This document shows positions 1-64,000 of a stretch of DNA of 64,000 nucleotides, in pieces. Location of the stretch: the NCBI GenBank assembly GCA_964019425.1, contig OZ025792.1:62001-126000 (forward strand). The letters run 5' to 3'. A program made the translations under genes and the position numbers. The stretch comes from Flectonema sp. DT1601. Lineage: Eukaryota. Position 1 is the stretch's first letter. Each line of letters begins with the position of its first letter. The notes under the pieces were generated by a model. The model saw nothing but the letters and a program-made list of their open reading frames with translations. It did no database searches and was not told the DNA's origin.

Positions 1-97
1 GTATGTCGAGACAACGATCAGAGTCAGTAGAAAGAGTATACTAATTTACGGTGTATTTTTGAGTGACGAAGAAAGAAGTTTCCATTTTATCTTCCCG

Positions 98-168
<71 letters not shown>
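98..168 (+). repeat. 71-nt poly(A) tract abutting the TIR element
   Basis: Uninterrupted A run seen directly. Confidence 0.95.
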
Positions 169-171
<3 letters not shown>

Positions 172-411
172 ATCATACTTGTACCCCTTTAAAGGGGAAT
201 TAAAAATTAAAGCGGAAATAAAGGGCTTTTAATATTAAAGGGCTTTTAATTAATTCCCCTTTATTTTCCAATTTAATGAAATAAAGGGGAATTAAAGGGG
301 ATTTAATGAATTAAAGGGCCCTTTATTTTAAAATTAAAGGGGATTTAATTCCCCTTTAATTTGGAAAAATAAAAATAAAGGGCTTTTAATGGTTTTTAAT
401 TAAAAAAAAAA

Positions 412-483
412 TCCTCCACCAGGACTCGAACCTGCAGCCTAGCGAATGCAAATCCACAATCATACCAGTGGACAACCAGTGTC
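412..483 (-). pseudogene. tRNA-derived Pol III-like unit inside the TIR element
   Basis: The minus strand has an A-box-like TGGTTGTCCACTGGTATGA and a B-box GGTTCGAGTCC within a T-arm (CAGG/CCTG) at tRNA spacing. TGC sits at the anticodon position and a T10 run follows (402-411). The acceptor and anticodon stems do not pair properly. Confidence 0.65.
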
Positions 484-2136
484 ACTTAAAAAAGTTTTTT
501 TTTTTTTTTTTTTTTTTTTTTTGGTTACACTCGTCTGTGCTACCAAACTCTTTGTTTTTGTTCTTTTCACTTCTATGTTTTGTCTTTCTTTTATACTTTC
601 TTTTTGACTTAAGTCTGACAGTTTTTTTTTAATTTTCTTTCCTATATTCTTATTGCGGGAATTATCCTTGCAAGGAATTTCTCCTCAAAAATCGTTATTT
701 CACAAGATTCTTCTCCCACAAAAATAATTCCTGATCAAGGAAAATTTTTTACTGGGGGTTTCCTTTGGTTATCTGGTAAGGAATTATTATTGTGAGGAAT
801 TTTTTTTTTGGAAATTTTTTTTTCAGCAAAAATTCTTGAGTTCCTCACAAGAATTTCGGCACGAGGTATTAAGTTGCTCGACCTTCGCTGTTTTTTTCGA
901 TACGTGATTAGTCCGTTAGAGGACTGTCGGTGTGAAAGGAAAGAAAGTCGGAACGGTGGCCAAAGATTAGTGAGTTGACTGAGTTGGTCAGTTACCAGCA
1001 TGGTAGCTAGCGGTTTCCTTATGATGTTAAATATCGTTATGATGATATAGTTGTATTTTACAAATCAAACTCAAACGCCCCCCTTCCTGGTGTTCGTCTT
1101 GGTGATTAATTCACAGTTGAATAACTCGATTCCGTACTGCACTGAATGACAACACGGAAAAAAGAGATGTGTATGCAGCTGAGAGGAATCGTAACTTCAA
1201 GTGCTTTTGCATTCTGAAGATTGCAATGGATGATAATTAAATCTGTCAGTGAGTATCAATTGGTGGGTAGACCACCGAAGTTACTGTGAACAAACCAGCG
1301 TGTCCAAAGCAGGCGTTCGTCTTGTATTTTACGTATAAAATCCAACAGTTAACCCCCTTCAAGTTTTCAAGACAATATAATTATTAATTAAATACTCATG
1401 GGTTTTATAAAAAACTGTTGCGGTTACATAAGCAAGTGGTGCTCAACTATGTTCACGTGGTATTTATTTATCTGCAGTCATTTACTACGCTGCCGCTGAC
1501 AGTCAAGATTGTCAGAGAAATACCTGGTCAATTTGACTTGACATCATTTTTTCTCGCAATTTTAAAATAAAAATTTTCTCCTCTCTTTAGGCTATTACTA
1601 CAAACTTTATTTTCAATCTCTCAAGACAAAAGCTTATGTGGGAACAATTAGACAGGAGCATGATATCCAAAAGTTACATGTCTGAAATCATGGAGAATAC
1701 ATTCTTTCGGAGTTGCTTTAACCAGTAGAATCAGATGCGTGGTCCGTTCCGGTAGGACTCCCTTCTTACGAATGTGTGGTGCCTCGTGTTAGCGCTTTGG
1801 ATAGTAATAACCATTGGCGGCGACTATGCACGGGGTGGCCAGTGGGTTTAATGAGGTCGTTGTGTAATCCCCTTCCATGGCTCTGTTTCGGCATGCTGGA
1901 AAGCGAAGCTCTGAAGTTTACTTCAGGTTAGTCTTGTAAGCCTATCCTTCCGGTTCAGTTCTCGGCTTGGTTGATTCCCTCGATCGTCCCATCCAGGAGT
2001 TTGTGTGCATGGTGAGGCCCTCTGGAAACCCAGCCCAGCACAAGACACCAGGCTCACGGCGAAGATTGGACCCGAAAGTAACCTTGCGTTCTGTTCTGTT
2101 GGCAAGCTCTCTGGCTGAGTGCGTTCGAAGTGAGTG

Positions 2137-3010
2137 GAATTGCTAGTTTGTTGGGTTATGTTCGTAGCAGCTTCACGGTGACGGCGGCCTTATTGAGAAT
2201 TATCCCTGGTTGTTACATGTTACGTAATGATTGGGTTCTCAAGACTGGTTGCTTGCTAATGTGAATGCTGACGTTCGAACTGTTATTCGTAGCAGCTTCA
2301 CGGTGACGGCGGCCTTATTGAGAATTATCCCTGGTTGTTACATGTTACGTAATGATTGGGTTCTCAAGACTGGTTGCTTGCTAATGTGAATGCTGACGTT
2401 CGAACTGTTATTCGTAGCAGCTTCACGGTGACGGCGGCCTTATTGAGAATTATCCCTGGTTGTTACATGTTGAAAGTTGCAGGTTAACTGTGGCTGATGC
2501 ACGTAATGGTTGGGTTCTCAAGACTGGTTGCTTGCTAATGTGAATGCTGACGTTCGAACTGCCCCGACTTTCGAGTAGTTTCCTTTTCCGGCGTGTAACA
2601 ATCCCGACTGACGAAAAAAGTTGGAGGAATTGCTAGTTTGTTGGGTTATATTCGTAGCAGCTTCACGGTGACGGCGGCCTTACTGAGAATTATCCCTGGT
2701 TGTTACGTGTTGAAAGTCACAGGTTATAGCGTCAAAATAACACTCGCGTGGGTGGTTGCTCTCTTCGGAAAGCATAACTTCAGACCCGTCAATTCGCGGC
2801 GCTTATATCTGCACACATTAATTAGTTGAACGAGTTCAAGTCACTTCCCTGCATAGCAGATCCGTGTCCTCTGTACTAACGCTATACTAAGTGTGACTGT
2901 GACTGATACACGTAATGGTTGGGTTCTTTAAGTACTCAGGACTGGTTGCTTGCTGATGTGAATGCTGACGTTCGAACTGCCCCGACTTTCGAGTAATTTT
3001 CCTTTCCGGC
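2137..3010. repeat. 125-bp tandem repeats plus dispersed partial copies inside the TIR element
   Basis: TTCGTAGCAGCTTCACGGTGACGGCGGCC starts at 2161, 2286, 2411 (period 125) and 2651. The ACGTAATG...GACGTTCGAACTG block recurs near 2500 and 2910. Confidence 0.9.
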
Positions 3011-3264
3011 TTAGGATGACGCAGCGTGGTGGGTGCCTTGGGATTTATTAAATAAAGCGGAAATAAAGGGGCTTTCCCACCCCCCTTTATTCCGCTTATT
3101 TCCCCTTTATTTCCCCTTTATTTTGGAAAAAAAGGAAAAAAAGCCCTTTATTTGGATTAAAAGCCCTTTATTTCCCCTTTATTTTGGAATTACGGAAATT
3201 AAAGGGCATTAAAAGCCCTTTAATTTCCCCTTTATTTTGCCCCCTTTAAAGGGGTACAAGTATG

Positions 3265-6200
3265 ATTTATTTATTTATTTATTTATTTAGTCACATCCCC
3301 CCTGTCTTTCTACTTTGTTTTTATTCTTTCTGAGCATACTCGCTCTTCTTATTTTTTAACTAAGTAAATAAGCAACAACGAGTGCAACTGTTGTGAGTCC
3401 GTTGGAGGACTTCCCCGGATAGGAAGCTCACGACACTGTAAGTACAAAGCGAATGATCAATACGGAGACGGTGGCCAAAGACCACTGGGTTACCTGCGAG
3501 CTATGAAGCTCTACGGATGTCCTCAGAGAGTTATTAGGAGATGAATTAGGAGTGATGTATGAGTATGATATACTAAAAAGATAGTAACTTCTGATAACAG
3601 CTTGTTGCCGTCCATTGTTCTAAATGCCATATGAAGCCAGCGAGGGAATGTAAGTTCCTCGTAGCGAACATAAATAGCAGGCTGTGTTCCTTCTTTGAAA
3701 TCTTCGCTTCTTCCATGACAGATCCAATTGTTCCATTTCTGATGCGTACCAGAGCAGAGTTCATGCAGTTAAACATCAAGTGTCTAGGTGATGAGTCCGT
3801 CCGTCTACAAAAAGGGCACTTCAGTTGTACGCCTTTGTCTCTCAGCAAGGGGTGTGAACCCGTTCTGAATTGTGCAATTCTTACTTCCGAAGCCCTCAGC
3901 ATGTCTTTCGGATATCTGGCAGTTCTCAATCCTCCGGTCGCCTCCAGATACTGTCTGAGCATCACCCGTTTCATTGGAGGCTTTGCCTTCTCGGAGGCTT
4001 CCATCATCTTTCCTATCAACTTCCTGTGAGACTCCCTTGCTACCCTTGATTTGTGGGCGAAGAAATCCATGGTCGTTGAGACCGGTTTACTTTCGGCATC
4101 CTTCGAGACTTCTTTGGCCAGCTTATCAGCCTTATCGTGTGGTTCAATCCCCACATGGGCCGGGATAAACTGGAGATGCACCTGTGTCTTCAGATCCCTA
4201 ATGCTTTCCAGTATTAACAGAGAGTTCAACTTCCTCTGGGCAACAATCCCTCCATTGAGTTCCTCCAGGTTGGATTTCGAGTCACTGAAGATTCTGGTAA
4301 TACCTGACCTGGGACCCAAGATCGAGTCAGCTTTGCCAATTTCTCTCATCAGCAGTTTGAGTGTTACTTGTTCAGCCTTGTAGCTGCTTTCAGTAGCTAC
4401 AAGTCTTGACGACATCGTTCTCTCAGTTGGTGAGACCTGTACTGCTGCCGCACCCGCAGTGTAGTTAGCAGGATCATGTGAGCCGTCCACATATATAGCC
4501 GAGTTGCAAGGGACTAGGTCCCTGCAGTATTCCTCAAATTTGTTCCTATCCACATCTGCATCACCGGTCTTGTTATGACCATACCCACAGGATATCTCTA
4601 GATTTGGTACATCCGCCCAGGGTTCGATGCTGTCAGGTTGAACTATTCCTTGGAGGGCGATGTTACAATCTTCCTGCGGCAACTTAGAACTCCAGAATCC
4701 TTTCGCTATTCGGTTCGTCGAACGTACCCACTTCAGCGATCTATATCTAAACAGGGCAGTTCTGGCCTGTTTTTCTATTATCAGTTTCAAAGGGAGCATG
4801 TTCGCCTCCAAGAGCAGTGGGAGAGACCTGGTGTAGATGCTGCAACCCGTTATCCTTCTCGCAATCTTCTTCAGATTCAAGTCCACAAGATCAATCTGAC
4901 CCTCAGATAGGAAAGGACCGAAGCTCTCCAGCCCATATGACAGCCTTGAAAGTATGTACAGGTTCTTGACCATGCACAGCGTCTTAAAATCAAAATCATA
5001 CTGTTCTAGTTTCCCCAGGAGTGCAAGACCCTTCCTGGTCTCATCCAGCATCTTTCCGACCTGTGTTCCATAAGATAAATCACCATCAATGTGCACCCCC
5101 AGGTATTTAACGCTGTCTACCATCGGCATCAGTACTGCGGTTAACAACTTTACTCTCAGCTTACTTGATCCATCAGGAAAAATTGCAAGCAGGTCCTTCG
5201 TATTAGCAACTTCGGTATCATCCACCTTGAGAATGGTTTCTCCACTACCCAGAATTGGCCTTCCAAACTCATTCGGTCTGATCATCTTAGCTAGATCCCC
5301 CCTGCTTACAACGTAATAATTATCCTTTGCAGTCCTGGGGAAGCCCAGTCTCCAGTAGATATCCTTCGGGCAGCGCACAGGCATACCACATGTCTTAGAG
5401 ACGGACAGTGCCATATCATTGGTTTTGCACCAGCTATCCACAAGTCCAAGGATCCATTGCGCCTTCTTATTGGTTAAATTAACGTCCTTATCAGAGACTA
5501 CACAAGCGGTGTCATCTGCATAAAGAGCCGAAACTGAGCCAGTCTTCTCCAACAACTTCGCCAGGTCATCAACATAAATCAGGTATAGCAGCGGACCGAT
5601 AATCGATCCTTGGGGAACCCCCCTCGTTACCGTTCTGTAGGAGCTAAGGTTGCCATTCGCACTCACTCTTGCCTGCCTGCCCTTCAGGAAGTCAACTACC
5701 CATGCAATGAACGGGGAGGGAATACGCATGTTCTTCATCTTCTTGATCAGTTTCTCATGATTAATTCTATCAAATGCTTCCGTGAAGTCGAACGACAGCA
5801 GAACAGAGCTCTTGTTCTTTTCACTGGCCTCATGAAGAGCGTTGACTAACATTGAAATCTGCTCACACGTATTCCTTCCTCTTCTAAAACCCGCCTGGAT
5901 AGACGACAGGGCATTGTTCTGGGTAAGCCAATACATCAACCTATCATAAATCACTCTTTCAAGTACTTTACCCACCACCGAGGTCAACGTGATCGGTCTG
6001 AAACTTGCGATCTTATCTTTTGGCTTTCCTGGTTTGTAAACTGGCTTGATAAGACCCTCCTTCCAGATCCTCGGTACCTTTGACGTTAGCCACGATTCAT
6101 TGAATAACGCCAGGAGGAAATCCATTCCTATCACCGATAAGTTCTTCAACATTATCCCATGGATTCCATCTGGACCTGGTGCTTTCCCGGGCCTTACCTT

Positions 6201-7334
6201 CTTGATGGCTCGCTTCAGTTCAGTCATTGTTAGATTCCCTCCGATTTTGGCGAAGTCGCTGCTCTTCGTATTCGGAGGTCCTAGTTTACGTTTTGTCGGG
6301 GTCTTAACAAATTGTTCCAAGAACTTCGCAGGTAGTTGGTTCTCGTCAAACTCCGGAATGTGAATTTCACGTCCTTCATCCGTCTCAAGGTCCTTTATCT
6401 TTTTGAACGCATATGCAAAGCCTTCACCTTTTGCTAGCCGTTCAGCGATAAATTTTCCCTTCGCACGCTTGGTATCAGGGGTGGAAGCGTTCCACATTCT
6501 TCTTCTCTTCCCTTTGATCCGAAGCCTTCTCCTAACGTACCTCTTCGCTACTCCAAGAACGATTCTGTTGAACGTTACCGCTCTTCTCCCAATGCTCGCA
6601 GAGTTGTTTACCTTTCCAAACCTGTAGTCTAGTTCATGTTCATATGAGTACCAATCAGCTGTATTGAAGTCCCAGACCGATCTCTTCGTCGCGTGGTTGC
6701 CCGAAGGCTCAAGGGGTGAGAGTGTATCGAAGGTAGCAGAGAGTGGTGAATGATCTGAACCGTGCTCAATTCCTTCACCTACCAGCTCAAAGTTAAGCAG
6801 TTGAATCTCCTCGTGGTGCAGGATCAGATCGGGCGAGGTCCCATGTCTCGGCAGTGTCGCTAGACCTGGCGGGTTCGCAATCAGGAGGTCCTCTTGCCCT
6901 GTCCAGTTGAGAAGGTCACATCCTTTTACGTCGGTTTTCTTGGACCAGTACCTATGGTGTGCGTTGAAGTCACCAGCGAGAATGAACTTGCCAACACGTT
7001 TCAGGGAGAATAGTTCAAAATTTATCCTCGAGCTCGGTGGGGAGTAGATGTTGAGAATACTTACGTCTTCGTTAATTCTGACCCCCATCGACTCGACGGT
7101 TCCTCTCATCGACGGTATGGAGATATCAAAGCAATCATGTTGAATTCCTCGTTTTATTAAAGTGATCAGGCCACCTCCCCTTCCTGGCCTATCCCTCCTG
7201 TAGCAAACGTAGTTCCAATGAAACAATGCCATCCTGCAAGAAGTCTCCTGAAGGCAAAGTACGTCGGGGTCAAGCTTACTCAAGATGTGTCCAATGAACT
7301 CCATTTTGTTCGAGATGGTGCGACAATTCCAACT
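3265..7334 (-). mobile_element. Non-LTR retrotransposon (I-group-like: APE-RT-RNase H-CCHC), 5'-truncated at the start of the endonuclease, (TAAA)n tail
   Basis: The ORF is followed by a ~280-nt 3' UTR shared with the second copy and a (TAAA)n tail at 3265-3289. In-frame SWNCR (APE motif 1) lies at 7320-7334, directly after a stop codon and an A-rich junction. Confidence 0.93.
3573..7304 (-). CDS. LINE ORF2-type polyprotein: AP endonuclease, reverse transcriptase, RNase H, C-terminal CCHC finger
   Basis: APE motifs LCLQET, GDFNAH and SDHSP. RT motifs KAPGPDG, FRPITLTS, QAGFR, AFDRI, GVPQGS, YADD and KYLGV. RNase H motifs YVDGS, FSDS and PAHVG...DKADKLAK. C-terminal CPFC-x8-H-x4-C. Confidence 0.96.
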   Translation of the reverse strand: MEFIGHILSKLDPDVLCLQETSCRMALFHWNYVCYRRDRPGRGGGLITLIKRGIQHDCFDISIPSMRGTVESMGVRINEDVSILNIYSPPSSRINFELFSLKRVGKFILAGDFNAHHRYWSKKTDVKGCDLLNWTGQEDLLIANPPGLATLPRHGTSPDLILHHEEIQLLNFELVGEGIEHGSDHSPLSATFDTLSPLEPSGNHATKRSVWDFNTADWYSYEHELDYRFGKVNNSASIGRRAVTFNRIVLGVAKRYVRRRLRIKGKRRRMWNASTPDTKRAKGKFIAERLAKGEGFAYAFKKIKDLETDEGREIHIPEFDENQLPAKFLEQFVKTPTKRKLGPPNTKSSDFAKIGGNLTMTELKRAIKKVRPGKAPGPDGIHGIMLKNLSVIGMDFLLALFNESWLTSKVPRIWKEGLIKPVYKPGKPKDKIASFRPITLTSVVGKVLERVIYDRLMYWLTQNNALSSIQAGFRRGRNTCEQISMLVNALHEASEKNKSSVLLSFDFTEAFDRINHEKLIKKMKNMRIPSPFIAWVVDFLKGRQARVSANGNLSSYRTVTRGVPQGSIIGPLLYLIYVDDLAKLLEKTGSVSALYADDTACVVSDKDVNLTNKKAQWILGLVDSWCKTNDMALSVSKTCGMPVRCPKDIYWRLGFPRTAKDNYYVVSRGDLAKMIRPNEFGRPILGSGETILKVDDTEVANTKDLLAIFPDGSSKLRVKLLTAVLMPMVDSVKYLGVHIDGDLSYGTQVGKMLDETRKGLALLGKLEQYDFDFKTLCMVKNLYILSRLSYGLESFGPFLSEGQIDLVDLNLKKIARRITGCSIYTRSLPLLLEANMLPLKLIIEKQARTALFRYRSLKWVRSTNRIAKGFWSSKLPQEDCNIALQGIVQPDSIEPWADVPNLEISCGYGHNKTGDADVDRNKFEEYCRDLVPCNSAIYVDGSHDPANYTAGAAAVQVSPTERTMSSRLVATESSYKAEQVTLKLLMREIGKADSILGPRSGITRIFSDSKSNLEELNGGIVAQRKLNSLLILESIRDLKTQVHLQFIPAHVGIEPHDKADKLAKEVSKDAESKPVSTTMDFFAHKSRVARESHRKLIGKMMEASEKAKPPMKRVMLRQYLEATGGLRTARYPKDMLRASEVRIAQFRTGSHPLLRDKGVQLKCPFCRRTDSSPRHLMFNCMNSALVRIRNGTIGSVMEEAKISKKEHSLLFMFATRNLHSLAGFIWHLEQWTATSCYQKLLSF

Positions 7335-7351
7335 TCATAAATAAAAAAAAA

Positions 7352-8441
7352 AGTGAATTTGAAAAAGCAACCTCTGTCTTGGGTCCCAGATCTGGAATCA
7401 CGAGAGTCTTCAGTGATTCTAAATCCAATCTGGATGAGCTGCGTGGTGGAATTGCGGCTCAGAGGAAGCTGAACTCTCTCTCGATACTAGAAGGGATAAG
7501 AAAATTAGACTCATTCGTTCACCTTCAATTCATCCCAGCTCATGTGGGAATTGAACCGCATGACAAGGCAGATGAACTGGCGAAAAAGATCTCAAAAGAT
7601 GTTAAGAGCAAGCCGGTGTCAACGACTATGGACTTCTTCGCACATAAGTCAAGGATAGCGAGGGAAGCTAACAGAAAGCTGTTTGGTAAGATTATGGAGG
7701 GTTCAACAAGGGCGAAACCACCGATCAAACGGGTGATGCTTAGGCAATATCTTGATGCTACCGGAGGCCTGAGAGCGGCTCGATACCCCAAGGACATGCT
7801 GAGAGAATCAGAGATAAGGATAGCCAGGTTCAGAACGGGCTCTCACCCCCTGCTCAGGGTAAATGAACTACCGATAAAGTGCCCCTTCTGCAAAAGAACA
7901 GACTCTTCTGCCCGACATCTAATATTTGATTGCGAGGATGGTGACGTGGTCCGCATTAGAGAAGGAACAATTAGATCAAACATTCAGGAAGCGAGAATCT
8001 CCGAGACCAAACTAAATCTTTCAATAATGTTTGCGACGAGAAATCTTCACGCCCTAGCCGGCTACTTATGGCATTTGGAACAACGAACAGGCTTATCAAA
8101 CTGTTAACTGATTGGTAGTTGCTAATTCATTAGTATCATTCTTCCTTATCACACTCCTTAATCAACTCCTAATTTCTCTGAGGACATCCGCAGAGCTTCA
8201 TGGCTCGTAGGTAACCCAGTGGTCTTTGGCCACCGTCCCTGTACTGATCCTTCGCTTTATATTAACTGTGTCTTGAGATTCCTATCCGGGGAAGTCCTCC
8301 AACGGACTCAGGACAGTTGCGCTTGTTTTTACTTGTTTACTTTATCAAAAAATAAGAAGGGCAAGAATGCTCAGAATGAAGAAAAATAAAGTGGAAAGAC
8401 AGGGGGGATGTGACTAAATAAATAAATAAAAAAAAAAAAAA
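7352..8441 (+). mobile_element. Second, divergent, heavily 5'-truncated copy of the same LINE family (RNase H C-half, CCHC, 3' UTR, (TAAA)n/poly(A) tail)
   Basis: ORF 7379-8107 aligns with the C-terminus of 3573-7304 (18 differences over the first ~100 aa, counted by eye). Its 3' UTR matches and ends in GGATGTGAC-(TAAA)n-An. Confidence 0.92.
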
Positions 8442-8450
8442 CAAGGAGGG

Positions 8451-8522
8451 GGTTCAGTGGTCTAGTGGCATGATTCTCGCTTAGGGTGCGAGAGGTCCGG
8501 GGTTCAATTCCCCGCTGAGCCC
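8451..8522 (+). tRNA. tRNA-Pro(AGG)
   Basis: Complete cloverleaf: acceptor GGTTCAG/CTGAGCC, anticodon arm CTCGC-TTAGGGT-GCGAG, T arm CGGGG-TTCAATT-CCCCG. TTTT follows at 8527-8530. Confidence 0.97.
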
Positions 8523-8638
8523 GATATTTTCGAAGTTTCAATGCTAAAAAGGGCAACCGTGAACATTTGGATTCATCTGAAGAATAAAGTAAGAATAATA
8601 GGTTCTGGCAGCGGATACTATAAAATGTGCCACGAAAA

Positions 8639-9277
8639 TTATACATGCCTGGGGACCGCTTCTTTCACAGGCATCAATGACTGAACAAGGAATATCATGA
8701 TAAATACCAAAGCCGAACACACAAAAACAATCTTCCCAATGAACTGTCTGTTAATCAAACCAGACTCGCCTGCTATCCATTCTTGAACACATGAGGGGTT
8801 AGAAGGAACCACAGTGCGTCCCCAATTAGTTATTAGCTGTCCTGTAGAAGCATTGATTACATGCAACGTAGGCATCATGCTCGTACCGAGACTCTTTATC
8901 AATTCTCTTCTTGCTGAAGACGCAAAAGGAACTGCCAAAAACGGGTATTGGGAATGATAGGTTTTGAAGGCACCCTCTTCGCGGTCTCCAGATATTAATA
9001 CTATTCTAATAGAGCTTTCACCGTCGCAAACTCGAGCGAGCTGTGGGGAAAAGGTCCTGTTGTTTGATTATTTTTTCACGTCATCGTACGTTTACAACTG
9101 AAAAATCACATACCTGCAAGGAGGACACCAAGATGCGGAGAGGTACAATCCAATAACTTTTACTCCAGCAAATTCCTCCTCAAAATCTATTGCCTCACCG
9201 TTACTCTGAATCAACCCGCAACTGCGTAGCAACCCTAATTGCGTGCTAGAACGGTCCCTCATCGGGTCGTCCTGCAT
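8639..9277 (-). CDS. Tryparedoxin/nucleoredoxin-like thioredoxin with C-terminal transmembrane anchor (2 exons)
   Basis: Exons 9277-9114 and 9056-8639 with a 57-nt GT-AG intron (9057-9113). The spliced product reads GLYLSASWCPPCRTFSPQL...IVLISGDR...FLAVPF, with a hydrophobic tail IVFVCSALVFIMIFLV. Confidence 0.88.
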
Positions 9278-9588
9278 GCGATTTGTACGAAGAGTTATTT
9301 TGAATTCTGTGTTCGCCCAAATATGTCGGACGTTCTGTTAAGAAATTGAATTAGAGTGCTGAAAAACCGTTGATTATTGCTTTCGTGTCTGTTGTCTAAC
9401 CTGCAGAAAGTGTAGTTAAAGCACATAAAACATCCAGAAGAAGCTAACTCTACAAAATGGGGAAAAAAGAAATCGTCGTAAATACCAACGAATAACAATA
9501 ACAATCGCTCGTGCTAAAATGTAACAGAGTATTTCACGGGTATATTACCCGTGAAAGATGGAGCAAAGGTTGAAGAAGCGGTAGCTTA

Positions 9589-12500
9589 TCAAGCCTTTCT
9601 TCTTTTTACGACTATTTCATCAGACTCGTCTTCTGAATCCGTTTCAAAACGCAGCTTCTCCGCTCGTTTTTGAACTTTCTTTCCAGAAGCTGCTCCACGC
9701 AAGACCTTTTTCTCAACGTGCGAAATCCCAATCTCCCATTCAGACCTGTGCTTCTCAATTAGGGAAGCAGCTTCTTCTTCTGTTGCAAGGGGCCCCTTCA
9801 TGACTTTGAGAGATGATTTAAACTTTTGGAGGTGAGACTTAAATTGTTTGTCTGCTTCAGTCTTGGAGGCAGTGATGAGCATGTCCGTTATGATCGGCAG
9901 ATAGGCAGCTGCAGGAATGGTTGCCTCCTCGTCTTCCAACTCGGGTATCGTTGTGTTGTAAAATCTAAAGCTAGAGAGAAGCTTTATCAATCTCTTTATG
10001 TTGTCGATATCTCCTTCTTTTTCGACCAACTCGCAGTGGAATTCCAACAGACACCACAACGCCAGCTTCTCATGCAACGATTGCGACCGCATTTCGCCAG
10101 TGATGACAGCAGCCTTTTTTTCGTCTTGATCTTCGTCCTTTGCTCTACGAGCGGAACCCAACTCTGCAACATCCGTAATTGCAGCTGCGAAAGCCAGCAA
10201 ACTGCCGAAAGAAGTGTACGGAGAGCTGCTCTTTTTTGTTTCCGTCGGGCTGGTTACCTTCTGAATGTCATAATCTTTTAAAATAATGAAGTCTTCCCTC
10301 GCAACGTGTCGCAGCGCCAGTTGCATTGACTCCAAGCAGAGTGTAAGTCTGCTGTACGAAGAGTATGGGAACACGTCGAAGAAGACAGCCAACACTTGGA
10401 GTGCTTGCTCGCGGTCTTCTGAGTACTCGCCATCCGATTTTTCAAAGAAATAAAGAACTAGTTGAGCCAATGCAATTTTTTCAATACCTCCCGCTGCATT
10501 CGATAATCTGTTGCAAGAGAGCAACTTCGTCAGACATTGCACTGCCGTGGCTCTCAACGAAACACGACGCTCCAACACGTCTGACGGGGTTTCCGCAGCA
10601 ATGTCTTCGTCCTCTCCACCAAACGAATAATCACCAGTACTCGCGAACTGAACAATAATCTTCGTAATAGCGTCTCTTGATGGGATCACACTTCTCGCAC
10701 CGTGTTCAACTACTAAATCTGTTAGCCCTCGCAAGGCTTCCTGCATAGGAGGAGTACAGGAGGTTCCGAGAGCCTTTAGGTTTGGGTACGCTGATTTGCG
10801 TAGAGCGTCTAATAGAATTTTCGAAAATGTTTCCGCAGCCTGCTTTTGTAGGAGGCCGAAGTATGTGAGTGCGTGGATACCCTTTGTGCGAACATAAGTA
10901 TTGCAATGGGTTTGGGAAACCGCGACAGCAATGTCTTGGTGCTGGCTGTTGATTTGAACAGCGTGCGTTGGTCGAGTGTCATGCCTTGCCGTTTCAGTTA
11001 TGATTTCAAGGATGCGAACCCAAAGCCCAACATCATTGCTGGACTCTGTTTGTAGTTTTGTTAACTCACCTTCAGCTTCTTCTAGTTCTTCATCCTGTTC
11101 ATGGACTTCTCTGACAGAAGTCTTTGCCGAATATAAACTTCTCTTCTTGTGCAGTTCAGAAATAGTTCTCTGTAAGCAAATGCATTTTCTATTCAGCTTA
11201 ATTATCTTCTGTTGCTTGGCTAAGTCATCTCTGTTTGTCTGTTCAGCATCAAAGAAGAGTTCTTTGTCAGGGTCTTGATCATCTTCCTCTAACTGTGTGG
11301 ACATCATTTTATTGAGACGAAATATAACAATTGAAATCATGCGGGAAAACTCAGACTCACGATGTCTGTAAAAGTGCCGACACAGTTTGACGGCTTCCGC
11401 TGCCAGCTGTGTCGGAGCAGAGATGTCAACCATTTGAAGAATAATAAAAATGGGATGCATTACTCGTGCTCTTTGGTCTTCAGTGTGCAAGTCGGGTTCA
11501 TAAAACAGTGCTAGTTTCAATAACTGTTTTGCTAAAGAAGTCTTGAGAGTCGGTTCATCCATAGTTAATCCGTCAATGTACCTCTGTAACATTGCAGAAG
11601 TAAAGTCTATATTAGGAAGGTATCTATCACTCCTGTCACTGTCTGGGTCGTATTGTTTTATTTTCTTTATTACAGATCGCAGCAGTAAAAGTGACTCCGC
11701 AGAAAGGTTGTCTTCACACAACTCTTTGCGCTGTTCCAGATCCCAGACGTCTTCAGTTTCAGTTTTCTTGTATTTTACTTCAAAGATGGTTTCAGCAATT
11801 TGCTCACACAACTCTTCATCCTCATCAATCTCAAGTAGTTGAAGCACCTCAACGCTGTTGTGGCGTTGCAGCCAGTTTGCGATTAGTTCCTGTTTTATAA
11901 CATTTATAGCCGTTGTTGAGAATACTTCATATCGATATTCCAATTTCAACAACTACAAAAAAAGAAACACACCTGAGTCGTCTTTCTGATGTCTTCAGAA
12001 CGCTCATTCAGACCTCTCATGAGCAGCGAACGTCGCTGGGAAAGAAGCAGCCAAGTTGGTGGTATTCTAGCCAAGTGGCGATATGCAAGTTTTCTAACCT
12101 GAAGATTAACATCTAAAGTGTGAGTAATAAGTAACTTCAGAATGTTTTGTGACATCGTAAGTCTTGAGAGAACAGCAAGTCGAACTGGGGCAGTGTCACA
12201 AGACATGAGTTGATGATAGTGTTGAGTAACGTCACATTTCTGAGCTGATGAAGGACACTGAAGGAGATAAGAACAATCAACAGCCTTTACTCGAACAGTT
12301 GCTACTTTATCGTCTTGTCTATCGTGAGCAAAGGCGGCTATTTTATCGAAAAGTTCATACTCATCGAACTGGTCTTCTTCTTCCACATCTTCCTTGCTTT
12401 CAGCAGCTGCCTTCTCTTTTGCAGTCCTCAACTTACTCAACGACATCATACAGCATGTTACTAACTCGCAGGCATTTCGTCGGATGTCTTTGTCTTCACA

Positions 12501-12833
12501 GTTCTCAGCAGACATTGCTTTCTCCAATAGCCACGCTGCTTGATATGAACTTTCTCTTTTCAGAAGATATGCTCCCGTCATCTTCATCACTCTGTCAGCA
12601 GCTGCGTACTCTTTCGATGCCAAAGCCCACTGCAATGCATACCAGATCTCACTTAAGAAATCATCCGTTCCTTTCTGTTCTAAAGTTATCAGAAGGGACA
12701 CCATCCGACTGTGACTCGCATTACTCTTCTGTGCCGTGTGAAAGGCTGAACAGACGGACTTGCGCAGCTTGTTGGATTCTTTTTTGTTCTTCTTTTCCGA
12801 AGAGGACTTTGAAGCCTTGCGCTTTCCAGGCAT
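9589..12833 (-). CDS. NCAPG: Condensin I HEAT subunit CAP-G (Ycg1/Cnd3) (2 exons)
   Basis: Exons 12833-11973 and 11889-9589 with an 83-nt GT-AG intron. Motifs include AFHTAQKSNASH, DKVATVRVKAV, TLDVNLQVRKLAY, LMRGLNERSEDIRKTTQ|ELIANWL, AVQCLTKLL and QALQVLAVFFDVF. Confidence 0.82.
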
Positions 12834-13376
12834 CGAATTGGTGCCACCTGTTAGAAAAGTAATCAGAAGTTAAATGATGTTCACAGCAAGCCAAAAAAAA
12901 GGTAAACTACTACTTAATTCACATGTTGTTTATATCCCTGTTGGTACTTACTTAATATATTGACTGGGGATACATGCTACGGGCTATCGTGTCGTAATTG
13001 ACGCTTGTTAACGAAATAAAATACTTCTAAGCAGCGCTAAAGTCAGCAGGAAAGCAACCAGGTGTTGGCAACATGAAATCTTTCGTGTTGCCTTTGACTT
13101 ATTTTCTTCTTCGATGTTTTCTGCGAAATGGTTAAAATCAAACGACTGCTAAGAAGACCCTGTCTTGAAGAGTCAGGTGCAACTCAGCTGCGTGTAAAGC
13201 TTTTAGTGCTTTTAAGAAGCGAGAAGTACAAACAAAATACTTCTCCGTTCTTCTTTCATAAAATGAAAAAAAAATACTGGGAAAGGAACTAAACAAAACA
13301 ATCTAAAAGTACACGTAGCAGGATCCACTCACTTGTGGTGACTAACTTCTAATTCGTAATCACAACTGTACATGTT

Positions 13377-15278
13377 TTATCCGCAGCAACCGCCACCCTT
13401 CTTTTCCGCGACCTGCTTGGGTCTCGGTGAAGGCCTGGACCTCGCGGTAGTCTTCTGTTCTGCCGAAGTGGGCGGCTTACTACTACTACTGCTGCTGCTG
13501 GTGGTTGAAGAGACGTTTGGATCCTCTGTGGAGTCCTTTGGAGCTGAGTTTTTAATTTGCTCCATTTCACTAGTGTAGTCCTCTTCGTGGTAATCCATTT
13601 CAGTCTTCCAATTCTTTTTGCATATTTCGATCGCACTGTTAGCATCGTGGTCAATTAACTCGAGAGCGGCCTCCTCAACTTTGACAGCGTCGACAAGAGT
13701 TCGATACCCGCTCGCCGTTGAATCCATTGATGAAATGTAGCGTTCACAACGCCAGTTGGTTTCTAACAATGAATATGAACATGTGTAAGAGTCATCACTG
13801 TCGTTGTTAGGTTTGGCGTTGTTACGAACCCACAGGCCGTAATTGTAAAGACCTAACTCTTCGACGTTGCAGTCTTTTCCATTTACTCCATCAAAGAATG
13901 CTGCTCGTTTTTGTTGAGCCTCTTCTCCAACATCATCGATGCCGCAGTTGCATAAGTCAAGTAAACAAGGCAGTCGTAGCAGTCTGATTGCTGTAGCATT
14001 GCTGCAATGTTTTGAGCAAAGCTCTTGAAGTTCTTCTGACATGAGATTGCCGTGTTGGCTTCCAGAGTCCCAGAGACTTGACGTTCCGTGATGGAGGTAC
14101 GCACCTTTTGAAAAAGAATTGATCTCAATGGCTGACTCTCCAATCGGTTCCGAAGGATTAGAACCTCTGTCTATCCCTTCTGAATGAGATCCAGCACATG
14201 CAGAAAGGAATTGAGAAACTCCCTCAGTACTATCAGCTGAGACGCTAATTGGAGTCCAAATGTTTGATATTATCCTATGCTTACAGATAAGTATTTCCTC
14301 AACCGTTCTCATAATTGTCTCGTAGTCAGGATCTGATTTATATCTTTGAATATTTACTTTTAGGTCGCTGTCTGCTCTATTCCTTTTATGAACCAACAAA
14401 CCCATTTGAGCTTCTAATGTTGTTTTAAGCTCATCTTTGCATCTATCGAATGTTCGAAGTGTATCTTTTAGTTTTTCAAAGTCGCTGTTGGAACTTCGAA
14501 ATGCGGGTCGGATCTGCTCAGGTGTGAAGGTTTCCCTGTCCAGAGCTAAGGCTTTCATCTCGTCTTCGCATCTGCGAAGTTTGCGTTTTTGATCATTTCT
14601 GACCTGCTCTTCCTGTTCAGCTGTAATATTTAGTTCCCTTATCAATGATTCGATTAGTCTATTTTGCTTCTCTTCTATGAAGGGATCGATTTGGACTGGA
14701 GATGCTGATTGGACTGGAGATGATGATTGATCTGTCTCTGTTGGGACCTCTTCGATTGGAGATGGTGTTTCTTGTTGTTCGTGTTTTGGTTCTTCAATGC
14801 TCTTCTTCCTTTTCTTTGCCTTGCTGCTCTTGCGTGTTGGACATAGCAGGTTAGAGAATGCAACGTAGTCAACCCAACCAGTCTGGTTGGGATCAGCTTG
14901 AGTAAGCAACTCTTGTTGTTCATATCCTTGAAGTTCGTCTTCAGTACTGCTTCCCATTGCACGTAAGAACTCAGCTGTTGTCAGCTTACCGGTTCTTCGT
15001 TCGTCGAATACCTGAAATGCTGCGATTAGTTCTTCTCTATTGTATCCCCTCGTGTGTTTTACTGCTTCATAACAAATTCTAAACTCTTCGTACCTCACTC
15101 GAGTGTCTTCGTCTCCCTCGGGTACGATGTCTTCGAGGCTTTGAGAAGTCGGATTCAATCCCAACATGTGCATCGCGTTCATTAACTGATTTCGTGGTAT
15201 GTATCGAAGGTGACCATCGTCTATACAATAATCCTCAAATACTTCATCCATGTCAGCTTTTACTTGCATTCGCATCAT
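13377..15278 (-). CDS. Calmodulin-like EF-hand protein with coiled coil and C-terminal GGGCCG lipidation-like motif
   Basis: LGLNPT, ELIAAFQVFDERRTGKLTTAEF and ADPNQTGWVDYVAF are EF-hand-like. The likely start is the ATG at 15278, after a CAG acceptor. Confidence 0.75.
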   Translation of the reverse strand: MMRMQVKADMDEVFEDYCIDDGHLRYIPRNQLMNAMHMLGLNPTSQSLEDIVPEGDEDTRVRYEEFRICYEAVKHTRGYNREELIAAFQVFDERRTGKLTTAEFLRAMGSSTEDELQGYEQQELLTQADPNQTGWVDYVAFSNLLCPTRKSSKAKKRKKSIEEPKHEQQETPSPIEEVPTETDQSSSPVQSASPVQIDPFIEEKQNRLIESLIRELNITAEQEEQVRNDQKRKLRRCEDEMKALALDRETFTPEQIRPAFRSSNSDFEKLKDTLRTFDRCKDELKTTLEAQMGLLVHKRNRADSDLKVNIQRYKSDPDYETIMRTVEEILICKHRIISNIWTPISVSADSTEGVSQFLSACAGSHSEGIDRGSNPSEPIGESAIEINSFSKGAYLHHGTSSLWDSGSQHGNLMSEELQELCSKHCSNATAIRLLRLPCLLDLCNCGIDDVGEEAQQKRAAFFDGVNGKDCNVEELGLYNYGLWVRNNAKPNNDSDDSYTCSYSLLETNWRCERYISSMDSTASGYRTLVDAVKVEEAALELIDHDANSAIEICKKNWKTEMDYHEEDYTSEMEQIKNSAPKDSTEDPNVSSTTSSSSSSSKPPTSAEQKTTARSRPSPRPKQVAEKKGGGCCG

Positions 15279-15918
15279 GTTTAAGACAGCTGTGAAAGTG
15301 AATAATAACAAAAACACTAAAAAATACTAGTTTCTCTTCTCCTAATCGATGTTGTTGTCTGTAGTTTGAGATTGACGATTAGCTTACTAACCAACAACTC
15401 ACACTAACCGTACACAACGAGTGGGAATGCAAATTAGAAGATAAAAAACAGGCATGAGTTACAAAAGACGAATGGAATACAACGTACAGCAGCACACTTT
15501 TTTTATGTTCGAAGACCACACGTTGATGTTATTTTATGCTAACAGACAAATTCTTTGAGATCAGAAATACAAATAATTACTTAGGAGTTCAATGTGTTGG
15601 ACGGAAAAACCTTTACGGCGTTGTCGGTGTAGTGAGCGAAAAGAATAAATAATATCCACACCCTCGATAGCAATATTCTACTGCCGCTCAATTATTGTCG
15701 AAATAGAAAGTAACTTTCTAATTTTTGGGGAATGGGGGAAGCTTTTTTTTTTTTTTTTTTTTTTTTTCCTTCTTCTTTCTTCTTCTTCTTTCAGTTCAGT
15801 TCGTATACGCATAATTTTGTAGTTTTCAAGTTGCAACGCCAACGCAGGCAATGAGAAGAAAACATACAAAAAAAAAAAAAAAAAAAAAAAAAGGTCCGCA
15901 AGACGGACTCATAATTAA

Positions 15919-16659
15919 CTATTCCTCTTCACCATTAATAGCATCGAGAAATTGTTTTCTGGATTCGGAACTCCAGGCGGAACAGCTTTCAAGGAATCTG
16001 GAACTATCAACACGCTTTAGTCTAATTAAAGGATTCATATCGAGTTCTTCTAGTAAAGTACACTTCGCAAAGAATCCAGCTCCAATTGCAATCACATTAC
16101 ACAACGGGGACAGGTCTACTGATCTGAGCTGGGCACAGTCGCTAAGGAAGTAGCCACCAATGGATGTAACGGCGCTAAGCGCTGATAAATCAAGGAATGT
16201 TAACCCTACACTACCACATAAGAAAAACCCTCCAATCTCTCTCACGAATTCACAGTTTGTAAATGCAACGGTTTTGACTGATGGAGGCAACATGTTAAAG
16301 CTTGTTTCGAGTCTTCCGTAGTTGTTCATTGTTGAGGCATCGAGAATACAGACCTTGTCGGGATTGGCTTCAAACAAGGCGGAGGTTCTCGCAATTCTCC
16401 CCTTGGAAAAATCTTCCTTCGTGAATACTACTTTCTCACTTACTACAGCAATAATTCCAGCATTCCTTGGTAATCCGTGTGATGCAAGGAGACTACCTGT
16501 AGGAAGTAAGTCTGACAAGTAAGTCAAATTGACAGTTGTAATATCACAGTCCCACTCTTCTGCTACTGCCTTCATAGCATCCTCTACAAGAGTACGCGGT
16601 CCAACATTGAACTGTACCTCTGCGTATCTCGTACCAGGACAACTGATGTGAACGATCAT
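15919..16659 (-). CDS. Ubiquitin-like N-terminus plus BspA-type leucine-rich repeats
   Basis: Repeats of the form LxxLDLSxLxxVxxIGxxFL (VREIGGFFL, VTSIGGYFL, VIAIGAGFF). The N-terminal ~75 aa has a beta-grasp-like pattern. Confidence 0.7.
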   Translation of the reverse strand: MIVHISCPGTRYAEVQFNVGPRTLVEDAMKAVAEEWDCDITTVNLTYLSDLLPTGSLLASHGLPRNAGIIAVVSEKVVFTKEDFSKGRIARTSALFEANPDKVCILDASTMNNYGRLETSFNMLPPSVKTVAFTNCEFVREIGGFFLCGSVGLTFLDLSALSAVTSIGGYFLSDCAQLRSVDLSPLCNVIAIGAGFFAKCTLLEELDMNPLIRLKRVDSSRFLESCSAWSSESRKQFLDAINGEEE

Positions 16660-16986
16660 TTTTTTTTTTTTTTTTTTTTTTTTGAATCGACTGATAATTA
16701 AATTACATAACTCAAGTCACACAATACAATCTGACACAAATCGTTGAACTCTTCAAGGTGATATATTTAACGAACTATTTTGAGTAAAGAAGAATAAAAT
16801 AGTCACAAAAGGGCTCACAAGCCGATCGGTCACTGGGCCTCTAGACAGCCAAAGGTATTGCGATAACAATTGCAAAATTGAGATTAACAGAAAAATGAAT
16901 AAAACTACACAAAACAAAGTAAGAAAACTATCTGTTAACTACTTTATAAAGGATGTCACAATTATCCTTTATATGTTGATATTTTC

Positions 16987-18451
16987 TTATTGTTCACTTT
17001 CGACTTCAATTGGAATAAATGTTGTCCTGTTTGTATTTAACAATTAGCGTAGTGCGGCCATATAAAGATAAGACACATCGCACGCAAATAAGACAAAAAA
17101 AACAAAACACATACGGGAATCCCGGAAGAGACATATCCACAATAACAACACCGGGAGACGTCTCAAACTTAGGAATTGCAACAAGTCTACAGGATACAAA
17201 TTCCCCAGTAACCTCACAGGTTGAGGTAAAAAGACGAGTTTCAAACTGTGGAGCGTTTCCTGCAAAGAAGAGGTGTGGAGTTTTCTGTAAAATAAACGGA
17301 TCATCTTTCTTGTAAGAATAACAAGGGAGCGTATCAGGAGCGGTTGGAACAAGGTGATTACATCTTATCAATGCCTCTAACATATCACAAAGTGAGCTGA
17401 TTGTTGTTTGATCGCACAGCTCAGAAAGATTCTCACCAGATGTTCCCAAAACTGTAATTGCGTCATTTTGTAAAGTAAATTCAAATGGTGAAGTTACAGG
17501 AACAGTATTCCCTCCATCACAAGACTTTCTTAATAAACAAGGATGAAAGGGTTGATAAGGGAGAAGAATACTTGTGGGATCAGTCCTTGCTGGCATTATA
17601 TCAATCGGAACAGATCTGCTTAAAACAGAAAGAAACTGATCAGCTTCTCTCATTGGTTCGACTAGTTCTGCTTCTTGAATCTGCTTATGGTCACTCATCT
17701 CTAATTTAATTTTATTGGACATTCGTAAGTCAGATGTCTGTGCTATTACTCCTCCCGCGACTATTACTTTTGAAATCTTTCTCACCAGTTCAATGCAACC
17801 TAAATTACCACGTAAAAGATTAGAAGCTGCGTCTCTGTGAAGTCTGATGTCTGTTTTTAAAGTGTCCGAAGATCTGTCTTTACCAAAGTCAAGTCCGCTC
17901 ATGAAAGCGATGCTCTGATCTGGTAGGGTGCTTGGCAGTGATGGTTGGTGGGGCAAGGGTGCAAAGGTCCAATCCGTAACTTCGAACTTTTTCCCCTTTA
18001 ATGCTCCAAACACAGCAATTATCATCCCCGTTGTAAAGCCACCCACTGGGATATTTCCTTCGAGGTCAGTACGTCCACTGGAATCTTCAAGCGAGAGGGA
18101 GTCGTCTGGACTGCACTTTGTGATGTCTTCCTCCTCAGTAAAATTTAACGTCTCGTCTTCCCCCATCTCTCTCGCATATTGAAGAAGAAAATTCGGTTTG
18201 CATTTCATGTTTTTATAAAGTGCACCGATACAAGCACAGTCTTCTCCTTGATGTAAGTTTACAACTCTTGACAGCTTGACGTCTTCCCCCCATTTCTTTT
18301 TTACGGACATTACTAACCTTTCCTTCACTGCATTTAATCTCGTTGTGTACATACTCGCAAACTGTTGGTTGAACTGCATATCTCGTAATACGAATCTCTT
18401 GTGATTGTAATTGAAACCTTCGCATTCAGCACGTTCTGCATTCTCTTCCAT
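16987..18451 (-). CDS. POLD2: DNA polymerase delta small subunit (2 exons)
   Basis: Motifs QQFASMYTTRL, LEDSSGR, DPTSILLPYQPFH, GTSGEN, HLVPTAPDTLPCY, DPFIL and PHLFFAGN. A predicted 88-nt GT-AG intron (17027-17114) gives the C-terminus FPTTFIPIEVESEQ*. Confidence 0.93.
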
Positions 18452-18954
18452 TTATTATGTCTTTTACTGAGAAAGAAGAATAAACCTTTTTTGGTAGAAT
18501 GCCATGGATGTAGTTATTTAGAATATTGGATTTCCTGTTTTGAAATAAAAATATACCAACACTGCCTCACAAGATCAGATAAACGAGAGTTGAATGAAGG
18601 TAGTGTGGGTGAGGTGATTGTCGTTCTAACATTTAATGTTCTCTTTCCGATGGGAGTTGTGGTGCTAAGACACCATCACATGGTTTATTTTATTATTCGC
18701 ATGAGTGATTGCGATGAGAGATTTTTCGGGTGGACAGGCACAACCCGATGTGGGGTAAATAGAAAACAAATCGCACTTGCCGCACAACTTAAAGAATTCA
18801 ACTAATTTTATCATCGGCCTCACAGACAGTAACACGTTGCTGTATTTAGCATTTAATATTATTTGTGAAAAGTTGTTTGTTTGTTTTTATGTAGTGCATT
18901 GGGGAAAACAGAGATTAAAACTTAAAGTACCCAAAGTAGTATGAGTACTACATG

Positions 18955-21724
18955 TTAATTATCAGAAGATACGACTCCACCTACTACTTGGTCAACTGCA
19001 AGGCACTCACCCGGCCATATTTCAAATTTAAAGTTTGAGTCGTTGCTACTTTCTACAGTAGCAATAGCCCCAGCGATACTACCTGGAACTGATGACACGG
19101 AGCACTTCATACCTGACTTTGGTAGTTTGATGTCACCATAGTCATTAATGATAAAAACATCTTTAACAAGGTTCTGAATACCATGAAGACACAACTGACC
19201 AGGTTTGCCACACTGAAGGTGCCTCAGAGCTGCCCGCTGCTCTCCAAGCTCAGTAACGACGACGTTCATTCCGATCGACAAAATATTTTCAGAGTCAGAT
19301 GTTCCAAAATAATACTCAACCAGACTTCCACTTATGTAATTGCCAACTGTAGTTTCAATGCCCGAGTCCAGACCACTGCATACTACGGCTGCCACAAGGA
19401 CACAGGCGATGTGACTATTTGAATAACTGACAGTCGCACTACAAAAAGGTATAACTCTCTGCTCAAGTATTTTGTGTGTGAAATGACCAGGTGGAAATGC
19501 CCTAAAGTATTGCTTATCAAGATCTAACAATCCAGGTGACCAGGGGTGTTTACACCAAGTAGTGATTGCTTGTATGTTTCTCATGGCCTGTGTTTCTCCA
19601 TATAGTAACGTCTGTAGCTCAGTTTCGTGGTGCATGCATGGATCACCTTTGTAAGCAAGACTCCAAGTTCTAACATCACTTGATGTACAACTGCAATATG
19701 GATGTTGTATTTGTTGTTTGTTAAGGTCTCGAGTTCTCTGTTCTCCTATGTAACCTGTTGTCCAAATACTTCTCCGCAACCAACAATGAGATGCGCGTTG
19801 ATATAATTCAATTAATCCTTCTTGCTGGTCGGCACTTGACTCGAAGTCAAATCGAGCAGACCTATTTACGTCTATATAGGCTGCTATTCTACTTCTTGCT
19901 GCTACCACAGGATGAATTTCCGGAACGCAAGTCATTCCTACACGACGCGGCTGAAGTGCCAAGTCCTCGAAACTTGGCATAACTGGATTCAGAATCGGGT
20001 AACTGTACTTCGGATCGTCTAATGACGTGACTTGAAATAAACGCATTCTCTGAATACGGTCTTTCTTCATCTGCACAACGGGATACAGGCACGAGTTTGG
20101 CGTAACATTGTGTGTACCGATGCCGCCTGCTCTTAGGAGCGGGAACTGAACAGGTGAGCTCCAAACGGAGACCACTAAGGTGAGAATGGCAACGTTTTCT
20201 GACACCATAGCAAGTGAGACGCCAGCTTGGTCGCTACCACATCCGCCTAATTGAACCGTCCCGTGGAAGGTATCGTCAGAGCTTTTGTGTGTAATACTTC
20301 CTTTAAAATATTGTTCATCAGAATGTAAGTCTAAGTCAGCACACCTTCGGGGTACCATCGGTAATTTAATTGACAGGAACAAGACTTGGCTACTGGAAGT
20401 ACCCTCAACTAGTGCAGAGTTTGTATTGCCAATTAAGTTACCTTCTCCACAGTTGCTGCAGCGCATCTCGCGAGGAGGGTACAGGACACCAAACGGGCAA
20501 TTTGTGTAATGCATGTCATTGCACCTTGTGCTACAATGAACTGTTGTACATTCGTGGTATGTCCAATTCCCTTTCAAGGAATCCACAGGGACGGTCTCCT
20601 GTTGGTGTTCGACAGCTTTCGCAGTTGCCGCAACTGAAGTCAGCTCATCGTGCAGGCTAGTAGCTCGTTCATAATTGAGGCACTTTTCTATTTCTTCAAT
20701 GTGAACACCACCACCAGTTCTTAAAGCAACAATCTCCCACAAGCGAACATGCTCGCTGACATCAGCAGCGAGTAGCTTTGCTGCGTCGTGAAAAGATAAT
20801 TTAGAAGCCTTACTGAACTGAACCAGCGTATCCACAACAGGACTTCCCCAGTCTTGTGATGAAATTGATAACAACCAGTTCCGCTCTTCTGATATTAATG
20901 CTTGTTGTAGCAATCGTAAGAAAGCACATTCATAGTCTCGGACAAGTATTGTTGTAAACTTGTGCCTAGTCGCTAGATATTCCTTCCAGATTGAGGAACT
21001 CACCAGGTCAAATTGTATTTTTGACGCCAATTGGATATCTTCATTCCTGACAACATCGAGTGCGGATTCTTCTTCTTCACAAGCAAGCCCACAAAGGTAT
21101 CGAAATGGGTTTGGGATGTCTTCTTCATTAATGTATCCGCTGCTTTCAATTACCTCTTCGAGTGTGGTGGTGGGGAGCTCCATGAGAACTTTCTCAAAAT
21201 GAGATTGAAAATGAGAGATTTGATTGAAATTAAAAAGTCTAAATAAAGTACCGCCGAGTACTTTCCAAACAATCTGACACTCACCTTCTTTTGGGACAGG
21301 TCGGCCAGGCAAGCATTTCCAACAATGGTCGGAAAGAGAGTTTTGAATTTCTGAAGAATAATGAAGTTCGAGAGCTGTAGAATCAGTGTCCAGTTCTCTC
21401 TCAAAATCAACTGACAACTTTTCTCCAAACACATTAGGACAACACCTTAATAAGTACTCTTCTATAGACTCTCCCTCTTGCTGCTGTTTGGAATCAAATC
21501 CATTCAAGTTCAATAATGTATTGCACTGGACAACTACTTGTTGTTCTGAAATCATATTCGAGGTACCAGATGGGTGACCTTCTCCAGAGTCAGAAACCGT
21601 CTCCTCATCATCCGATTCAATCCACTCAGAGGTGTTAAGAAAATAACTAAATTCTTCCTCATCAGTTTCTACTTTTATTCTTTTCACGACCTGGTCAATA
21701 CTGGAAACGTGTTTGTTGGTAAAC
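18955..21724 (-). CDS. Large hypothetical coding exon (~920 aa, Cys/His clusters), possibly the last exon of the repeat-encoded gene
   Basis: A 910-codon ORF with no ATG in its first 45 codons. A CAG acceptor at 21725-21727 is phase-compatible with the GTATGT donor at 21948. Confidence 0.7.
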
Positions 21725-21929
21725 CTGTTTTAGAATTATGATCAGCTCTATTTCAACTCATCTATTCCATCGTAGTCGTGATTTATATTTAGAACTGAGG
21801 AATTCGATGTTATCCAACAACCTCAGTCAATAAAGCTGAATTAACAATCGCAATATAAGTCTGTGCAGCAAGTAGACCAATCGTTGTTTGGGGGGTGGAG
21901 CATTATTGAATATTTTTAGTATTATTATC

Positions 21930-23996
21930 GTTAAAAATATTTACATACTTAGTGTCAATGAGAATAGCCTCATGCTCGGCAGGAACAGATCCAACGTAAG
22001 GTTCTCGATTCCGCATATCAGCTTGTGTCATCGATCCGTTCCCTTCTTGCCGATTCTTCCACGCGGTGAAGGCTGCAGCCATTCCTGCAGGGGCCCTACC
22101 TAAATGGCGTGCCCTGTCTATCTGTGTGTGCTTTCGGTATTGCAGCGAAAGCGCAGTATGTTATTGTGCTCGTGACCTCGGAAAGAAACCGGAACACATA
22201 CTTGATTATAATTTGCCTTGTATCCTTTCGCATCAAGCTTCCCGCACACCTCCATAAAAGATAACCTGTTTTGTTGTGCACTCATTCAAAGGCTCGAAAA
22301 AGAACAATACATTCCCAATACGATTTACCACTACAAAGGGATGGTGCTATCAGTATTGATACACTCAGTGAGTTGTTCATAAGAATAAGAATCTCCCATT
22401 CTCAGATTCAAAGTGGTCACTTGACTCATATATTAATATCAATAAGAATCCCCGCCAGATGGAATCCAAAACAAGTCCCCTAGTAGTGGTTTTCTCAGAG
22501 GGACACACTTTTAACTATGTTGTGACTACAGAACGGATGAGAAATCATGTGAAGGAGAGAATGCAATTACTGTACTTTCTTGTTAAAAATATTTACATAC
22601 TTAGTGTCAATGAGAATTGCCTCATGCTCGGCAGGAACAGATCCAACGTAAGGTTCTCGATTCCGCATATCAGCTTGTGTCATCGATCCGTTCCCTTCTT
22701 GCCGATTCTTCCACGCGGTGAAGGTTGCAGCCATTCCTGCAGGGGCCCTACCTAAATGGCGTGCTGTGTGTATCTGTGTGTGCTTTCGGTATTGCAGCGA
22801 AAGCGCAGTATGTTATTGTGCTCGTGACCTCGGAAAGAAACCGGAACACATACTTGATTATAACTTGCCTTGTATCCTTTCGCATCAAGCTTCCCGCACA
22901 CCTCCATAAAAGATAACCTGTTTTGTTGTGCACTCATTCAAAGGCTCGAAAAAGAACAATACATTCCCAATACGATCTACCACTACAAAGGGATGGTGCT
23001 AACAGTATTGATACACTCAGTGAGTTGTTCATAAGAATAAGAATCTCCCATTCTCAGATTCAAAGTGGTCACTTGACTCATATATTAATATCAATAAGAA
23101 TCCCCGCCAGATGGAATCCAAAACAAGTCCCCTAGTAGTGGTTTTCTCAGAGGGACACACTTTTAACTATGTTGTGACTACAGAACGGATGAGAAATCAT
23201 GTGAAGGAGAGAATGCAATTACTGTACTTTCTTGTTAAAAATATTTACATACTTAGTGTCAATGAGAATAGCCTCATGCTCGGCAGGAACAGATCCAACG
23301 TAAGGTTCTCGATTCCGCATATCAGCTTGTGTCATCGATCCGTTCCCTTCTTGCCGATTCTTCCACGCGGTGAAGGCTGCAGCCATTCCTGCAGGGGCCC
23401 TACCTAAATGGCGTGCGTTGAGTATCTGTGTGTGCTTTCGGTATTGCAGCGAAAGCGCAGTATGTTATTGTGCTCGTGACCTCGGAAAGAAACCGGAACA
23501 CATACTTGATTATAACTTGCCTTGTATCCTTTCGCATCAAGCTTCCCGCACACCTCCATAAAAGATAACCTGTTTTGTTGTGCACTCATTCAAAGGCTCG
23601 AAAAAGAACAATACATTCCCAATACGATCTACCACTACAAAGGGATGGTGCTATCAGTATTGATACACTCAGTGAGTTGTTCATAAGAATAAGAATCTCC
23701 CATTCTCACATGATTTCTCATTCGTTCTGTAGTCACAACATAGTTAAAAGTGTGTCCCTCTGAGAAAACCACTACTAGGGGACTTGTTTTGGATTCCATC
23801 TGGCGGGGATTCTTATTGATATTAATATATGAGTCAAGTGACCACTTTGAATCTGAAGGAGAGAATGCAATTACTGTACTTTCTTGTTAAAAATATTTAC
23901 ATACTTAGTGTCAATGAGAATTGCCTCATGCTCGGCAGGAACAGATCCAACGTAAGGTTCTCGATTCCGCATATCAGCTTGTGTCATCGATCCGTT
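21930..23996. repeat. 652-bp tandem repeat, three full units plus ~110 bp, near-identical
   Basis: Identical ORF fragments recur at 652-bp offsets (22066, 22718, 23370). A 145-bp segment is inverted in the third unit (23709-23853). Confidence 0.97.
21949..23987 (-). CDS. Predicted spliced exons encoding three tandem 79-aa HTH/trihelix-like repeats
   Basis: Exons 23987-23905, 23569-23506, 23425-23253, 22917-22854, 22773-22601, 22265-22202 and 22121-21949. All donors are GTATGT, all acceptors are ACAG, phases alternate 2/0 and join in frame, and there are no stop codons. Confidence 0.65.
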
Positions 23997-24161
23997 ATTC
24001 TCTTGAGTAAGCTTTCTATTAGAAGAGATTTAATGGGGGAAACATAATAATAATTCACGCACGACAGATCAACCGAATTAAAAAAAACAAATACAATTGT
24101 GAACTTACAAATTGGTTTTTGCATTGAATTCAGATGAAATACGAATCACAACCCGAGTATT

Positions 24162-25049
24162 CTACCTGCCGAGGATAACACTTCTGCTTGCAGTAGATGA
24201 AGGTGACCGCAGTCCAATTGGTGTGTCGGGAGGCGGAGTTGACGGAAGTTCAATTTCCGTAAGACCACGACGACGACCAGCACCGTCACCTAAAATAACT
24301 GAAGGCCTCGATGCGTACGATGCGGTAGAAACGGGTGAAATGATTGAACCACGAGGTGCTCTTCTCCAATTTCGAGGCAACGAAACACCCTCAACTTCAA
24401 ATACAACTTTACGTTGGTGAAGTTGAATACCGTAAATAACAATAATTGAAGAAACTAAAACACAAGCCATACCACTACAATGATATGTTATCGTCGGGTT
24501 CAGAAGTTGTAATATTTCATTCTGTTCCATCAACTTCGCATAGTCTTCTGCTGTTTTACCCTCGTCGTTGATTAAGAATGGATTTGCTTCACTTCCCAGC
24601 TGAACCCGAACTGCAGTCAGATTTCTGTGAAGACAAGCTATGTGAAGAGCAGTGTTTCCACAGGAGTCTTTAAAATCGATTGCTGCGACGAGAAGCTCCA
24701 GAGCTTCAGTATCATCAACAGACTTTACAGCAATGTGTAAGGAAGTGTTTTTATTTTTATCACAAATAGTTGGATCCGCACCATGAGATATTAACATTTG
24801 AATGGCATCACCCCATCCATAGTCAGAAACTATGTGTAGTGGAGTTCGTCCAAACTTGTCAGTAGCGTGAATAGCACTACCATAACACTCTTCTTTACTT
24901 ATTATTGTTGTTGCTGACTGTAGTCCTTGACCATATCCTAAGATATTTCTAATTAATCTTCTTTCAGCCTGTGTTGACAGTTTCTTACTGCCTTTCAACT
25001 GCGACTCATCAAGCGTCGTTCCCAACTGAGATCTCCACGACGCATTCAT
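24162..25049 (-). CDS. Ankyrin-repeat protein
   Basis: DKFGRTPLHI...LISHGADP, KNKNTSLHIA and DSCGNTALHIAC. The probable start is the ATG at 25049, after a CAG acceptor. The exon structure is uncertain. Confidence 0.8.
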   Translation of the reverse strand: MNASWRSQLGTTLDESQLKGSKKLSTQAERRLIRNILGYGQGLQSATTIISKEECYGSAIHATDKFGRTPLHIVSDYGWGDAIQMLISHGADPTICDKNKNTSLHIAVKSVDDTEALELLVAAIDFKDSCGNTALHIACLHRNLTAVRVQLGSEANPFLINDEGKTAEDYAKLMEQNEILQLLNPTITYHCSGMACVLVSSIIVIYGIQLHQRKVVFEVEGVSLPRNWRRAPRGSIISPVSTASYASRPSVILGDGAGRRRGLTEIELPSTPPPDTPIGLRSPSSTASRSVILGR

Positions 25050-25266
25050 TTCTGCAACAACTGTTTGTGAATAAATGCAATAAAAGTAACCAAATTGAAT
25101 AACATGTCTTGTGATAAAGTTCCTGGATAACAGCAGTACCATCTTGGAAAAGACGATACGAACACAAATAGGCGACAGATACGGAACCGCAATGCAAATA
25201 ACAACGTGAGTTGGGTAAATGGGAAAATCAGCATGCAAAGCAGCACTACGAGAACCAGACAATATA

Positions 25267-26826
25267 CTACTGAAGAAGTGCTCTGGCAATGTCTTGTTGC
25301 TGTTTCGCTTCAACAATCATGCGTTGCATTTTTGTATCCGAAGGGATCAAGGCAACGCTCCGAACCTTTATTATGCCGAGGGGATCTTCATTGCTGCAGT
25401 CATCTCCTATCATTCGAATAAATGAAGATCTGTCTTTCAGATAACACTTCAGTACATTATCTCTGACGTGAGGGGTTACAGAAAAAGGAGTGACCGCATC
25501 AGATTGGTTTATTTTTAATAAAGACCTTTCCCATTTAAGCCGAAGAAGAGATAACTGCGCATTACGCATTCTTACATAGCTGTTGATGAATCGAGTACAA
25601 TGTCGTAATTTCATGCGGTAGAGATGAAGGCTCTTAAGTGGCCCATAAATACTTTTAATACCTTTCAAAAAGTGATTTATTTTTGCAGTCGCTCGTCGTT
25701 TTCTCCAACGTGCAATCATTGCGCTCCATTGCAATGAACAGCAAAGAGAGCCAGATAGAAATCGAAGCCTTTTAAGTCGAAACCTACAAAGTCTTCTACT
25801 ACACACAACCTTTAACATAATAATTGAGATGAATGTGAGGACGATATTCTTTTTCCTACATTTGGATGCAGCCTTACCGAAGCTAAGCAGCGCAATTATT
25901 ATACTCCAGCCGCACCCTCTGCGAGATGAAATCAATTCGTGTTCTACAGCATCTCGACGTTCTTGCCATCTCTTGATGCGATTGGTATTCTTTGTGTCGA
26001 TATAATTTCTGTATTCGACTCTTTTTTGCTCTGTTTGTAATGTACGGAGAACTATCGACTGCTTCTTTAACTTCTTTTCATGTTCAAGTTCAAGGGGTGT
26101 GCGAATATCGCTGTTCAACTTAATGAAATCGGGATTTAATTTCGGCAGGGTTTGGTTGTCTCTTTGATTATGTTTGGACTCGGTACAGACTCTCGAAACT
26201 ATAGCATCAATATGGAAGTAGCCTCCTGGTGGTTTTCTGTTTCTGATGAAAGACGGATGTGCTGAAACTTCTTTAGGAGGCTGTGGTTGGATATCTCCCC
26301 TCGCTATGTTTGTATTACTGACAGTAAAGTGTTTCCTACGTAAACAGGAATCTATCTGAGGTCGCTGAGAAGTCGATTCTTCTAACTGCGATCTTGCTAC
26401 GGATCGCTGCTCCTCTGACTGAACTTTCTCCATCAGCTGCTCAAAGTACTGGCGCTGCTTCTTAAGTTGTCGGTCCCGTCTGTCACTACAAGATTGCATG
26501 CAGACGCTGACTTTTTTTAATAATTGTTGAACTTCTTCATTCTTTAGGAAGGTCAGTATTGACATATTCTTCCGATAGTTAGAGTACTTCGGGAATATCG
26601 CATGTGGCGGTACTTTAACTGCCCCACCTGGGGTTGCAAATCTACTAATTGTCTCATCTTGTATGCTTTTCGATACACGATGAGGAACTCTCGCAATTTT
26701 GCGTCTCCGAATTTGCAACGAACTTGAGCGAGACGTGGTTGCATTCTCAGTCAGATTATCTACTCGAGTTAAATCAAAGACACTCCTCTGGGGACTCGAA
26801 ATTAGAGGGTCAGGTATTGTTGGCAT
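25267..26826 (-). CDS. Hypothetical basic, helical/coiled-coil protein
   Basis: 519-codon ORF on the coding strand. No family recognised. Confidence 0.65.
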   Translation of the reverse strand: MPTIPDPLISSPQRSVFDLTRVDNLTENATTSRSSSLQIRRRKIARVPHRVSKSIQDETISRFATPGGAVKVPPHAIFPKYSNYRKNMSILTFLKNEEVQQLLKKVSVCMQSCSDRRDRQLKKQRQYFEQLMEKVQSEEQRSVARSQLEESTSQRPQIDSCLRRKHFTVSNTNIARGDIQPQPPKEVSAHPSFIRNRKPPGGYFHIDAIVSRVCTESKHNQRDNQTLPKLNPDFIKLNSDIRTPLELEHEKKLKKQSIVLRTLQTEQKRVEYRNYIDTKNTNRIKRWQERRDAVEHELISSRRGCGWSIIIALLSFGKAASKCRKKNIVLTFISIIMLKVVCSRRLCRFRLKRLRFLSGSLCCSLQWSAMIARWRKRRATAKINHFLKGIKSIYGPLKSLHLYRMKLRHCTRFINSYVRMRNAQLSLLRLKWERSLLKINQSDAVTPFSVTPHVRDNVLKCYLKDRSSFIRMIGDDCSNEDPLGIIKVRSVALIPSDTKMQRMIVEAKQQQDIARALLQ

Positions 26827-27377
26827 CCCTTACCTCATTAACTATCAGATAGAATTATTCAATAAAAATAAATACTTCAGCAGCAAACCATCAGCAACAT
26901 TTATTCATATTTATTATCTGAACTGTTTAAAAATTAAAACTTAGTAGTCGTGTAGACCAACAGGTGAACAATTTGCCAACAAATAACTTTGAGAATGAGA
27001 AAAGAAAAGAAAAAAAACGAAAATCTATTTATACTATATTCTAAGCACAATAATGCAGTCAAGGCAGGTTTGACAGCATCACAATTCTAAATACGGGAAA
27101 AAAAAACAAATAAAAAAACATTGTCGGTAGTAAATACTCATTCACTGGGGACTTAAAAACTAACCAGCGCTGTAATTGAAAACTTGGCATCTATGCAATG
27201 AGTAAAAGGATTATATAAAAATAAAAACGACTGACGAAATAAAGCCTCTAATGGCTTTCTGTGACTGCTGTCACGTAAGTGTTTATGTTGCAACGAGAGT
27301 TGACGCGGAAACTTCTACACCGTGCGCGCGACACAGGTAGTTTGTATGCTCCCGCAGCATTACAGCGACATCAGATT

Positions 27378-30300
27378 TTAAAATTCCAACACTCGCTTTC
27401 CGACTATCCCAAAATCAGAATCACTTTCAGGAAGACTGCTAACAGGAAGAGATCGGAAGTGCATGTTTTGTGTAACTTCGGGTTCACGAAAACGAGTTGA
27501 AGGACTCGCAACTACAGACGACGGCATTGAAAGTGGATGTCGAGAAGGAGTCACAAAGTTAGTATTAAGAGTGTGATGATGATGAGGGCGAGAGATACGT
27601 CTTCTACCAAGACCAACAGAAGGCGTTAATATCGGAGGTCCTCTTTGAAGAGAAGAACCACTTCCATCCACACAGTCACCAGGTGAACTTCCTCTAGTCT
27701 GCAACTGGTCAATTGTTAACGCGGGTGACGATCCTCTCAAACTCAATTCAACTTTCTGCATCGCATCAACAGGTGCTTGCGTAGTTGGTGATTCACGTCC
27801 GCTGACACGACTATTCCTTCGATAAGCTTCATTCTGTTCTCGTAATTCTTCTAATTGAGCGACCAGTTGTTGCTGCTGATGCTGCTGACGCTCATAAATT
27901 TCAACATTTGTGGGATTTCCAAATTGATGAGCGGCATTAGGCTGCTGCTGGGATATGAATTCTTGCTGTTGGTACGCTACCTGTTGTTGACTGATCAACT
28001 GATTGTCTGTAAACTGTTCAGTTGGTTGGTAGACGGGTTGGTTCTGTTGATAATCTGCGATATTATTTTGAAGTGGTGTCGGTGAAGCAAAGTCAACCTG
28101 CGCCTGTGCAGGTTGGCTCTCCCTCCTCTGCTGCGCTGGGTAGTGCTGAGCCCAAACTGAAACGGCTTCTTGTGGAGTTCCCTCAGCGCTCCGTTCAACA
28201 ACTTCATTTACTTTAATACAAAAAGGTGTTGTGGGCAGCAGTGGTAACGGCTGCAGTGGCTGCTTCTTAACTGGAGTTCTCGTTGAACGCTGATCTGAGA
28301 GATCGAAATGAATTGTATTTCCGGAAGGTGTTTCTTCCGGAAGATGTTGCTGAAAATTGCCGAAAATTGGAGTTTGCTGAAAACCAGGTGGAGGACCTGG
28401 GTGTGTATGTGCTGTGTTGCTGCGGGAGTCAACTTCATTTTGAGGTCTTGTTTTTATGCTACTCTGAGGTGAGAACGAGTCGAGTGAGCTACTGAACTGA
28501 CGAGCAGTTGCTACTTCAATAGTAACTCCAGGAGGATGTTTACTAACAGGGGTTGGCATGTTTCCGACCTGAATGGTGTCACGAGCAGCAGCAGCAGCAG
28601 GTGGCTTTGGGGGATCTCGCGTTGGCTTTCGTATCGGAGTGTTGTTAGCCGTTGAGAATAACTTCGTCGCAATTTCATCTCCTCGTTCAGAAACAGATTC
28701 CACGACAGCTGCAGCTCCACCAGAGTTTGATGGATTTCGTAAGGAGGGTACTTTTAACTTCATACCACTTCCTGGTGAGTCTACAGCTGATATTGAATTA
28801 TTAACACTTTGTTGTGTCTGACCTGTAAACCGTTGTGGAGAGTGAGAAGCTGTCAATACTATCGCATTCGTTGATGGCGTCTTCAGTTCTGGTTGCCATC
28901 GAGCTTCAGGGCTTTCAGTGACGTTAATATCAGAAGATCGAATAGTAATAACATCATTATGAGAAAGATTGAAGTCTTTACCTGTTTCGTTATCAGTTAG
29001 TTTTTTCCCTGACTGCGTAATTAGTTCTAACCTTTCAAGTGGAATGTTCAACAGACCAGATGCCGTATCTCGTAATGACTTTACACGAGTGTCTTGAAGG
29101 TTTGCTGCGCTTCCACTCGACATTTTAAATTTCTTTCCTTCCCAAGGAACATACAAAAAGAAGTTTCCTCCATCATTATGACTGGGCTTCTTAGCTGTTA
29201 TAATATCTCCAGGCTGAAGTGTTATTTGATTACTCTCAGTTTGGTTATTCAATACGAATGATTCGTTGTTTCTAGACAGCTCAGATGTTTCACCAGCTTC
29301 GTTTATTCTTCTGACTGACTCAAACAATTCCCTTACTGATAATTTATTGTTAATACTTATTACTACTTGTTGTTTATCTCCATTCAACCATGGACATAAT
29401 ATTACTATGTCTATCGCTTTGTGTTGTTCGGTACTTTCCTGAGCGGTTAGGACGTCTCCTGGTGAGATATTCGAAGAGTAAATACTTTCTTGTGGATCGA
29501 GTAAATGTTTATTTCTCAACAATCGAACGAGACCTGCCACTGGAACTGATTCAGCTATACTGCCAATTGATTGATTGTATCTCGCAGGTGTTGTCACATG
29601 TGTTTGTAACCACGGTATACTAATAACAATATCAAAACTCTTACTGCAGGTAACAACCAGAATATCATTTTTTGAAATATTTAAATTGCTGAGTATTTGA
29701 TCAGATTCCAACAAGTTATTTGATGAAGACAATTGAATATATTCGGGGACTACTTTTAGTAACGTCGCTACCATAGTCACCACTGATGAGACTAACTGTG
29801 ACTTCTTAACTAAGACAACGTGTTTGTTGTTTGAATCTGCCCACGGCACCACAACTGTTACTTCAAACTGACTGCTGATCGCTGATTTTTGTTGAGCTAA
29901 AATTACATCACCTCCGTGAATTTCAAAATTGCATATCTTCTGATCCTCAGAAAGAACTGAAGAAGATTTGGTTAGTTCAATGCTTCCTTCTTCTGCAGAG
30001 ATCTTCCCACAAACCTCATCAATGACTTCCTTTATCGTTGTGTTTGAAGTAACTGAAATTCGATGCTGTTGTTGTGTAGCCCACGGGGTGACAACTATCA
30101 GTGAGATTTGTGTTTCAGGAGGGGAGTCCTGCTCTCCCGTAAGTATCATTCCATTTACAATTCCAAACGAAGTTCCCATCTGAGAAGGTTGCAATACGAT
30201 TCCATCTGATGTACGAAGGGAGAGGTTTGGTTCAACAGAATTACCAGTTTGACAACAGAGAGAATTAATGATCTCCTGAACAGTGTTGGTCAGCTGAGTT

Positions 30301-32924
30301 GATATTTTATACCTCCTTGAGAGCCAGGGTAAATCAATAAAAATATCCACCAGTTGATGAGTTACTCCTTCAACATCATTATTATGACCTATTCTATTCG
30401 CTGTAAGAACTGCTCCTTCAGACAAGTTCACATTACCACTTAAAACAGTTCCTGAGGAATCTGTAAGCTGTAGATCAACGTCAGACATGTTGGATAGCTT
30501 TGCTACAGTTTTAATAATGTCAGATGTGTCGGTATTAGATATTGCAGTCATTTTATACTGTTTGTCATTCCAAGCAAGCCTTACTATAATATGAACAGAT
30601 TCACTTGATGAAGATCTCTGCTGAGTCTGTTCGCTAATCTTCTTAGCGATGAGAACATCTCCAGCTGAGAGATTAAAGTCTCCAGCCTTTTGATCATCTC
30701 TTAGGATAGTTCCAGTTGATGTAAATAGTTGTAAGTCAATCTCTAAAGTAGATGTTAGTTTCGCAATAGTCTTCAGAATAGAAGCAACATCAGTAGCAGT
30801 AAATACTGTCATTGAGTACTGTTTACTATCCCAAGGTACATTAACACGAATCTCAATAGAGTCTTGTTGTTGGTTCTGTTTTGGTTGTTGTTTCTGGCTG
30901 TCAATTATCTGCGCCCTCAACGTGCCTCCGGATTTCAGTCCGACTTCCTGCATCGTTTGGTCGTCACGAAGGGCGATTTCGTTTTCAGTGAAAAGCTGAA
31001 TTTGATTTTCAGGTTGTCCAGCAAGCTTTGCGGCTGTCTTTGTGATGTCAAGTACGTGTGTTGAAGGGTTTGCAGTCATGGGGTACCGAGCATTATTCCA
31101 ACTGAGTTCGATAGTAAACTGAATTGGCGAAGCAGTGACCGGCTCAGTTGCCGTTACTTGCTTTCCGATATTCTGAAGGGAGAGAACATCTCCTGCGGAA
31201 ACTGAAACGTCTTCGCAAGTTTGCTCTTCGCGTAGTATCATTCCATCGGATGTGAACAGTTGAAGATCTGCTTCTGTTTTTGAAGTTAATTTAGCACAGC
31301 CTGACAGAATGGATCCAACAGTAGTTGATTTGGTTGCGGACATTGAGAACTGTTTTTGGTTCATAAAAACAACCTTAACAGTAATTTCAAACTCATCCGC
31401 CGTCGAAGTCAAACTGCCCTGCCTGTCATATACGACTCTCTGAACAACTAAGACGTCGCCAGGGGATAGTTTAAAATTACTTCCTTGCTGGTCGTCTCTC
31501 AAAGCAACTTCTTTACTGCTGTACAATTGCATGTGTTCAGGGGGAGTGTCAACTACCTTAGAAAGAGTCTTTAGAATGCTGGAGACTTTTAACGTTTGGA
31601 GACTACCTTCTTTTAGGGTAAGCCTATGACGAAGGTTTTTCCATTTGATGTAAACAATGATCCCAGTCTTACCAGATGCTTGAAGGGTTTTTAACCAATT
31701 TAACTCACTAACTCTCTCTGGGTCATTATCAACAGTATCGACATCAGATAGTTGTTCAGGTGTGTATACAGTCACGGGAATCACTACTCTGTTTTGTTGA
31801 TCTGCTAGTGTCAGATGCTTTATCTCTGCTAATCGGTTCTCAGTCACTACTTCAATAAAAGTTCCTTGTCTTGCTTCAGCAGCTTCCTTCACCTTCATTA
31901 GGATTCGATCGTTCTCAGGCAAGTCATAATTCTCCTCCGAAAGCCCCTGAAGTGATCTCGCTTGAATTCCAAACCCTGACGGACATTTAAACAAACCTGA
32001 GATAGATGCCAACGCCACGCAGTGAGTCACTCTTCCGTAAGGACTAATTGAATGTACTGCTGTGTCACTTATTATGAGTGTGTTGCCATTTTGAAGAGAG
32101 GATGTGTAGTGCACTGCAGGGACTGATCTTGGAGGCCATCCCCCTGAGAGAGCAGGTATTAGTCGCTTTATTGAACGAGGTACTTCAATGAAAGGAAGCC
32201 TTGTGAGAGGAGATACCTGCATTTCTTCAACTACCACGGGAACCATCGCAACAGGTAATTCTTGAGAACGTGGTTGGCTAGAGTCGCGAACAACCCAATC
32301 AGAAGAAAGATCTTCCTGTTGATATTGAGGATGAATGCCGTAGCGCTCTCGAAGCTGAAATTGATCTTCTCTCGGGTTTGGACTCAATGAGGCTTTCTTA
32401 TCATCAAAGTAACCAGCAGGACTTGTTACTTTTGCATTAATATTTACATTCGATGAAATCTCTTGTAACCGTCTGGGGACTGGTGGAAGACTCGGGCTCC
32501 GCCTATTCTGAACAAACGGCGATGGGGGTTTTGGAGCTGGCGGAGGAGGAGGCGGAGTCAAAGCCACGTCTCGATCAGACTCCTCATAGCGAATCCTCGC
32601 AGCTGGGGATTGGGACATTCTTGGTGAAAGACTTCGGTAGGTCTGCCCTCTTTTTGGTGTCTTTTTTGTCGGTCTGGCACTCGTTACTGCGCTCATTACT
32701 AAAATAAATATGTCCAACTTAATATCTGGACCTTTCAAAGCAACCATTAATCTATCTATCAAATCTCTACTGTTCTCCTTATCTGCGACGTTAAAGAATC
32801 CTAACTGTAGGAGTGCAGATGACAGTCCGACCCTGTCGAGAACTCTCCCCTTTTCTTTATCATTCTTCGCATAGTTATTAAATACGCGTAGAAGGGCTTT
32901 ACGCTTCGCGTCCTCCCCGTTCAT
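27378..32924 (-). CDS. 1848-aa protein with EF-hand-like N-terminus, PH-like segment, ~11 tandem ubiquitin-like domains and disordered tail
   Basis: A ~80-90 aa unit repeats about 11 times between ~31670 and ~28930: hydrophobic beta-strand, PW, ...ILKT(I/A)AKL..., LQLFT...LRDDQ...LSxGDVL. Confidence 0.8.
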   Translation of the reverse strand: MNGEDAKRKALLRVFNNYAKNDKEKGRVLDRVGLSSALLQLGFFNVADKENSRDLIDRLMVALKGPDIKLDIFILVMSAVTSARPTKKTPKRGQTYRSLSPRMSQSPAARIRYEESDRDVALTPPPPPPAPKPPSPFVQNRRSPSLPPVPRRLQEISSNVNINAKVTSPAGYFDDKKASLSPNPREDQFQLRERYGIHPQYQQEDLSSDWVVRDSSQPRSQELPVAMVPVVVEEMQVSPLTRLPFIEVPRSIKRLIPALSGGWPPRSVPAVHYTSSLQNGNTLIISDTAVHSISPYGRVTHCVALASISGLFKCPSGFGIQARSLQGLSEENYDLPENDRILMKVKEAAEARQGTFIEVVTENRLAEIKHLTLADQQNRVVIPVTVYTPEQLSDVDTVDNDPERVSELNWLKTLQASGKTGIIVYIKWKNLRHRLTLKEGSLQTLKVSSILKTLSKVVDTPPEHMQLYSSKEVALRDDQQGSNFKLSPGDVLVVQRVVYDRQGSLTSTADEFEITVKVVFMNQKQFSMSATKSTTVGSILSGCAKLTSKTEADLQLFTSDGMILREEQTCEDVSVSAGDVLSLQNIGKQVTATEPVTASPIQFTIELSWNNARYPMTANPSTHVLDITKTAAKLAGQPENQIQLFTENEIALRDDQTMQEVGLKSGGTLRAQIIDSQKQQPKQNQQQDSIEIRVNVPWDSKQYSMTVFTATDVASILKTIAKLTSTLEIDLQLFTSTGTILRDDQKAGDFNLSAGDVLIAKKISEQTQQRSSSSESVHIIVRLAWNDKQYKMTAISNTDTSDIIKTVAKLSNMSDVDLQLTDSSGTVLSGNVNLSEGAVLTANRIGHNNDVEGVTHQLVDIFIDLPWLSRRYKISTQLTNTVQEIINSLCCQTGNSVEPNLSLRTSDGIVLQPSQMGTSFGIVNGMILTGEQDSPPETQISLIVVTPWATQQQHRISVTSNTTIKEVIDEVCGKISAEEGSIELTKSSSVLSEDQKICNFEIHGGDVILAQQKSAISSQFEVTVVVPWADSNNKHVVLVKKSQLVSSVVTMVATLLKVVPEYIQLSSSNNLLESDQILSNLNISKNDILVVTCSKSFDIVISIPWLQTHVTTPARYNQSIGSIAESVPVAGLVRLLRNKHLLDPQESIYSSNISPGDVLTAQESTEQHKAIDIVILCPWLNGDKQQVVISINNKLSVRELFESVRRINEAGETSELSRNNESFVLNNQTESNQITLQPGDIITAKKPSHNDGGNFFLYVPWEGKKFKMSSGSAANLQDTRVKSLRDTASGLLNIPLERLELITQSGKKLTDNETGKDFNLSHNDVITIRSSDINVTESPEARWQPELKTPSTNAIVLTASHSPQRFTGQTQQSVNNSISAVDSPGSGMKLKVPSLRNPSNSGGAAAVVESVSERGDEIATKLFSTANNTPIRKPTRDPPKPPAAAAARDTIQVGNMPTPVSKHPPGVTIEVATARQFSSSLDSFSPQSSIKTRPQNEVDSRSNTAHTHPGPPPGFQQTPIFGNFQQHLPEETPSGNTIHFDLSDQRSTRTPVKKQPLQPLPLLPTTPFCIKVNEVVERSAEGTPQEAVSVWAQHYPAQQRRESQPAQAQVDFASPTPLQNNIADYQQNQPVYQPTEQFTDNQLISQQQVAYQQQEFISQQQPNAAHQFGNPTNVEIYERQQHQQQQLVAQLEELREQNEAYRRNSRVSGRESPTTQAPVDAMQKVELSLRGSSPALTIDQLQTRGSSPGDCVDGSGSSLQRGPPILTPSVGLGRRRISRPHHHHTLNTNFVTPSRHPLSMPSSVVASPSTRFREPEVTQNMHFRSLPVSSLPESDSDFGIVGKRVLEF

Positions 32925-34388
32925 ATAAATAACTTATTCACGTCTGCGCATATAACGAACAGGGGTACCTGACCAAAGAATAATAATAATTCTCGTGAAG
33001 ATAAAGTAGACCTCAAACTAGGAGTGTCATAAATAGATTTTATGACTGAAAACTGTCACCACAACTTTTATTTGCTGCAAACTTAAATTTAGCAGCAGTC
33101 TATTTTATTTCCCCCCCGCCCCCCTCTTTCCGTTTCGAATGGGTGTTTTTGCTGAGACTAAGAGCAACATATATATAATCACGATAGTAAGACGAAAACA
33201 ACAGAGGTACAAACAAATATAATGCTCTCTCTCACCAGTATTTGGCAATCGATTTTGCAAATACTCACAGACAGCTGTGAAAAGTTTAGGGGCTCGAGTG
33301 TGGACAACCGCAGCAGAGCAACCTGAGAATTTAAATTACAGAAAACAAAAAAGAACTGCTATGTACAAAAAAAAAAAAAAAAAAAGATTGACCGCTACGC
33401 AGTCGTGAGACCAGACTTTGCGATTTACGTAATCCAAGATTGCAGTTGTGATAAAATACCAAGCTAATTGAATGTGCTTCATTAATGTCTGGAATATAAG
33501 TTTAACAACGAACCAACAGGTAAACTGTTATACAGCAGCAAAGCAGCCAAATTTTTTTAATAAAAAAAAAACGAAAACGAATGAAAAAAACAAAATGCCA
33601 CACACCACTATTACCATTGTACTCGTTTAAAAAAAAAAAAAAAGGAAAAGGGAAAAATGGAAAAAAGTAGTCACTATTGCTAATGGATTGGCTTTCCTCC
33701 GCAGTACAATTTTGCAAAGTTTCAGTTGGTTGGAAAGAAAAAAAAAAAAAAAAAATCCCTTTTCGTAATTTAAGGATATATTATGTAGCTGCCCAAACAG
33801 GTCATAGCTACAAACCCAATCAAACAAAGAAGGGTCAAAAAAAAAAATTAAAAAAAACAAACAAAAGCAAACGTATTTTTTTTTTTTATGTAGGAACGAA
33901 AGGGAGTACGAAACAAGGAAGGGTGATGAGGAGTCGAATAGATAATTAGATTTTATAGTGTTCCCGCTGTAGCGGGAAGTGAATCCTAAAAACAAACTCC
34001 GACTTCGGGAAATCAACTATTTCATTCTCAATACCAATAGAAAGAATAGTTGTGATAATACACAATTGTGGGGGAGATTTAATACGATACGAAAAGGGGA
34101 AGGGGGGGTGCACAGATATCTTTGTGTAATCTGATAATTATAGAGTGATCGTTCTCACAAAATTAAAAGTAAAGCAACAAATCACTATTTAAATACTTTA
34201 ATTGCACTGCGTATGCATATTGCCTACACTTCGTGATGTTCGGTAAGCCAAGTGTCACTCGCACAATGTCGGGTAAAAAAAACAATAATGATTTTATAAC
34301 TATTTCGTTTTCTTTTCTTCCTTAGCTACCAACTGAATGAAACCAATCTGTTAGCAGGCAAGTCGAAATCAGCGGTGTTAGTGAAGTG

Positions 34389-36419
34389 TTATATTTCATC
34401 AAAACAAGCGGAGAAATCGAAAGGCATAGGTTCAGTAAGACCATTCGGAGAGTCCAATTGTACTTCTATTGTCATCGTAACAGGCTCACCAGGTACAATC
34501 TGACGAGTAACTCTATTCGGGGAGTCGTTTGAATGCGGGGGTGAGGCAGAGACGCGTGCAGGGGAGCCAGTGCCACCTTGTGCAGCGCGTTCCCAACGAA
34601 GTCGGAGATCTTCTTCCTGTTGTTTGAGTCGCTGCTCCATTGATGTGACGTCAGCTACTTCGACTGAACGGCGAGGAGGTGAAAAAGATGACCTGTACCC
34701 TCCCATTCCCTGGCTCTGAGGAGATATTGGATTCGCTAACTGTGAAGGAGGACGAGGATATTGATACGTGTGATACGAACCAGGTGAGGCATCTCTGGTT
34801 CTTTGTTGAGATTCATAGCTTCGAGTACTTCCATTTCCACTGTAAGGATCTTCATTGTAGGAATCACCATTGAGATGCTGTAGAGTCCTCGTGGCTCGGG
34901 GATCACCACCACCAGAAGCTTGCCTCAGATATTTAATACCACTTGTTGGATCAAGTGCATACCCATGAGAACCTTCCAACAACTTGTGACCCAAATCACT
35001 ACACGCCTCATAATGTGACGGGTGGTTCGGACTATCCGCAGCACGCTGTAAGAACTGTGCCAGATCAACTTCTCCTTCTCCCTGCTGCGATTCATAATTA
35101 TTAGAAAATGAAGGCTCTCTGTAGGATTGCACAACAGGGTTACCGAATTTGACACTTTGCCCAGGACCCTGAACACTCGATGCGCTCATCTGATTCTCTT
35201 CCTCTGAACGATCTGAAGAAGTTGGGTAACGTGGTTCACTTTTTACAGGCGGAGGAGCAAAACTGCTGTCCTGAAAAGCTGCGTTCACGATATCTGTCGA
35301 ATTGCCAAGTTCTGGACCAACGCTGGAGGACGGCATTTGTTTTGCAGATTCAAACTTCTGAGGAGGAGGTTCCGAAGCGGAGGGATACACGCCAGGCGAA
35401 GCTGGCTGACTCTGTAGCGGAGATGCAACTGGAGATCCCGCCGGTAGACTTGGCAACGTCTGAGGAGATTGAGTCGTCGCATATGTTTGCGGGAAACTCT
35501 GATCAGCTGCCGGATGCTGCGCCCCTGCTGCAGTACCTGGTGGCGCGGTTGCCACAGGAGATGAGGGAAACGACGGAGGTAGGGGCTGCTGTGGTATTGC
35601 AGGTCCATCTCTCTTCCGTTGCATACTTTCCATTTTTACCCTCTCAAACTTATCCTTTGTTCTTTCATAACCAGGTGCTTTCTTTATTCTTGCGGTGTTC
35701 TTTAATGATGCTCCATCTTCCCATCGTACTGGCAACACGCCTAATTGGTTCATCGCAAATACAGTTTTTATCGTTTCTCCCAACTGAGTTACAGCTTCCC
35801 TAGTTGGAGGAGTATCATTATATTGAGAGACTACATGACGGAGGAGGATGTCATGCTCTCCAGAGCCAGGCTTTGTTTTGATTAACGTAAGGAAGCCAGT
35901 AGAAGAACCTTGATGGACAACTTCTCCGATTTCACGAATTGGTAAAATCCGTCTAATACTTGAATTTACACCACAAAGAAGGAGATATTCTCTAGCAACG
36001 CATAACACTCTCTTTTGATCTCTTCCACCTGCACTAATCTTTTCAAAAAAACGAACATACATAAGAGTTCCCCCATGAGTATTAAAGTGAGTCAGTAAAG
36101 GTGGTACTTTAAACGGTGGTAGTGTTGGTGATTTCGGATTATTAGGAGGCGCAACTGGAAGTACTTCGATGTTGAGGGCTAGATTTCCGCTTGCCTTTGC
36201 CATCTCTACCTGTTCATGTAACTTGTTAACGTCAGTGATTGGCTGACCGTTAACACTTTTAATTGCTCCTGGAGTTATGCCAGATCGCTTTGCTGCAGAG
36301 TTTTCTACAGTTCCAGTGACGAACACCTCATTACCATAATCTCTGAAGTCTATTCCAATTGGTTCTCTTGGGTTTTGTAGATGAAGTGTGTACGTCTTAG
36401 TTTGTAGCTGTGGATCCAT
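34389..36419 (-). CDS. PDZ + PH-like domain protein with Pro/Ser-rich region and a Sel1-like repeat
   Basis: PDZ: EPIGIDF...VFVTGTVENSAAKRSGITPGAIKSVNGQPI. PH-like: EKISAGGRDQKRVLCV. Sel1-like: LGHKLLEGSHGYALDPTSGIKYLRQAS. Confidence 0.75.
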   Translation of the reverse strand: MDPQLQTKTYTLHLQNPREPIGIDFRDYGNEVFVTGTVENSAAKRSGITPGAIKSVNGQPITDVNKLHEQVEMAKASGNLALNIEVLPVAPPNNPKSPTLPPFKVPPLLTHFNTHGGTLMYVRFFEKISAGGRDQKRVLCVAREYLLLCGVNSSIRRILPIREIGEVVHQGSSTGFLTLIKTKPGSGEHDILLRHVVSQYNDTPPTREAVTQLGETIKTVFAMNQLGVLPVRWEDGASLKNTARIKKAPGYERTKDKFERVKMESMQRKRDGPAIPQQPLPPSFPSSPVATAPPGTAAGAQHPAADQSFPQTYATTQSPQTLPSLPAGSPVASPLQSQPASPGVYPSASEPPPQKFESAKQMPSSSVGPELGNSTDIVNAAFQDSSFAPPPVKSEPRYPTSSDRSEEENQMSASSVQGPGQSVKFGNPVVQSYREPSFSNNYESQQGEGEVDLAQFLQRAADSPNHPSHYEACSDLGHKLLEGSHGYALDPTSGIKYLRQASGGGDPRATRTLQHLNGDSYNEDPYSGNGSTRSYESQQRTRDASPGSYHTYQYPRPPSQLANPISPQSQGMGGYRSSFSPPRRSVEVADVTSMEQRLKQQEEDLRLRWERAAQGGTGSPARVSASPPHSNDSPNRVTRQIVPGEPVTMTIEVQLDSPNGLTEPMPFDFSACFDEI

Positions 36420-36682
36420 GATGACTGTTGGGGGACCTCACCCCTTCTCCGTAGGGAGAAACAATACTTCTGTGAGGGTGGGAAATAGAGTTACTGATTA
36501 CAGACATTGTACCATACACAAAAACAGAGAAATGTTATATTCACTCAAAGTAATAAGTAGTCCGCGCAAAAAATAAATTAGTTCGGTCAGACTGTGTCCC
36601 CCTCGTGACTAGTTAGTACGTCGTGGGGACGAATATCAATTCGTTGACATCGCAGAATGGAATGACACAATCAGTAATGTGT

Positions 36683-36982
36683 TTACTGTTTGGTAGTTAG
36701 ATATTTCCAAGATTTTAATAAAATAATTGACACGACCGGTACAAACACAAGACCATTAGCGTCAAGGAACTCCATCCTCCACAGTACCCAATTCCAAATA
36801 GGACTAATCGTGTATCTTAATAGTGAGCGAAGGTTTGCTCGGTGAACTCCACTATCGTCTCGGCGTATCCAAATGTTTTTCAAACCTGGATGGGATTCAA
36901 GGTATAGCCCAAACAGAGCGAATGATACCATGCAAGCTACAACATGTGGTTTCTTAATATTCATGTTAATCGCTAAAGTCAT
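36683..36982 (-). CDS. Small hypothetical membrane protein
   Basis: 99-codon ATG ORF on the coding strand with hydrophobic segments and a CAG acceptor upstream. Confidence 0.55.
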   Translation of the reverse strand: MTLAINMNIKKPHVVACMVSFALFGLYLESHPGLKNIWIRRDDSGVHRANLRSLLRYTISPIWNWVLWRMEFLDANGLVFVPVVSIILLKSWKYLTTKQ

Positions 36983-37538
36983 TTATTTTATTGTGTCGGG
37001 TCCTGAAAAAATAAAACAAAAAAAATTCACTAAATTCATCTTTCGGTTAATATCGTAATTAACGTCGATTGCCTTTATTTTTTTCATTTTTTTTTTTTTT
37101 TCCTTTCTCTTTTCCCCCTTACCTCATATCTTAATGAATATTACATTTGGGGGTCCATAACTTCCATAAAGTTTGTTGCTGAAAAGGACAACTCGCGTCT
37201 ATCATGTTGGTATCGTTACGTTACTTCCTCACATAACATGTTTGGTTGTCATGAAGGGTGACATCTTCTTTCGTAAGGTGTGAAGTGATTTCACAATTAC
37301 GCAACACACATTTAAGGGTAGAACACCAACCTACTTCTGACTGTCTTGTTATTATTAAGATGACCAAGTCTGTTGCTAAGAGATATTATGATCACTCATA
37401 ACGCATTTCATTTTTTGATAGCTAGTCAGCACTGAGTCAACAGATCAGTAGTAGAAACCAGTAACCCTATTAGATTTATTCCATTGATTTGAATGGGGAC
37501 GTGGCTGCTGCCACCACAAGATTGGAAATCCGATAACG

Positions 37539-38004
37539 TTACGTTCTGTAGTGTGGGACCTGTTTTTGTGTTTTCACTTTTGCAACAGACACAATAATTT
37601 AAATACTTCACCTTCCAGTAGTCCAATACATACCTGAAGTCATGACGGATTTGGCTCTCTCGAATCTGACGTTTCTTGTCCAAGATCGGCTTTCCACGCT
37701 CGTCAACCTTCACACCAACGTACTTAAATTTATAAGGATCTAAGAATGGTCTGAATCTCTTAGCATGTATTGGAGTTCCCAGGTATGAATCCGCTTTTCT
37801 TTGTGGTGCTCCTCCGTATGCTTCCCACTTCGTCTGTTGAGAAGCAGGACCACCGTGAGTTCTGATACTAGCGAAATGAGACCACGACAACAACATTGCT
37901 TTCTTACCATCTTTGAAACCTCTTCTCTGTTCTGTTAACGCACTCAGTGATCCACCACTTGCCTTACCTGCACCTCTCATCGCTTGGGCTGCTGTGCGAA
38001 GCAT
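37539..38004 (-). CDS. Probable mitochondrial basic protein (2 exons predicted)
   Basis: The N-terminus MLRTAAQAMR...QRRGF resembles a mitochondrial presequence. A predicted 52-nt GT-AG intron (37560-37611) gives the ending YWKVPHYRT*. The unspliced ORF would end at 37426. Confidence 0.6.
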
Positions 38005-38252
38005 TACTGCAACCCGTTCCTGAGCACTAAAGAATTAAATATAAATAACATCAAAACACTAAACACGATTTGAAATGTCTCTCTGAATATCAGAAAGGCC
38101 GGAAGGGTATCTTCGGGTTGAATGAATTCAATAAAAAGTACAAATCCATTCGCACCTTAAATATAAATTCAGACTAGTGCTTCCGGAGGTGTTTACTACA
38201 CTACAAGAAGTGAGAAGCTGGTAGATCACAACTACTAACAAACAGCATGCTA

Positions 38253-38534
38253 TCATTCTTTTCGAGTGCTCACTTCTCGTACCATACCTCCGATTGCCTG
38301 AAGCGCCATCGACTGGGCCTGTTGAATTGCCTCCATTTCTTCTATTTTTTCGATTAACTTATCCATCTTTTCATTCAAGGATCCTCCTCCAATGTCAGCA
38401 GCGAGCATTTCATACCTCACAATTGAAATTAAAAATAACAAAGTCATCAGGGAAACTGCGAACCCCAACATCACCGTCATCTTCTGAGTGCGTTTCTCTG
38501 ACGCTGTTGGTTGTGGTTTAGATGTGGGAGACAT
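38253..38534 (-). CDS. Small single-pass membrane protein with coiled coil
   Basis: TM segment VMLGFAVSLMTLLFLISIV followed by heptads. A CAG acceptor lies upstream. Confidence 0.65.
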   Translation of the reverse strand: MSPTSKPQPTASEKRTQKMTVMLGFAVSLMTLLFLISIVRYEMLAADIGGGSLNEKMDKLIEKIEEMEAIQQAQSMALQAIGGMVREVSTRKE

Positions 38535-38708
38535 TCTGTTTTACCTGAATGAAAGAAGATAATATTCCTCTTAAAACAATAGCTTCTTTGCAACTCTAAC
38601 ATTAACAACTTCCCGCTGGACTGATGAGTTCAGAGGACAAGTGATTCTCGTTAACATCATTCTTATATGGAGGACTAATTATGTGAATCAAAGGCCGAGT
38701 CTCGTAAC

Positions 38709-39368
38709 TCAAATCGTGTGAAAGAGTTCTGAGAAGGAGTCGACAGTCTGAGCCCCTGACAGGACTGCCGGTTCTGTTTGAATATCTGACGTGAATTCCA
38801 TGTGAGGAATTGATTTTATGTTTTCTAAATTAAATTTGTGTTTATCTTCAACATTTTGAACAAGAGAATCTGATAATAAGAAATCGTTTATTCCCTCAGT
38901 TGATATACCGGCTTGGGTAAGAGCTGAGATGAGGACAGACGCTTCACTAATATTCTGATTCTCATTGAGATATATGTGGAACAGTACCTCCATTAGTTCG
39001 TTTTGCTTCTCTGCGCCGTAAACGTTTAGAACGTGCCACAGTAGTCGGTGGCCTAACATAGAATGACTTAACATGGTACCCTCTCTCCAAGTCATTTCTA
39101 TGTCGAGGTCTCGTCCATACTTCTTTACTTTGGTGTCGGGATCGGTCAGGAGCTTCTTCGCATTCTTCTTTCCGAATGCTCTCGTGTAGAACTTTAGTTT
39201 ATCAGTTCCAGAGATTGGGATATCTTTATATAAAAAATAAGGATGCCATCTCATCTCTATGACAACACCAGCCTGTTTAGAAGCAGCTGCAATTCCTCTC
39301 TTTGCCACCCAACACCAGGGGCATAATATATCCGACGTTATGTTTGCGACTATCTTTCGAGGTGTCAT
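38709..39368 (-). CDS. DsbA-family (FrnE-like) thioredoxin-fold oxidoreductase
   Basis: SDILCPWCWVAK, WHPYFL, cis-Pro loop IKSIPH and terminal LSGAQ. Confidence 0.88.
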   Translation of the reverse strand: MTPRKIVANITSDILCPWCWVAKRGIAAASKQAGVVIEMRWHPYFLYKDIPISGTDKLKFYTRAFGKKNAKKLLTDPDTKVKKYGRDLDIEMTWREGTMLSHSMLGHRLLWHVLNVYGAEKQNELMEVLFHIYLNENQNISEASVLISALTQAGISTEGINDFLLSDSLVQNVEDKHKFNLENIKSIPHMEFTSDIQTEPAVLSGAQTVDSFSELFHTI

Positions 39369-39795
39369 GTTTTATGAGATACCTGATGCAGAGTTTATTG
39401 TGAATAACCGAAGAGTTCATTGTCATCGTAGCTGTGCATTTTCCTTACGACTCAAATGGTCACAGAGAAGACAAGCGGCTTCCTAATATGTGCGATTGTC
39501 CGCGTTGTTACGCGAATCAATTATTGTGACAAGAAAAGAAAAAAAAAGATGAAAACTCATATCGTTCTCTTGTCACGGGGGATGTGATAAACAAAAACTG
39601 GTTAGCATTCTTACGAACTTCTGACACATTGCAAACTCGTAGAGCTGGCGACATGCCAGCTCAGAGCTGAATAACCATCAGGTTGACCGAGATAATTAAA
39701 AAAGTTAACTCTGGCAATCATCCAACACAGGTTTCTTAAAGTATTTCCCTTTTTGTTAGTCAGAACAGAATCTTTGGCTCGCAAAGAGATGCTGC

Positions 39796-40869
39796 TCATC
39801 CTGTTTTCCTCCTTTTCGTAAAGTGTTTGTCCCACGCAGGGGATGAGAATGAGTAGAAAGCTGTCATTTCATCACACATTACAGGAGAGACTGACATATG
39901 CTTTTGAATAGTTTTGCGGATTAGCAAGTCATCCGACAGAGAGGCGAAGTCTGTTTTCGAAAGGAACGCTTCCGTCTTTTTCTGACGCTTTATAGAATCT
40001 GCGTCTTGGTAACGGGTACCTGCCACGTCGTGATTGCATTGGACTAAGAAGCTCCAAGGTTTTGATGATAATTTCCGTGTTAGCGATTTGACCTTTCCTC
40101 GCTGAATGACAAGTCCTTCTTTCTTATTACACATTAAGAAATAGACTGATGCACATAAAGGACGTTGGCTGAGCATTTCGACTGCCTTTTCATACGTTGG
40201 GCATGTGATGATGACTTGTCTGAGGAATGAGGCGACTGGAATGTGTTTCTTCTTTGTTAATACTGTCACAGCTGATTTAAACTTTGCTGCAAGAGATGCC
40301 TCGATAGCTGCTTCAGTAGTCAACTTTCCCTCATTCAATTCTGGTCTGTGATTCATTGCTATTGAGAAGCCGTTAGCGTGACTCACTCCCGTCGTGCATC
40401 CCACTAGTCCCATGAAAGATGGGCACTCAGCTACGAGTTTTCCTTCTTTCATGAACTGTACGTTCATAACTAGATTTGATAGTGACGAGTCCCAGTCAAG
40501 AGTTCGAGCTAATAGTGGACCTGCTTTCGTTTGAAGTAAAATTGAAGTACAGCCAGCACATGCTAACTCGTACTCCATTTGACCCAAAACTAATATCTTT
40601 GTATCAACTTTTAGAGCTTCTGCCAACCCGTCTACCTCTTCGACCATTTCACCAAGTCCATGCTCTGTCATGCATTCTCTCCAGGTCTTTTCCATTGCAG
40701 TCATTCCCTTCTTCCCAACCTTTTTCGCAGCCTGCTTCACCTGAGACAGTAATATCTTTAATTCCTTTCGATACGCTTCTACGCTCTCTTTCCATCGATC
40801 TGATGGGGGGAGGTCTAAATCGATAACAACGTCCTTGGCCTTCACATATGGAGACTTGGCTTGAGGCAT
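39796..40869 (-). CDS. Acid ceramidase / NAAA-like Ntn hydrolase
   Basis: IDLDLPPSDRW, YEL...GCTS (nucleophile Cys), ARTLDW and LVQCNHD. Confidence 0.88.
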   Translation of the reverse strand: MPQAKSPYVKAKDVVIDLDLPPSDRWKESVEAYRKELKILLSQVKQAAKKVGKKGMTAMEKTWRECMTEHGLGEMVEEVDGLAEALKVDTKILVLGQMEYELACAGCTSILLQTKAGPLLARTLDWDSSLSNLVMNVQFMKEGKLVAECPSFMGLVGCTTGVSHANGFSIAMNHRPELNEGKLTTEAAIEASLAAKFKSAVTVLTKKKHIPVASFLRQVIITCPTYEKAVEMLSQRPLCASVYFLMCNKKEGLVIQRGKVKSLTRKLSSKPWSFLVQCNHDVAGTRYQDADSIKRQKKTEAFLSKTDFASLSDDLLIRKTIQKHMSVSPVMCDEMTAFYSFSSPAWDKHFTKRRKTG

Positions 40870-41236
40870 ACTAGAGACCTGGTAATATATTAAATTATAT
40901 TTTCTTACTATTTATCCACCAAAAAGTACTCACGGAAATCTTTAGTTAACGAGACCCGAACGACTCTTAATGACCTGTGAATTGAACACGAAAAATAAAT
41001 TTCGGAAAATATCCTTGAGCGGATAAAAGAAAACTAATACACGAGAGAAGGAAATACAATGTGAAAGGGAACAAAAAGATTCTCATTCAACAAACAACTG
41101 CTGAATGACGACAATATGAAAACAACAATAGAAGTATTTGCAGGGAGTTGAGGGAGACTCCAGAAACTAACTTCTTGGCTACGTCGTACAAACTGGTGAA
41201 TTTAAAAACAACAACCATCAGAGAAGTGTGCAGGTC

Positions 41237-41530
41237 TCAGCAGCATCTTCGCACAAGCGGAACACACTGCGTCTCTATACAAGTCCGTTTGGTGACACAG
41301 ATTCTCATTGGGTCTGGTTGTTGGTGCATTGTTATTTTACAAACATTTCTACAGTGGCTACTAACCATTTGTGCTTGTGGTTGGAATCCACACTGTTGTC
41401 CACACTGTTGTTGCTGCTGACCACAGTTTGGATTATATCCATGTCCCGGATTGTAGTAATTAATTAATGATGTCGATCCCTGGTATGGAGCAACACTTCT
41501 ACAGTTTCCGGAGTAGCAGTTGTTTTGCAT
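41237..41530 (-). CDS. Small Cys/Gln-rich hypothetical protein
   Basis: ATG ORF MQNNCYSGNC...CGQQQQQCGQQCG...VRRCC on the coding strand, with biased composition. Confidence 0.55.
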   Translation of the reverse strand: MQNNCYSGNCRSVAPYQGSTSLINYYNPGHGYNPNCGQQQQQCGQQCGFQPQAQMVSSHCRNVCKITMHQQPDPMRICVTKRTCIETQCVPLVRRCC

Positions 41531-41864
41531 TGTTTTGTTGTGTTTTGTAAACTGAGAACGTAATATGTAACACAACACACCACTAACTAGTCAGAAGAGA
41601 TAAAAACTTACTCAACAACATCATCCATAACCCTGTCAATAGATAACTTAAATAACAACACAGCAACATAATGTCAACACTTGTTGTTAACAGAAATGCA
41701 TCTAACTTGAGATATCTATACGTACGTATGTTGGCATTTCAAAGTAGCGGTAGTTAGAATTTCAGGTGATAACCTGAAAAGGGAAATAAAACGACGAAAT
41801 GCGATCACAGGGACGCAATTATTATCCTTTTTTTTTTTTTTTTTTTCCCCCCGCTTCAATTTTT

Positions 41865-44800
41865 TTAGAACCCACTTCCTCTTCTTCTGTATCCTGGTGT
41901 TCCGGGTCTGGCAAGAGCAGAAGGGGTTCGTGCTATTCCTCGAAGAGGTGCAGCAGGTGTTGGTGAGTCGCCTCCAATTGTGGATCCGATTTCACAAACA
42001 CTTTGTCGAGTTCTTCCTTTCTTTTTCATCACAACATCGATAGCACCTTCAGAAGTTAATTTTGATAAATCGTATTCCCTCTGTTCCTTCTCGACAGGTG
42101 TTTGAATTAACGCTTCCTCTGCTCGTCGTTTCTTCTCATACATCATCTGCGAGATACGATCTCTTCTTATTTCATAAAATCGAGGAGCGGTTTCTTCCAT
42201 CCAACCGCCTTCGATAGCAGTGACAGTTGACATGTATTCTTTTTGAGTGTAAATCAACTCATGGTAAATAACATAGTCAGGCATTGATCCTCCGTTAAAA
42301 AGAGCAGAGCTAGGATGAACACAACAAGGAACACCCGTAAGCATTGAGTAGTAATCCTGTACTCCTCGTCTCTTTGCACAGTTCGGAAAGAATCCAGCGC
42401 ATAAAGCTTTTTTAATAGGATCCCAGTCTCCGTTGCTGCTTGTAACAGTTTTCTTCTTTTTCATGAGAATTTCTCTCAGCTGCACTCTGACTTCTTCAAC
42501 TCTTTTGAGCGCCTTAAAGTTCATAAAATGATCGTTACACCACCTCGCAGATTTTCCATTTCTCTTAAACATCTCAAAGGCGTTTAATAAAGTGAGATGA
42601 TCGCTTTCTGCGACAACAAACTTTTCCCTGGCTGCGTCTGCAGCGTCTTCTTGTGCAGGAGGTCTCATAAAGATCTTTGATTGTGAAGACAAGCAAGCGA
42701 CGATAATTAGCATTTCTTCAGAACACTGAGACTCAACACTGCAAGACTGAAGTATCGATTTAGACATTTGAGGTTCTACAGGAATCTCTCCCATATCACT
42801 TCCAATTGTTGTCAGAGCGCCGTCATCATTAAGAGCTCCCAACATCCATAATTGATACATAGAGTTAGTCATGTTCTCTTGTGGAGGTGGGTCCATGAAT
42901 TCAAATGTTAATAAGTTCTCAACTCCGAGAGTCTTCAACAATAAGATTACTGAAGATAATGAAGTTCGTTGAATCTCTGGAACAGTCATTTCAAGCATCT
43001 CGTGATTGAATTGATATTCTGTGTAAAGTCTGTAGCATATCCCTGATGACGTTCTTCCTGCTCTTCCAGCTCGTTGTTTAGCAGCAGCTTGTGACTCAGG
43101 GAAGACTTGGAGGGTGTCCATACCCGTTTTTGGATTAAAGACTTTCAACTTACAGAACCCCGTGTCTATGACATACTTAACACCATCAACAGTTAGTGAA
43201 GTCTCTGCAATATTCGTAGCAATTACACACTTTCTCATACCTGCAGGAGCTGGGTCAAAAATCTTCGCTTGCATTTCCGACGGTAGAAGAGAGTACACTG
43301 GCAACACCATCAGCGTTCCCGCAAACTCACCAATCAACTCTTTTGTTATTTGAGTAGCAGTTACTTCAATCTCTTCTTGCCCAGTCATAAATATAAGAAT
43401 ATCACCTGGTGGACATCTAGCGTGGACGTGAATTGCTTGTTTAACTGTTGAGTTTACATAGTCTGAAACGTTGGCTTCCTGGTAGTACGTTGACACCTCG
43501 AAAGTTCTTCCTGGAATTCGAAAGACAGGACAGCTGCAGAAGAACTCCGAAAACTTCTCGCAGTCCATAGTGGCCGAGGTGACAATTAGTTTTAAATCTC
43601 TTCGTCTTGAGCAAACCTTCTTCAGGAGACCAAATAATACATCTGTGTTGAGAGAACGCTCGTGAGCTTCGTCCATAATAATCGCATTGTAGTTCCCTAA
43701 GTCTGGATCTCTCATGGCTTCACGAAGTAGTACACCGTCAGTCATATATTTTAGTACCGTCTTCTCTGTTGTGCAATCTTCAAATCTAATTGAATACCCA
43801 ACCGTGTCACCCAATTCACATCCAACTTCTTCAGCAACTCGTTTCGCAACAGACATAGCTGCTACACGTCTTGGTTGTGTACATCCCACCATGGATTTGA
43901 TTCCATTTTCTAAATCTAAACTCGTGTAGTTGGCTTCGTATAAGTATTGAGCAATTTGAGTTGTTTTCCCGGAACCCGTCTCTCCAACGAGAATGATGAT
44001 ATTATTTTCACTCAGTACTTTTAAAAGTGAATCGCGGTGCTCGAAAATGGGCAAACTTTTACGTTGGTCGGCAATTTTTTGGTTTGAAAAAGCGGTTTGT
44101 CCGGACCAGTTGGAGTCTTTCGCTTGACTAGCAAAGCCAGATGCTTTTTTCGCATTTTCAAAATCTTCCTTGTGCTTTTCTTCTTCAGTCATCTTATCTC
44201 TCATAGCACGCTGCCTTCTAATGTCTTCTCTCCTTTCTGATGCTCTATCCCTTCCTGTGTCAATGTTATCAAGCATCGACCCGCTGTTGTCGAGTGAGTC
44301 TCGTGTTGCCTTCTCGCGATCTTTTTGCTGTCTGACTTGCTTTAGTAACGCCGATCCCTTCTTAGCGTTTTCGTATAAATCACCAGAAAGATCTTTAACT
44401 GGAAGAACTAATTCACGTCTCTTACTATATTCTATCCCGGAATGAAGGAATGGTGGGGAAGGTTTCTTTACAATGAGGCGAACCATGTCAGCGTCGAGAT
44501 CATCGTCAGCTTGTCCCATGTCTGCGGTAGCGAGAGTACCTCCAGCGTGCATTCTTGATTCTTCCCAACGATCAGCATCTGCACTTCTCTGAGCTTGGCG
44601 GAGTGATCGAGGTGTTACTTTACCCTGCATGGCTTTAGCCATGTTCTCTTCTCTTTCTTGTAGTCGTCTTGCGGAGTATACATTCAACACATTGCCATCC
44701 ATTTCAGTTGCGTGTCCTCCACCAAACTCATCGTCTCCCTCATACCACGTCCTTGCCTCGTCAACATCCTTCCATTCGTTTGTTCGATATCCTCTGTGTC

Positions 44801-44996
44801 GGAATGAGTCTTCTTTTTCTGGAGCTGTTTCCTTATTATCGTCCTCCGTGTCTACTAATTTCCTTCTCTTAAGGAAGGCTGCGGTCTTGGCTTTCTCTTC
44901 TTCAGATCTATTCTTCATAGGGGCTGACGGGGGTGGCATACGGAGCCTCTCCTCTCTTTTCTGTTCTGCAATCCGATCGAGTCCATGTTTTGACAT
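41865..44996 (-). CDS. DHX38: Spliceosomal DEAH-box helicase PRP16
   Basis: GETGSGKTTQ, CTQPRRVAAMSVAKRVAEE, DEAH, SAT and QRAGRAGR. The N-terminal PPFL...PVKD..DL...AKKGSALL and RWEESRM are PRP16-like. Confidence 0.93.
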   Translation of the reverse strand: MSKHGLDRIAEQKREERLRMPPPSAPMKNRSEEEKAKTAAFLKRRKLVDTEDDNKETAPEKEDSFRHRGYRTNEWKDVDEARTWYEGDDEFGGGHATEMDGNVLNVYSARRLQEREENMAKAMQGKVTPRSLRQAQRSADADRWEESRMHAGGTLATADMGQADDDLDADMVRLIVKKPSPPFLHSGIEYSKRRELVLPVKDLSGDLYENAKKGSALLKQVRQQKDREKATRDSLDNSGSMLDNIDTGRDRASERREDIRRQRAMRDKMTEEEKHKEDFENAKKASGFASQAKDSNWSGQTAFSNQKIADQRKSLPIFEHRDSLLKVLSENNIIILVGETGSGKTTQIAQYLYEANYTSLDLENGIKSMVGCTQPRRVAAMSVAKRVAEEVGCELGDTVGYSIRFEDCTTEKTVLKYMTDGVLLREAMRDPDLGNYNAIIMDEAHERSLNTDVLFGLLKKVCSRRRDLKLIVTSATMDCEKFSEFFCSCPVFRIPGRTFEVSTYYQEANVSDYVNSTVKQAIHVHARCPPGDILIFMTGQEEIEVTATQITKELIGEFAGTLMVLPVYSLLPSEMQAKIFDPAPAGMRKCVIATNIAETSLTVDGVKYVIDTGFCKLKVFNPKTGMDTLQVFPESQAAAKQRAGRAGRTSSGICYRLYTEYQFNHEMLEMTVPEIQRTSLSSVILLLKTLGVENLLTFEFMDPPPQENMTNSMYQLWMLGALNDDGALTTIGSDMGEIPVEPQMSKSILQSCSVESQCSEEMLIIVACLSSQSKIFMRPPAQEDAADAAREKFVVAESDHLTLLNAFEMFKRNGKSARWCNDHFMNFKALKRVEEVRVQLREILMKKKKTVTSSNGDWDPIKKALCAGFFPNCAKRRGVQDYYSMLTGVPCCVHPSSALFNGGSMPDYVIYHELIYTQKEYMSTVTAIEGGWMEETAPRFYEIRRDRISQMMYEKKRRAEEALIQTPVEKEQREYDLSKLTSEGAIDVVMKKKGRTRQSVCEIGSTIGGDSPTPAAPLRGIARTPSALARPGTPGYRRRGSGF

Positions 44997-45307
44997 TTGA
45001 TGCTGACAGAAAGTAATATTACATCACACAGAACACATACTGAGGTTGAAACACTGCTTATTCGCTATTTTTCTGTCGCTGAGATGCGCAGCTAAAAACA
45101 CTTTTTAAATGATAAACTGAGCTGCAGAACTTAACTAACGACGACGACGAAGAATTTCCGACTACTGAGTCTAACTGACTGATGTACTACCGTACATACT
45201 AAGTTATTTGAATAATAACAATTCGTGTTGATTACGATAAAGAGAATAAGCAGATCGGTAAGTCTTACTGAAGTCTTTAATGCACATCTGTTGGCTACAA
45301 AGGAAAT

Positions 45308-47254
45308 CTAAGGAGGTGGCTTTGAGCTCTCTGGGAATCTAGAAGTATATTTTTCAACATCTATAACTGTTGCTTTAATCTGACGTTTATTGTACCATCG
45401 GTTGTTCATCTTTTGGTAACAGGCAAGGCAACCAACGCTGTCAACAAAGCGAATCCAAAGCTCTCCTTCCTTTGAGAACTTGTCAACGAATATATGTTGA
45501 ACTGTACCCAACTTGCTGCAATGTTCGAGAAACTCATCTTCGATGTCTTCGTCGAAGTCTTCTTCTTCTTCTTCGGATGGATCGAAGAGCTTACTGAGGA
45601 CAAGACAGGTGACATCTTCGGATTGCTGTCTTGAAGGTGGTGCCATACCAGCTTGCAACATAGAAATATCAAGTGGTGGAGCATCAACAGCAACCATTCC
45701 CGGAATAGCTCCAGGAGGAGGTTGTACTTTCGTAGCTGGTGATGAAATTGTAATATTTGATAATTTAGCAGTCAGCGCTATCCTCTCATCAGTAGATAAT
45801 AATTTATCTTGATCCATTGCTCCTATACCTGACTGGGCAGATTGTTGTGTTTCAGTTTCAGTAACCAAACCGATTTGAAGTTTGTTTCCCAAAACATCCA
45901 TTTGACTCATCTGAAGCATCGCCTTCTTACTGTCATCAGCACTTCGGTACTTTACATAGCACCAATGCTCATCGGGTTTGGGCATGTCGACCTTCTCTAT
46001 ATCACCAAACTTAAATATTTGAAAGATTTCTTTTACATCAGCCGCCCGAATCTTTCTATGTAAATTACCAACAAATAACTTTAAGTTAGTACGAGGGATA
46101 TTCACAAATCCGACAGGCATTGCAGCTGCCGCAGCGTTCTTCTCTGCTTCTGAAAGCTTAACTTGGATTGGGTGGTCTCTTACTAACATTCCTTGAAGGT
46201 TGATCGCTCCTGCGACAGCAGATGGATCATAGAACTCAACGTATCCGAGTCCCTTTGAACGGCCAGACTTGTCTGTAATAAAACGAACATCTCTAACTTT
46301 ACCTGCTTTGCTAAAAAACTCGAACAGTTCAACATCCTCAACTTTCGGGTGCAGGTGACTCACGAAGACTGTTCGCTTGTCTCTTTCAATTGCTCTGGCC
46401 ATTTTCTCCTCGGGGGTGAGTTCTTCTTCTTGGCGCTTCTTTTCATCAACTTTGCGTCTCTCTTCACGTTCGCGACCTCGTTCCCGATCTCTTTCCTCGC
46501 GGTCCCGACGGCGCGGTCTATCGGAAGAGGTTCGGCGGCGGCGCCTGTCTCCTGCTGGTGAAGGACGACGTTCTTGTCTACGTGGCGCGTCCCTTGAGTC
46601 ACGTCGGCGATTGTCACGCGGTCTTCGATCTCTGAGCTGACGGTCACCCTCCCTGTCTCGGTAGCGATCACCTCTCTCTCTCTCGCGGTACCGATCGTCT
46701 CTTCCTCCCCTCTCCCGGTCTCTAAAGTCTCTTGGGCGGTCTCTTAACGGCTCTCTTTCCCTTTCCCGTTCCCTACGATCCCGCTCTCTTCGGTCGTCAC
46801 CACGCTCAACGTTTTTCTTTCTTTCGGTACTTTCCTCGACGTGCTTCTTTTTTTCAGTAGCTCCTTCTTGTTTGATACATTCATTGTCGAAATCCTCACG
46901 CTTTATATCATCCTCGTGCTTTATATCATTTTCATGTTTTATTTCACTTCTCTCACCTCGGCCTCTGTCAGTCCGGTCTCTGCGCACTTCATCTCTGCCG
47001 CTCTCGCGGCTCCTTTCTGTGTCGCGTTCTCTTCGATCGGATCCGTCTCTACCGTTTCTGTCTTCGCGTCTAGTATCCCGATATCTATTATCTCTCCTAT
47101 CTCTTTCATTACCTCTTCGTGGTTCTCTGTTTCTGTCTCCATCTCTCCTTCCTTCTCTTTCACTCTCTCTTCTTACTTCGTTGTCTTCTCCTTCGTCAAC
47201 AACTACCTTCTCTTCCTTTTCCTGACTCACTTCTCGCTGTTCATCAGATCCCAT
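45308..47254 (-). CDS. RBM39: Splicing factor RBM39/CAPER (RS/RD-rich region, 2 RRMs, UHM)
   Basis: ERDKRTVFV, GKVRDVRFITDK.GRSKGLGYVEF, SEAEKN, a second RRM, and a C-terminal UHM (LFDP.EE...FDEDI.DE...C...G.V.HIFVDK; RWY). Confidence 0.92.
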   Translation of the reverse strand: MGSDEQREVSQEKEEKVVVDEGEDNEVRRESEREGRRDGDRNREPRRGNERDRRDNRYRDTRREDRNGRDGSDRRERDTERSRESGRDEVRRDRTDRGRGERSEIKHENDIKHEDDIKREDFDNECIKQEGATEKKKHVEESTERKKNVERGDDRRERDRREREREREPLRDRPRDFRDRERGGRDDRYRERERGDRYRDREGDRQLRDRRPRDNRRRDSRDAPRRQERRPSPAGDRRRRRTSSDRPRRRDREERDRERGREREERRKVDEKKRQEEELTPEEKMARAIERDKRTVFVSHLHPKVEDVELFEFFSKAGKVRDVRFITDKSGRSKGLGYVEFYDPSAVAGAINLQGMLVRDHPIQVKLSEAEKNAAAAAMPVGFVNIPRTNLKLFVGNLHRKIRAADVKEIFQIFKFGDIEKVDMPKPDEHWCYVKYRSADDSKKAMLQMSQMDVLGNKLQIGLVTETETQQSAQSGIGAMDQDKLLSTDERIALTAKLSNITISSPATKVQPPPGAIPGMVAVDAPPLDISMLQAGMAPPSRQQSEDVTCLVLSKLFDPSEEEEEDFDEDIEDEFLEHCSKLGTVQHIFVDKFSKEGELWIRFVDSVGCLACYQKMNNRWYNKRQIKATVIDVEKYTSRFPESSKPPP

Positions 47255-48176
47255 CTTATGTAGTGGGATACCTGATTAGAGATAATTTATTAATGAAAAC
47301 TTTCTTACATGTTCTAGTTGGCTAAAGTTGTAGTCGTTATTTTGAAGTAGACTGCTGTTAAGGAATTGACTGGGTCCAAATGTAACACAATCCTCAATAA
47401 GAGATACTCATTATCGCTGCGGCGGATACGCTAACCGAATGTAACATAAAGTGTACTCCTTTTGGCAATAGGTTAGGGTCAGACAACAAAGGCGAGATTG
47501 TTGCGTTGGTTTCTTCATCATAATAACGTTTGTTAGTTATCGTGTTATCTTTGAAGTCACTTCAAAGTGATGCTGTAGTAGCCTAAGGCAAACGTATTTA
47601 ACAACATCACACACAACTGGGAGAACGAAAAAAAAAAAAAAAAAAAAGGGAAAAAAAAAATCACCAAGTAGCCCGCCACAACTGTAGCGCTATTCTTTTT
47701 ATATCACCGTTTTCTTCCTTTCTTCCTTGTAACCACTAATTGTGTTTTTTTTTTCGCGCGCAATTCGAACTGTCAATCTCACACAAGAGGCTTCGCATTG
47801 TTTCCGTCTATGTCTGTCGTTTTTGCAAACGGAAGCCACTTCGTGAACTAGAAATGACTATATTGCTGTTACAGGTAGGCCATACAAATTTGATCAACAT
47901 TACTAATGAAAACAAGCCTTCAGATCAATACAGTAACTCGAAAATCGCATCGACTTTTACGAAATTTTAGCAAGAGCAAGGGAAGAAAAAACAAAAAACA
48001 AAAAAAAAAAAAAAACGAACACCGCCCTTTTATTTCGCAACCAGTCTGAGTAAATGGTTACAAGCCGAAGCAAGAAAAGAGAAAAAAAAAAAAAAAAAAA
48101 CGTTTTAATCATGTCGCCACTAGATAGCTACAGGATGGGCAAATACTGTTTTACGTTTCAAGTTCATTGACTGTTT

Positions 48177-50244
48177 TTATCCCCTCTCAGCGTGCTCTAA
48201 TGCTTTTGTAAGTTCTTCTTTGAAGCAGGCGTCGGTGTCAGTGTTGAGGTACTTGTCTGGACGATGTTCTGTTTGGTTTTTGATGTTTTAAAAGTGCGGA
48301 TGCAAAAAAAAGGAAAAAAATTGGCAATTATATGAAACACATACTATTATCAAACACAAAGAAGAATCGAGTCACTACATTATCAGAGCAAGGCTGTACC
48401 CAGATATCACCATTACGTTTTAGTTGGTCATCAATAACTTCACAAACGGCAACACAGCTGAGGGTGCCTCCCATGAAGTCTTGATCTTTGGAGTCTCGCG
48501 AGTCAATTCTAGCACCCTCAACTTGAAGTTGAGAATAACCGTAACTAACACTGGCACTCGGAGATAAATAAATTCCACTTCCATAGGCAGCACCGTTTAC
48601 CTGATGAGCGGTTCCACTCGCATTGTAAAGACCGTTTCTGAGAATGCTGTGCCAGTTCTCTAAAGCTGATCCGTGAAAAGCAAATATTGACTTATGCTTC
48701 TTCTTCAAGGCATCAAACTGTGCCTGTTTCGCTGGTGACGCAGAGACCATCAGAAACTGGTGAGGTGTTGACATACTCGCAACACGTTCCTCCTTACAAA
48801 GTCTAATTAAATGACTTGTATTTGAAGACATAATCCATTGAAGAAGAGAGTAGGACCACTTACTTCCTTTCTCAAGAGAGTCTTTCATTCTTCCCTGAGA
48901 GATCTCTTTCACTTCTGGGATTTTATTCATAATCTGACGAACTTTATCAATTTCTTTATTATTCGGGTGCAGAATCTTCTTAGTAGCGTCTTCTGGATCA
49001 AAGAGTGTAGGGTACGGATTAAAGATTAACTTCCAGCGAGTGCTATTAGCAGCAGCCTTTGCTATTGACACCAGCAGATCAGCAACGTGAACGTCGGTTG
49101 CGATGTCTTCAGCAGCGTCTGTACCAACTCCCAACTGCTGGAATGCGAAGGCACACATTTCTCTGCTACAAACGCTACTCTTTAACAAAGCTTGTGATGC
49201 GAAGACGTGATGTTTATCGCAGATGACACAAAACTCTGAAAATGTTGGAATTCTATGCCGAGCGTATTCCATAACCTGAACTAACAAACCTCGTCGACGA
49301 GGAGGAATGCGTTGCTTTTCACGAGTTGCTTCTTCACTGTTCAGTGCGACTTGTGTTGATGCTTTTGGGGAAGATCCCGGTGGAGCTCTCCCTTCAAATA
49401 AATAAACTGCAGCATGTTCAGGAGTACCACAACACTCTAAGGCTTCACGAGCTTGGGATTCATGGAAGCCGAGTTCCATTAAAGAAATTATTTCAGTTGA
49501 GAGTTTATCTTGCATGGCTACTTCATCGAGGGCTTTTTTTTCTTTCCAAACAGTTGCAAAGAAGTCTTTCAGAACTCGTTGTAACTGTCCAGCAACACCA
49601 CACCATGTTGCTCCATCTTGGAAGCACTCGACTTGGTACTTTTGTGCATCGGTGTATCCCGTTCGTGAGAAGGTCACTTTAATTTTGAGAGGTTTCTGTT
49701 CTTTCTTAGGAGCCAATCCCCAGGCATTACAAACAGAGTTACTAAGGAATGAATAATCTAAGTTTAATACACATATCACGGTGTCAATCATTTTTATTTC
49801 TTGAGTAGTAACAGCGTCAGGTCCGTACACATCTTTGAATGCTGCGAGATCAGCTAAGAATTGATGGTGTGCTGGGAAGTCACACATATCCATTGAAGGT
49901 CCTCCTGCTAAGGCATCACTGCTGGAATCTAAACCAGAATCCATATCCTCATCATGATCTCCGTAGTCAGGTCCAGTGTAACCAGATTCTTTAACTTTAT
50001 CACGAAGTTGTTCAACTGTACTTCTTACTAGTCCCGGTTGTAAGACTACATAATTATTACATATAAATGCGGTTACGTCACCAGATGGATACGTTAATTG
50101 ATATCCATCGTCTAAAACCACTTCAAATGTCTCCATGGGTTCCATTAAAGTGATTTCCATTCTCTGACCACTACTCTCAACAGAAAGAACATTGTCAGGT
50201 AGATTATCCTGAACCTCACTCAAATCTGATTCAAAAGCTGACAT
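48177..50244 (-). CDS. PARP6/PARP8-like mono-ADP-ribosyltransferase with a UBA domain (2 exons)
   Basis: Zn region FCVICD.H...VCSREMCAFAF. Catalytic region FAFHGSALENWHSILRNGL, GAAYGSGIYLSP, DIW (H-Y-I triad) and VVTRFFFVF. UBA: LMELGFHESQAREAL. A predicted 76-nt intron (48269-48344) adds a short final exon. Confidence 0.87.
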
Positions 50245-50884
50245 ATTTGTATTTGCTGTGGCAGAGGCCACGGGACTGTGAGATGTATAATTTCATATGT
50301 CTTGCTTACGAATTAATATTACATTTTGGAGGGTTGCGAAACAGTTGAATAAACTTATTCATTTCATTTATTTAGTGGTTCAAAAAAAAAAAAAAAACAA
50401 CTTTTCGTTCATTTCATTCTGTTTTCAATGGTCCACAACATATTTGTTATACAACGCAGCCAGAGGGCCGTGTTGACATCCGCAGGGATACTTTGTTTTG
50501 CAACACTGTTTCTTGTATGAAAAAAAACAAACAAACAACACAAAATAAAAATATAAACACACATCAAGAAAACAGATTGCAATAAATATTATTACAAATG
50601 TGATGTATATTTTAGGGGGAAACATGCTTCGCAAAGACTGTTTTTTTCTTCTTTTTTTCGGCGATGTAAACCGCCTGCTTGTTACAAAAAAAAAAAAAAA
50701 AAAAAAAAGGAGGAGAAAGCGGACTGCACTCAAGCAGCAAGCAACACATTCTTTGCGAATGGTTTGCAACCTTTTTCTAGCATGAGGGACGTTGTAAAAG
50801 TAGTCCTCAATTCGTATGTGTTGGTGCTTCTCAAACGCGGCTCGAAAAAAAAAATGGGAAACAAAGGAATAACAAAAGATTTCG

Positions 50885-52117
50885 TCACCTTGCTCTTGGT
50901 ATCGACCTGTCGAGAGGTGATCCCATCTTTAAGTATCCTTCCATCGGTCGATACTTTACAAAATATTGTTCTGAGATAGAATGATCAGGCTGACCGTCTC
51001 CTTGAGTGAAGAATTTTCTAATTCCGGCCTGCTTAGCATGTGTTAGACTGTTCATAGCCTTCTCTTCAGCTCCTTTTGTTACAGACATTGATGACTCTCC
51101 AGATGATGTTTGACAGATATCTGGTCTATTTGGACGACCCGTGTCATTAACTAAACTCTTTGGTTCATAACCAGAGTACCCTGGGAGGGTTCGCTTACTG
51201 GTACAAATAAGGCGAAGGTTCTGAGCATTCTGCTTGAGGAGATCTTGTTTGTCTCCAGTAATTGTTGCCATGGTGTCTCTACCTGCAGGGACATGACCCA
51301 TATAACCTGGTAATCTTAAACCTAACGCACTCTTTGCGGTACCTGCTAACAGGTCTGCAGTAGTCGCTTGCTTACTAAGTGAGTCTACAGATGTTGGGAG
51401 GTTTCGTGTCGGATCATATCCTCGGACACCGTATTCTCTCTTTGATGATGACTTCGATTCGTGAGATCCCAAAAATTTCACAAACTCAGTAGCATTCACT
51501 TGTTCAGCTCCAAGTAGGGATCTCTTTTGTGTTGATTCAAATTGTTGTCTCGGAGGGACCATGGTATCTCCGTCCATTCTCTTTTTAAGTTTTCTTTCAG
51601 TTGGTACTCGTTCCTTAGCACTGCTTCTTGTTGACTTGGTAACTATCTGACCAGCGTCTTCAGCGTCTCGATGTTCTTCTTTGCGAACTCGAGAGTAGAA
51701 CCCAGTATCGGGTTTCTTTTCCATTGAGCAAACGCTATTATAAACTGACGTCGCTGTAAATGGCACCGCCGTAACATCCGTTTTATTGAGAGATTGTGAT
51801 GATTGTAATAACGCTGCTTTCGTCTTCGGTTGAGTCCACGTTGTGGTATCGGGTCGATACTCCCCTTGCGTGCTGTAGATTGATTTCTCAGTAGTTCTCT
51901 TTGGTAAATACATTGCTGTAGGATCTCGTAATATGTCTGCTTCATTTGATACCATTCCATAGTTAGATCCAATAAGTTGAGATTTCATCTTTCTATTCAC
52001 CAACGGCATCCTAGTAGTCACTGAGCTGTTTGTAGAAGTCAACGGCTGCTGACAAGACGGTACATAACCCGCATAACCCGGGGCTCCTGCGACTGCCCCT
52101 CCAACACTTCCCGCCAT
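50885..52117 (-). CDS. FAM166/CIMIP2-like ciliary microtubule inner protein (PGYxG repeats)
   Basis: PGYAGYVP, LPGYMGHVP and LPGYSGYEP motifs in a low-complexity background. Confidence 0.65.
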   Translation of the reverse strand: MAGSVGGAVAGAPGYAGYVPSCQQPLTSTNSSVTTRMPLVNRKMKSQLIGSNYGMVSNEADILRDPTAMYLPKRTTEKSIYSTQGEYRPDTTTWTQPKTKAALLQSSQSLNKTDVTAVPFTATSVYNSVCSMEKKPDTGFYSRVRKEEHRDAEDAGQIVTKSTRSSAKERVPTERKLKKRMDGDTMVPPRQQFESTQKRSLLGAEQVNATEFVKFLGSHESKSSSKREYGVRGYDPTRNLPTSVDSLSKQATTADLLAGTAKSALGLRLPGYMGHVPAGRDTMATITGDKQDLLKQNAQNLRLICTSKRTLPGYSGYEPKSLVNDTGRPNRPDICQTSSGESSMSVTKGAEEKAMNSLTHAKQAGIRKFFTQGDGQPDHSISEQYFVKYRPMEGYLKMGSPLDRSIPRAR

Positions 52118-52403
52118 ATTTCAGGTGGCTTCTGACTTGTGAATTATTTGTGTTACGAATACAGTGAAACTAAAATACCAATTTATCAACATCAACTCAC
52201 TACGAGTATCGTATTGTTACTGTTAATAATAATTAGAATTACTGTGGGATTCAAACAACTACAAAACTTACGAACAAGCGTGCATTAAACACAAGGCGCA
52301 GGTAACCAGCGCATAATCAGAAGGCTTTGCAGCACTGCGGCTGCAAATCAGATTGGAAAAGGGCCTGTCTGGGAATTGAACTGCCGAATTTCAATTATCG
52401 GAG

Positions 52404-53162
52404 TTACCGCCAGACTGAATTCAGTATGCTAGATGACCAGGAAGGCAACCACTGTGGTTCTGCAATGAGGTGCGACTCACGAGAATTTCGAACAAAAGAA
52501 ACACCAACACACTTACTAAGAGTGACGTGATCAGACATACTCTGTGAACGAACAGTCAGCGCATCTGTCTGCTTTCGATGTGACTGTGAATGGCTTCCTA
52601 CAAAGTGAGGTTGCTCTTGAAGAAGAAGAACAGGTTGTTCGTCCTCATCTTCCTCAACAGTCTCAACGGGTAAGTTAATTAAATGATTTGCATACACGTT
52701 GGCAGCGAAATGCGCAGCAGTCAAAAATATCATCTGCCCAGGAACAGAAGAAAACAATAAAAATGCCGCCAAGTTGGTACCCACCCTAAACGAAGTTGTA
52801 CTCAGCTGGGAGTGCATGAAATCACGTTTAATCTTTTTAAGAACCGTTTGTAAGGATGCGCTTCGAATGCCTTCAGTGAGAGCCATTGCTGTGAGACCGT
52901 TGGTTGGTCGAACTACAAAGAGATCGACAGCTGTCTTAATAACTGCTGCTCCCAATGACGTCCCTGGAACCAATCCGTTTATTATCACCCACTGACCGTA
53001 AGAAACTGGGCACAAGTAAAGAGTACCTACTCCTGTATATCTTACTGTCCTTGTAATATCTAATTCTTGTCCTTCTATAACCTGAGCTGTCACATCACTG
53101 GCTACACTATACCCAGCTCTGATTATCATTACTGTTCCCAATCCTATTATTGAGAATTCCAT
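52404..53162 (-). CDS. Mpv17/PMP22-family membrane protein
   Basis: SDVTAQVIEG...DITRTVRY..VG, KTAVDLFV and multiple TM segments. Confidence 0.8.
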   Translation of the reverse strand: MEFSIIGLGTVMIIRAGYSVASDVTAQVIEGQELDITRTVRYTGVGTLYLCPVSYGQWVIINGLVPGTSLGAAVIKTAVDLFVVRPTNGLTAMALTEGIRSASLQTVLKKIKRDFMHSQLSTTSFRVGTNLAAFLLFSSVPGQMIFLTAAHFAANVYANHLINLPVETVEEDEDEQPVLLLQEQPHFVGSHSQSHRKQTDALTVRSQSMSDHVTLSKCVGVSFVRNSRESHLIAEPQWLPSWSSSILNSVWR

Positions 53163-53607
53163 GTGTGTAATAAACTGGTGATGATTTTATATATAAAATA
53201 ATTATTTTCTTTGAAAATGTTTTGTCTACAATTAGTAGGAAACTTCCATCACCCAGAAAAACCAAATCCAAAAAAAAAAAAAAGAAATTTTCTAAGTTGC
53301 TTTTTGGATTGCAGGTTTCTCAGACTACAAAAAAAAAACAAAAAAAAACGGTAATTGTCACGTCCGAACATGACCAATGAAAGGAATACGATTAATGCCA
53401 CACTAATGAATACCACATAAAAGAGCAAGCAGCTCAAACAGTAAAAAACAAGAAAAGAGATAAACAGCTATATAAAATAGCGTTGCACGATGTGCCCTCT
53501 ATGCTAAGCTAAAAGAGGCTTTATTCAATGCAAATTAAATTAAGAGAGAATTTTTTTTATTTTTTATGTTGAAATGATAAAGAACAAGACAGAGTAGGCT
53601 AACAGCT

Positions 53608-54702
53608 CTACTTGGAGAGAGCGAATCCAACACGAGCGTTTGGAACATCAAACTCGAGGTAGTACTTTCTCATGAAGACGTCACCAAAGATCCAAACTGG
53701 TCCCATTGGAGGAGGGACATCAATTCCCATAAAACCAGAAAGACATTGACCCTGAACATTCATAATGTAGTCCTTCTGCTCAAGAGTGTACTTCTGTCCC
53801 AACATGGTTAGAACTAAGTCTGGAAGAGAGTTGTCCTTTGGACAGGTGGTGTAGGTGCACTCTCCGGTGACTCCTTCTTTGCATCCCAACTGCGCATTGA
53901 TCTCCTTTGCGATCTTCTTTGGGAAGGCCAACAATGAAGTACCAGAGTCCATAACGGCGTGGATGTTGGTATCAACTGACTTTCCGTTGAATGAAACATC
54001 GTCTCCCTTCAACTGCCAGTATCCCTTCTTGGCAACTGGAACGTAGGAAAAGGCTCCCTCGTGGTGGTCTGGGTTGCTTCCTCCGATGGCAAGCTCACCC
54101 TTGGTGCCATCACTTGTCAAGTAGAAAGCGAAGGTACCAGTTTGAATCTTTCTCTGGGCCAACAGACTGAAGAATGGCGGAGTGATGTGGTCAACAGCAA
54201 TTGATGGCCATCCCATTCCACAAATTCCGTCAAACTTTGCGACGTCCCAAGTAATTCCAGGCATCTTAGTAGCCTCTCCAAAGTTGATGGTCATATTTAA
54301 ACCAGCGATAGAAACAACATCAGTGTCAATCACTCCTTCTAACTTTCCACTTCCGTAACGGATCGCGAACGTTGTTCCGTTGGCTTTGTAGGTCGAGGAA
54401 TCCTCAGAGTGGTACCTTTCGTGACCAATGATTGATGGTTTTGGTCCAGGAACCCAAAGGTTTGAGCTACCAGTGTCAAAGATGACCTTAAAGTGTTGTG
54501 GAGGTGTACCAATAGTAATCGGTCCATAGTACTGTGCATTCTCAAAGTTAGAGATTGGAACCGATGGGACATCAGCTCCGTACTTCTTACACAGAGATGC
54601 GTGCTCAGCAGCGATGTTTCTGTTGGAAGCATCCTTCGCAAGTGGGATGGTCATACTGCTTGCCGCAGTAGCAAGAACAGCAATATTAAGTACCTTAAAC
54701 AT
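53608..54702 (-). CDS. Pepsin-family (A1) aspartic protease, cathepsin D-like
   Basis: Signal peptide, NAQYYGPITIGTPPQHFKVIFDTGSSNLWVP, a second catalytic motif DSGTS, and WIFGDVFMRKYY. Confidence 0.96.
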   Translation of the reverse strand: MFKVLNIAVLATAASSMTIPLAKDASNRNIAAEHASLCKKYGADVPSVPISNFENAQYYGPITIGTPPQHFKVIFDTGSSNLWVPGPKPSIIGHERYHSEDSSTYKANGTTFAIRYGSGKLEGVIDTDVVSIAGLNMTINFGEATKMPGITWDVAKFDGICGMGWPSIAVDHITPPFFSLLAQRKIQTGTFAFYLTSDGTKGELAIGGSNPDHHEGAFSYVPVAKKGYWQLKGDDVSFNGKSVDTNIHAVMDSGTSLLAFPKKIAKEINAQLGCKEGVTGECTYTTCPKDNSLPDLVLTMLGQKYTLEQKDYIMNVQGQCLSGFMGIDVPPPMGPVWIFGDVFMRKYYLEFDVPNARVGFALSK

Positions 54703-55609
54703 TTTGTTTGATAAGAACTGTTTTGAATTGTAAAATAATCAAAAAAAAATAAAAAAATACATCGAAGCTACTAATTAATTGTCCATCGGATATATGTTTT
54801 AAAAATGAAATATTACAACTCCCACACAAACACCCACTACAACATAACACACAATTCTAATAACAAACAAATTACTTCTACTGCAGCTGGAGCTAGTGCG
54901 TTAGTACAAAAGTTGAGAAGCTCACGTTCTATCTATGAGAGGGATGACACAAAAAAGTTTTAACACTACTCCGGGAGAGTCTCAAATGATTTAGAGCAAA
55001 GTATCCATTCCTTACCTTACGGAAGGATGTATCAAAAGAAAAGAATTAACACAAAGGTAAGTGATGCTACTAAGTGTTCTTCTGTCAGGTTCTTGTGGTG
55101 TCTGTCAGGAATAAGATGTTCGGTAGACTCAGATAGAGAATAATTCTTATATAAATCAACTTACAAATGACTTAAGAGAAAAAAAAAAAGTCATAAAAAA
55201 AGTAATCGTCACCCTCTTGATACTTCGCGAAGGTATGCTTGCAAGAAAAAAAAGAAAAAAAAGAAGAAAAAAATTCGTTTTTGCTGTTCATCACTTACAT
55301 CTGGAAAAGTCGAATTTCTCGTACAAATCGAGACACAGAAACTAAGAAGATAAGAGTGATAAGAGCATCTGGGAAGTCTACTTAGCCAAACCGTTCTAAA
55401 GGATAACAAAAAAAGTAGTCGTAAACAATAAACCTGCTCCGCCCATAAGTATAAATACACAAAAGAGTAACAAAGAAAATCATTCGTTCTCGGAAACTAA
55501 TACAAAACCGCATTCAAAAGAGTATCTCACTAACACATGTGAGACTAGAAGTGTGTTAATTCGCGATAAGAGAGATACAACACATGCTGTACAGTCATAA
55601 CTATAATCA

Positions 55610-56917
55610 CTAAGGACAATAAGGAACTGAAACACTATTAGAAGGAGTAGCAAATCCAGATGAGTACCGTCCCTGGTGTGTCAATTCCCGAACTCGAGAA
55701 CGTAAAAACGCCACCTCCGCATCCCTCGCAAAGTCATTAGGAGTTTGATAGGAAGTCCACGAAACGGGTGTCTCTGTCCTCGATGACGGGGGAGGAACTG
55801 ATGCACACGCTTGCTGATGTTGTATTTGACTCTCTAACAATGACGTTCGCAGTCGAAGAATCTCTTGTCGTGCCTCGTGTTCTTTTCTTTTAAACTTCTC
55901 CTTCTTCTTCGTAGCTACAAGTACATCTTTCTCTTTTCGTCGCAAGAGGGTGAGAAGCTGCTCCTTTTCATGAGCCCAGGCTACTTCCATCTCAACTGCC
56001 TGTGATTGCTGACTGCTTACGGAACTTCTTTGAAGTGAAGTCGATCGCCTTCCGTTGTCGATGATTGGAGTCTCTAGCAGTTGTTTAAGCGCCACATCAC
56101 GAGCTTCTTCAACAGCGTGAAACCTTTCCAACAGAGAGCTGTGGGCAGCCTTTTCTGCGCGGAGAGCTCCAATGGCTTCGTTCTTCTCTCGTCGCATAGC
56201 GGACACCTCGTCACGAACTGTGTCTGTTTCGTTTATTTCCGCAACTCTTTGCTGAGCTCGAATCGAACTTTTACTCGCCTCCACCAGTTCATCTTTTCGT
56301 ACTTGAAGGTCTCGAATCTGTCTCCTCAATGTTGTTGACTCAGATATTTGGTGTTGTATGAAATGGTTTTGATGTTGACGGAAGATTTCATTAAACTCTT
56401 CACTCTCTTCAAGACCTCTCTGAACTCTTAGATCTAATTCAGTTACTAAGAGATCAGTTTTTGAGAGTTCCAGTTTTCGAGCCTTGCGAAGCTTCTCAGA
56501 TGTCTTTTTAGTGTTGTCTCTCGCAATCCGAAGTGAAGCGTTCTCGTTTTTAAGATTCGTGAGAGCGTAAGCACTCTCACTTAATCTGAGAGTCAAACCC
56601 TCGACTTCAAGTTCTGCTTCACGTCGTTGATCTTCAGTGTTATCGACGTCTTGCATTGCTTCTTGAAGTCTGCTGTTAACACGTTCTAATTCTCGACCTC
56701 TGGACCTGTTTAACTCTTCAATCCCTTGGTGATAAACTGATAATGATACAGTACTCTCTCCAGACATTGAACTCATTGCTGATGATCTTCTTCTACTCGA
56801 CAGTAAGAGAGAACGTCTTCCCTCAGATACACTACTTGGCATCTTATCCGGTAGCGTCAATGGCGTCGCTTGCTCCGATTCCGACGTATCGGAAACCATA
56901 ACGATATTGCGAAACAT
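55610..56917 (-). CDS. Hypothetical coiled-coil protein
   Basis: Long heptad-rich ORF. The likely start is the ATG at 56917 or 56899, after a CAG acceptor. Confidence 0.75.
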   Translation of the reverse strand: MFRNIVMVSDTSESEQATPLTLPDKMPSSVSEGRRSLLLSSRRRSSAMSSMSGESTVSLSVYHQGIEELNRSRGRELERVNSRLQEAMQDVDNTEDQRREAELEVEGLTLRLSESAYALTNLKNENASLRIARDNTKKTSEKLRKARKLELSKTDLLVTELDLRVQRGLEESEEFNEIFRQHQNHFIQHQISESTTLRRQIRDLQVRKDELVEASKSSIRAQQRVAEINETDTVRDEVSAMRREKNEAIGALRAEKAAHSSLLERFHAVEEARDVALKQLLETPIIDNGRRSTSLQRSSVSSQQSQAVEMEVAWAHEKEQLLTLLRRKEKDVLVATKKKEKFKRKEHEARQEILRLRTSLLESQIQHQQACASVPPPSSRTETPVSWTSYQTPNDFARDAEVAFLRSRVRELTHQGRYSSGFATPSNSVSVPYCP

Positions 56918-57285
56918 GTACTGATGAGGTTTGAGATAACATAAGTCGTCGCCGTGAGATTCTAATAAACTAAAGAAATAATAATGACCGTTCACACTGC
57001 AGTTATGGATATTGTTGTGGACCAAACCTTTTTTTAAAAAAAAGAAGATTTTAAAAAGATCACTACTTAAAAAAGAAAACTGTGCGTACCCGTGATAACA
57101 CAACTACAGAATATGATAAATAGGTCGCCTCCTGGTGCCGCTCCGATTTTGGGGGCTAGAAGGCTGCTACGACGTAGAAGTGAACTCCGAAGCTCCTATT
57201 TCGTTTTTTGTCAACTGCTGTGAATGTCTCAGTCCTCAGATGGAAGAGGGCGTGGTTTGTGTTCACAACTAACAAACACTTGTGT

Positions 57286-58158
57286 CTACTGGCCGTGCTT
57301 CGAACGTTCATCAGCGAGTTTCTTTTCGTAAGCAGCTTTGCAAGAGTCTGTGTAGTATATCGAAAGGTGTTCTTCTTCAGCTTCGTGAATATCACCGCAG
57401 AGAACCATCGAGTGAAGAGGTTCTCCAAAATCGATTTCAGCAAGTTCAGTAAGTGTTCCAGCAACAATCATTTGATCATCACAACCAACTCTAGCAAGAC
57501 CAACAGCATATGTCTCAGGAGTGATTATTGAACAGTTACGTTTCTTACTAACTGTGATAAGTTGTTCAGCAGCCTGCTGGACGGTCATAAAGCGAGCAGG
57601 TTCATAAATCTTTCTACCACGAGCCATGTTCTCAATTGACTGCTCTTTTACTTTGATATCCACCAAAAGGAGAGCATGGAGGCCAAGTTTCTTCGATTCG
57701 ATAATTTTATCGTACCAGCTGTCTGGTTGCCAAGTGTCTGTCCAAAAGCAAAGACTGACAGTCTGTCCGTAGCGGTAGAGTTGCAGTCCGCATGTTCCGA
57801 TCGCTGAGAGAATTGTTGAGTTGTGAATAACGTTGCATTTTATATTCTTTTCTTTACAACGAACTACTAAATCGCTGTGAGTGGTTGCTCCAAAAGGATC
57901 TCCGACGACAAGTAACGCAACGTCTTTGTCAGTGGCTTCGTTTAAAACGTCACCTGACTCGACAGCTTCACGATCAGCAATGACTACTTCTCTTCCGTAG
58001 AATTCAGATAGACCTGCAGCATCATTAGCATCTTGGTTTAATAAAACAGATGTGTACGCTTCAAGGTAGACAATGTCACATTTCTTCACACACTCCAGTC
58101 CTTTGACTGTAATGTCTTTCTCATCTCCAAGTCCGAGACCTACTAAATGGAATGGCAT
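57286..58158 (-). CDS. DPH5: Diphthine methyl ester synthase
   Basis: LVGLGLGDEKDITVKGLE, VYLEAYTS, LVVGDPFGATTHSDL, GLQLYRYGQTVS, LVDIKVKE and DFGEPLHSMV. Confidence 0.97.
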   Translation of the reverse strand: MPFHLVGLGLGDEKDITVKGLECVKKCDIVYLEAYTSVLLNQDANDAAGLSEFYGREVVIADREAVESGDVLNEATDKDVALLVVGDPFGATTHSDLVVRCKEKNIKCNVIHNSTILSAIGTCGLQLYRYGQTVSLCFWTDTWQPDSWYDKIIESKKLGLHALLLVDIKVKEQSIENMARGRKIYEPARFMTVQQAAEQLITVSKKRNCSIITPETYAVGLARVGCDDQMIVAGTLTELAEIDFGEPLHSMVLCGDIHEAEEEHLSIYYTDSCKAAYEKKLADERSKHGQ

Positions 58159-58445
58159 CTTTTTATTTTATTTGCTGTTGAATAAAAATAGTAATGTGAT
58201 TACTTTTTAAAAAAGGGTTTCCAACATAACTTAACAACTATTGATATTGTAGTCTGATCACAGAAGTGTTCAGTTGAATACAAAAACAATATTAGTTGTG
58301 AACGGAATAAAGTTGCAAGAAGAACGCAAATAAAAAAGTGTGTAAATGAAAATCTTTCTCAGTGAGGATTTTTTTTTTTTTTTTTTTTTTTTTTTGCAAC
58401 TTTTTCGAACGTTGTTAGTTTTTTCTTAGCTATAATAAAATCTTT

Positions 58446-59132
58446 TTACTTCTTTTGTGTCGCAAGTCGATCTAACAACCCACGCATCTGAGAAGGCGAG
58501 AGCTTTTTCTTCTTCGCTTGGGGAGCAGCGTACTTAACTGATAATTTATTAATAATTTTTTGATGTCGGAGATTGGACTCTTCCATCGACTGATTTAGAG
58601 ATGAGATGGCGAGAGTTCCGAGACGTCTGGTCTGAGTAGGTTTTCCGTACCATTTGCTATCACATTCTCTCATTCTTTCAGGTCGTTCTGTGATATCGAG
58701 TGTGTATAATCGGTTTATAACATCGTGTAGTTCTTCACTAGCGAGAGATTTCTTAGAAATTGAATTAGTTGCCATGAATGGAGTGTCCGCGAGTTTCTCT
58801 TCCATTCTTTTCACTCGAGTGTTCTGCATTTCCAATCCCTCAAAGTAAAGCTGTTCAAGTCTTGGGCTGCTAGGCCTGCTCCTGTTTGTTGTTCCTTTTG
58901 TTATCACTCTGTCTGTTCCTTCTTTTACTATTCGATCTTCTTCTTCCTTTCTAACTCTCATCTTTGCTGCTGGTGCTTTGTATAGTCTTTCAAGGCTCTC
59001 AGTTTCTTCTTTCTTGCTGAGTTGTTTTCTAATAGGTGGTACCCCTGGGTAGGCCGGTAGTTGGTTGAATTTTCTCCAAATGTCATTTTGACGTTTGCGA
59101 CGAATGAAGCTCACAGCGTTGAGGCTGACCAT
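58446..59132 (-). CDS. Hypothetical basic protein with recurring (E/N/D)RLY-like motifs
   Basis: ORF on the coding strand with LERLY, LEQLY, INRLY and LDRLA. The start position is approximate. Confidence 0.65.
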   Translation of the reverse strand: MVSLNAVSFIRRKRQNDIWRKFNQLPAYPGVPPIRKQLSKKEETESLERLYKAPAAKMRVRKEEEDRIVKEGTDRVITKGTTNRSRPSSPRLEQLYFEGLEMQNTRVKRMEEKLADTPFMATNSISKKSLASEELHDVINRLYTLDITERPERMRECDSKWYGKPTQTRRLGTLAISSLNQSMEESNLRHQKIINKLSVKYAAPQAKKKKLSPSQMRGLLDRLATQKK

Positions 59133-59566
59133 TTTTAAGTGATGTTTTCTGTTGAAAGGGATTGTTAATAAACAAATTTTATATTTCATTTATTCATAAT
59201 GGGAACTGACGACTTAGAACACTACCGAGTTGTGCTGCCTCGCAACTCTTTTTTTTTTCCTGTGCTTCTTCACCATTTCTCGTCTTATTTTTATTTTTTT
59301 TTTTTTTTTTTCCAGGAATAGGAAACGTCGTCAAGTAAAGATGATGACGTGTCTGTTTTCTCGAAATTGTATTTTTTTTTTCCTTCTTCTCTTTCTTAAA
59401 ATCTCTAAATCGTCGTAGCTCCCATATTGAACATTTGTTCAACATTAGTAATAAAAAGTTAATAAATAATAAATAAGGTAAGTTTGATATCTAAAGGGGC
59501 AGAGCATAATCTGGGCAAGGGATAATAAAATAAAATATAAAAAAAAGACGAAAAAAAACTCCCAAA

Positions 59567-62500
59567 TCAGTATCCAGCATCTCTAACTAGGGCACTGTAG
59601 TTGGCATTTTCGTCAGGAAGGTATTTCGGTTTTGTTGGTTGTGAAGCAACAGTAGTCTTTGCTGGTTTTGTTAGTCCAAATAGCGGGTACAATTTATCTC
59701 TGTTGGTTCGAACTAACTCTGCTGAAGGTGCATCCCAAGCAGACTCACATAGTATAGACTGCGAGAGCTCATTATTATCTCCTCCAAGTTGAGGACACAA
59801 CAGTAGTGATGTTTGTAATGAGCTCCCAACCTTGGCTCTTACTTTTGGAAAGCGTCCAGCAACAAGAAGAAGTAGACAGTGAAGTAAACAATCAGTTTCT
59901 TCTTTATCAACATCAGACATCACTAATATAGTAAGCAGCCCGCAGAGTACTTCTACAGATTGTAAGATGATGTGAATTTCTTTAGCACTCTTTCTCAGTT
60001 CTGCTCGCAGTGCTTTTGAGAATGAAGAGGCAGCTGTCTCAGGGAAGAGTTGCATACTCTGTAGCTTTTCAACAGTTCCAAGTAGAGGTAACAACACTCG
60101 CTCACAACCAGAGTTCTCAGATAACATATTTGTAATACACATAATCATTCTGTGTAAGTATTGAGGATATTTCTGCATAAACGCGGTAAGAGATTCAAAC
60201 GCTGGTCGTGACACGTGAACACTCATCCCACCAGAAGCAACTACAAGACCATAAAGGATACTTTCATACAGCTGCTCAGTTTCTAATAATGGAGTAATGA
60301 CTGTGTAGGTATCAAGTGGAGCTCCCCAGTCTTCAACTGATTGAGATTGTTGTTTAAATGTTTGTAACAATTGTTTGAGTGAAGGGTCGGAAATCAAATT
60401 CAACAAATCACTGTTGACGATAGAATTCAGAAGTGTCCCAGCAACTGACCGAACTCGATCAAGTTTTTCAGTAGATTGACGAAGTAGGAGTTGTAATAAA
60501 CGAATGAATTGCTTCTCAGTGAGGATGCCAATGCTGTGCATACCCAGAGCTAAAGATGTTTCTCCGTTCATCGCAGCAACGCGGACTAAAGAACCGACGT
60601 CACCACGCTGATCAATTGTGTAGTCGATTGACGCTGTTTCTAATGTAGAAAATACCTTCTCGAGAAGTTCCAAAGAAGGTTTCTCACCTCTCAAGGCGAT
60701 GGTTGCCACTGCTGTGCATGCATTTCTACGAGACTCTGCGTCACGGATTTCAGAATCTTCCTCGACAGGTACATTTTCAAGTAGCTTTTCTACAATGTCA
60801 CAATGCGTCTCTTCGAAGTACGGCATCAATCCGAGTGCTAATGCTGCTCCACGACGTTCATTAGGGAGGTTGTTAGTAGGAAGCAAGTTGAGAAGTTTCT
60901 TTGTGATTTTACCGTGAAAGTTTTCATCGAATTTTTGAAAATATCTCTTAGAAAACGCACCAAATGCACGTGATGCCGCCACCTGAACCGTCTCGTTAGC
61001 TTGAACAAGGGTCTCATCAAGACACTCTTGGTATCTACCGAGAGTCTTTACTTTCTTCGTACCCTTTAGTGTTGTGATCTGCAGTACTTGAGGGAGTTCG
61101 ATACCAGCTGTTGCCATGTTTTCAATTAATCGGCAGATTGCAATGCGAACATGTTCCCCACCTCTTCCTCTGTAGAGACGCGACTGCTCAAGTTTTGGCA
61201 TCAAATTGATGATCGCCGACTGAGTATCCGAAGATAGTTTTGATAGCGACTGTAAAACTATTTCTGCGATCCCCAAAATAGATCCGTGTCGGGCATCAAC
61301 AGAACCAGTTGAGATCGAACGTTCTAAAAGAGTGTTAATATGTTTGGTAACGATGTCACCTTCACTATCTTCAGCTATCGATAACTTTCCTAAAGTCTCA
61401 GCAGCTAATTGCCTGACATCTCTATCAGAGTGTTGAAGTCTATTAGTTGATAAGTGTTCAGAGAAATGATTGTGATAAGTCTTATCGTAAGCAGCAATCA
61501 CAGGAGACACTTCTAAATAAGCTCTCTTCCTGTTAGACAATGTGAAGTAGTCAGCTCTAGTTACGATATCGATACCGTGAGGGAAGTTACCAAGACGGCC
61601 GATACACTCCTGAAACGCAGCAGCAGCAGCTCTTCTCACAGAGATTTCCTTATCGTACAGTGCCGTTGATAAAAGAGAAGCTGACATCTTCTCCGCGTAC
61701 GAAGCAATGTCAGACGGAGCGTAGGCTCGAGCGAAAGCCCAGCAGACATAGCAACCAGCATCACGAACATGGCGGCCAACACTATAAGATCCCTTCACTA
61801 CTTCGTACTTTAAGGATTTCAAAGTAATTGGAATTACTTGTTCTATTAGTGATGGGAGAAGTAGACCTCTTCGGGCTAACTCGGCAAGTGCAAGACATCC
61901 TCCGTGCCAGGCATTGCTGTCTTCGTACAAATCAAAAGTATCCAACACTGCATTGACAACGTCATCTGCTTCTTCTTTAGCAAGTCTAGCAGTTAATCTA
62001 CCAACTCCTTTAGCTGCTGACCATCTTACGATGCTGTCTTGATTCTTTAATGATTCTAATACAACTCCTAGAACTGGTTCTACTTCCTCTGGGGCGGTGT
62101 CGTCTTCGTCATCATCTTCTTCTTCTTGTGATTGTTGTTGTTGTTGTTGACCACCTTTTAGATTATCAAGAAGACTTCTCATTCCTCTTTGATACCTCCA
62201 CGACACTACTCTAGGTTTTAAGTATGCGAGTCCCAGTCTTTGAACAGACTTGACAAGCATCTTACTGAGCAACATGTTATTTAATTCCGTTAAGTGTTCT
62301 TGAGTAAGCATATCAGAGATCAATCCCAAGTGTGGAGCTAGTTCTTCCCTTCTACCGAATTTCATAAGACTGGCGACAGCAGAGAGGGCACCTGCTTGTC
62401 TGAAAACTTCTGTCTCGTCATCAGTTGGTTGAAGACACCCTCCACACCATTTAAGGAATTGAGGAAGATGTTGAGACTTCGCCATGTCTGGTCTGGTAAG

Positions 62501-63232
62501 GAGTCGACCTACGAAGATGGCACCGACTTCACGAACTTTTCCTGGTCGTGTGAGACAGAATTGAGCAACTTCGATAAGCAAATCTTCCAATGACAAAGAG
62601 TCATGCATTCCACTATCAATAGACTTAATATCAAAAGGAACTAAGACAGTATTAGTCATCCACAGTAGAAGAAGGTATCTTATTTCCCAAGTTCGTTGAG
62701 GATGGTTAGCCGTCGACCAAATTAAATAATAAAAAGCATATTCAAACTGACGAACGTCATGCGGCAGGTGCGCAATTAAGTTCTTTGGACCGACCACTTT
62801 CCCTAAATAATACGCTAAGACAGCAATCTCATGAAGATACGTACGTGGGTCATCATCTTCTTCAAAGGGAGCTGTGCACTTTAATATATCAATCACTTGT
62901 GATGAGCCGTAACGTTGTAAGACTGCCTCTTTGTCGTCTATCGCCCTCTTCCAGAAAGCTTTGACAATTAGAGCAGCAAATTCTGGGAGGACACTTCTGA
63001 GGAGTTGACCTTGTTCTTGATAAGTATCGAGTATGTCTCTTACTCTTTTATAGTTTAGTTTTCCTTCTTTGTGAGCTTCTTCACCTCCGTCTATAATTTC
63101 ATTTAATATTTTGAGGACCTCTTCACGATGTTCTGATTTAAAGTGAGATCCCGATGCTGGGAGAGCGATATCTTCTTCGTCTTTTACTTCAATATCCTCG
63201 TACTCTTTACTAGGAGAGGTTGGGTTCGACAT
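59567..63232 (-). CDS. TBCD: Tubulin-specific chaperone D
   Basis: YQEQGQLL, WEIRYLLLLW, VPFD, VRWSAAKGVGR, WHGGCLALAELARRGLLLP, VRDAGCYVCWAFARAY and YTIDQRGDVGSLVR. Confidence 0.96.
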   Translation of the reverse strand: MSNPTSPSKEYEDIEVKDEEDIALPASGSHFKSEHREEVLKILNEIIDGGEEAHKEGKLNYKRVRDILDTYQEQGQLLRSVLPEFAALIVKAFWKRAIDDKEAVLQRYGSSQVIDILKCTAPFEEDDDPRTYLHEIAVLAYYLGKVVGPKNLIAHLPHDVRQFEYAFYYLIWSTANHPQRTWEIRYLLLLWMTNTVLVPFDIKSIDSGMHDSLSLEDLLIEVAQFCLTRPGKVREVGAIFVGRLLTRPDMAKSQHLPQFLKWCGGCLQPTDDETEVFRQAGALSAVASLMKFGRREELAPHLGLISDMLTQEHLTELNNMLLSKMLVKSVQRLGLAYLKPRVVSWRYQRGMRSLLDNLKGGQQQQQQSQEEEDDDEDDTAPEEVEPVLGVVLESLKNQDSIVRWSAAKGVGRLTARLAKEEADDVVNAVLDTFDLYEDSNAWHGGCLALAELARRGLLLPSLIEQVIPITLKSLKYEVVKGSYSVGRHVRDAGCYVCWAFARAYAPSDIASYAEKMSASLLSTALYDKEISVRRAAAAAFQECIGRLGNFPHGIDIVTRADYFTLSNRKRAYLEVSPVIAAYDKTYHNHFSEHLSTNRLQHSDRDVRQLAAETLGKLSIAEDSEGDIVTKHINTLLERSISTGSVDARHGSILGIAEIVLQSLSKLSSDTQSAIINLMPKLEQSRLYRGRGGEHVRIAICRLIENMATAGIELPQVLQITTLKGTKKVKTLGRYQECLDETLVQANETVQVAASRAFGAFSKRYFQKFDENFHGKITKKLLNLLPTNNLPNERRGAALALGLMPYFEETHCDIVEKLLENVPVEEDSEIRDAESRRNACTAVATIALRGEKPSLELLEKVFSTLETASIDYTIDQRGDVGSLVRVAAMNGETSLALGMHSIGILTEKQFIRLLQLLLRQSTEKLDRVRSVAGTLLNSIVNSDLLNLISDPSLKQLLQTFKQQSQSVEDWGAPLDTYTVITPLLETEQLYESILYGLVVASGGMSVHVSRPAFESLTAFMQKYPQYLHRMIMCITNMLSENSGCERVLLPLLGTVEKLQSMQLFPETAASSFSKALRAELRKSAKEIHIILQSVEVLCGLLTILVMSDVDKEETDCLLHCLLLLVAGRFPKVRAKVGSSLQTSLLLCPQLGGDNNELSQSILCESAWDAPSAELVRTNRDKLYPLFGLTKPAKTTVASQPTKPKYLPDENANYSALVRDAGY

Positions 63233-64000
63233 CTGTGAGTCTGACTAGTGTTTGAAATACGTAATGAATATAGAAACTGAAATCAACGGTAGTCTCCTAA
63301 GAATACTTGAATCTGTGTTAACAAAAATAAATAGTTAAATCAGAAATAACAACACGGTGATCAAATCAAATAAAACTAACACATAAAAAACGTTCTTCTA
63401 TAGTTATCTGAAACGCACAAAGTTTATCCAACACGTCGGAGAAGTCGCAATACGTACGTCGTCTTCGTTGCAAACGAATAACAGACGCTATACTGATTAC
63501 AGAAAACATTCGAATTAGCCTTCTCCCTACCTCTAGTGTTGTCGTAAAAAAGTTAAACTACTCAGATTAGCCTCATATTTCATTAAACGCAGACAGAATC
63601 CTGTCGCACGGTGGAGATGAGTTTATGACCATAAGAAATATCGGCTTTTCAATCTGAATAGGAATAAAAAAAATAAAAAAAAAGGAGAAAAAATAAAATA
63701 AATGATAGCGCCTCCCTAAGTAAAAAAATACACACAACCATAACCATAAAATAACAGGTCGTTCGCTTGAAGCCTCATACTTGTGTAGTAACAGTTCTAT
63801 CTGAGGATGAGACTCCAAGGGTTCTAAAACATAATTTTCGACAACTTTTTTTTTTTTTTTTTTTCGTATCTTATTCTGTGAGTGAGCGATAACTGATTAT
63901 CATCTCGTTCTACACTATCTGTGTTTTTTCGTTTTTTCTTTTTTTAAGGTAATCATTCGGAGAAGCAATTCCTAACTATCAGACTGATTTACTACTCTAG

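What the first reader, a model, noticed from the sequence alone, without database searches (positions are those of the whole stretch)
5140..5355. PDZ-like domain inserted inside the LINE reverse transcriptase
Seen in sequence: about 90 aa lie between LSVSKT and VKYLGV, where non-LTR RTs usually have roughly 20-30 aa. The extra segment is WRLGFPRTAKDNYYVVSRGDLAKMIRPNEFGRPILGSGETILKVDDTEVANTKDLLAIFPDGSSKLRVKLL. It follows the PDZ pattern in order: GLGF-like loop (RLGF), beta strand (YYVVS), GxxA, L..GD.IL.V(N/D)G..V (LGSGETILKVDDTEV), helix (TKDLLAIF) and a final strand (LRVKL). The ORF stays intact for 1243 codons, so the insertion appears tolerated. I know of no non-LTR element with a PDZ inside the RT. 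Inference: it could be a captured host domain used for tethering or target selection.
Basis: partly seen in the sequence, partly recalled or inferred. Interest (0 to 1): 0.8.

Follow-up and report, generated by a model that had tools for sequence, protein, structure and literature searches.

The report
PDZ-fold module inside a retrotransposon RT
A family of jumping genes (non-LTR retrotransposons), whose named relatives are from diplonemid protists, carries a conserved extra segment in the middle of its reverse transcriptase; the segment is predicted to fold like a PDZ protein-docking domain and likely helps the enzyme engage its insertion site.

Summary
The minus-strand ORF 3573..7304 (1243 aa: APE, RT, weak RNase H, Cys/His motif) has 93 aa between LSVSKT and VKYLGV. 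The motif-6 K to motif-7 G spacing is 98-110 aa in 14 of 14 family rows, against 30-56 (median 35.5) in 62 other non-LTR RTs.

The insert is not private to this copy. All seven related clusters carry it: five subfamilies with 26-101 members each, plus two transcript clusters named Flectonema neradi. No sequence that spans the site lacks it. All 7 nucleotide differences seen in a public run are synonymous, 5 of them inside the insert.

Three lines point to a PDZ fold:
- A profile of the insert hits PDZ-bearing chains in 30 of 33 PDB matches (best E 2.5e-6).
- 4 of 7 members hit Pfam PDZ_6 below threshold.
- AlphaFold models are confident (pLDDT 86-94 in RT context), and all 50 listed rows of an unbiased structure search are PDZ domains (best Z 7.0).

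No donor protein was found, and no Pfam curated threshold is met, so I call it PDZ-like. The site matches my reading of R2 "motif 6a", which touches target DNA. A docking or targeting role is inferred, not shown. I found no published precedent. Verdict: a new variant of a known kind.

The parts
3266..7337 (-). Retrotransposon copy 1: a non-LTR, APE-type, L1Tc/ingi-like element. Its 5' end is approximate and abuts an inverted partial copy.
   Evidence: Pfam domains. The 3' (TAAA)n run is at 3266-3289. Upstream in-frame homology ends at SWNCRTISNK after a stop.
3573..7304 (-). Open reading frame of 1243 codons (P0001), stop codon included.
6741..7295 (-). AP-endonuclease domain (aa 4-188).
   Evidence: Pfam Exo_endo_phos_2 6.5e-13 and Exo_endo_phos 1.5e-9.
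5091..6023 (-). Reverse transcriptase (Pfam RVT_1 envelope, aa 428-738). It contains YADD at aa 595-598.
   Evidence: RVT_1 1.8e-37. AF2 model mean pLDDT 92.4. Foldseek to human LINE-1 ORF2p 9hdo, E 1.3e-20, TMq 0.67.
5112..5390 (-). The 93-aa insert between RT motif 6 (LSVSKT) and motif 7 (VKYLGV), aa 639-731.
   Evidence: The phmmer alignment to LINE-1 ORF2p stops at query residue 269 = aa 638.
5121..5339 (-). Predicted PDZ-fold core (aa 656-728). Predicted elements: strand 660-666, helix 668-674, strands 675-677, 683-685 and 690-694, helix 702-708, strand 716-723.
   Evidence: AF2. VIA-align model range 32..104, Z 7.0, rmsd 3.0 over 72 residues to the MAGI PDZ3 structure 3bpu. Foldseek.
4107..4499 (-). 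RNase H-like region (aa 936-1066), below Pfam threshold in this copy.
   Evidence: RNase_H E 0.0008, 20 bits against a cut-off of 25.8. Relatives P0005 and P0008 carry PF00075 in the precomputed list.
3765..3818 (-). C-terminal Cys/His motif CPFC...H...C (aa 1163-1180), read by eye as a zinc-knuckle-like motif.
   Evidence: Sequence. Conserved in family rows of A1. No family model tested.
3266..3572 (-). 3' UTR ending in a (TAAA)n tail. It is 87% identical over 289 nt to the 3' UTR of copy 2.
7355..8441 (+). Second, 5'-truncated copy of a sister subfamily (P0004-like). It covers only aa 988-1235 plus the 3' UTR and tail, and does not reach the insert.
   Evidence: tblastn 73% identity. Sequence and tail 8416-8441.

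Best explanation
The 93 extra residues between RT motifs 6 and 7 of this 1243-codon non-LTR retrotransposon ORF are a conserved insert that is predicted to fold as a PDZ domain and would likely act as a docking module on the target-facing side of the reverse transcriptase.

Shown:
- The insert is present in every related element found: five subfamilies that appear to share one assembly, plus two expressed transcript clusters of the diplonemid Flectonema neradi.
- It stays in frame with nearly constant length across elements that have diverged to about 44% identity.
- It differs from a near-identical copy or strain only by synonymous changes.

Predicted: a compact PDZ-like fold with the canonical order of elements, packed confidently onto the RT palm.

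Inferred:
- The insertion point corresponds to what R2 papers call RT 'motif 6a', a loop that wedges into upstream target-site DNA during target-primed reverse transcription. The module should therefore sit beside the target DNA.
- The insert is net acidic in 4 of 7 subfamilies. I therefore favour binding to a peptide or C-terminal tail of a target-associated or element-encoded protein over direct DNA binding.
- The partner is unknown.
For: Insertion and family-wide presence:
- Spacing is 98-110 aa in 14 of 14 family rows, against 30-56 aa in 62 other RTs.
- 7 of 7 family clusters carry the insert and 9 of 9 other RTs aligned lack it.
- 48 of 63 BLASTP rows span the whole 120-aa probe with the insert. 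The other 15 are fragments, and none shows a deletion.
- Cluster sizes are 42, 26, 74, 4, 101, 37 and 1. Two clusters are named Flectonema neradi transcripts.

Selection:
- 7 of 7 differences in public-run contigs are synonymous third-position changes, 5 of them in the insert.
- Insert length is conserved, with 0 gaps in 3 comparisons and 4-8 in 4.

PDZ assignment:
- The profile of the insert against PDB gives 33 matches at E<=10, of which 30 are PDZ-bearing chains. The best is 2.5e-6 (S2P PDZ tandem). LIMK2 PDZ scores 0.0041 over profile positions 13-78.
- Pfam PDZ_6 hits 4 of 7 members (best 0.0013) and PDZ_2 hits 2 of 7.
- The stand-alone AF2 model has pLDDT 80-86 over model residues 41-100, which lie in the core 33-101. 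In RT context the insert blocks score 86-94 and the model mean is 92.4.
- All listed Foldseek rows are PDZ domains or PDZ-proteases, with prob up to 0.99 and TMt up to 0.57.
- VIA-align against 48,161 chains: 50 of 50 listed rows are PDZ, best Z 7.0, rmsd 3.0, 72 of 86 residues aligned, and 77 chains at Z>=5.

Position:
- R2 motif 6a contacts target DNA (passages read in PMC12180492, PMC11204384 and PMC12247875).

Charge:
- K+R against D+E for the 7 members is 14/11, 15/11, 10/12, 10/10, 13/16, 11/19 and 10/14.
Against: - The window copy's own insert has no Pfam hit at E<=10, and no member reaches a Pfam curated cut-off (for example 15.5 bits against 27).
- Foldseek E-values are only 0.04 and up, with none at or below 0.001.
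- VIA Z stays under 8, a range the tool says can reflect a common arrangement.
- The profile hits rest largely on one motif, (S/T/N)GE(T/M)(I/V)L(E/K)V.
- The insert is the least conserved part of the ORF: 23-59% identity, against 59-78% for the RT core.
- The G of the GLGF-like loop is present in only 3 of 7 subfamilies.
- hhalign to the one canonical host PDZ in the window is not significant (prob 4.65%).
- No donor was found.
- No binding partner, no structure with nucleic acid and no coordinates were available, so the module's position relative to the target DNA is inferred from the name and description of motif 6a, not measured.
- The synonymous-only signal rests on 7 sites in contigs of depth 2.2-2.3.
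Confidence: 0.55

Rival explanations
1. The insert has a PDZ-like fold but is not a peptide-docking domain. It would be an enlarged 'motif 6a' that works structurally, either contacting target DNA, primer or template RNA directly, or bracing the RT against the thumb or RNase H. The classical peptide groove would be degenerate.
For: - R2 motif 6a itself contacts DNA.
- The GLGF-like G is not conserved (3 of 7).
- The loop has low confidence in the stand-alone model, while the domain gains confidence only in RT context, which suggests tight packing on the RT.
- No conserved C-terminal tail exists in the family that could serve as a cis ligand.
Against: - Net charge of the insert ranges from +4 to -8 and is acidic in 4 of 7 subfamilies, which fits poorly with a conserved nucleic-acid-binding surface.
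- L and F of the loop and the G and L of the GE(T)IL motif are invariant, as expected if the PDZ core and groove scaffold are kept.
Confidence: 0.3
2. The PDZ resemblance is chance or convergence. The segment would be a lineage-specific beta-rich elaboration of the native hairpin that precedes the primer grip, with no evolutionary relation to PDZ domains.
For: - No Pfam threshold is met.
- Foldseek E is at least 0.04 and VIA Z is under 8.
- Other RTs align their native 'l.lng..i' hairpin to the ILKVDDTEV stretch, so part of the 'PDZ motif' could be ancestral RT sequence.
- No donor was found.
- The ESM Atlas feature search gave nothing at 0.9 or above.
Against: Three partly independent methods converge on PDZ and almost nothing else: 30 of 33 PDB profile matches, all listed Foldseek rows, and 50 of 50 listed VIA rows from an all-against-all search that does not use Foldseek. 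The match covers 72 of 86 residues of a PDZ with the same order of elements.
Confidence: 0.12
3. The segment is an unspliced intron, an assembly artefact, or neutral junk tolerated in a dead copy.
For: The window copy looks 5'-truncated. The insert is the fastest-evolving part of the ORF.
Against: - It is in frame and homologous in Trinity-assembled transcripts of Flectonema neradi.
- It is present in all 48 full-span sequences from many contigs.
- 5 of 5 differences within it are synonymous.
- It is confidently folded in the AF2 model.
Confidence: 0.02

Closest known systems
L1Tc / ingi non-LTR retrotransposons of trypanosomatids
   Same: Single ORF with AP endonuclease, RT, RNase H and a C-terminal Cys/His nucleic-acid-binding region, with an N-terminal 2A-like leader. 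L1Tc architecture comes from passages and figure legends of PMC5814959. 2A in Ingi and L1Tc comes from the abstract of PMC3708506. In this family, 2A-like G(D/N)VE(R/V)NPGP leaders are seen in 10 of the 22 N-termini I listed. The host is also a euglenozoan, judging by the named relatives.
   Different: No PDZ is mentioned for L1Tc ('pdz' occurs 0 times in PMC5814959). I could not fetch L1Tc or ingi sequences, so whether they have any insert at this site, and whether this family belongs phylogenetically to the ingi clade, is untested. The tail here is (TAAA)n, not plain poly-A.
Canonical PDZ domains (Pfam PF00595, PF17820, PF13180; e.g. MAGI PDZ3 3bpu, ZO-1 PDZ3, S2P/DegP PDZs)
   Same: Predicted fold and order of secondary-structure elements. 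Shared motif around 'L..G(D/E).IL.V(N/D)G..v' followed by a helix and a final strand (alignments). Hydrophobic L.F at the place of GLGF.
   Different: - It is embedded inside another enzyme's catalytic domain rather than forming a separate module.
- It is below every Pfam curated threshold.
- The G of GLGF is not conserved.
- Ligand binding is untested.
- It is shorter at the N-terminal side, where the first strand may be shared with the RT strand after motif 6 (my reading).
R2 retrotransposon RT 'motif 6a'
   Same: An RT-internal elaboration that contacts upstream target-site DNA during TPRT (passages in PMC12180492, PMC11204384 and PMC12247875). The insert here lies between motifs 6 and 7, which is where I expect motif 6a from its name and from recall.
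   Different: In R2 it is a loop, not a folded domain of about 70 aa. R2 uses a restriction-like endonuclease and N-terminal ZnF/Myb domains. That the two positions are equivalent was not verified by a residue-level structural alignment here.
Human LINE-1 ORF2p RT (8sxt, 9hdo)
   Same: Best structural match of the RT model (E 1.3e-20, TMq 0.67). Sequence alignment runs through motif 6.
   Different: The ORF2p sequence alignment ends exactly where the insert starts (query 269 = aa 638, ORF2p 738). ORF2p has no RNase H and no such module.
Other accessory-domain gains in non-LTR elements (e.g. N-terminal PHD finger in P0012)
   Same: Non-LTR ORFs pick up extra domains. P0012 carries PF00628 (PHD) in the precomputed list.
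   Different: Those are terminal additions. Here the extra domain interrupts the RT palm between two catalytic-core motifs.

Membership tests
APE-type non-LTR retrotransposon | AP-endonuclease domain N-terminal to the RT | tested here: met
   Exo_endo_phos_2 6.5e-13 and Exo_endo_phos 1.5e-9, both above cut-off. The first APE motif (SWNCR) lies upstream of the Met, behind a stop, in this copy.
APE-type non-LTR retrotransposon | RT domain with YADD catalytic motif and a non-LTR-type fold | tested here: met
   RVT_1 1.8e-37. YADD at aa 595. Foldseek best hits are LINE-1 ORF2p and R2.
APE-type non-LTR retrotransposon | 3' tail of A-rich or simple repeat, multiple dispersed copies, 5' truncation | tested here: met
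   (TAAA)n tails at 3266-3289 and 8416-8441. A second 5'-truncated copy is present. Clusters of 26-101 members sit on many contigs. Target-site duplications were not examined.
ingi / L1Tc clade | RNase H domain after the RT | tested here: inconclusive
   RNase_H E 0.0008, 20 bits, below the cut-off of 25.8 in the window copy. PF00075 is listed for relatives P0005 and P0008.
ingi / L1Tc clade | N-terminal 2A-like sequence | tested here: inconclusive
   Present in relatives (P0005, P0118, P0120, P0129, P0007, P0134, P0146, P0143) but absent from the window copy's ORF, which starts later. 2A activity is untested.
ingi / L1Tc clade | Phylogenetic placement of the RT within the clade | not tested
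PDZ domain (Pfam PF00595 / PF17820 / PF13180) | Score above the Pfam curated threshold | tested here: not met
   The window insert gives 0 families at E<=10. Relatives match PDZ_6 in 4 of 7 (best E 0.0013) and PDZ_2 in 2 of 7. P0148 scores 15.5 bits for PDZ_6 against a cut-off of 27.
PDZ domain (Pfam PF00595 / PF17820 / PF13180) | PDZ fold: partly open beta-barrel with two helices in the canonical order | tested here: met
   Predicted structure only. VIA-align: 50 of 50 listed rows are PDZ, best Z 7.0, rmsd 3.0, 72 residues. All listed Foldseek rows are PDZ or PDZ-proteases. Z stays under 8, so the match is moderate in strength.
PDZ domain (Pfam PF00595 / PF17820 / PF13180) | Carboxylate-binding loop (GLGF-type, X-Phi-G-Phi) | tested here: inconclusive
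   The seven rows read RLGF, RLGF, RLGF, RLTF, ELLF, ELLF and GLKF. L and F are invariant and G is present in 3 of 7. The loop has pLDDT under 50 in the stand-alone model.
PDZ domain (Pfam PF00595 / PF17820 / PF13180) | Binds C-terminal or internal peptide ligands in the beta-B/alpha-B groove | not testable with these tools
   No candidate partner is known. Family C-termini are not conserved.
R2-type RT motif 6a (target-DNA-contacting insertion) | Located between RT motifs 6 and 7 and contacting target DNA | tested here: inconclusive
   The location between motif 6 (LSVSKT) and motif 7 (YLG) is met. DNA contact is known only for R2 and is not testable here. Residue-level equivalence to R2 motif 6a was not verified.

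The most novel reading that the evidence does not exclude
This would be the first retrotransposon whose reverse transcriptase has a functional PDZ domain grafted onto its target-facing surface. The domain would grip the C-terminal tail of a host chromatin or RNA polymerase III transcription factor and so steer insertion to safe sites such as the upstream flank of tRNA genes. The one tRNA gene in this window sits 8 bp from the tail of the neighbouring copy.
Probability: 0.1. Interest if true: 0.85.

Novelty: new variant of a known kind. Interest (0 to 1): 0.62.

Why it matters
Non-LTR retrotransposons usually gain new functions by adding domains at their ends. The RT catalytic core is considered rigid, with small clade-specific loops such as motifs 2a, 3a and 6a.

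Here a whole protein-interaction fold interrupts the palm between motifs 6 and 7. It has been kept through the diversification of at least seven element lineages in at least two diplonemid-type sources.

If it docks to a host or element protein, it would be a new way for a LINE-type element to choose or hold its target. It would also be a natural example that this RT surface tolerates a folded domain, which matters for engineering R2/LINE-type enzymes for gene insertion. Finally, it adds a defined, apparently active transposon family to diplonemids, whose repeat-rich genomes have had no rigorous transposon analysis (PMC10161547, passages read).

Tried and rejected
- Whole-genome search of the window's own assembly: no genome is held. 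Copy counts, flanks and target sites could not be studied directly.
- Donor search for the insert, three ways:
  - Word-indexed search of longer proteins with the single sequence found 4 hits, all family.
  - The same search with the profile found 10 hits at E<=10 among 7997 candidates, all family members or fragments.
  - Exhaustive phmmer against 1.84 billion representatives found 5 hits at E<=0.001. Three are family. The other two (P0149, P0151) are long repetitive proteins, read as bacterial from their sequences; they have no PDZ Pfam match, and I treat them as repeat-driven false positives.
- hhalign of the insert profile against the canonical PDZ of a host gene in this window (34389..36419): probability 4.65%, not significant.
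- ESM Atlas feature search of aa 645-728: best score 0.86, no Pfam-bearing cluster, uninformative.
- Sequencing runs: one low-coverage holder and no RNA holder listed, so there is no expression evidence for the window's own copy. Parts of 4800-5800 had no contig cover.
- Earlier scan notes: nothing for this place or sequence.
- Literature: 'PDZ domain' + 'non-LTR retrotransposon' + 'reverse transcriptase' found 1 paper, unrelated by title and abstract. 'PDZ' + 'retrotransposon' + 'ORF2' found 10 papers, none about a PDZ in a retroelement by title or abstract. Listings only. Subscription journals and Repbase are not covered.
- Intron reading: rejected (see rival 4).
- Complex prediction was not used because I had no candidate partner worth a job.
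Full report
**1. What is at the coordinates**

The finding lies on the minus strand, inside an ORF at 3573..7304 that is open for 1243 codons. Pfam finds four domains:
- AP endonuclease at aa 4-188 (Exo_endo_phos_2, 6.5e-13).
- RVT_1 at aa 428-738 (1.8e-37).
- A sub-threshold RNase H at aa 936-1066 (E 0.0008, 20 bits against a cut-off of 25.8).
- By eye, a CPFC...H...C motif at aa 1163-1180.

LSVSKT is aa 633-638 and VKYLGV is aa 732-737. The RVT_1 match needs 311 residues for a 205-position profile. A phmmer alignment to human LINE-1 ORF2p stops exactly at aa 638.

**2. Is it more than usual?**

In an alignment of 76 sequences (A4), I measured the number of residues from the motif-6 Lys to the Gly of YLG:
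- 98-110 in all 14 family rows.
- 30-56 (median 35.5) in the 62 other non-LTR RTs.

The net insertion is therefore about 60-75 aa.

**3. The element and its host**

Every one of the 20 ORFs of at least 250 aa in the 64-kb window is on the minus strand. The neighbours are ordinary eukaryotic genes: condensin Cnd3, a DEAH helicase, tubulin cofactor D, a ubiquitin-repeat protein and a PDZ protein.

The only named relatives of the ORF are transcriptome proteins of the diplonemid Flectonema neradi. The window therefore probably comes from a diplonemid or a related euglenozoan. I did not try to identify the record.

Full-length relatives begin with a short leader carrying a 2A-like G(D/N)VE(R/V)NPGP motif ahead of the endonuclease. 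That matches the architecture described for L1Tc and ingi of trypanosomatids: 2A, AP, RT, RNase H and a C-terminal nucleic-acid chaperone. My sources are passages and figure legends of PMC5814959 and the abstract of PMC3708506.

The window copy starts at an internal Met. The in-frame codons just upstream read SWNCRTISNK behind a stop, so this copy looks 5'-truncated or 5'-damaged. It ends in a (TAAA)n run at 3266-3289.

Head-to-head with it lies a 5'-truncated copy of a sister subfamily at 7355..8441 on the plus strand. That copy is 73% identical over aa 988-1235.

**4. Is the insert private, neutral or an intron?**

No to all three.

*Distribution.* A search with aa 540-800 gave 72 proteins at E<=0.001 among 2985 candidates. 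Seven clusters (P0002-P0008) cover 98-100% of the query at 45-100% identity. All seven carry the insert, while the 9 other RTs aligned with them do not.

The clusters have 42, 26, 74, 4, 101, 37 and 1 members. The five unnamed clusters share contig lengths with each other, so they appear to be subfamilies in one assembly.

Among all proteins fetched, 63 BLASTP rows match a 120-aa probe across the site. Of these, 48 span it completely with the insert, including the window's own protein under two ids. The other 15 are fragments, and none shows a deletion.

*Intron.* The two Flectonema clusters are assembled transcripts that keep the homologous segment in frame. This argues against an intron.

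*Selection.* Contigs of one public run laid on 4800-5800 differ from the window at 7 places. All 7 are synonymous third-position changes, and 5 of them lie in the insert (aa 646, 669, 671, 678, 686). The contigs are shallow (depth 2.2-2.3), so this is a small sample, but sequencing error would not be all-synonymous.

*Against strong constraint.* The insert is the least conserved region of the ORF:

| Region | Identity to the window copy |
|---|---|
| PDZ-like core | 23-59% |
| RT core | 59-78% |
| Linkers and endonuclease | 37-74% |
| C-terminus | 31-68% |

Its length is nearly fixed, with 0 gaps in three comparisons and 4-8 in four.

**5. Is it PDZ-like?**

*Sequence.*
- The window's own insert gives no Pfam hit even at E<=10.
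- A profile of the seven family inserts (A2) searched against all PDB sequences returns 33 matches at E<=10. By my reading of the names, 30 are PDZ-bearing chains: S2P/RseP PDZ tandems, DegP/DegQ/HtrA, LIMK2, InaD-like, Par6, p55, SNX27. The other 3 are two FlgD chains and one convicilin.
- The best E-value is 2.5e-6. LIMK2 PDZ scores 0.0041 and covers profile positions 13-78, nearly the whole insert.
- Scanned singly, 4 of 7 members hit PDZ_6 (best 0.0013), 2 of 7 hit PDZ_2 and 1 of 7 hits PDZ_Tricorn. None is above a curated cut-off.

*Structure.*
- AlphaFold2 on aa 625-745 with 15 rows gives pLDDT 80-86 over model residues 41-100, which lie within the folded core (model residues 33-101), and under 50 on the flanks.
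- In RT context (aa 370-900, 76 rows) the model mean is 92.4 and the ten-residue blocks across the insert score 86-94.
- The predicted order of elements is strand 660-666, helix 668-674, strands 675-677, 683-685 and 690-694, helix 702-708, strand 716-723.
- Every listed Foldseek row against PDB is a PDZ domain or a PDZ-protease. E-values are weak (0.044 and up, none at or below 0.001), with prob up to 0.99 and TMt up to 0.57.
- VIA-align 2, which aligns the model to all 48,161 representative chains without Foldseek, lists 50 rows and all 50 are PDZ domains. The best is MAGI PDZ3 (3bpu): Z 7.0, rmsd 3.0 Å, 72 of 86 residues, model range 32..104. Seventy-seven chains reach Z>=5 and none reaches Z>=8.
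- The tool warns that Z under 8 can reflect a common arrangement. Here the exclusivity of the list carries the weight, not the score.

*Conserved positions.* The invariant columns of the insert include L and F at the place of G-L-G-F, the G and L of (S/T/N)GE(T/M)(I/V)L(E/K)V, and an LxP just before motif 7. The G of GLGF is present in only 3 of 7 subfamilies.

I conclude that the segment is PDZ-like in fold and probably in origin. It is too diverged to file as a member of a Pfam PDZ family.

**6. Origin**

No donor was found.
- The single sequence and the profile find only family members among longer proteins.
- An exhaustive phmmer of 1.84 billion representatives adds only two repetitive proteins, read as bacterial from their sequences, without any PDZ signal.
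- The canonical PDZ of a host gene in this same window is not significantly similar (hhalign probability 4.65%).

'Captured host domain' therefore remains plausible but unshown.

**7. How it most likely works**

*Shown.* The module sits between RT motifs 6 and 7 and is retained in all lineages found.

*From the literature.* In R2 elements an RT elaboration called motif 6a wedges into upstream target-site DNA during target-primed reverse transcription. It differs between R2 lineages (passages in PMC12180492, PMC11204384 and PMC12247875).

*Inferred.* From its name and my recall, motif 6a lies between motifs 6 and 7. The diplonemid module would then occupy the same target-facing surface, next to the primer grip. 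I did not verify residue-level equivalence and had no model coordinates.

The insert's K+R against D+E counts are 14/11, 15/11, 10/12, 10/10, 13/16, 11/19 and 10/14. It is net acidic in four subfamilies, which fits poorly with a conserved DNA-binding face.

I therefore commit to this reading: a PDZ-type docking module that binds a peptide or tail of a protein at the target, or of the element's own RNP, and so holds the RT at the nick. I give about 0.55 to the whole reading, about 0.85 to the PDZ-like fold alone, and about 0.35-0.4 to peptide docking specifically.

The main rival is a purely structural or nucleic-acid-contacting enlarged motif 6a (0.3). Chance resemblance gets about 0.12, and intron or junk about 0.02.

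**8. A lead noticed on the way**

The only tRNA gene in the window, tRNA-Pro(AGG) at 8450..8523 on the plus strand, begins 8 bp after the tail of the second copy (tail 8416-8441). This is one case only, and copy 1 has no tRNA at its 3' end. It is nevertheless the kind of pattern a tethering module would produce, and it can be tested on the full assembly.

**9. Novelty**

Two full-text searches found no paper describing a PDZ in a retrotransposon RT (titles and abstracts of listings only). The L1Tc review does not contain the word. The diplonemid genome paper reports about 2500 retroelement-like gene models but no rigorous transposon analysis (passages read). Its supplementary files were not read and might bear on this.

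Precomputed Pfam labels for the family list only RT, endonuclease and RNase H.

I rate it a new variant of a known kind: an L1Tc/ingi-like non-LTR retrotransposon with an unprecedented folded domain inside the RT palm.

Noticed in passing
window 8450..8523 (+), with copy-2 tail at 8416..8441: The only tRNA gene in the 64 kb, tRNA-Pro(AGG), starts 8 bp after the (TAAA)n/A-rich tail of the 5'-truncated second element copy. This may hint at insertion next to Pol III genes, but it is a single case.
   Followed up: partly
relatives P0005, P0118, P0120, P0129, P0007, P0134, P0146, P0143 (N-termini): Full-length family members begin with a short leader ending in a 2A-like G(D/N)VE(R/V)NPGP motif just before the endonuclease, as described for L1Tc and ingi. 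The window copy lacks it.
   Followed up: partly
window 7305..7354: The two element copies meet head to head. Copy 1's in-frame upstream codons read SWNCRTISNK behind a stop. Between the copies lies an A-rich stretch (ataaataaaaaaaaaaa) that resembles the elements' own tails, possibly a remnant of a third insertion.
   Followed up: no
window 3266..3572 (-) and 8105..8441 (+): The 3' UTRs of the two copies are 87% identical over 289 nt, although their proteins are only 73% identical. This suggests a constrained 3' UTR, perhaps the RT recognition element.
   Followed up: partly
window 1..64000: All 20 ORFs of at least 250 aa are on the minus strand, long and apparently intron-poor. This is a unidirectional gene cluster of the kind described for diplonemids and kinetoplastids. 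The elements sit at its downstream end, next to a low-GC stretch (0.356 in 1..2000).
   Followed up: partly
window 34389..36419 (-): A host gene encodes a protein with a canonical N-terminal PDZ domain (PF00595, 9.5e-8). It is not detectably related to the RT insert (hhalign probability 4.65%).
   Followed up: yes
window 2700..3260 (-): Downstream of copy 1's tail lies a run of short 'aaataaagggg(c/a)' type repeats of unknown nature.
   Followed up: no
window 9589..12833 (-): Two adjacent ORFs (787 aa with a Cnd3 condensin domain, and 295 aa) overlap by a few bases in different frames. They may be one gene split by a short intron or a frameshift.
   Followed up: no

Follow-up and report, generated by a model that had tools for sequence, protein, structure and literature searches.

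An intron-split tandem array of predicted helix-turn-helix modules with a hypervariable residue pair in a diplonemid gene family

Analysis of a 64,000-nucleotide stretch of the Flectonema sp. DT1601 genome (contig OZ025792.1, positions 62,001 to 126,000; hereafter the window) revealed a tandem array of 652-bp units that likely represents the spliced 5′ end of a gene of ~1,187 residues. The array would thus encode the N-terminal quarter of a conserved diplonemid protein. The feature is real, and the gene belongs to a diplonemid family that is undescribed so far. Taken as a whole, the observations are best explained, with a probability of roughly 0.6, by a spliced, low-copy, diplonemid-specific gene in which a helix-turn-helix (HTH) cassette was amplified and a base-reading residue pair is kept diverse by selection.

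Splice structure and gene model

The array extends from 23996 to 21930 on the minus strand (as do all features of the array gene below) and comprises three units of 652 bp plus 111 bp, the unit start lying 9 nt upstream of the ATG. A sequence-only reading of the window had proposed that each unit is divided into a 335-nt intron, a 64-nt exon A, an 80-nt intron and a 173-nt exon B, with GTATGT donors, ACAG acceptors and phases that join in frame. The period and all four sizes were confirmed, and so were the splice motifs: GTATGT was present at all seven donors, ACAG ended all six internal acceptors, and the exon frames joined in phase with no stop codon. Exon 1 (83 nt, 23905–23987) carries the start codon and the predicted helix 1 of module 1. 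It is followed by intron 1 (335 nt, phase 2, 23570–23904), exon A1 (64 nt, 23506–23569) for predicted helix 2, a turn and the start of helix 3, intron 2 (80 nt, phase 0, 23426–23505) and exon B1 (173 nt, 23253–23425), for which the remainder of helix 3, a fourth helix, a linker and helix 1 of the next module are predicted. Unit 2 repeats this order with intron 1 at 22918–23252, exon A2 at 22854–22917, intron 2 at 22774–22853 and exon B2 at 22601–22773. Unit 3 consists of intron 1 (22266–22600), exon A3 (22202–22265; Asn for Ser at the start of helix 3), intron 2 (22122–22201) and exon B3 (21949–22121), which ends in a stub of a fourth module comprising helix 1 only. The repeat unit begins 9 nt ahead of the ATG, closes with the fourth helix and is fused in frame, while the fourth copy breaks off 19 nt into intron 1, where it is joined to a phase-compatible intron. 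An intronic inversion noted earlier was found as well: 151 nt of unit 1 (23706–23856) are inverted relative to units 2 and 3, lie entirely within the intron and differ by one base. In this part of unit 1 (23635–23870), the inversion creates a pyrimidine-rich CAG at ~23853, a possible decoy acceptor, and an open frame of ~80 codons (54 counted from its ATG) crosses the inversion end.

Located 28 nt upstream of the ATG, a pyrimidine-rich tract ending in AG (24016–24045) represents a candidate spliced-leader acceptor. The 30 nt preceding this acceptor are 73% pyrimidine, compared to 43–53% at the ACAG acceptors of the array. Directly upstream of the array (23997–24005), a 4-base substitution block is followed by a 5-base match to the unit, suggesting that the array may once have reached further or began at a site of microhomology.

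To evaluate the proposed exons, 8,080 one- and two-intron GT-AG models were built on unit 2, of which 5,328 stayed open for 50 amino acids. The four splice sites of the sequence-only reading ranked first among these 5,328 (score 221; next 203; median 98). The spliced module aligned without gaps to protein P0006 of Lacrimia (36% identity over 73 amino acids and 34% over 64) and to the second module of P0005 from D. papillatum (42% over 57). It scored 130, while the best unspliced frame reached 64 and 1,000 shuffles at most 53. The gap-free match to natural proteins crosses both splice junctions, which supports the claim of a hidden spliced gene. Proteins of the P0006/P0005 type had been retrieved by a search that used only the last exon, and the two ends of a single protein thus map to this locus. 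On the evidence of these alignments, the homology shows the ancestral reading of the exons; the presence of all three copies in the mRNA of today is a prediction.

The array had been thought to end the gene at 21949. Instead, a seventh donor lies at 21948 and the product continues into a last exon. Joining this donor to an acceptor at 21725 opens an exon of 921 codons and yields 1,187 amino acids in total; the intron removed (224 nt, phase 2, 21725–21948, with its exact acceptor the most plausible choice) starts with the same 19 nt as intron 1, and the final seven bases of the acceptor are those of the exon-A acceptor. The 921-codon frame is opened by four of the 26 downstream AGs, and with an ACAG that comes earlier, at 21860, the product would be 275 aa long. 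The join between stub and last exon therefore rests on homology. The helix-1 donors all share one phase with the exon-A and last-exon acceptors, and exon skipping could therefore give isoforms with 0–3 modules. Diplonemid 5′ splice sites are reported to be mostly GTATG (PMC12621601), with which the array donors agree. Three introns of neighbouring window genes (thioredoxin, PARP and the ORF at 17006–18451), deduced from reading frames, have the GTATGT start and the A/C-rich ACAG end of the array introns. The minus strand of the window carries all of its large genes, and these are intron-poor. One of eight window proteins compared clusters at 90% with a Flectonema protein.

The last exon and its diplonemid family

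The last exon (18955–21724, ~921 codons) is homologous to five diplonemid-type proteins. When it alone was searched against 1.84 billion representatives (E ≤ 0.001), six matches were obtained, namely itself and five others from D. ambulator, R. euleeides and L. lanifica (transcriptomes), D. papillatum (DIPPA_33581, E 4.8e-19) and one ENA record; all named homologues are diplonemid. The exon encodes an acidic stretch, a helical region, a four-Cys cluster within a predicted 8-stranded beta-barrel region, a conserved Cys/His core and a C-terminal beta region. The four-Cys cluster and the invariant His/Cys core are likely metal-binding, and the structure model of the conserved core was poor (mean pLDDT 40). 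The seven-row family alignment has 33 invariant columns, and the five homologues are collinear over their whole length. The N-terminus is complete in three of the five (1,172, 1,184 and 1,425 aa), all of which open with short helical repeats; the sequences of the remaining two do not include this region.

According to the supplement of PMC10161547, DIPPA_33581 represents orthogroup OG0013865, a diplonemid gain with one member in D. papillatum, two in S. specki, one in R. humris and one in H. phaeocysticola; the other 26 species tabulated there have no member. Homology to DIPPA_33581, which is annotated as a hypothetical protein, spans the entire window gene. A full-text literature search found no publication on this family, on which supplements might still bear. 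A search for further arrays, as suggested with the initial reading, gave none within the 64-kb window, and the family holds one to two copies per species. Number and period of the modules differ between homologues: three plus a stub at 79 aa in the window gene, two at 81 aa in Lacrimia, two at 116 aa in D. papillatum, and three plus a stub at 52 aa in D. ambulator.

Two hypervariable codons in a predicted recognition helix

With the unit-1 inversion turned back, only 10 of 652 columns varied among the three units, and four of these fell into a single 6-nt patch. As had been read from the sequence, the patch is CTCAAC in unit 1 (Leu-Asn, 23417–23422), CACACA in unit 2 (His-Thr, 22765–22770) and GACAGG in unit 3 (Asp-Arg, 22113–22118). 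Column clustering this tight arose in 181 of 1,000,000 random placements (P about 2e-4). Counted as minimal changes (at least 12, six of them in the patch), equal clustering arose once in 2,000,000. Pairwise, the units differed at 4, 3 and 5 positions per 646 outside the patch and at 3, 4 and 3 per 6 inside. Six changes in 6 bases against six in 646 imply that uniform mutation cannot be the source. The six differences outside the patch comprise three intronic, one silent and two residue-changing ones, one of the latter at the first position of helix 3; hence the variable residues among the 79 of the module number four, namely the pair, an S/N site at which helix 3 begins and an A/T site, and the claimed concentration of variation at the pair is borne out. 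Introns and exons alike are ~99.4% identical across units, pointing to recent amplification or ongoing unequal exchange. The excess in the patch would reflect either diversity kept by selection amid homogenisation or a mutational hot spot.

Tabulation across homologues gave ten different pairs in ten modules: LN, HT and DR in the window, QT and DK in Lacrimia, RN and SD in D. papillatum, and AG, MN and VN in D. ambulator. Within helix 3 of these modules, nine different residues occur at position 5, seven at position 2 and six at position 6, while position 3 is invariably Gln, position 4 always aliphatic, and a basic residue stands at position 7 or 8 in all ten. Comparisons within one gene are more telling, because between species much else varies too. 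A second such comparison was offered by an assembled transcript of D. ambulator, which shows a separate amplification of three 52-aa repeats and a helix-1 stub. Variable columns made up 8 of 11 in helix 3 and 7 of 41 elsewhere (Fisher p = 9e-4, to be read in light of a column window picked after inspection). In a profile comparison with the window module type, these repeats matched weakly (22, 137 and 137 of 3,000 shuffles scored equally high) and may thus represent distant kin of the window module or a replacement. On the structural predictions, an HTH array with homogenised scaffold and hypervariable recognition-helix residues would occur in two species. Both arrays end in a stub with helix 1 only, and the D. 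ambulator isoforms P0002 and P0007 are distinguished by an 11-aa insert after the array.

Much of this pattern might also arise if the array were a functionless 5′ duplication, with an mRNA that contains at most the last cassette through spliced-leader addition at an internal AG, and with a CA-run-bordered patch that mutates by template switching or local multi-base mutation. Tandem copies of the 5′ UTR and first coding part are reported for dozens of repeat-bounded D. papillatum genes, where they were degenerate (71–96%) and outside the mRNA in the example checked (PMC10161547). The window array likewise repeats 5′ UTR and first coding part in tandem, its unit beginning in the 5′ UTR 9 nt before the ATG. 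Furthermore, a T-rich AG lies in each intron 1 at 27 nt upstream of exon A, and the ATG that comes after it shares the exon-A frame, so that trans-splicing into the last unit is possible. The unit-2 patch copies an 8-mer of the adjoining acceptor sequence, as 1.5% of all 4,096 hexamers would within 40 nt, so that local templating can explain it, and creates an out-of-frame AG 10 nt into exon B2; another multi-base change is found immediately upstream of the array; and the open frame at the patch proves little because 91% of random hexamers are stop-free. However, the patches of units 1 and 3 are without a local template, and the window copies, in contrast to those of D. papillatum, are 99% identical, fused in frame and different mainly at two codons. 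Both new junctions (unit to unit and stub to last exon) keep the frame, and assembled transcripts of Lacrimia and D. ambulator carry multi-module N-termini. A hot spot would, moreover, have to hit the predicted base-reading pair by chance, and a similar concentration is seen in the different repeat of D. ambulator. We thus consider a functionless duplication rather unlikely and, on balance, favour selection on DNA specificity over a hot spot as the cause of the pair diversity.

The proposed placement of the pair in helix 3 of an HTH-like unit gained support from a structure model of residues 1–162 of Lacrimia P0006, in which two three-helix bundles (block pLDDT 63–85) have the variable pair inside helix 3 of both modules. 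Each module is thus predicted to consist of three helices with the pair at helix-3 positions 5–6. By title, 22 of 50 VIA rows were HTH, Myb or transposase DNA-binding domains, and the VIA ranges place the pair on K109/N110 of WER. HTH and other small helical bundles are not told apart by the fold scores, and the modelled module fits HTH weakly. The two hypervariable codons are predicted to encode base-reading residues kept different by selection.

Because the fold scores leave these bundles unseparated, the array could also be translated and diversified with modules (SANT-, FF- or carrier-like bundles) that bind protein or RNA, such as a rapidly changing target from a symbiont, a virus or an mRNA. 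Acidic or hydrophobic residues in several pairs, a PDB sequence hit of low significance (TSG-6 Link module, E 1.3) and the view that diplonemid gene control is mostly post-transcriptional (PMC10161547) would fit such a role. On the other hand, the variable helix-3 positions 2, 5 and 6 correspond to the base readers of MYB repeats, and all ten modules keep the basic residue at position 7 or 8. Tandem HTH pairs at the N-terminus are, in addition, typical of DNA-binding domains. Protein or RNA binding appears quite unlikely to us. We regard it as very improbable that the gene represents a DNA transposon, or what remains of one in decay, with the HTH repeats serving as transposase end-binding domains: the VIA rows include the transposase HTH domains of TnsB, ISCth4, Tc3, Sleeping Beauty, Mos1 and IstA and the protein has Cys/His clusters, but the family has one to two copies per species across four diplonemids, is collinear over its whole length in five homologues and has spliceosomal introns. 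The 25 longest inverted repeats listed include none that flanks the gene, and searches of Pfam, NCBIfam, PHROGs and PDB gave no match to a transposase. An assembly or polishing artefact in copy number or patch sequence, to which near-identical tandem copies are prone, is hardly credible in a 1.45 Mb contig where the units differ by substitutions without indels, each has private bases and one carries the inversion.

Comparison with known systems and proposed mechanism

A close parallel to the proposed spliced HTH cassette gene under selection at its residue pair is PRDM9, in whose coding minisatellite copies are homogenised and non-synonymous change is concentrated at DNA-contact codons (PMC3890296). 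The window gene shares with it a low copy number, a conserved effector part, a homogenised tandem array and a pile-up of non-synonymous change at contact codons, which are here predicted. It differs in its predicted HTH instead of C2H2 fingers, the N-terminal position of the array, the unit of 79 aa, carried on a 652-bp cassette that contains two introns, and the presence of three copies only. Membership was rejected, as Pfam gave no C2H2 zinc-finger, KRAB, SSXRD or SET match and the module has no Cys2His2 pattern.

TALE repeats are helical hairpins of 33–35 aa with a residue pair in the loop between the two helices, each repeat reading one base. The label 'TALE-like' given to the array initially holds as an analogy, in that two adjacent hypervariable residues sit in a nearly invariant repeat. 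The window unit, in contrast, is 79 aa long, intron-split and has its pair inside helix 3, and any residue code would be hypothetical. TALE membership was therefore rejected; no Pfam match to TAL effector repeats was found in the window exons or the homologues. Myb, SANT and trihelix domains have regularly spaced core tryptophans. These are absent from helices 1–3 of the window module, while the D. ambulator repeats have the first one, and MYB conserves the very residues that are most variable in the window module. The best Myb Pfam score (Myb_DNA-bind_4, 12.1 bits against a cut-off of 27, E 0.27) came from D. ambulator only, with none for the other four homologues or the individual window exons. 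Membership in the Myb/SANT or GT-1 trihelix group, to whose domains a resemblance had been pointed out, is thus not supported.

In Ectocarpus, the repeats of ROCO-LRR and NB-ARC-TPR genes are reported to be carried by exon-intron cassettes and to be under diversifying selection at their binding residues (PMC3341825). The window array shares the exon-intron cassettes. The Ectocarpus genes form large families of receptors that target proteins or ligands and use a single exon for each repeat, whereas the window gene is low-copy, devotes two exons to each repeat and has a fold predicted to bind DNA.

We propose a recent amplification of a predicted HTH module in the form of a cassette of two exons and two introns. 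Exons and introns would be kept alike by unequal exchange or gene conversion, while exchanges that erase a pair would be purged and new pairs favoured. Each module might then recognise a short sub-site of its own in the DNA, and the conserved, likely metal-binding core would be delivered by the array to a fast-changing target, given that the DNA-contact residues, module number and spacing of this low-copy reader turn over fast. By analogy with PRDM9, the protein likely keeps shifting the DNA sequence to which it binds. Repetitive DNA, such as centromeric or mobile-element repeats, would be the most likely target. Diplonemids are reported to be without most known kinetochore proteins (PMC11633173). 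This gap makes centromere reading worth a test, and nothing found ties the gene to the centromere. That the gene is a reprogrammable diplonemid DNA reader, an HTH array with a swappable two-residue code, shuffled as exon cassettes in pursuit of centromeric or other repeat DNA and possibly serving as a kinetochore DNA anchor or PRDM9-like hotspot component, is a long shot.

A fixed scaffold with hypervariable contact residues is a mark of genetic conflict, as in PRDM9, TALE and immune receptors. If the proposal is true, an array of this type would have been built on HTH and intron-containing cassettes, in a lineage whose genes are thought to be controlled mostly after transcription and whose kinetochore composition is a known gap (PMC11633173). 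The species of the orthologue DIPPA_33581 allows protein tagging at the own locus, so that localisation and target mapping are directly testable, and natural modules differing in two residues only provide a ready-made test of HTH reprogrammability.

Several further features were observed in the window. An ankyrin-repeat ORF (24162–25316, minus strand) ends 175 nt upstream of the array gene, and an 1,848-aa ORF (27378–32933, minus strand) contains many tandem ubiquitin-like domains between low-complexity ends. The region 3266–8438 holds a non-LTR retroelement ORF (endonuclease, reverse transcriptase, RNase H; 3573–7334, minus strand) facing a diverged partial copy (7298–8107, plus strand); the inverted arms measure 737 nt (71%) and 264 nt (88%). 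A 125-bp tandem repeat (2128–3010) is present in 2.5 identical copies plus dispersed partial ones, and an AT-rich repeat is common to 195–381 and 3040–3237. The ORFs 11946–12869 and 9589–11952 overlap in different frames around a ~20-nt GT...AG stretch (11953–11972, minus strand), a possible very short intron.
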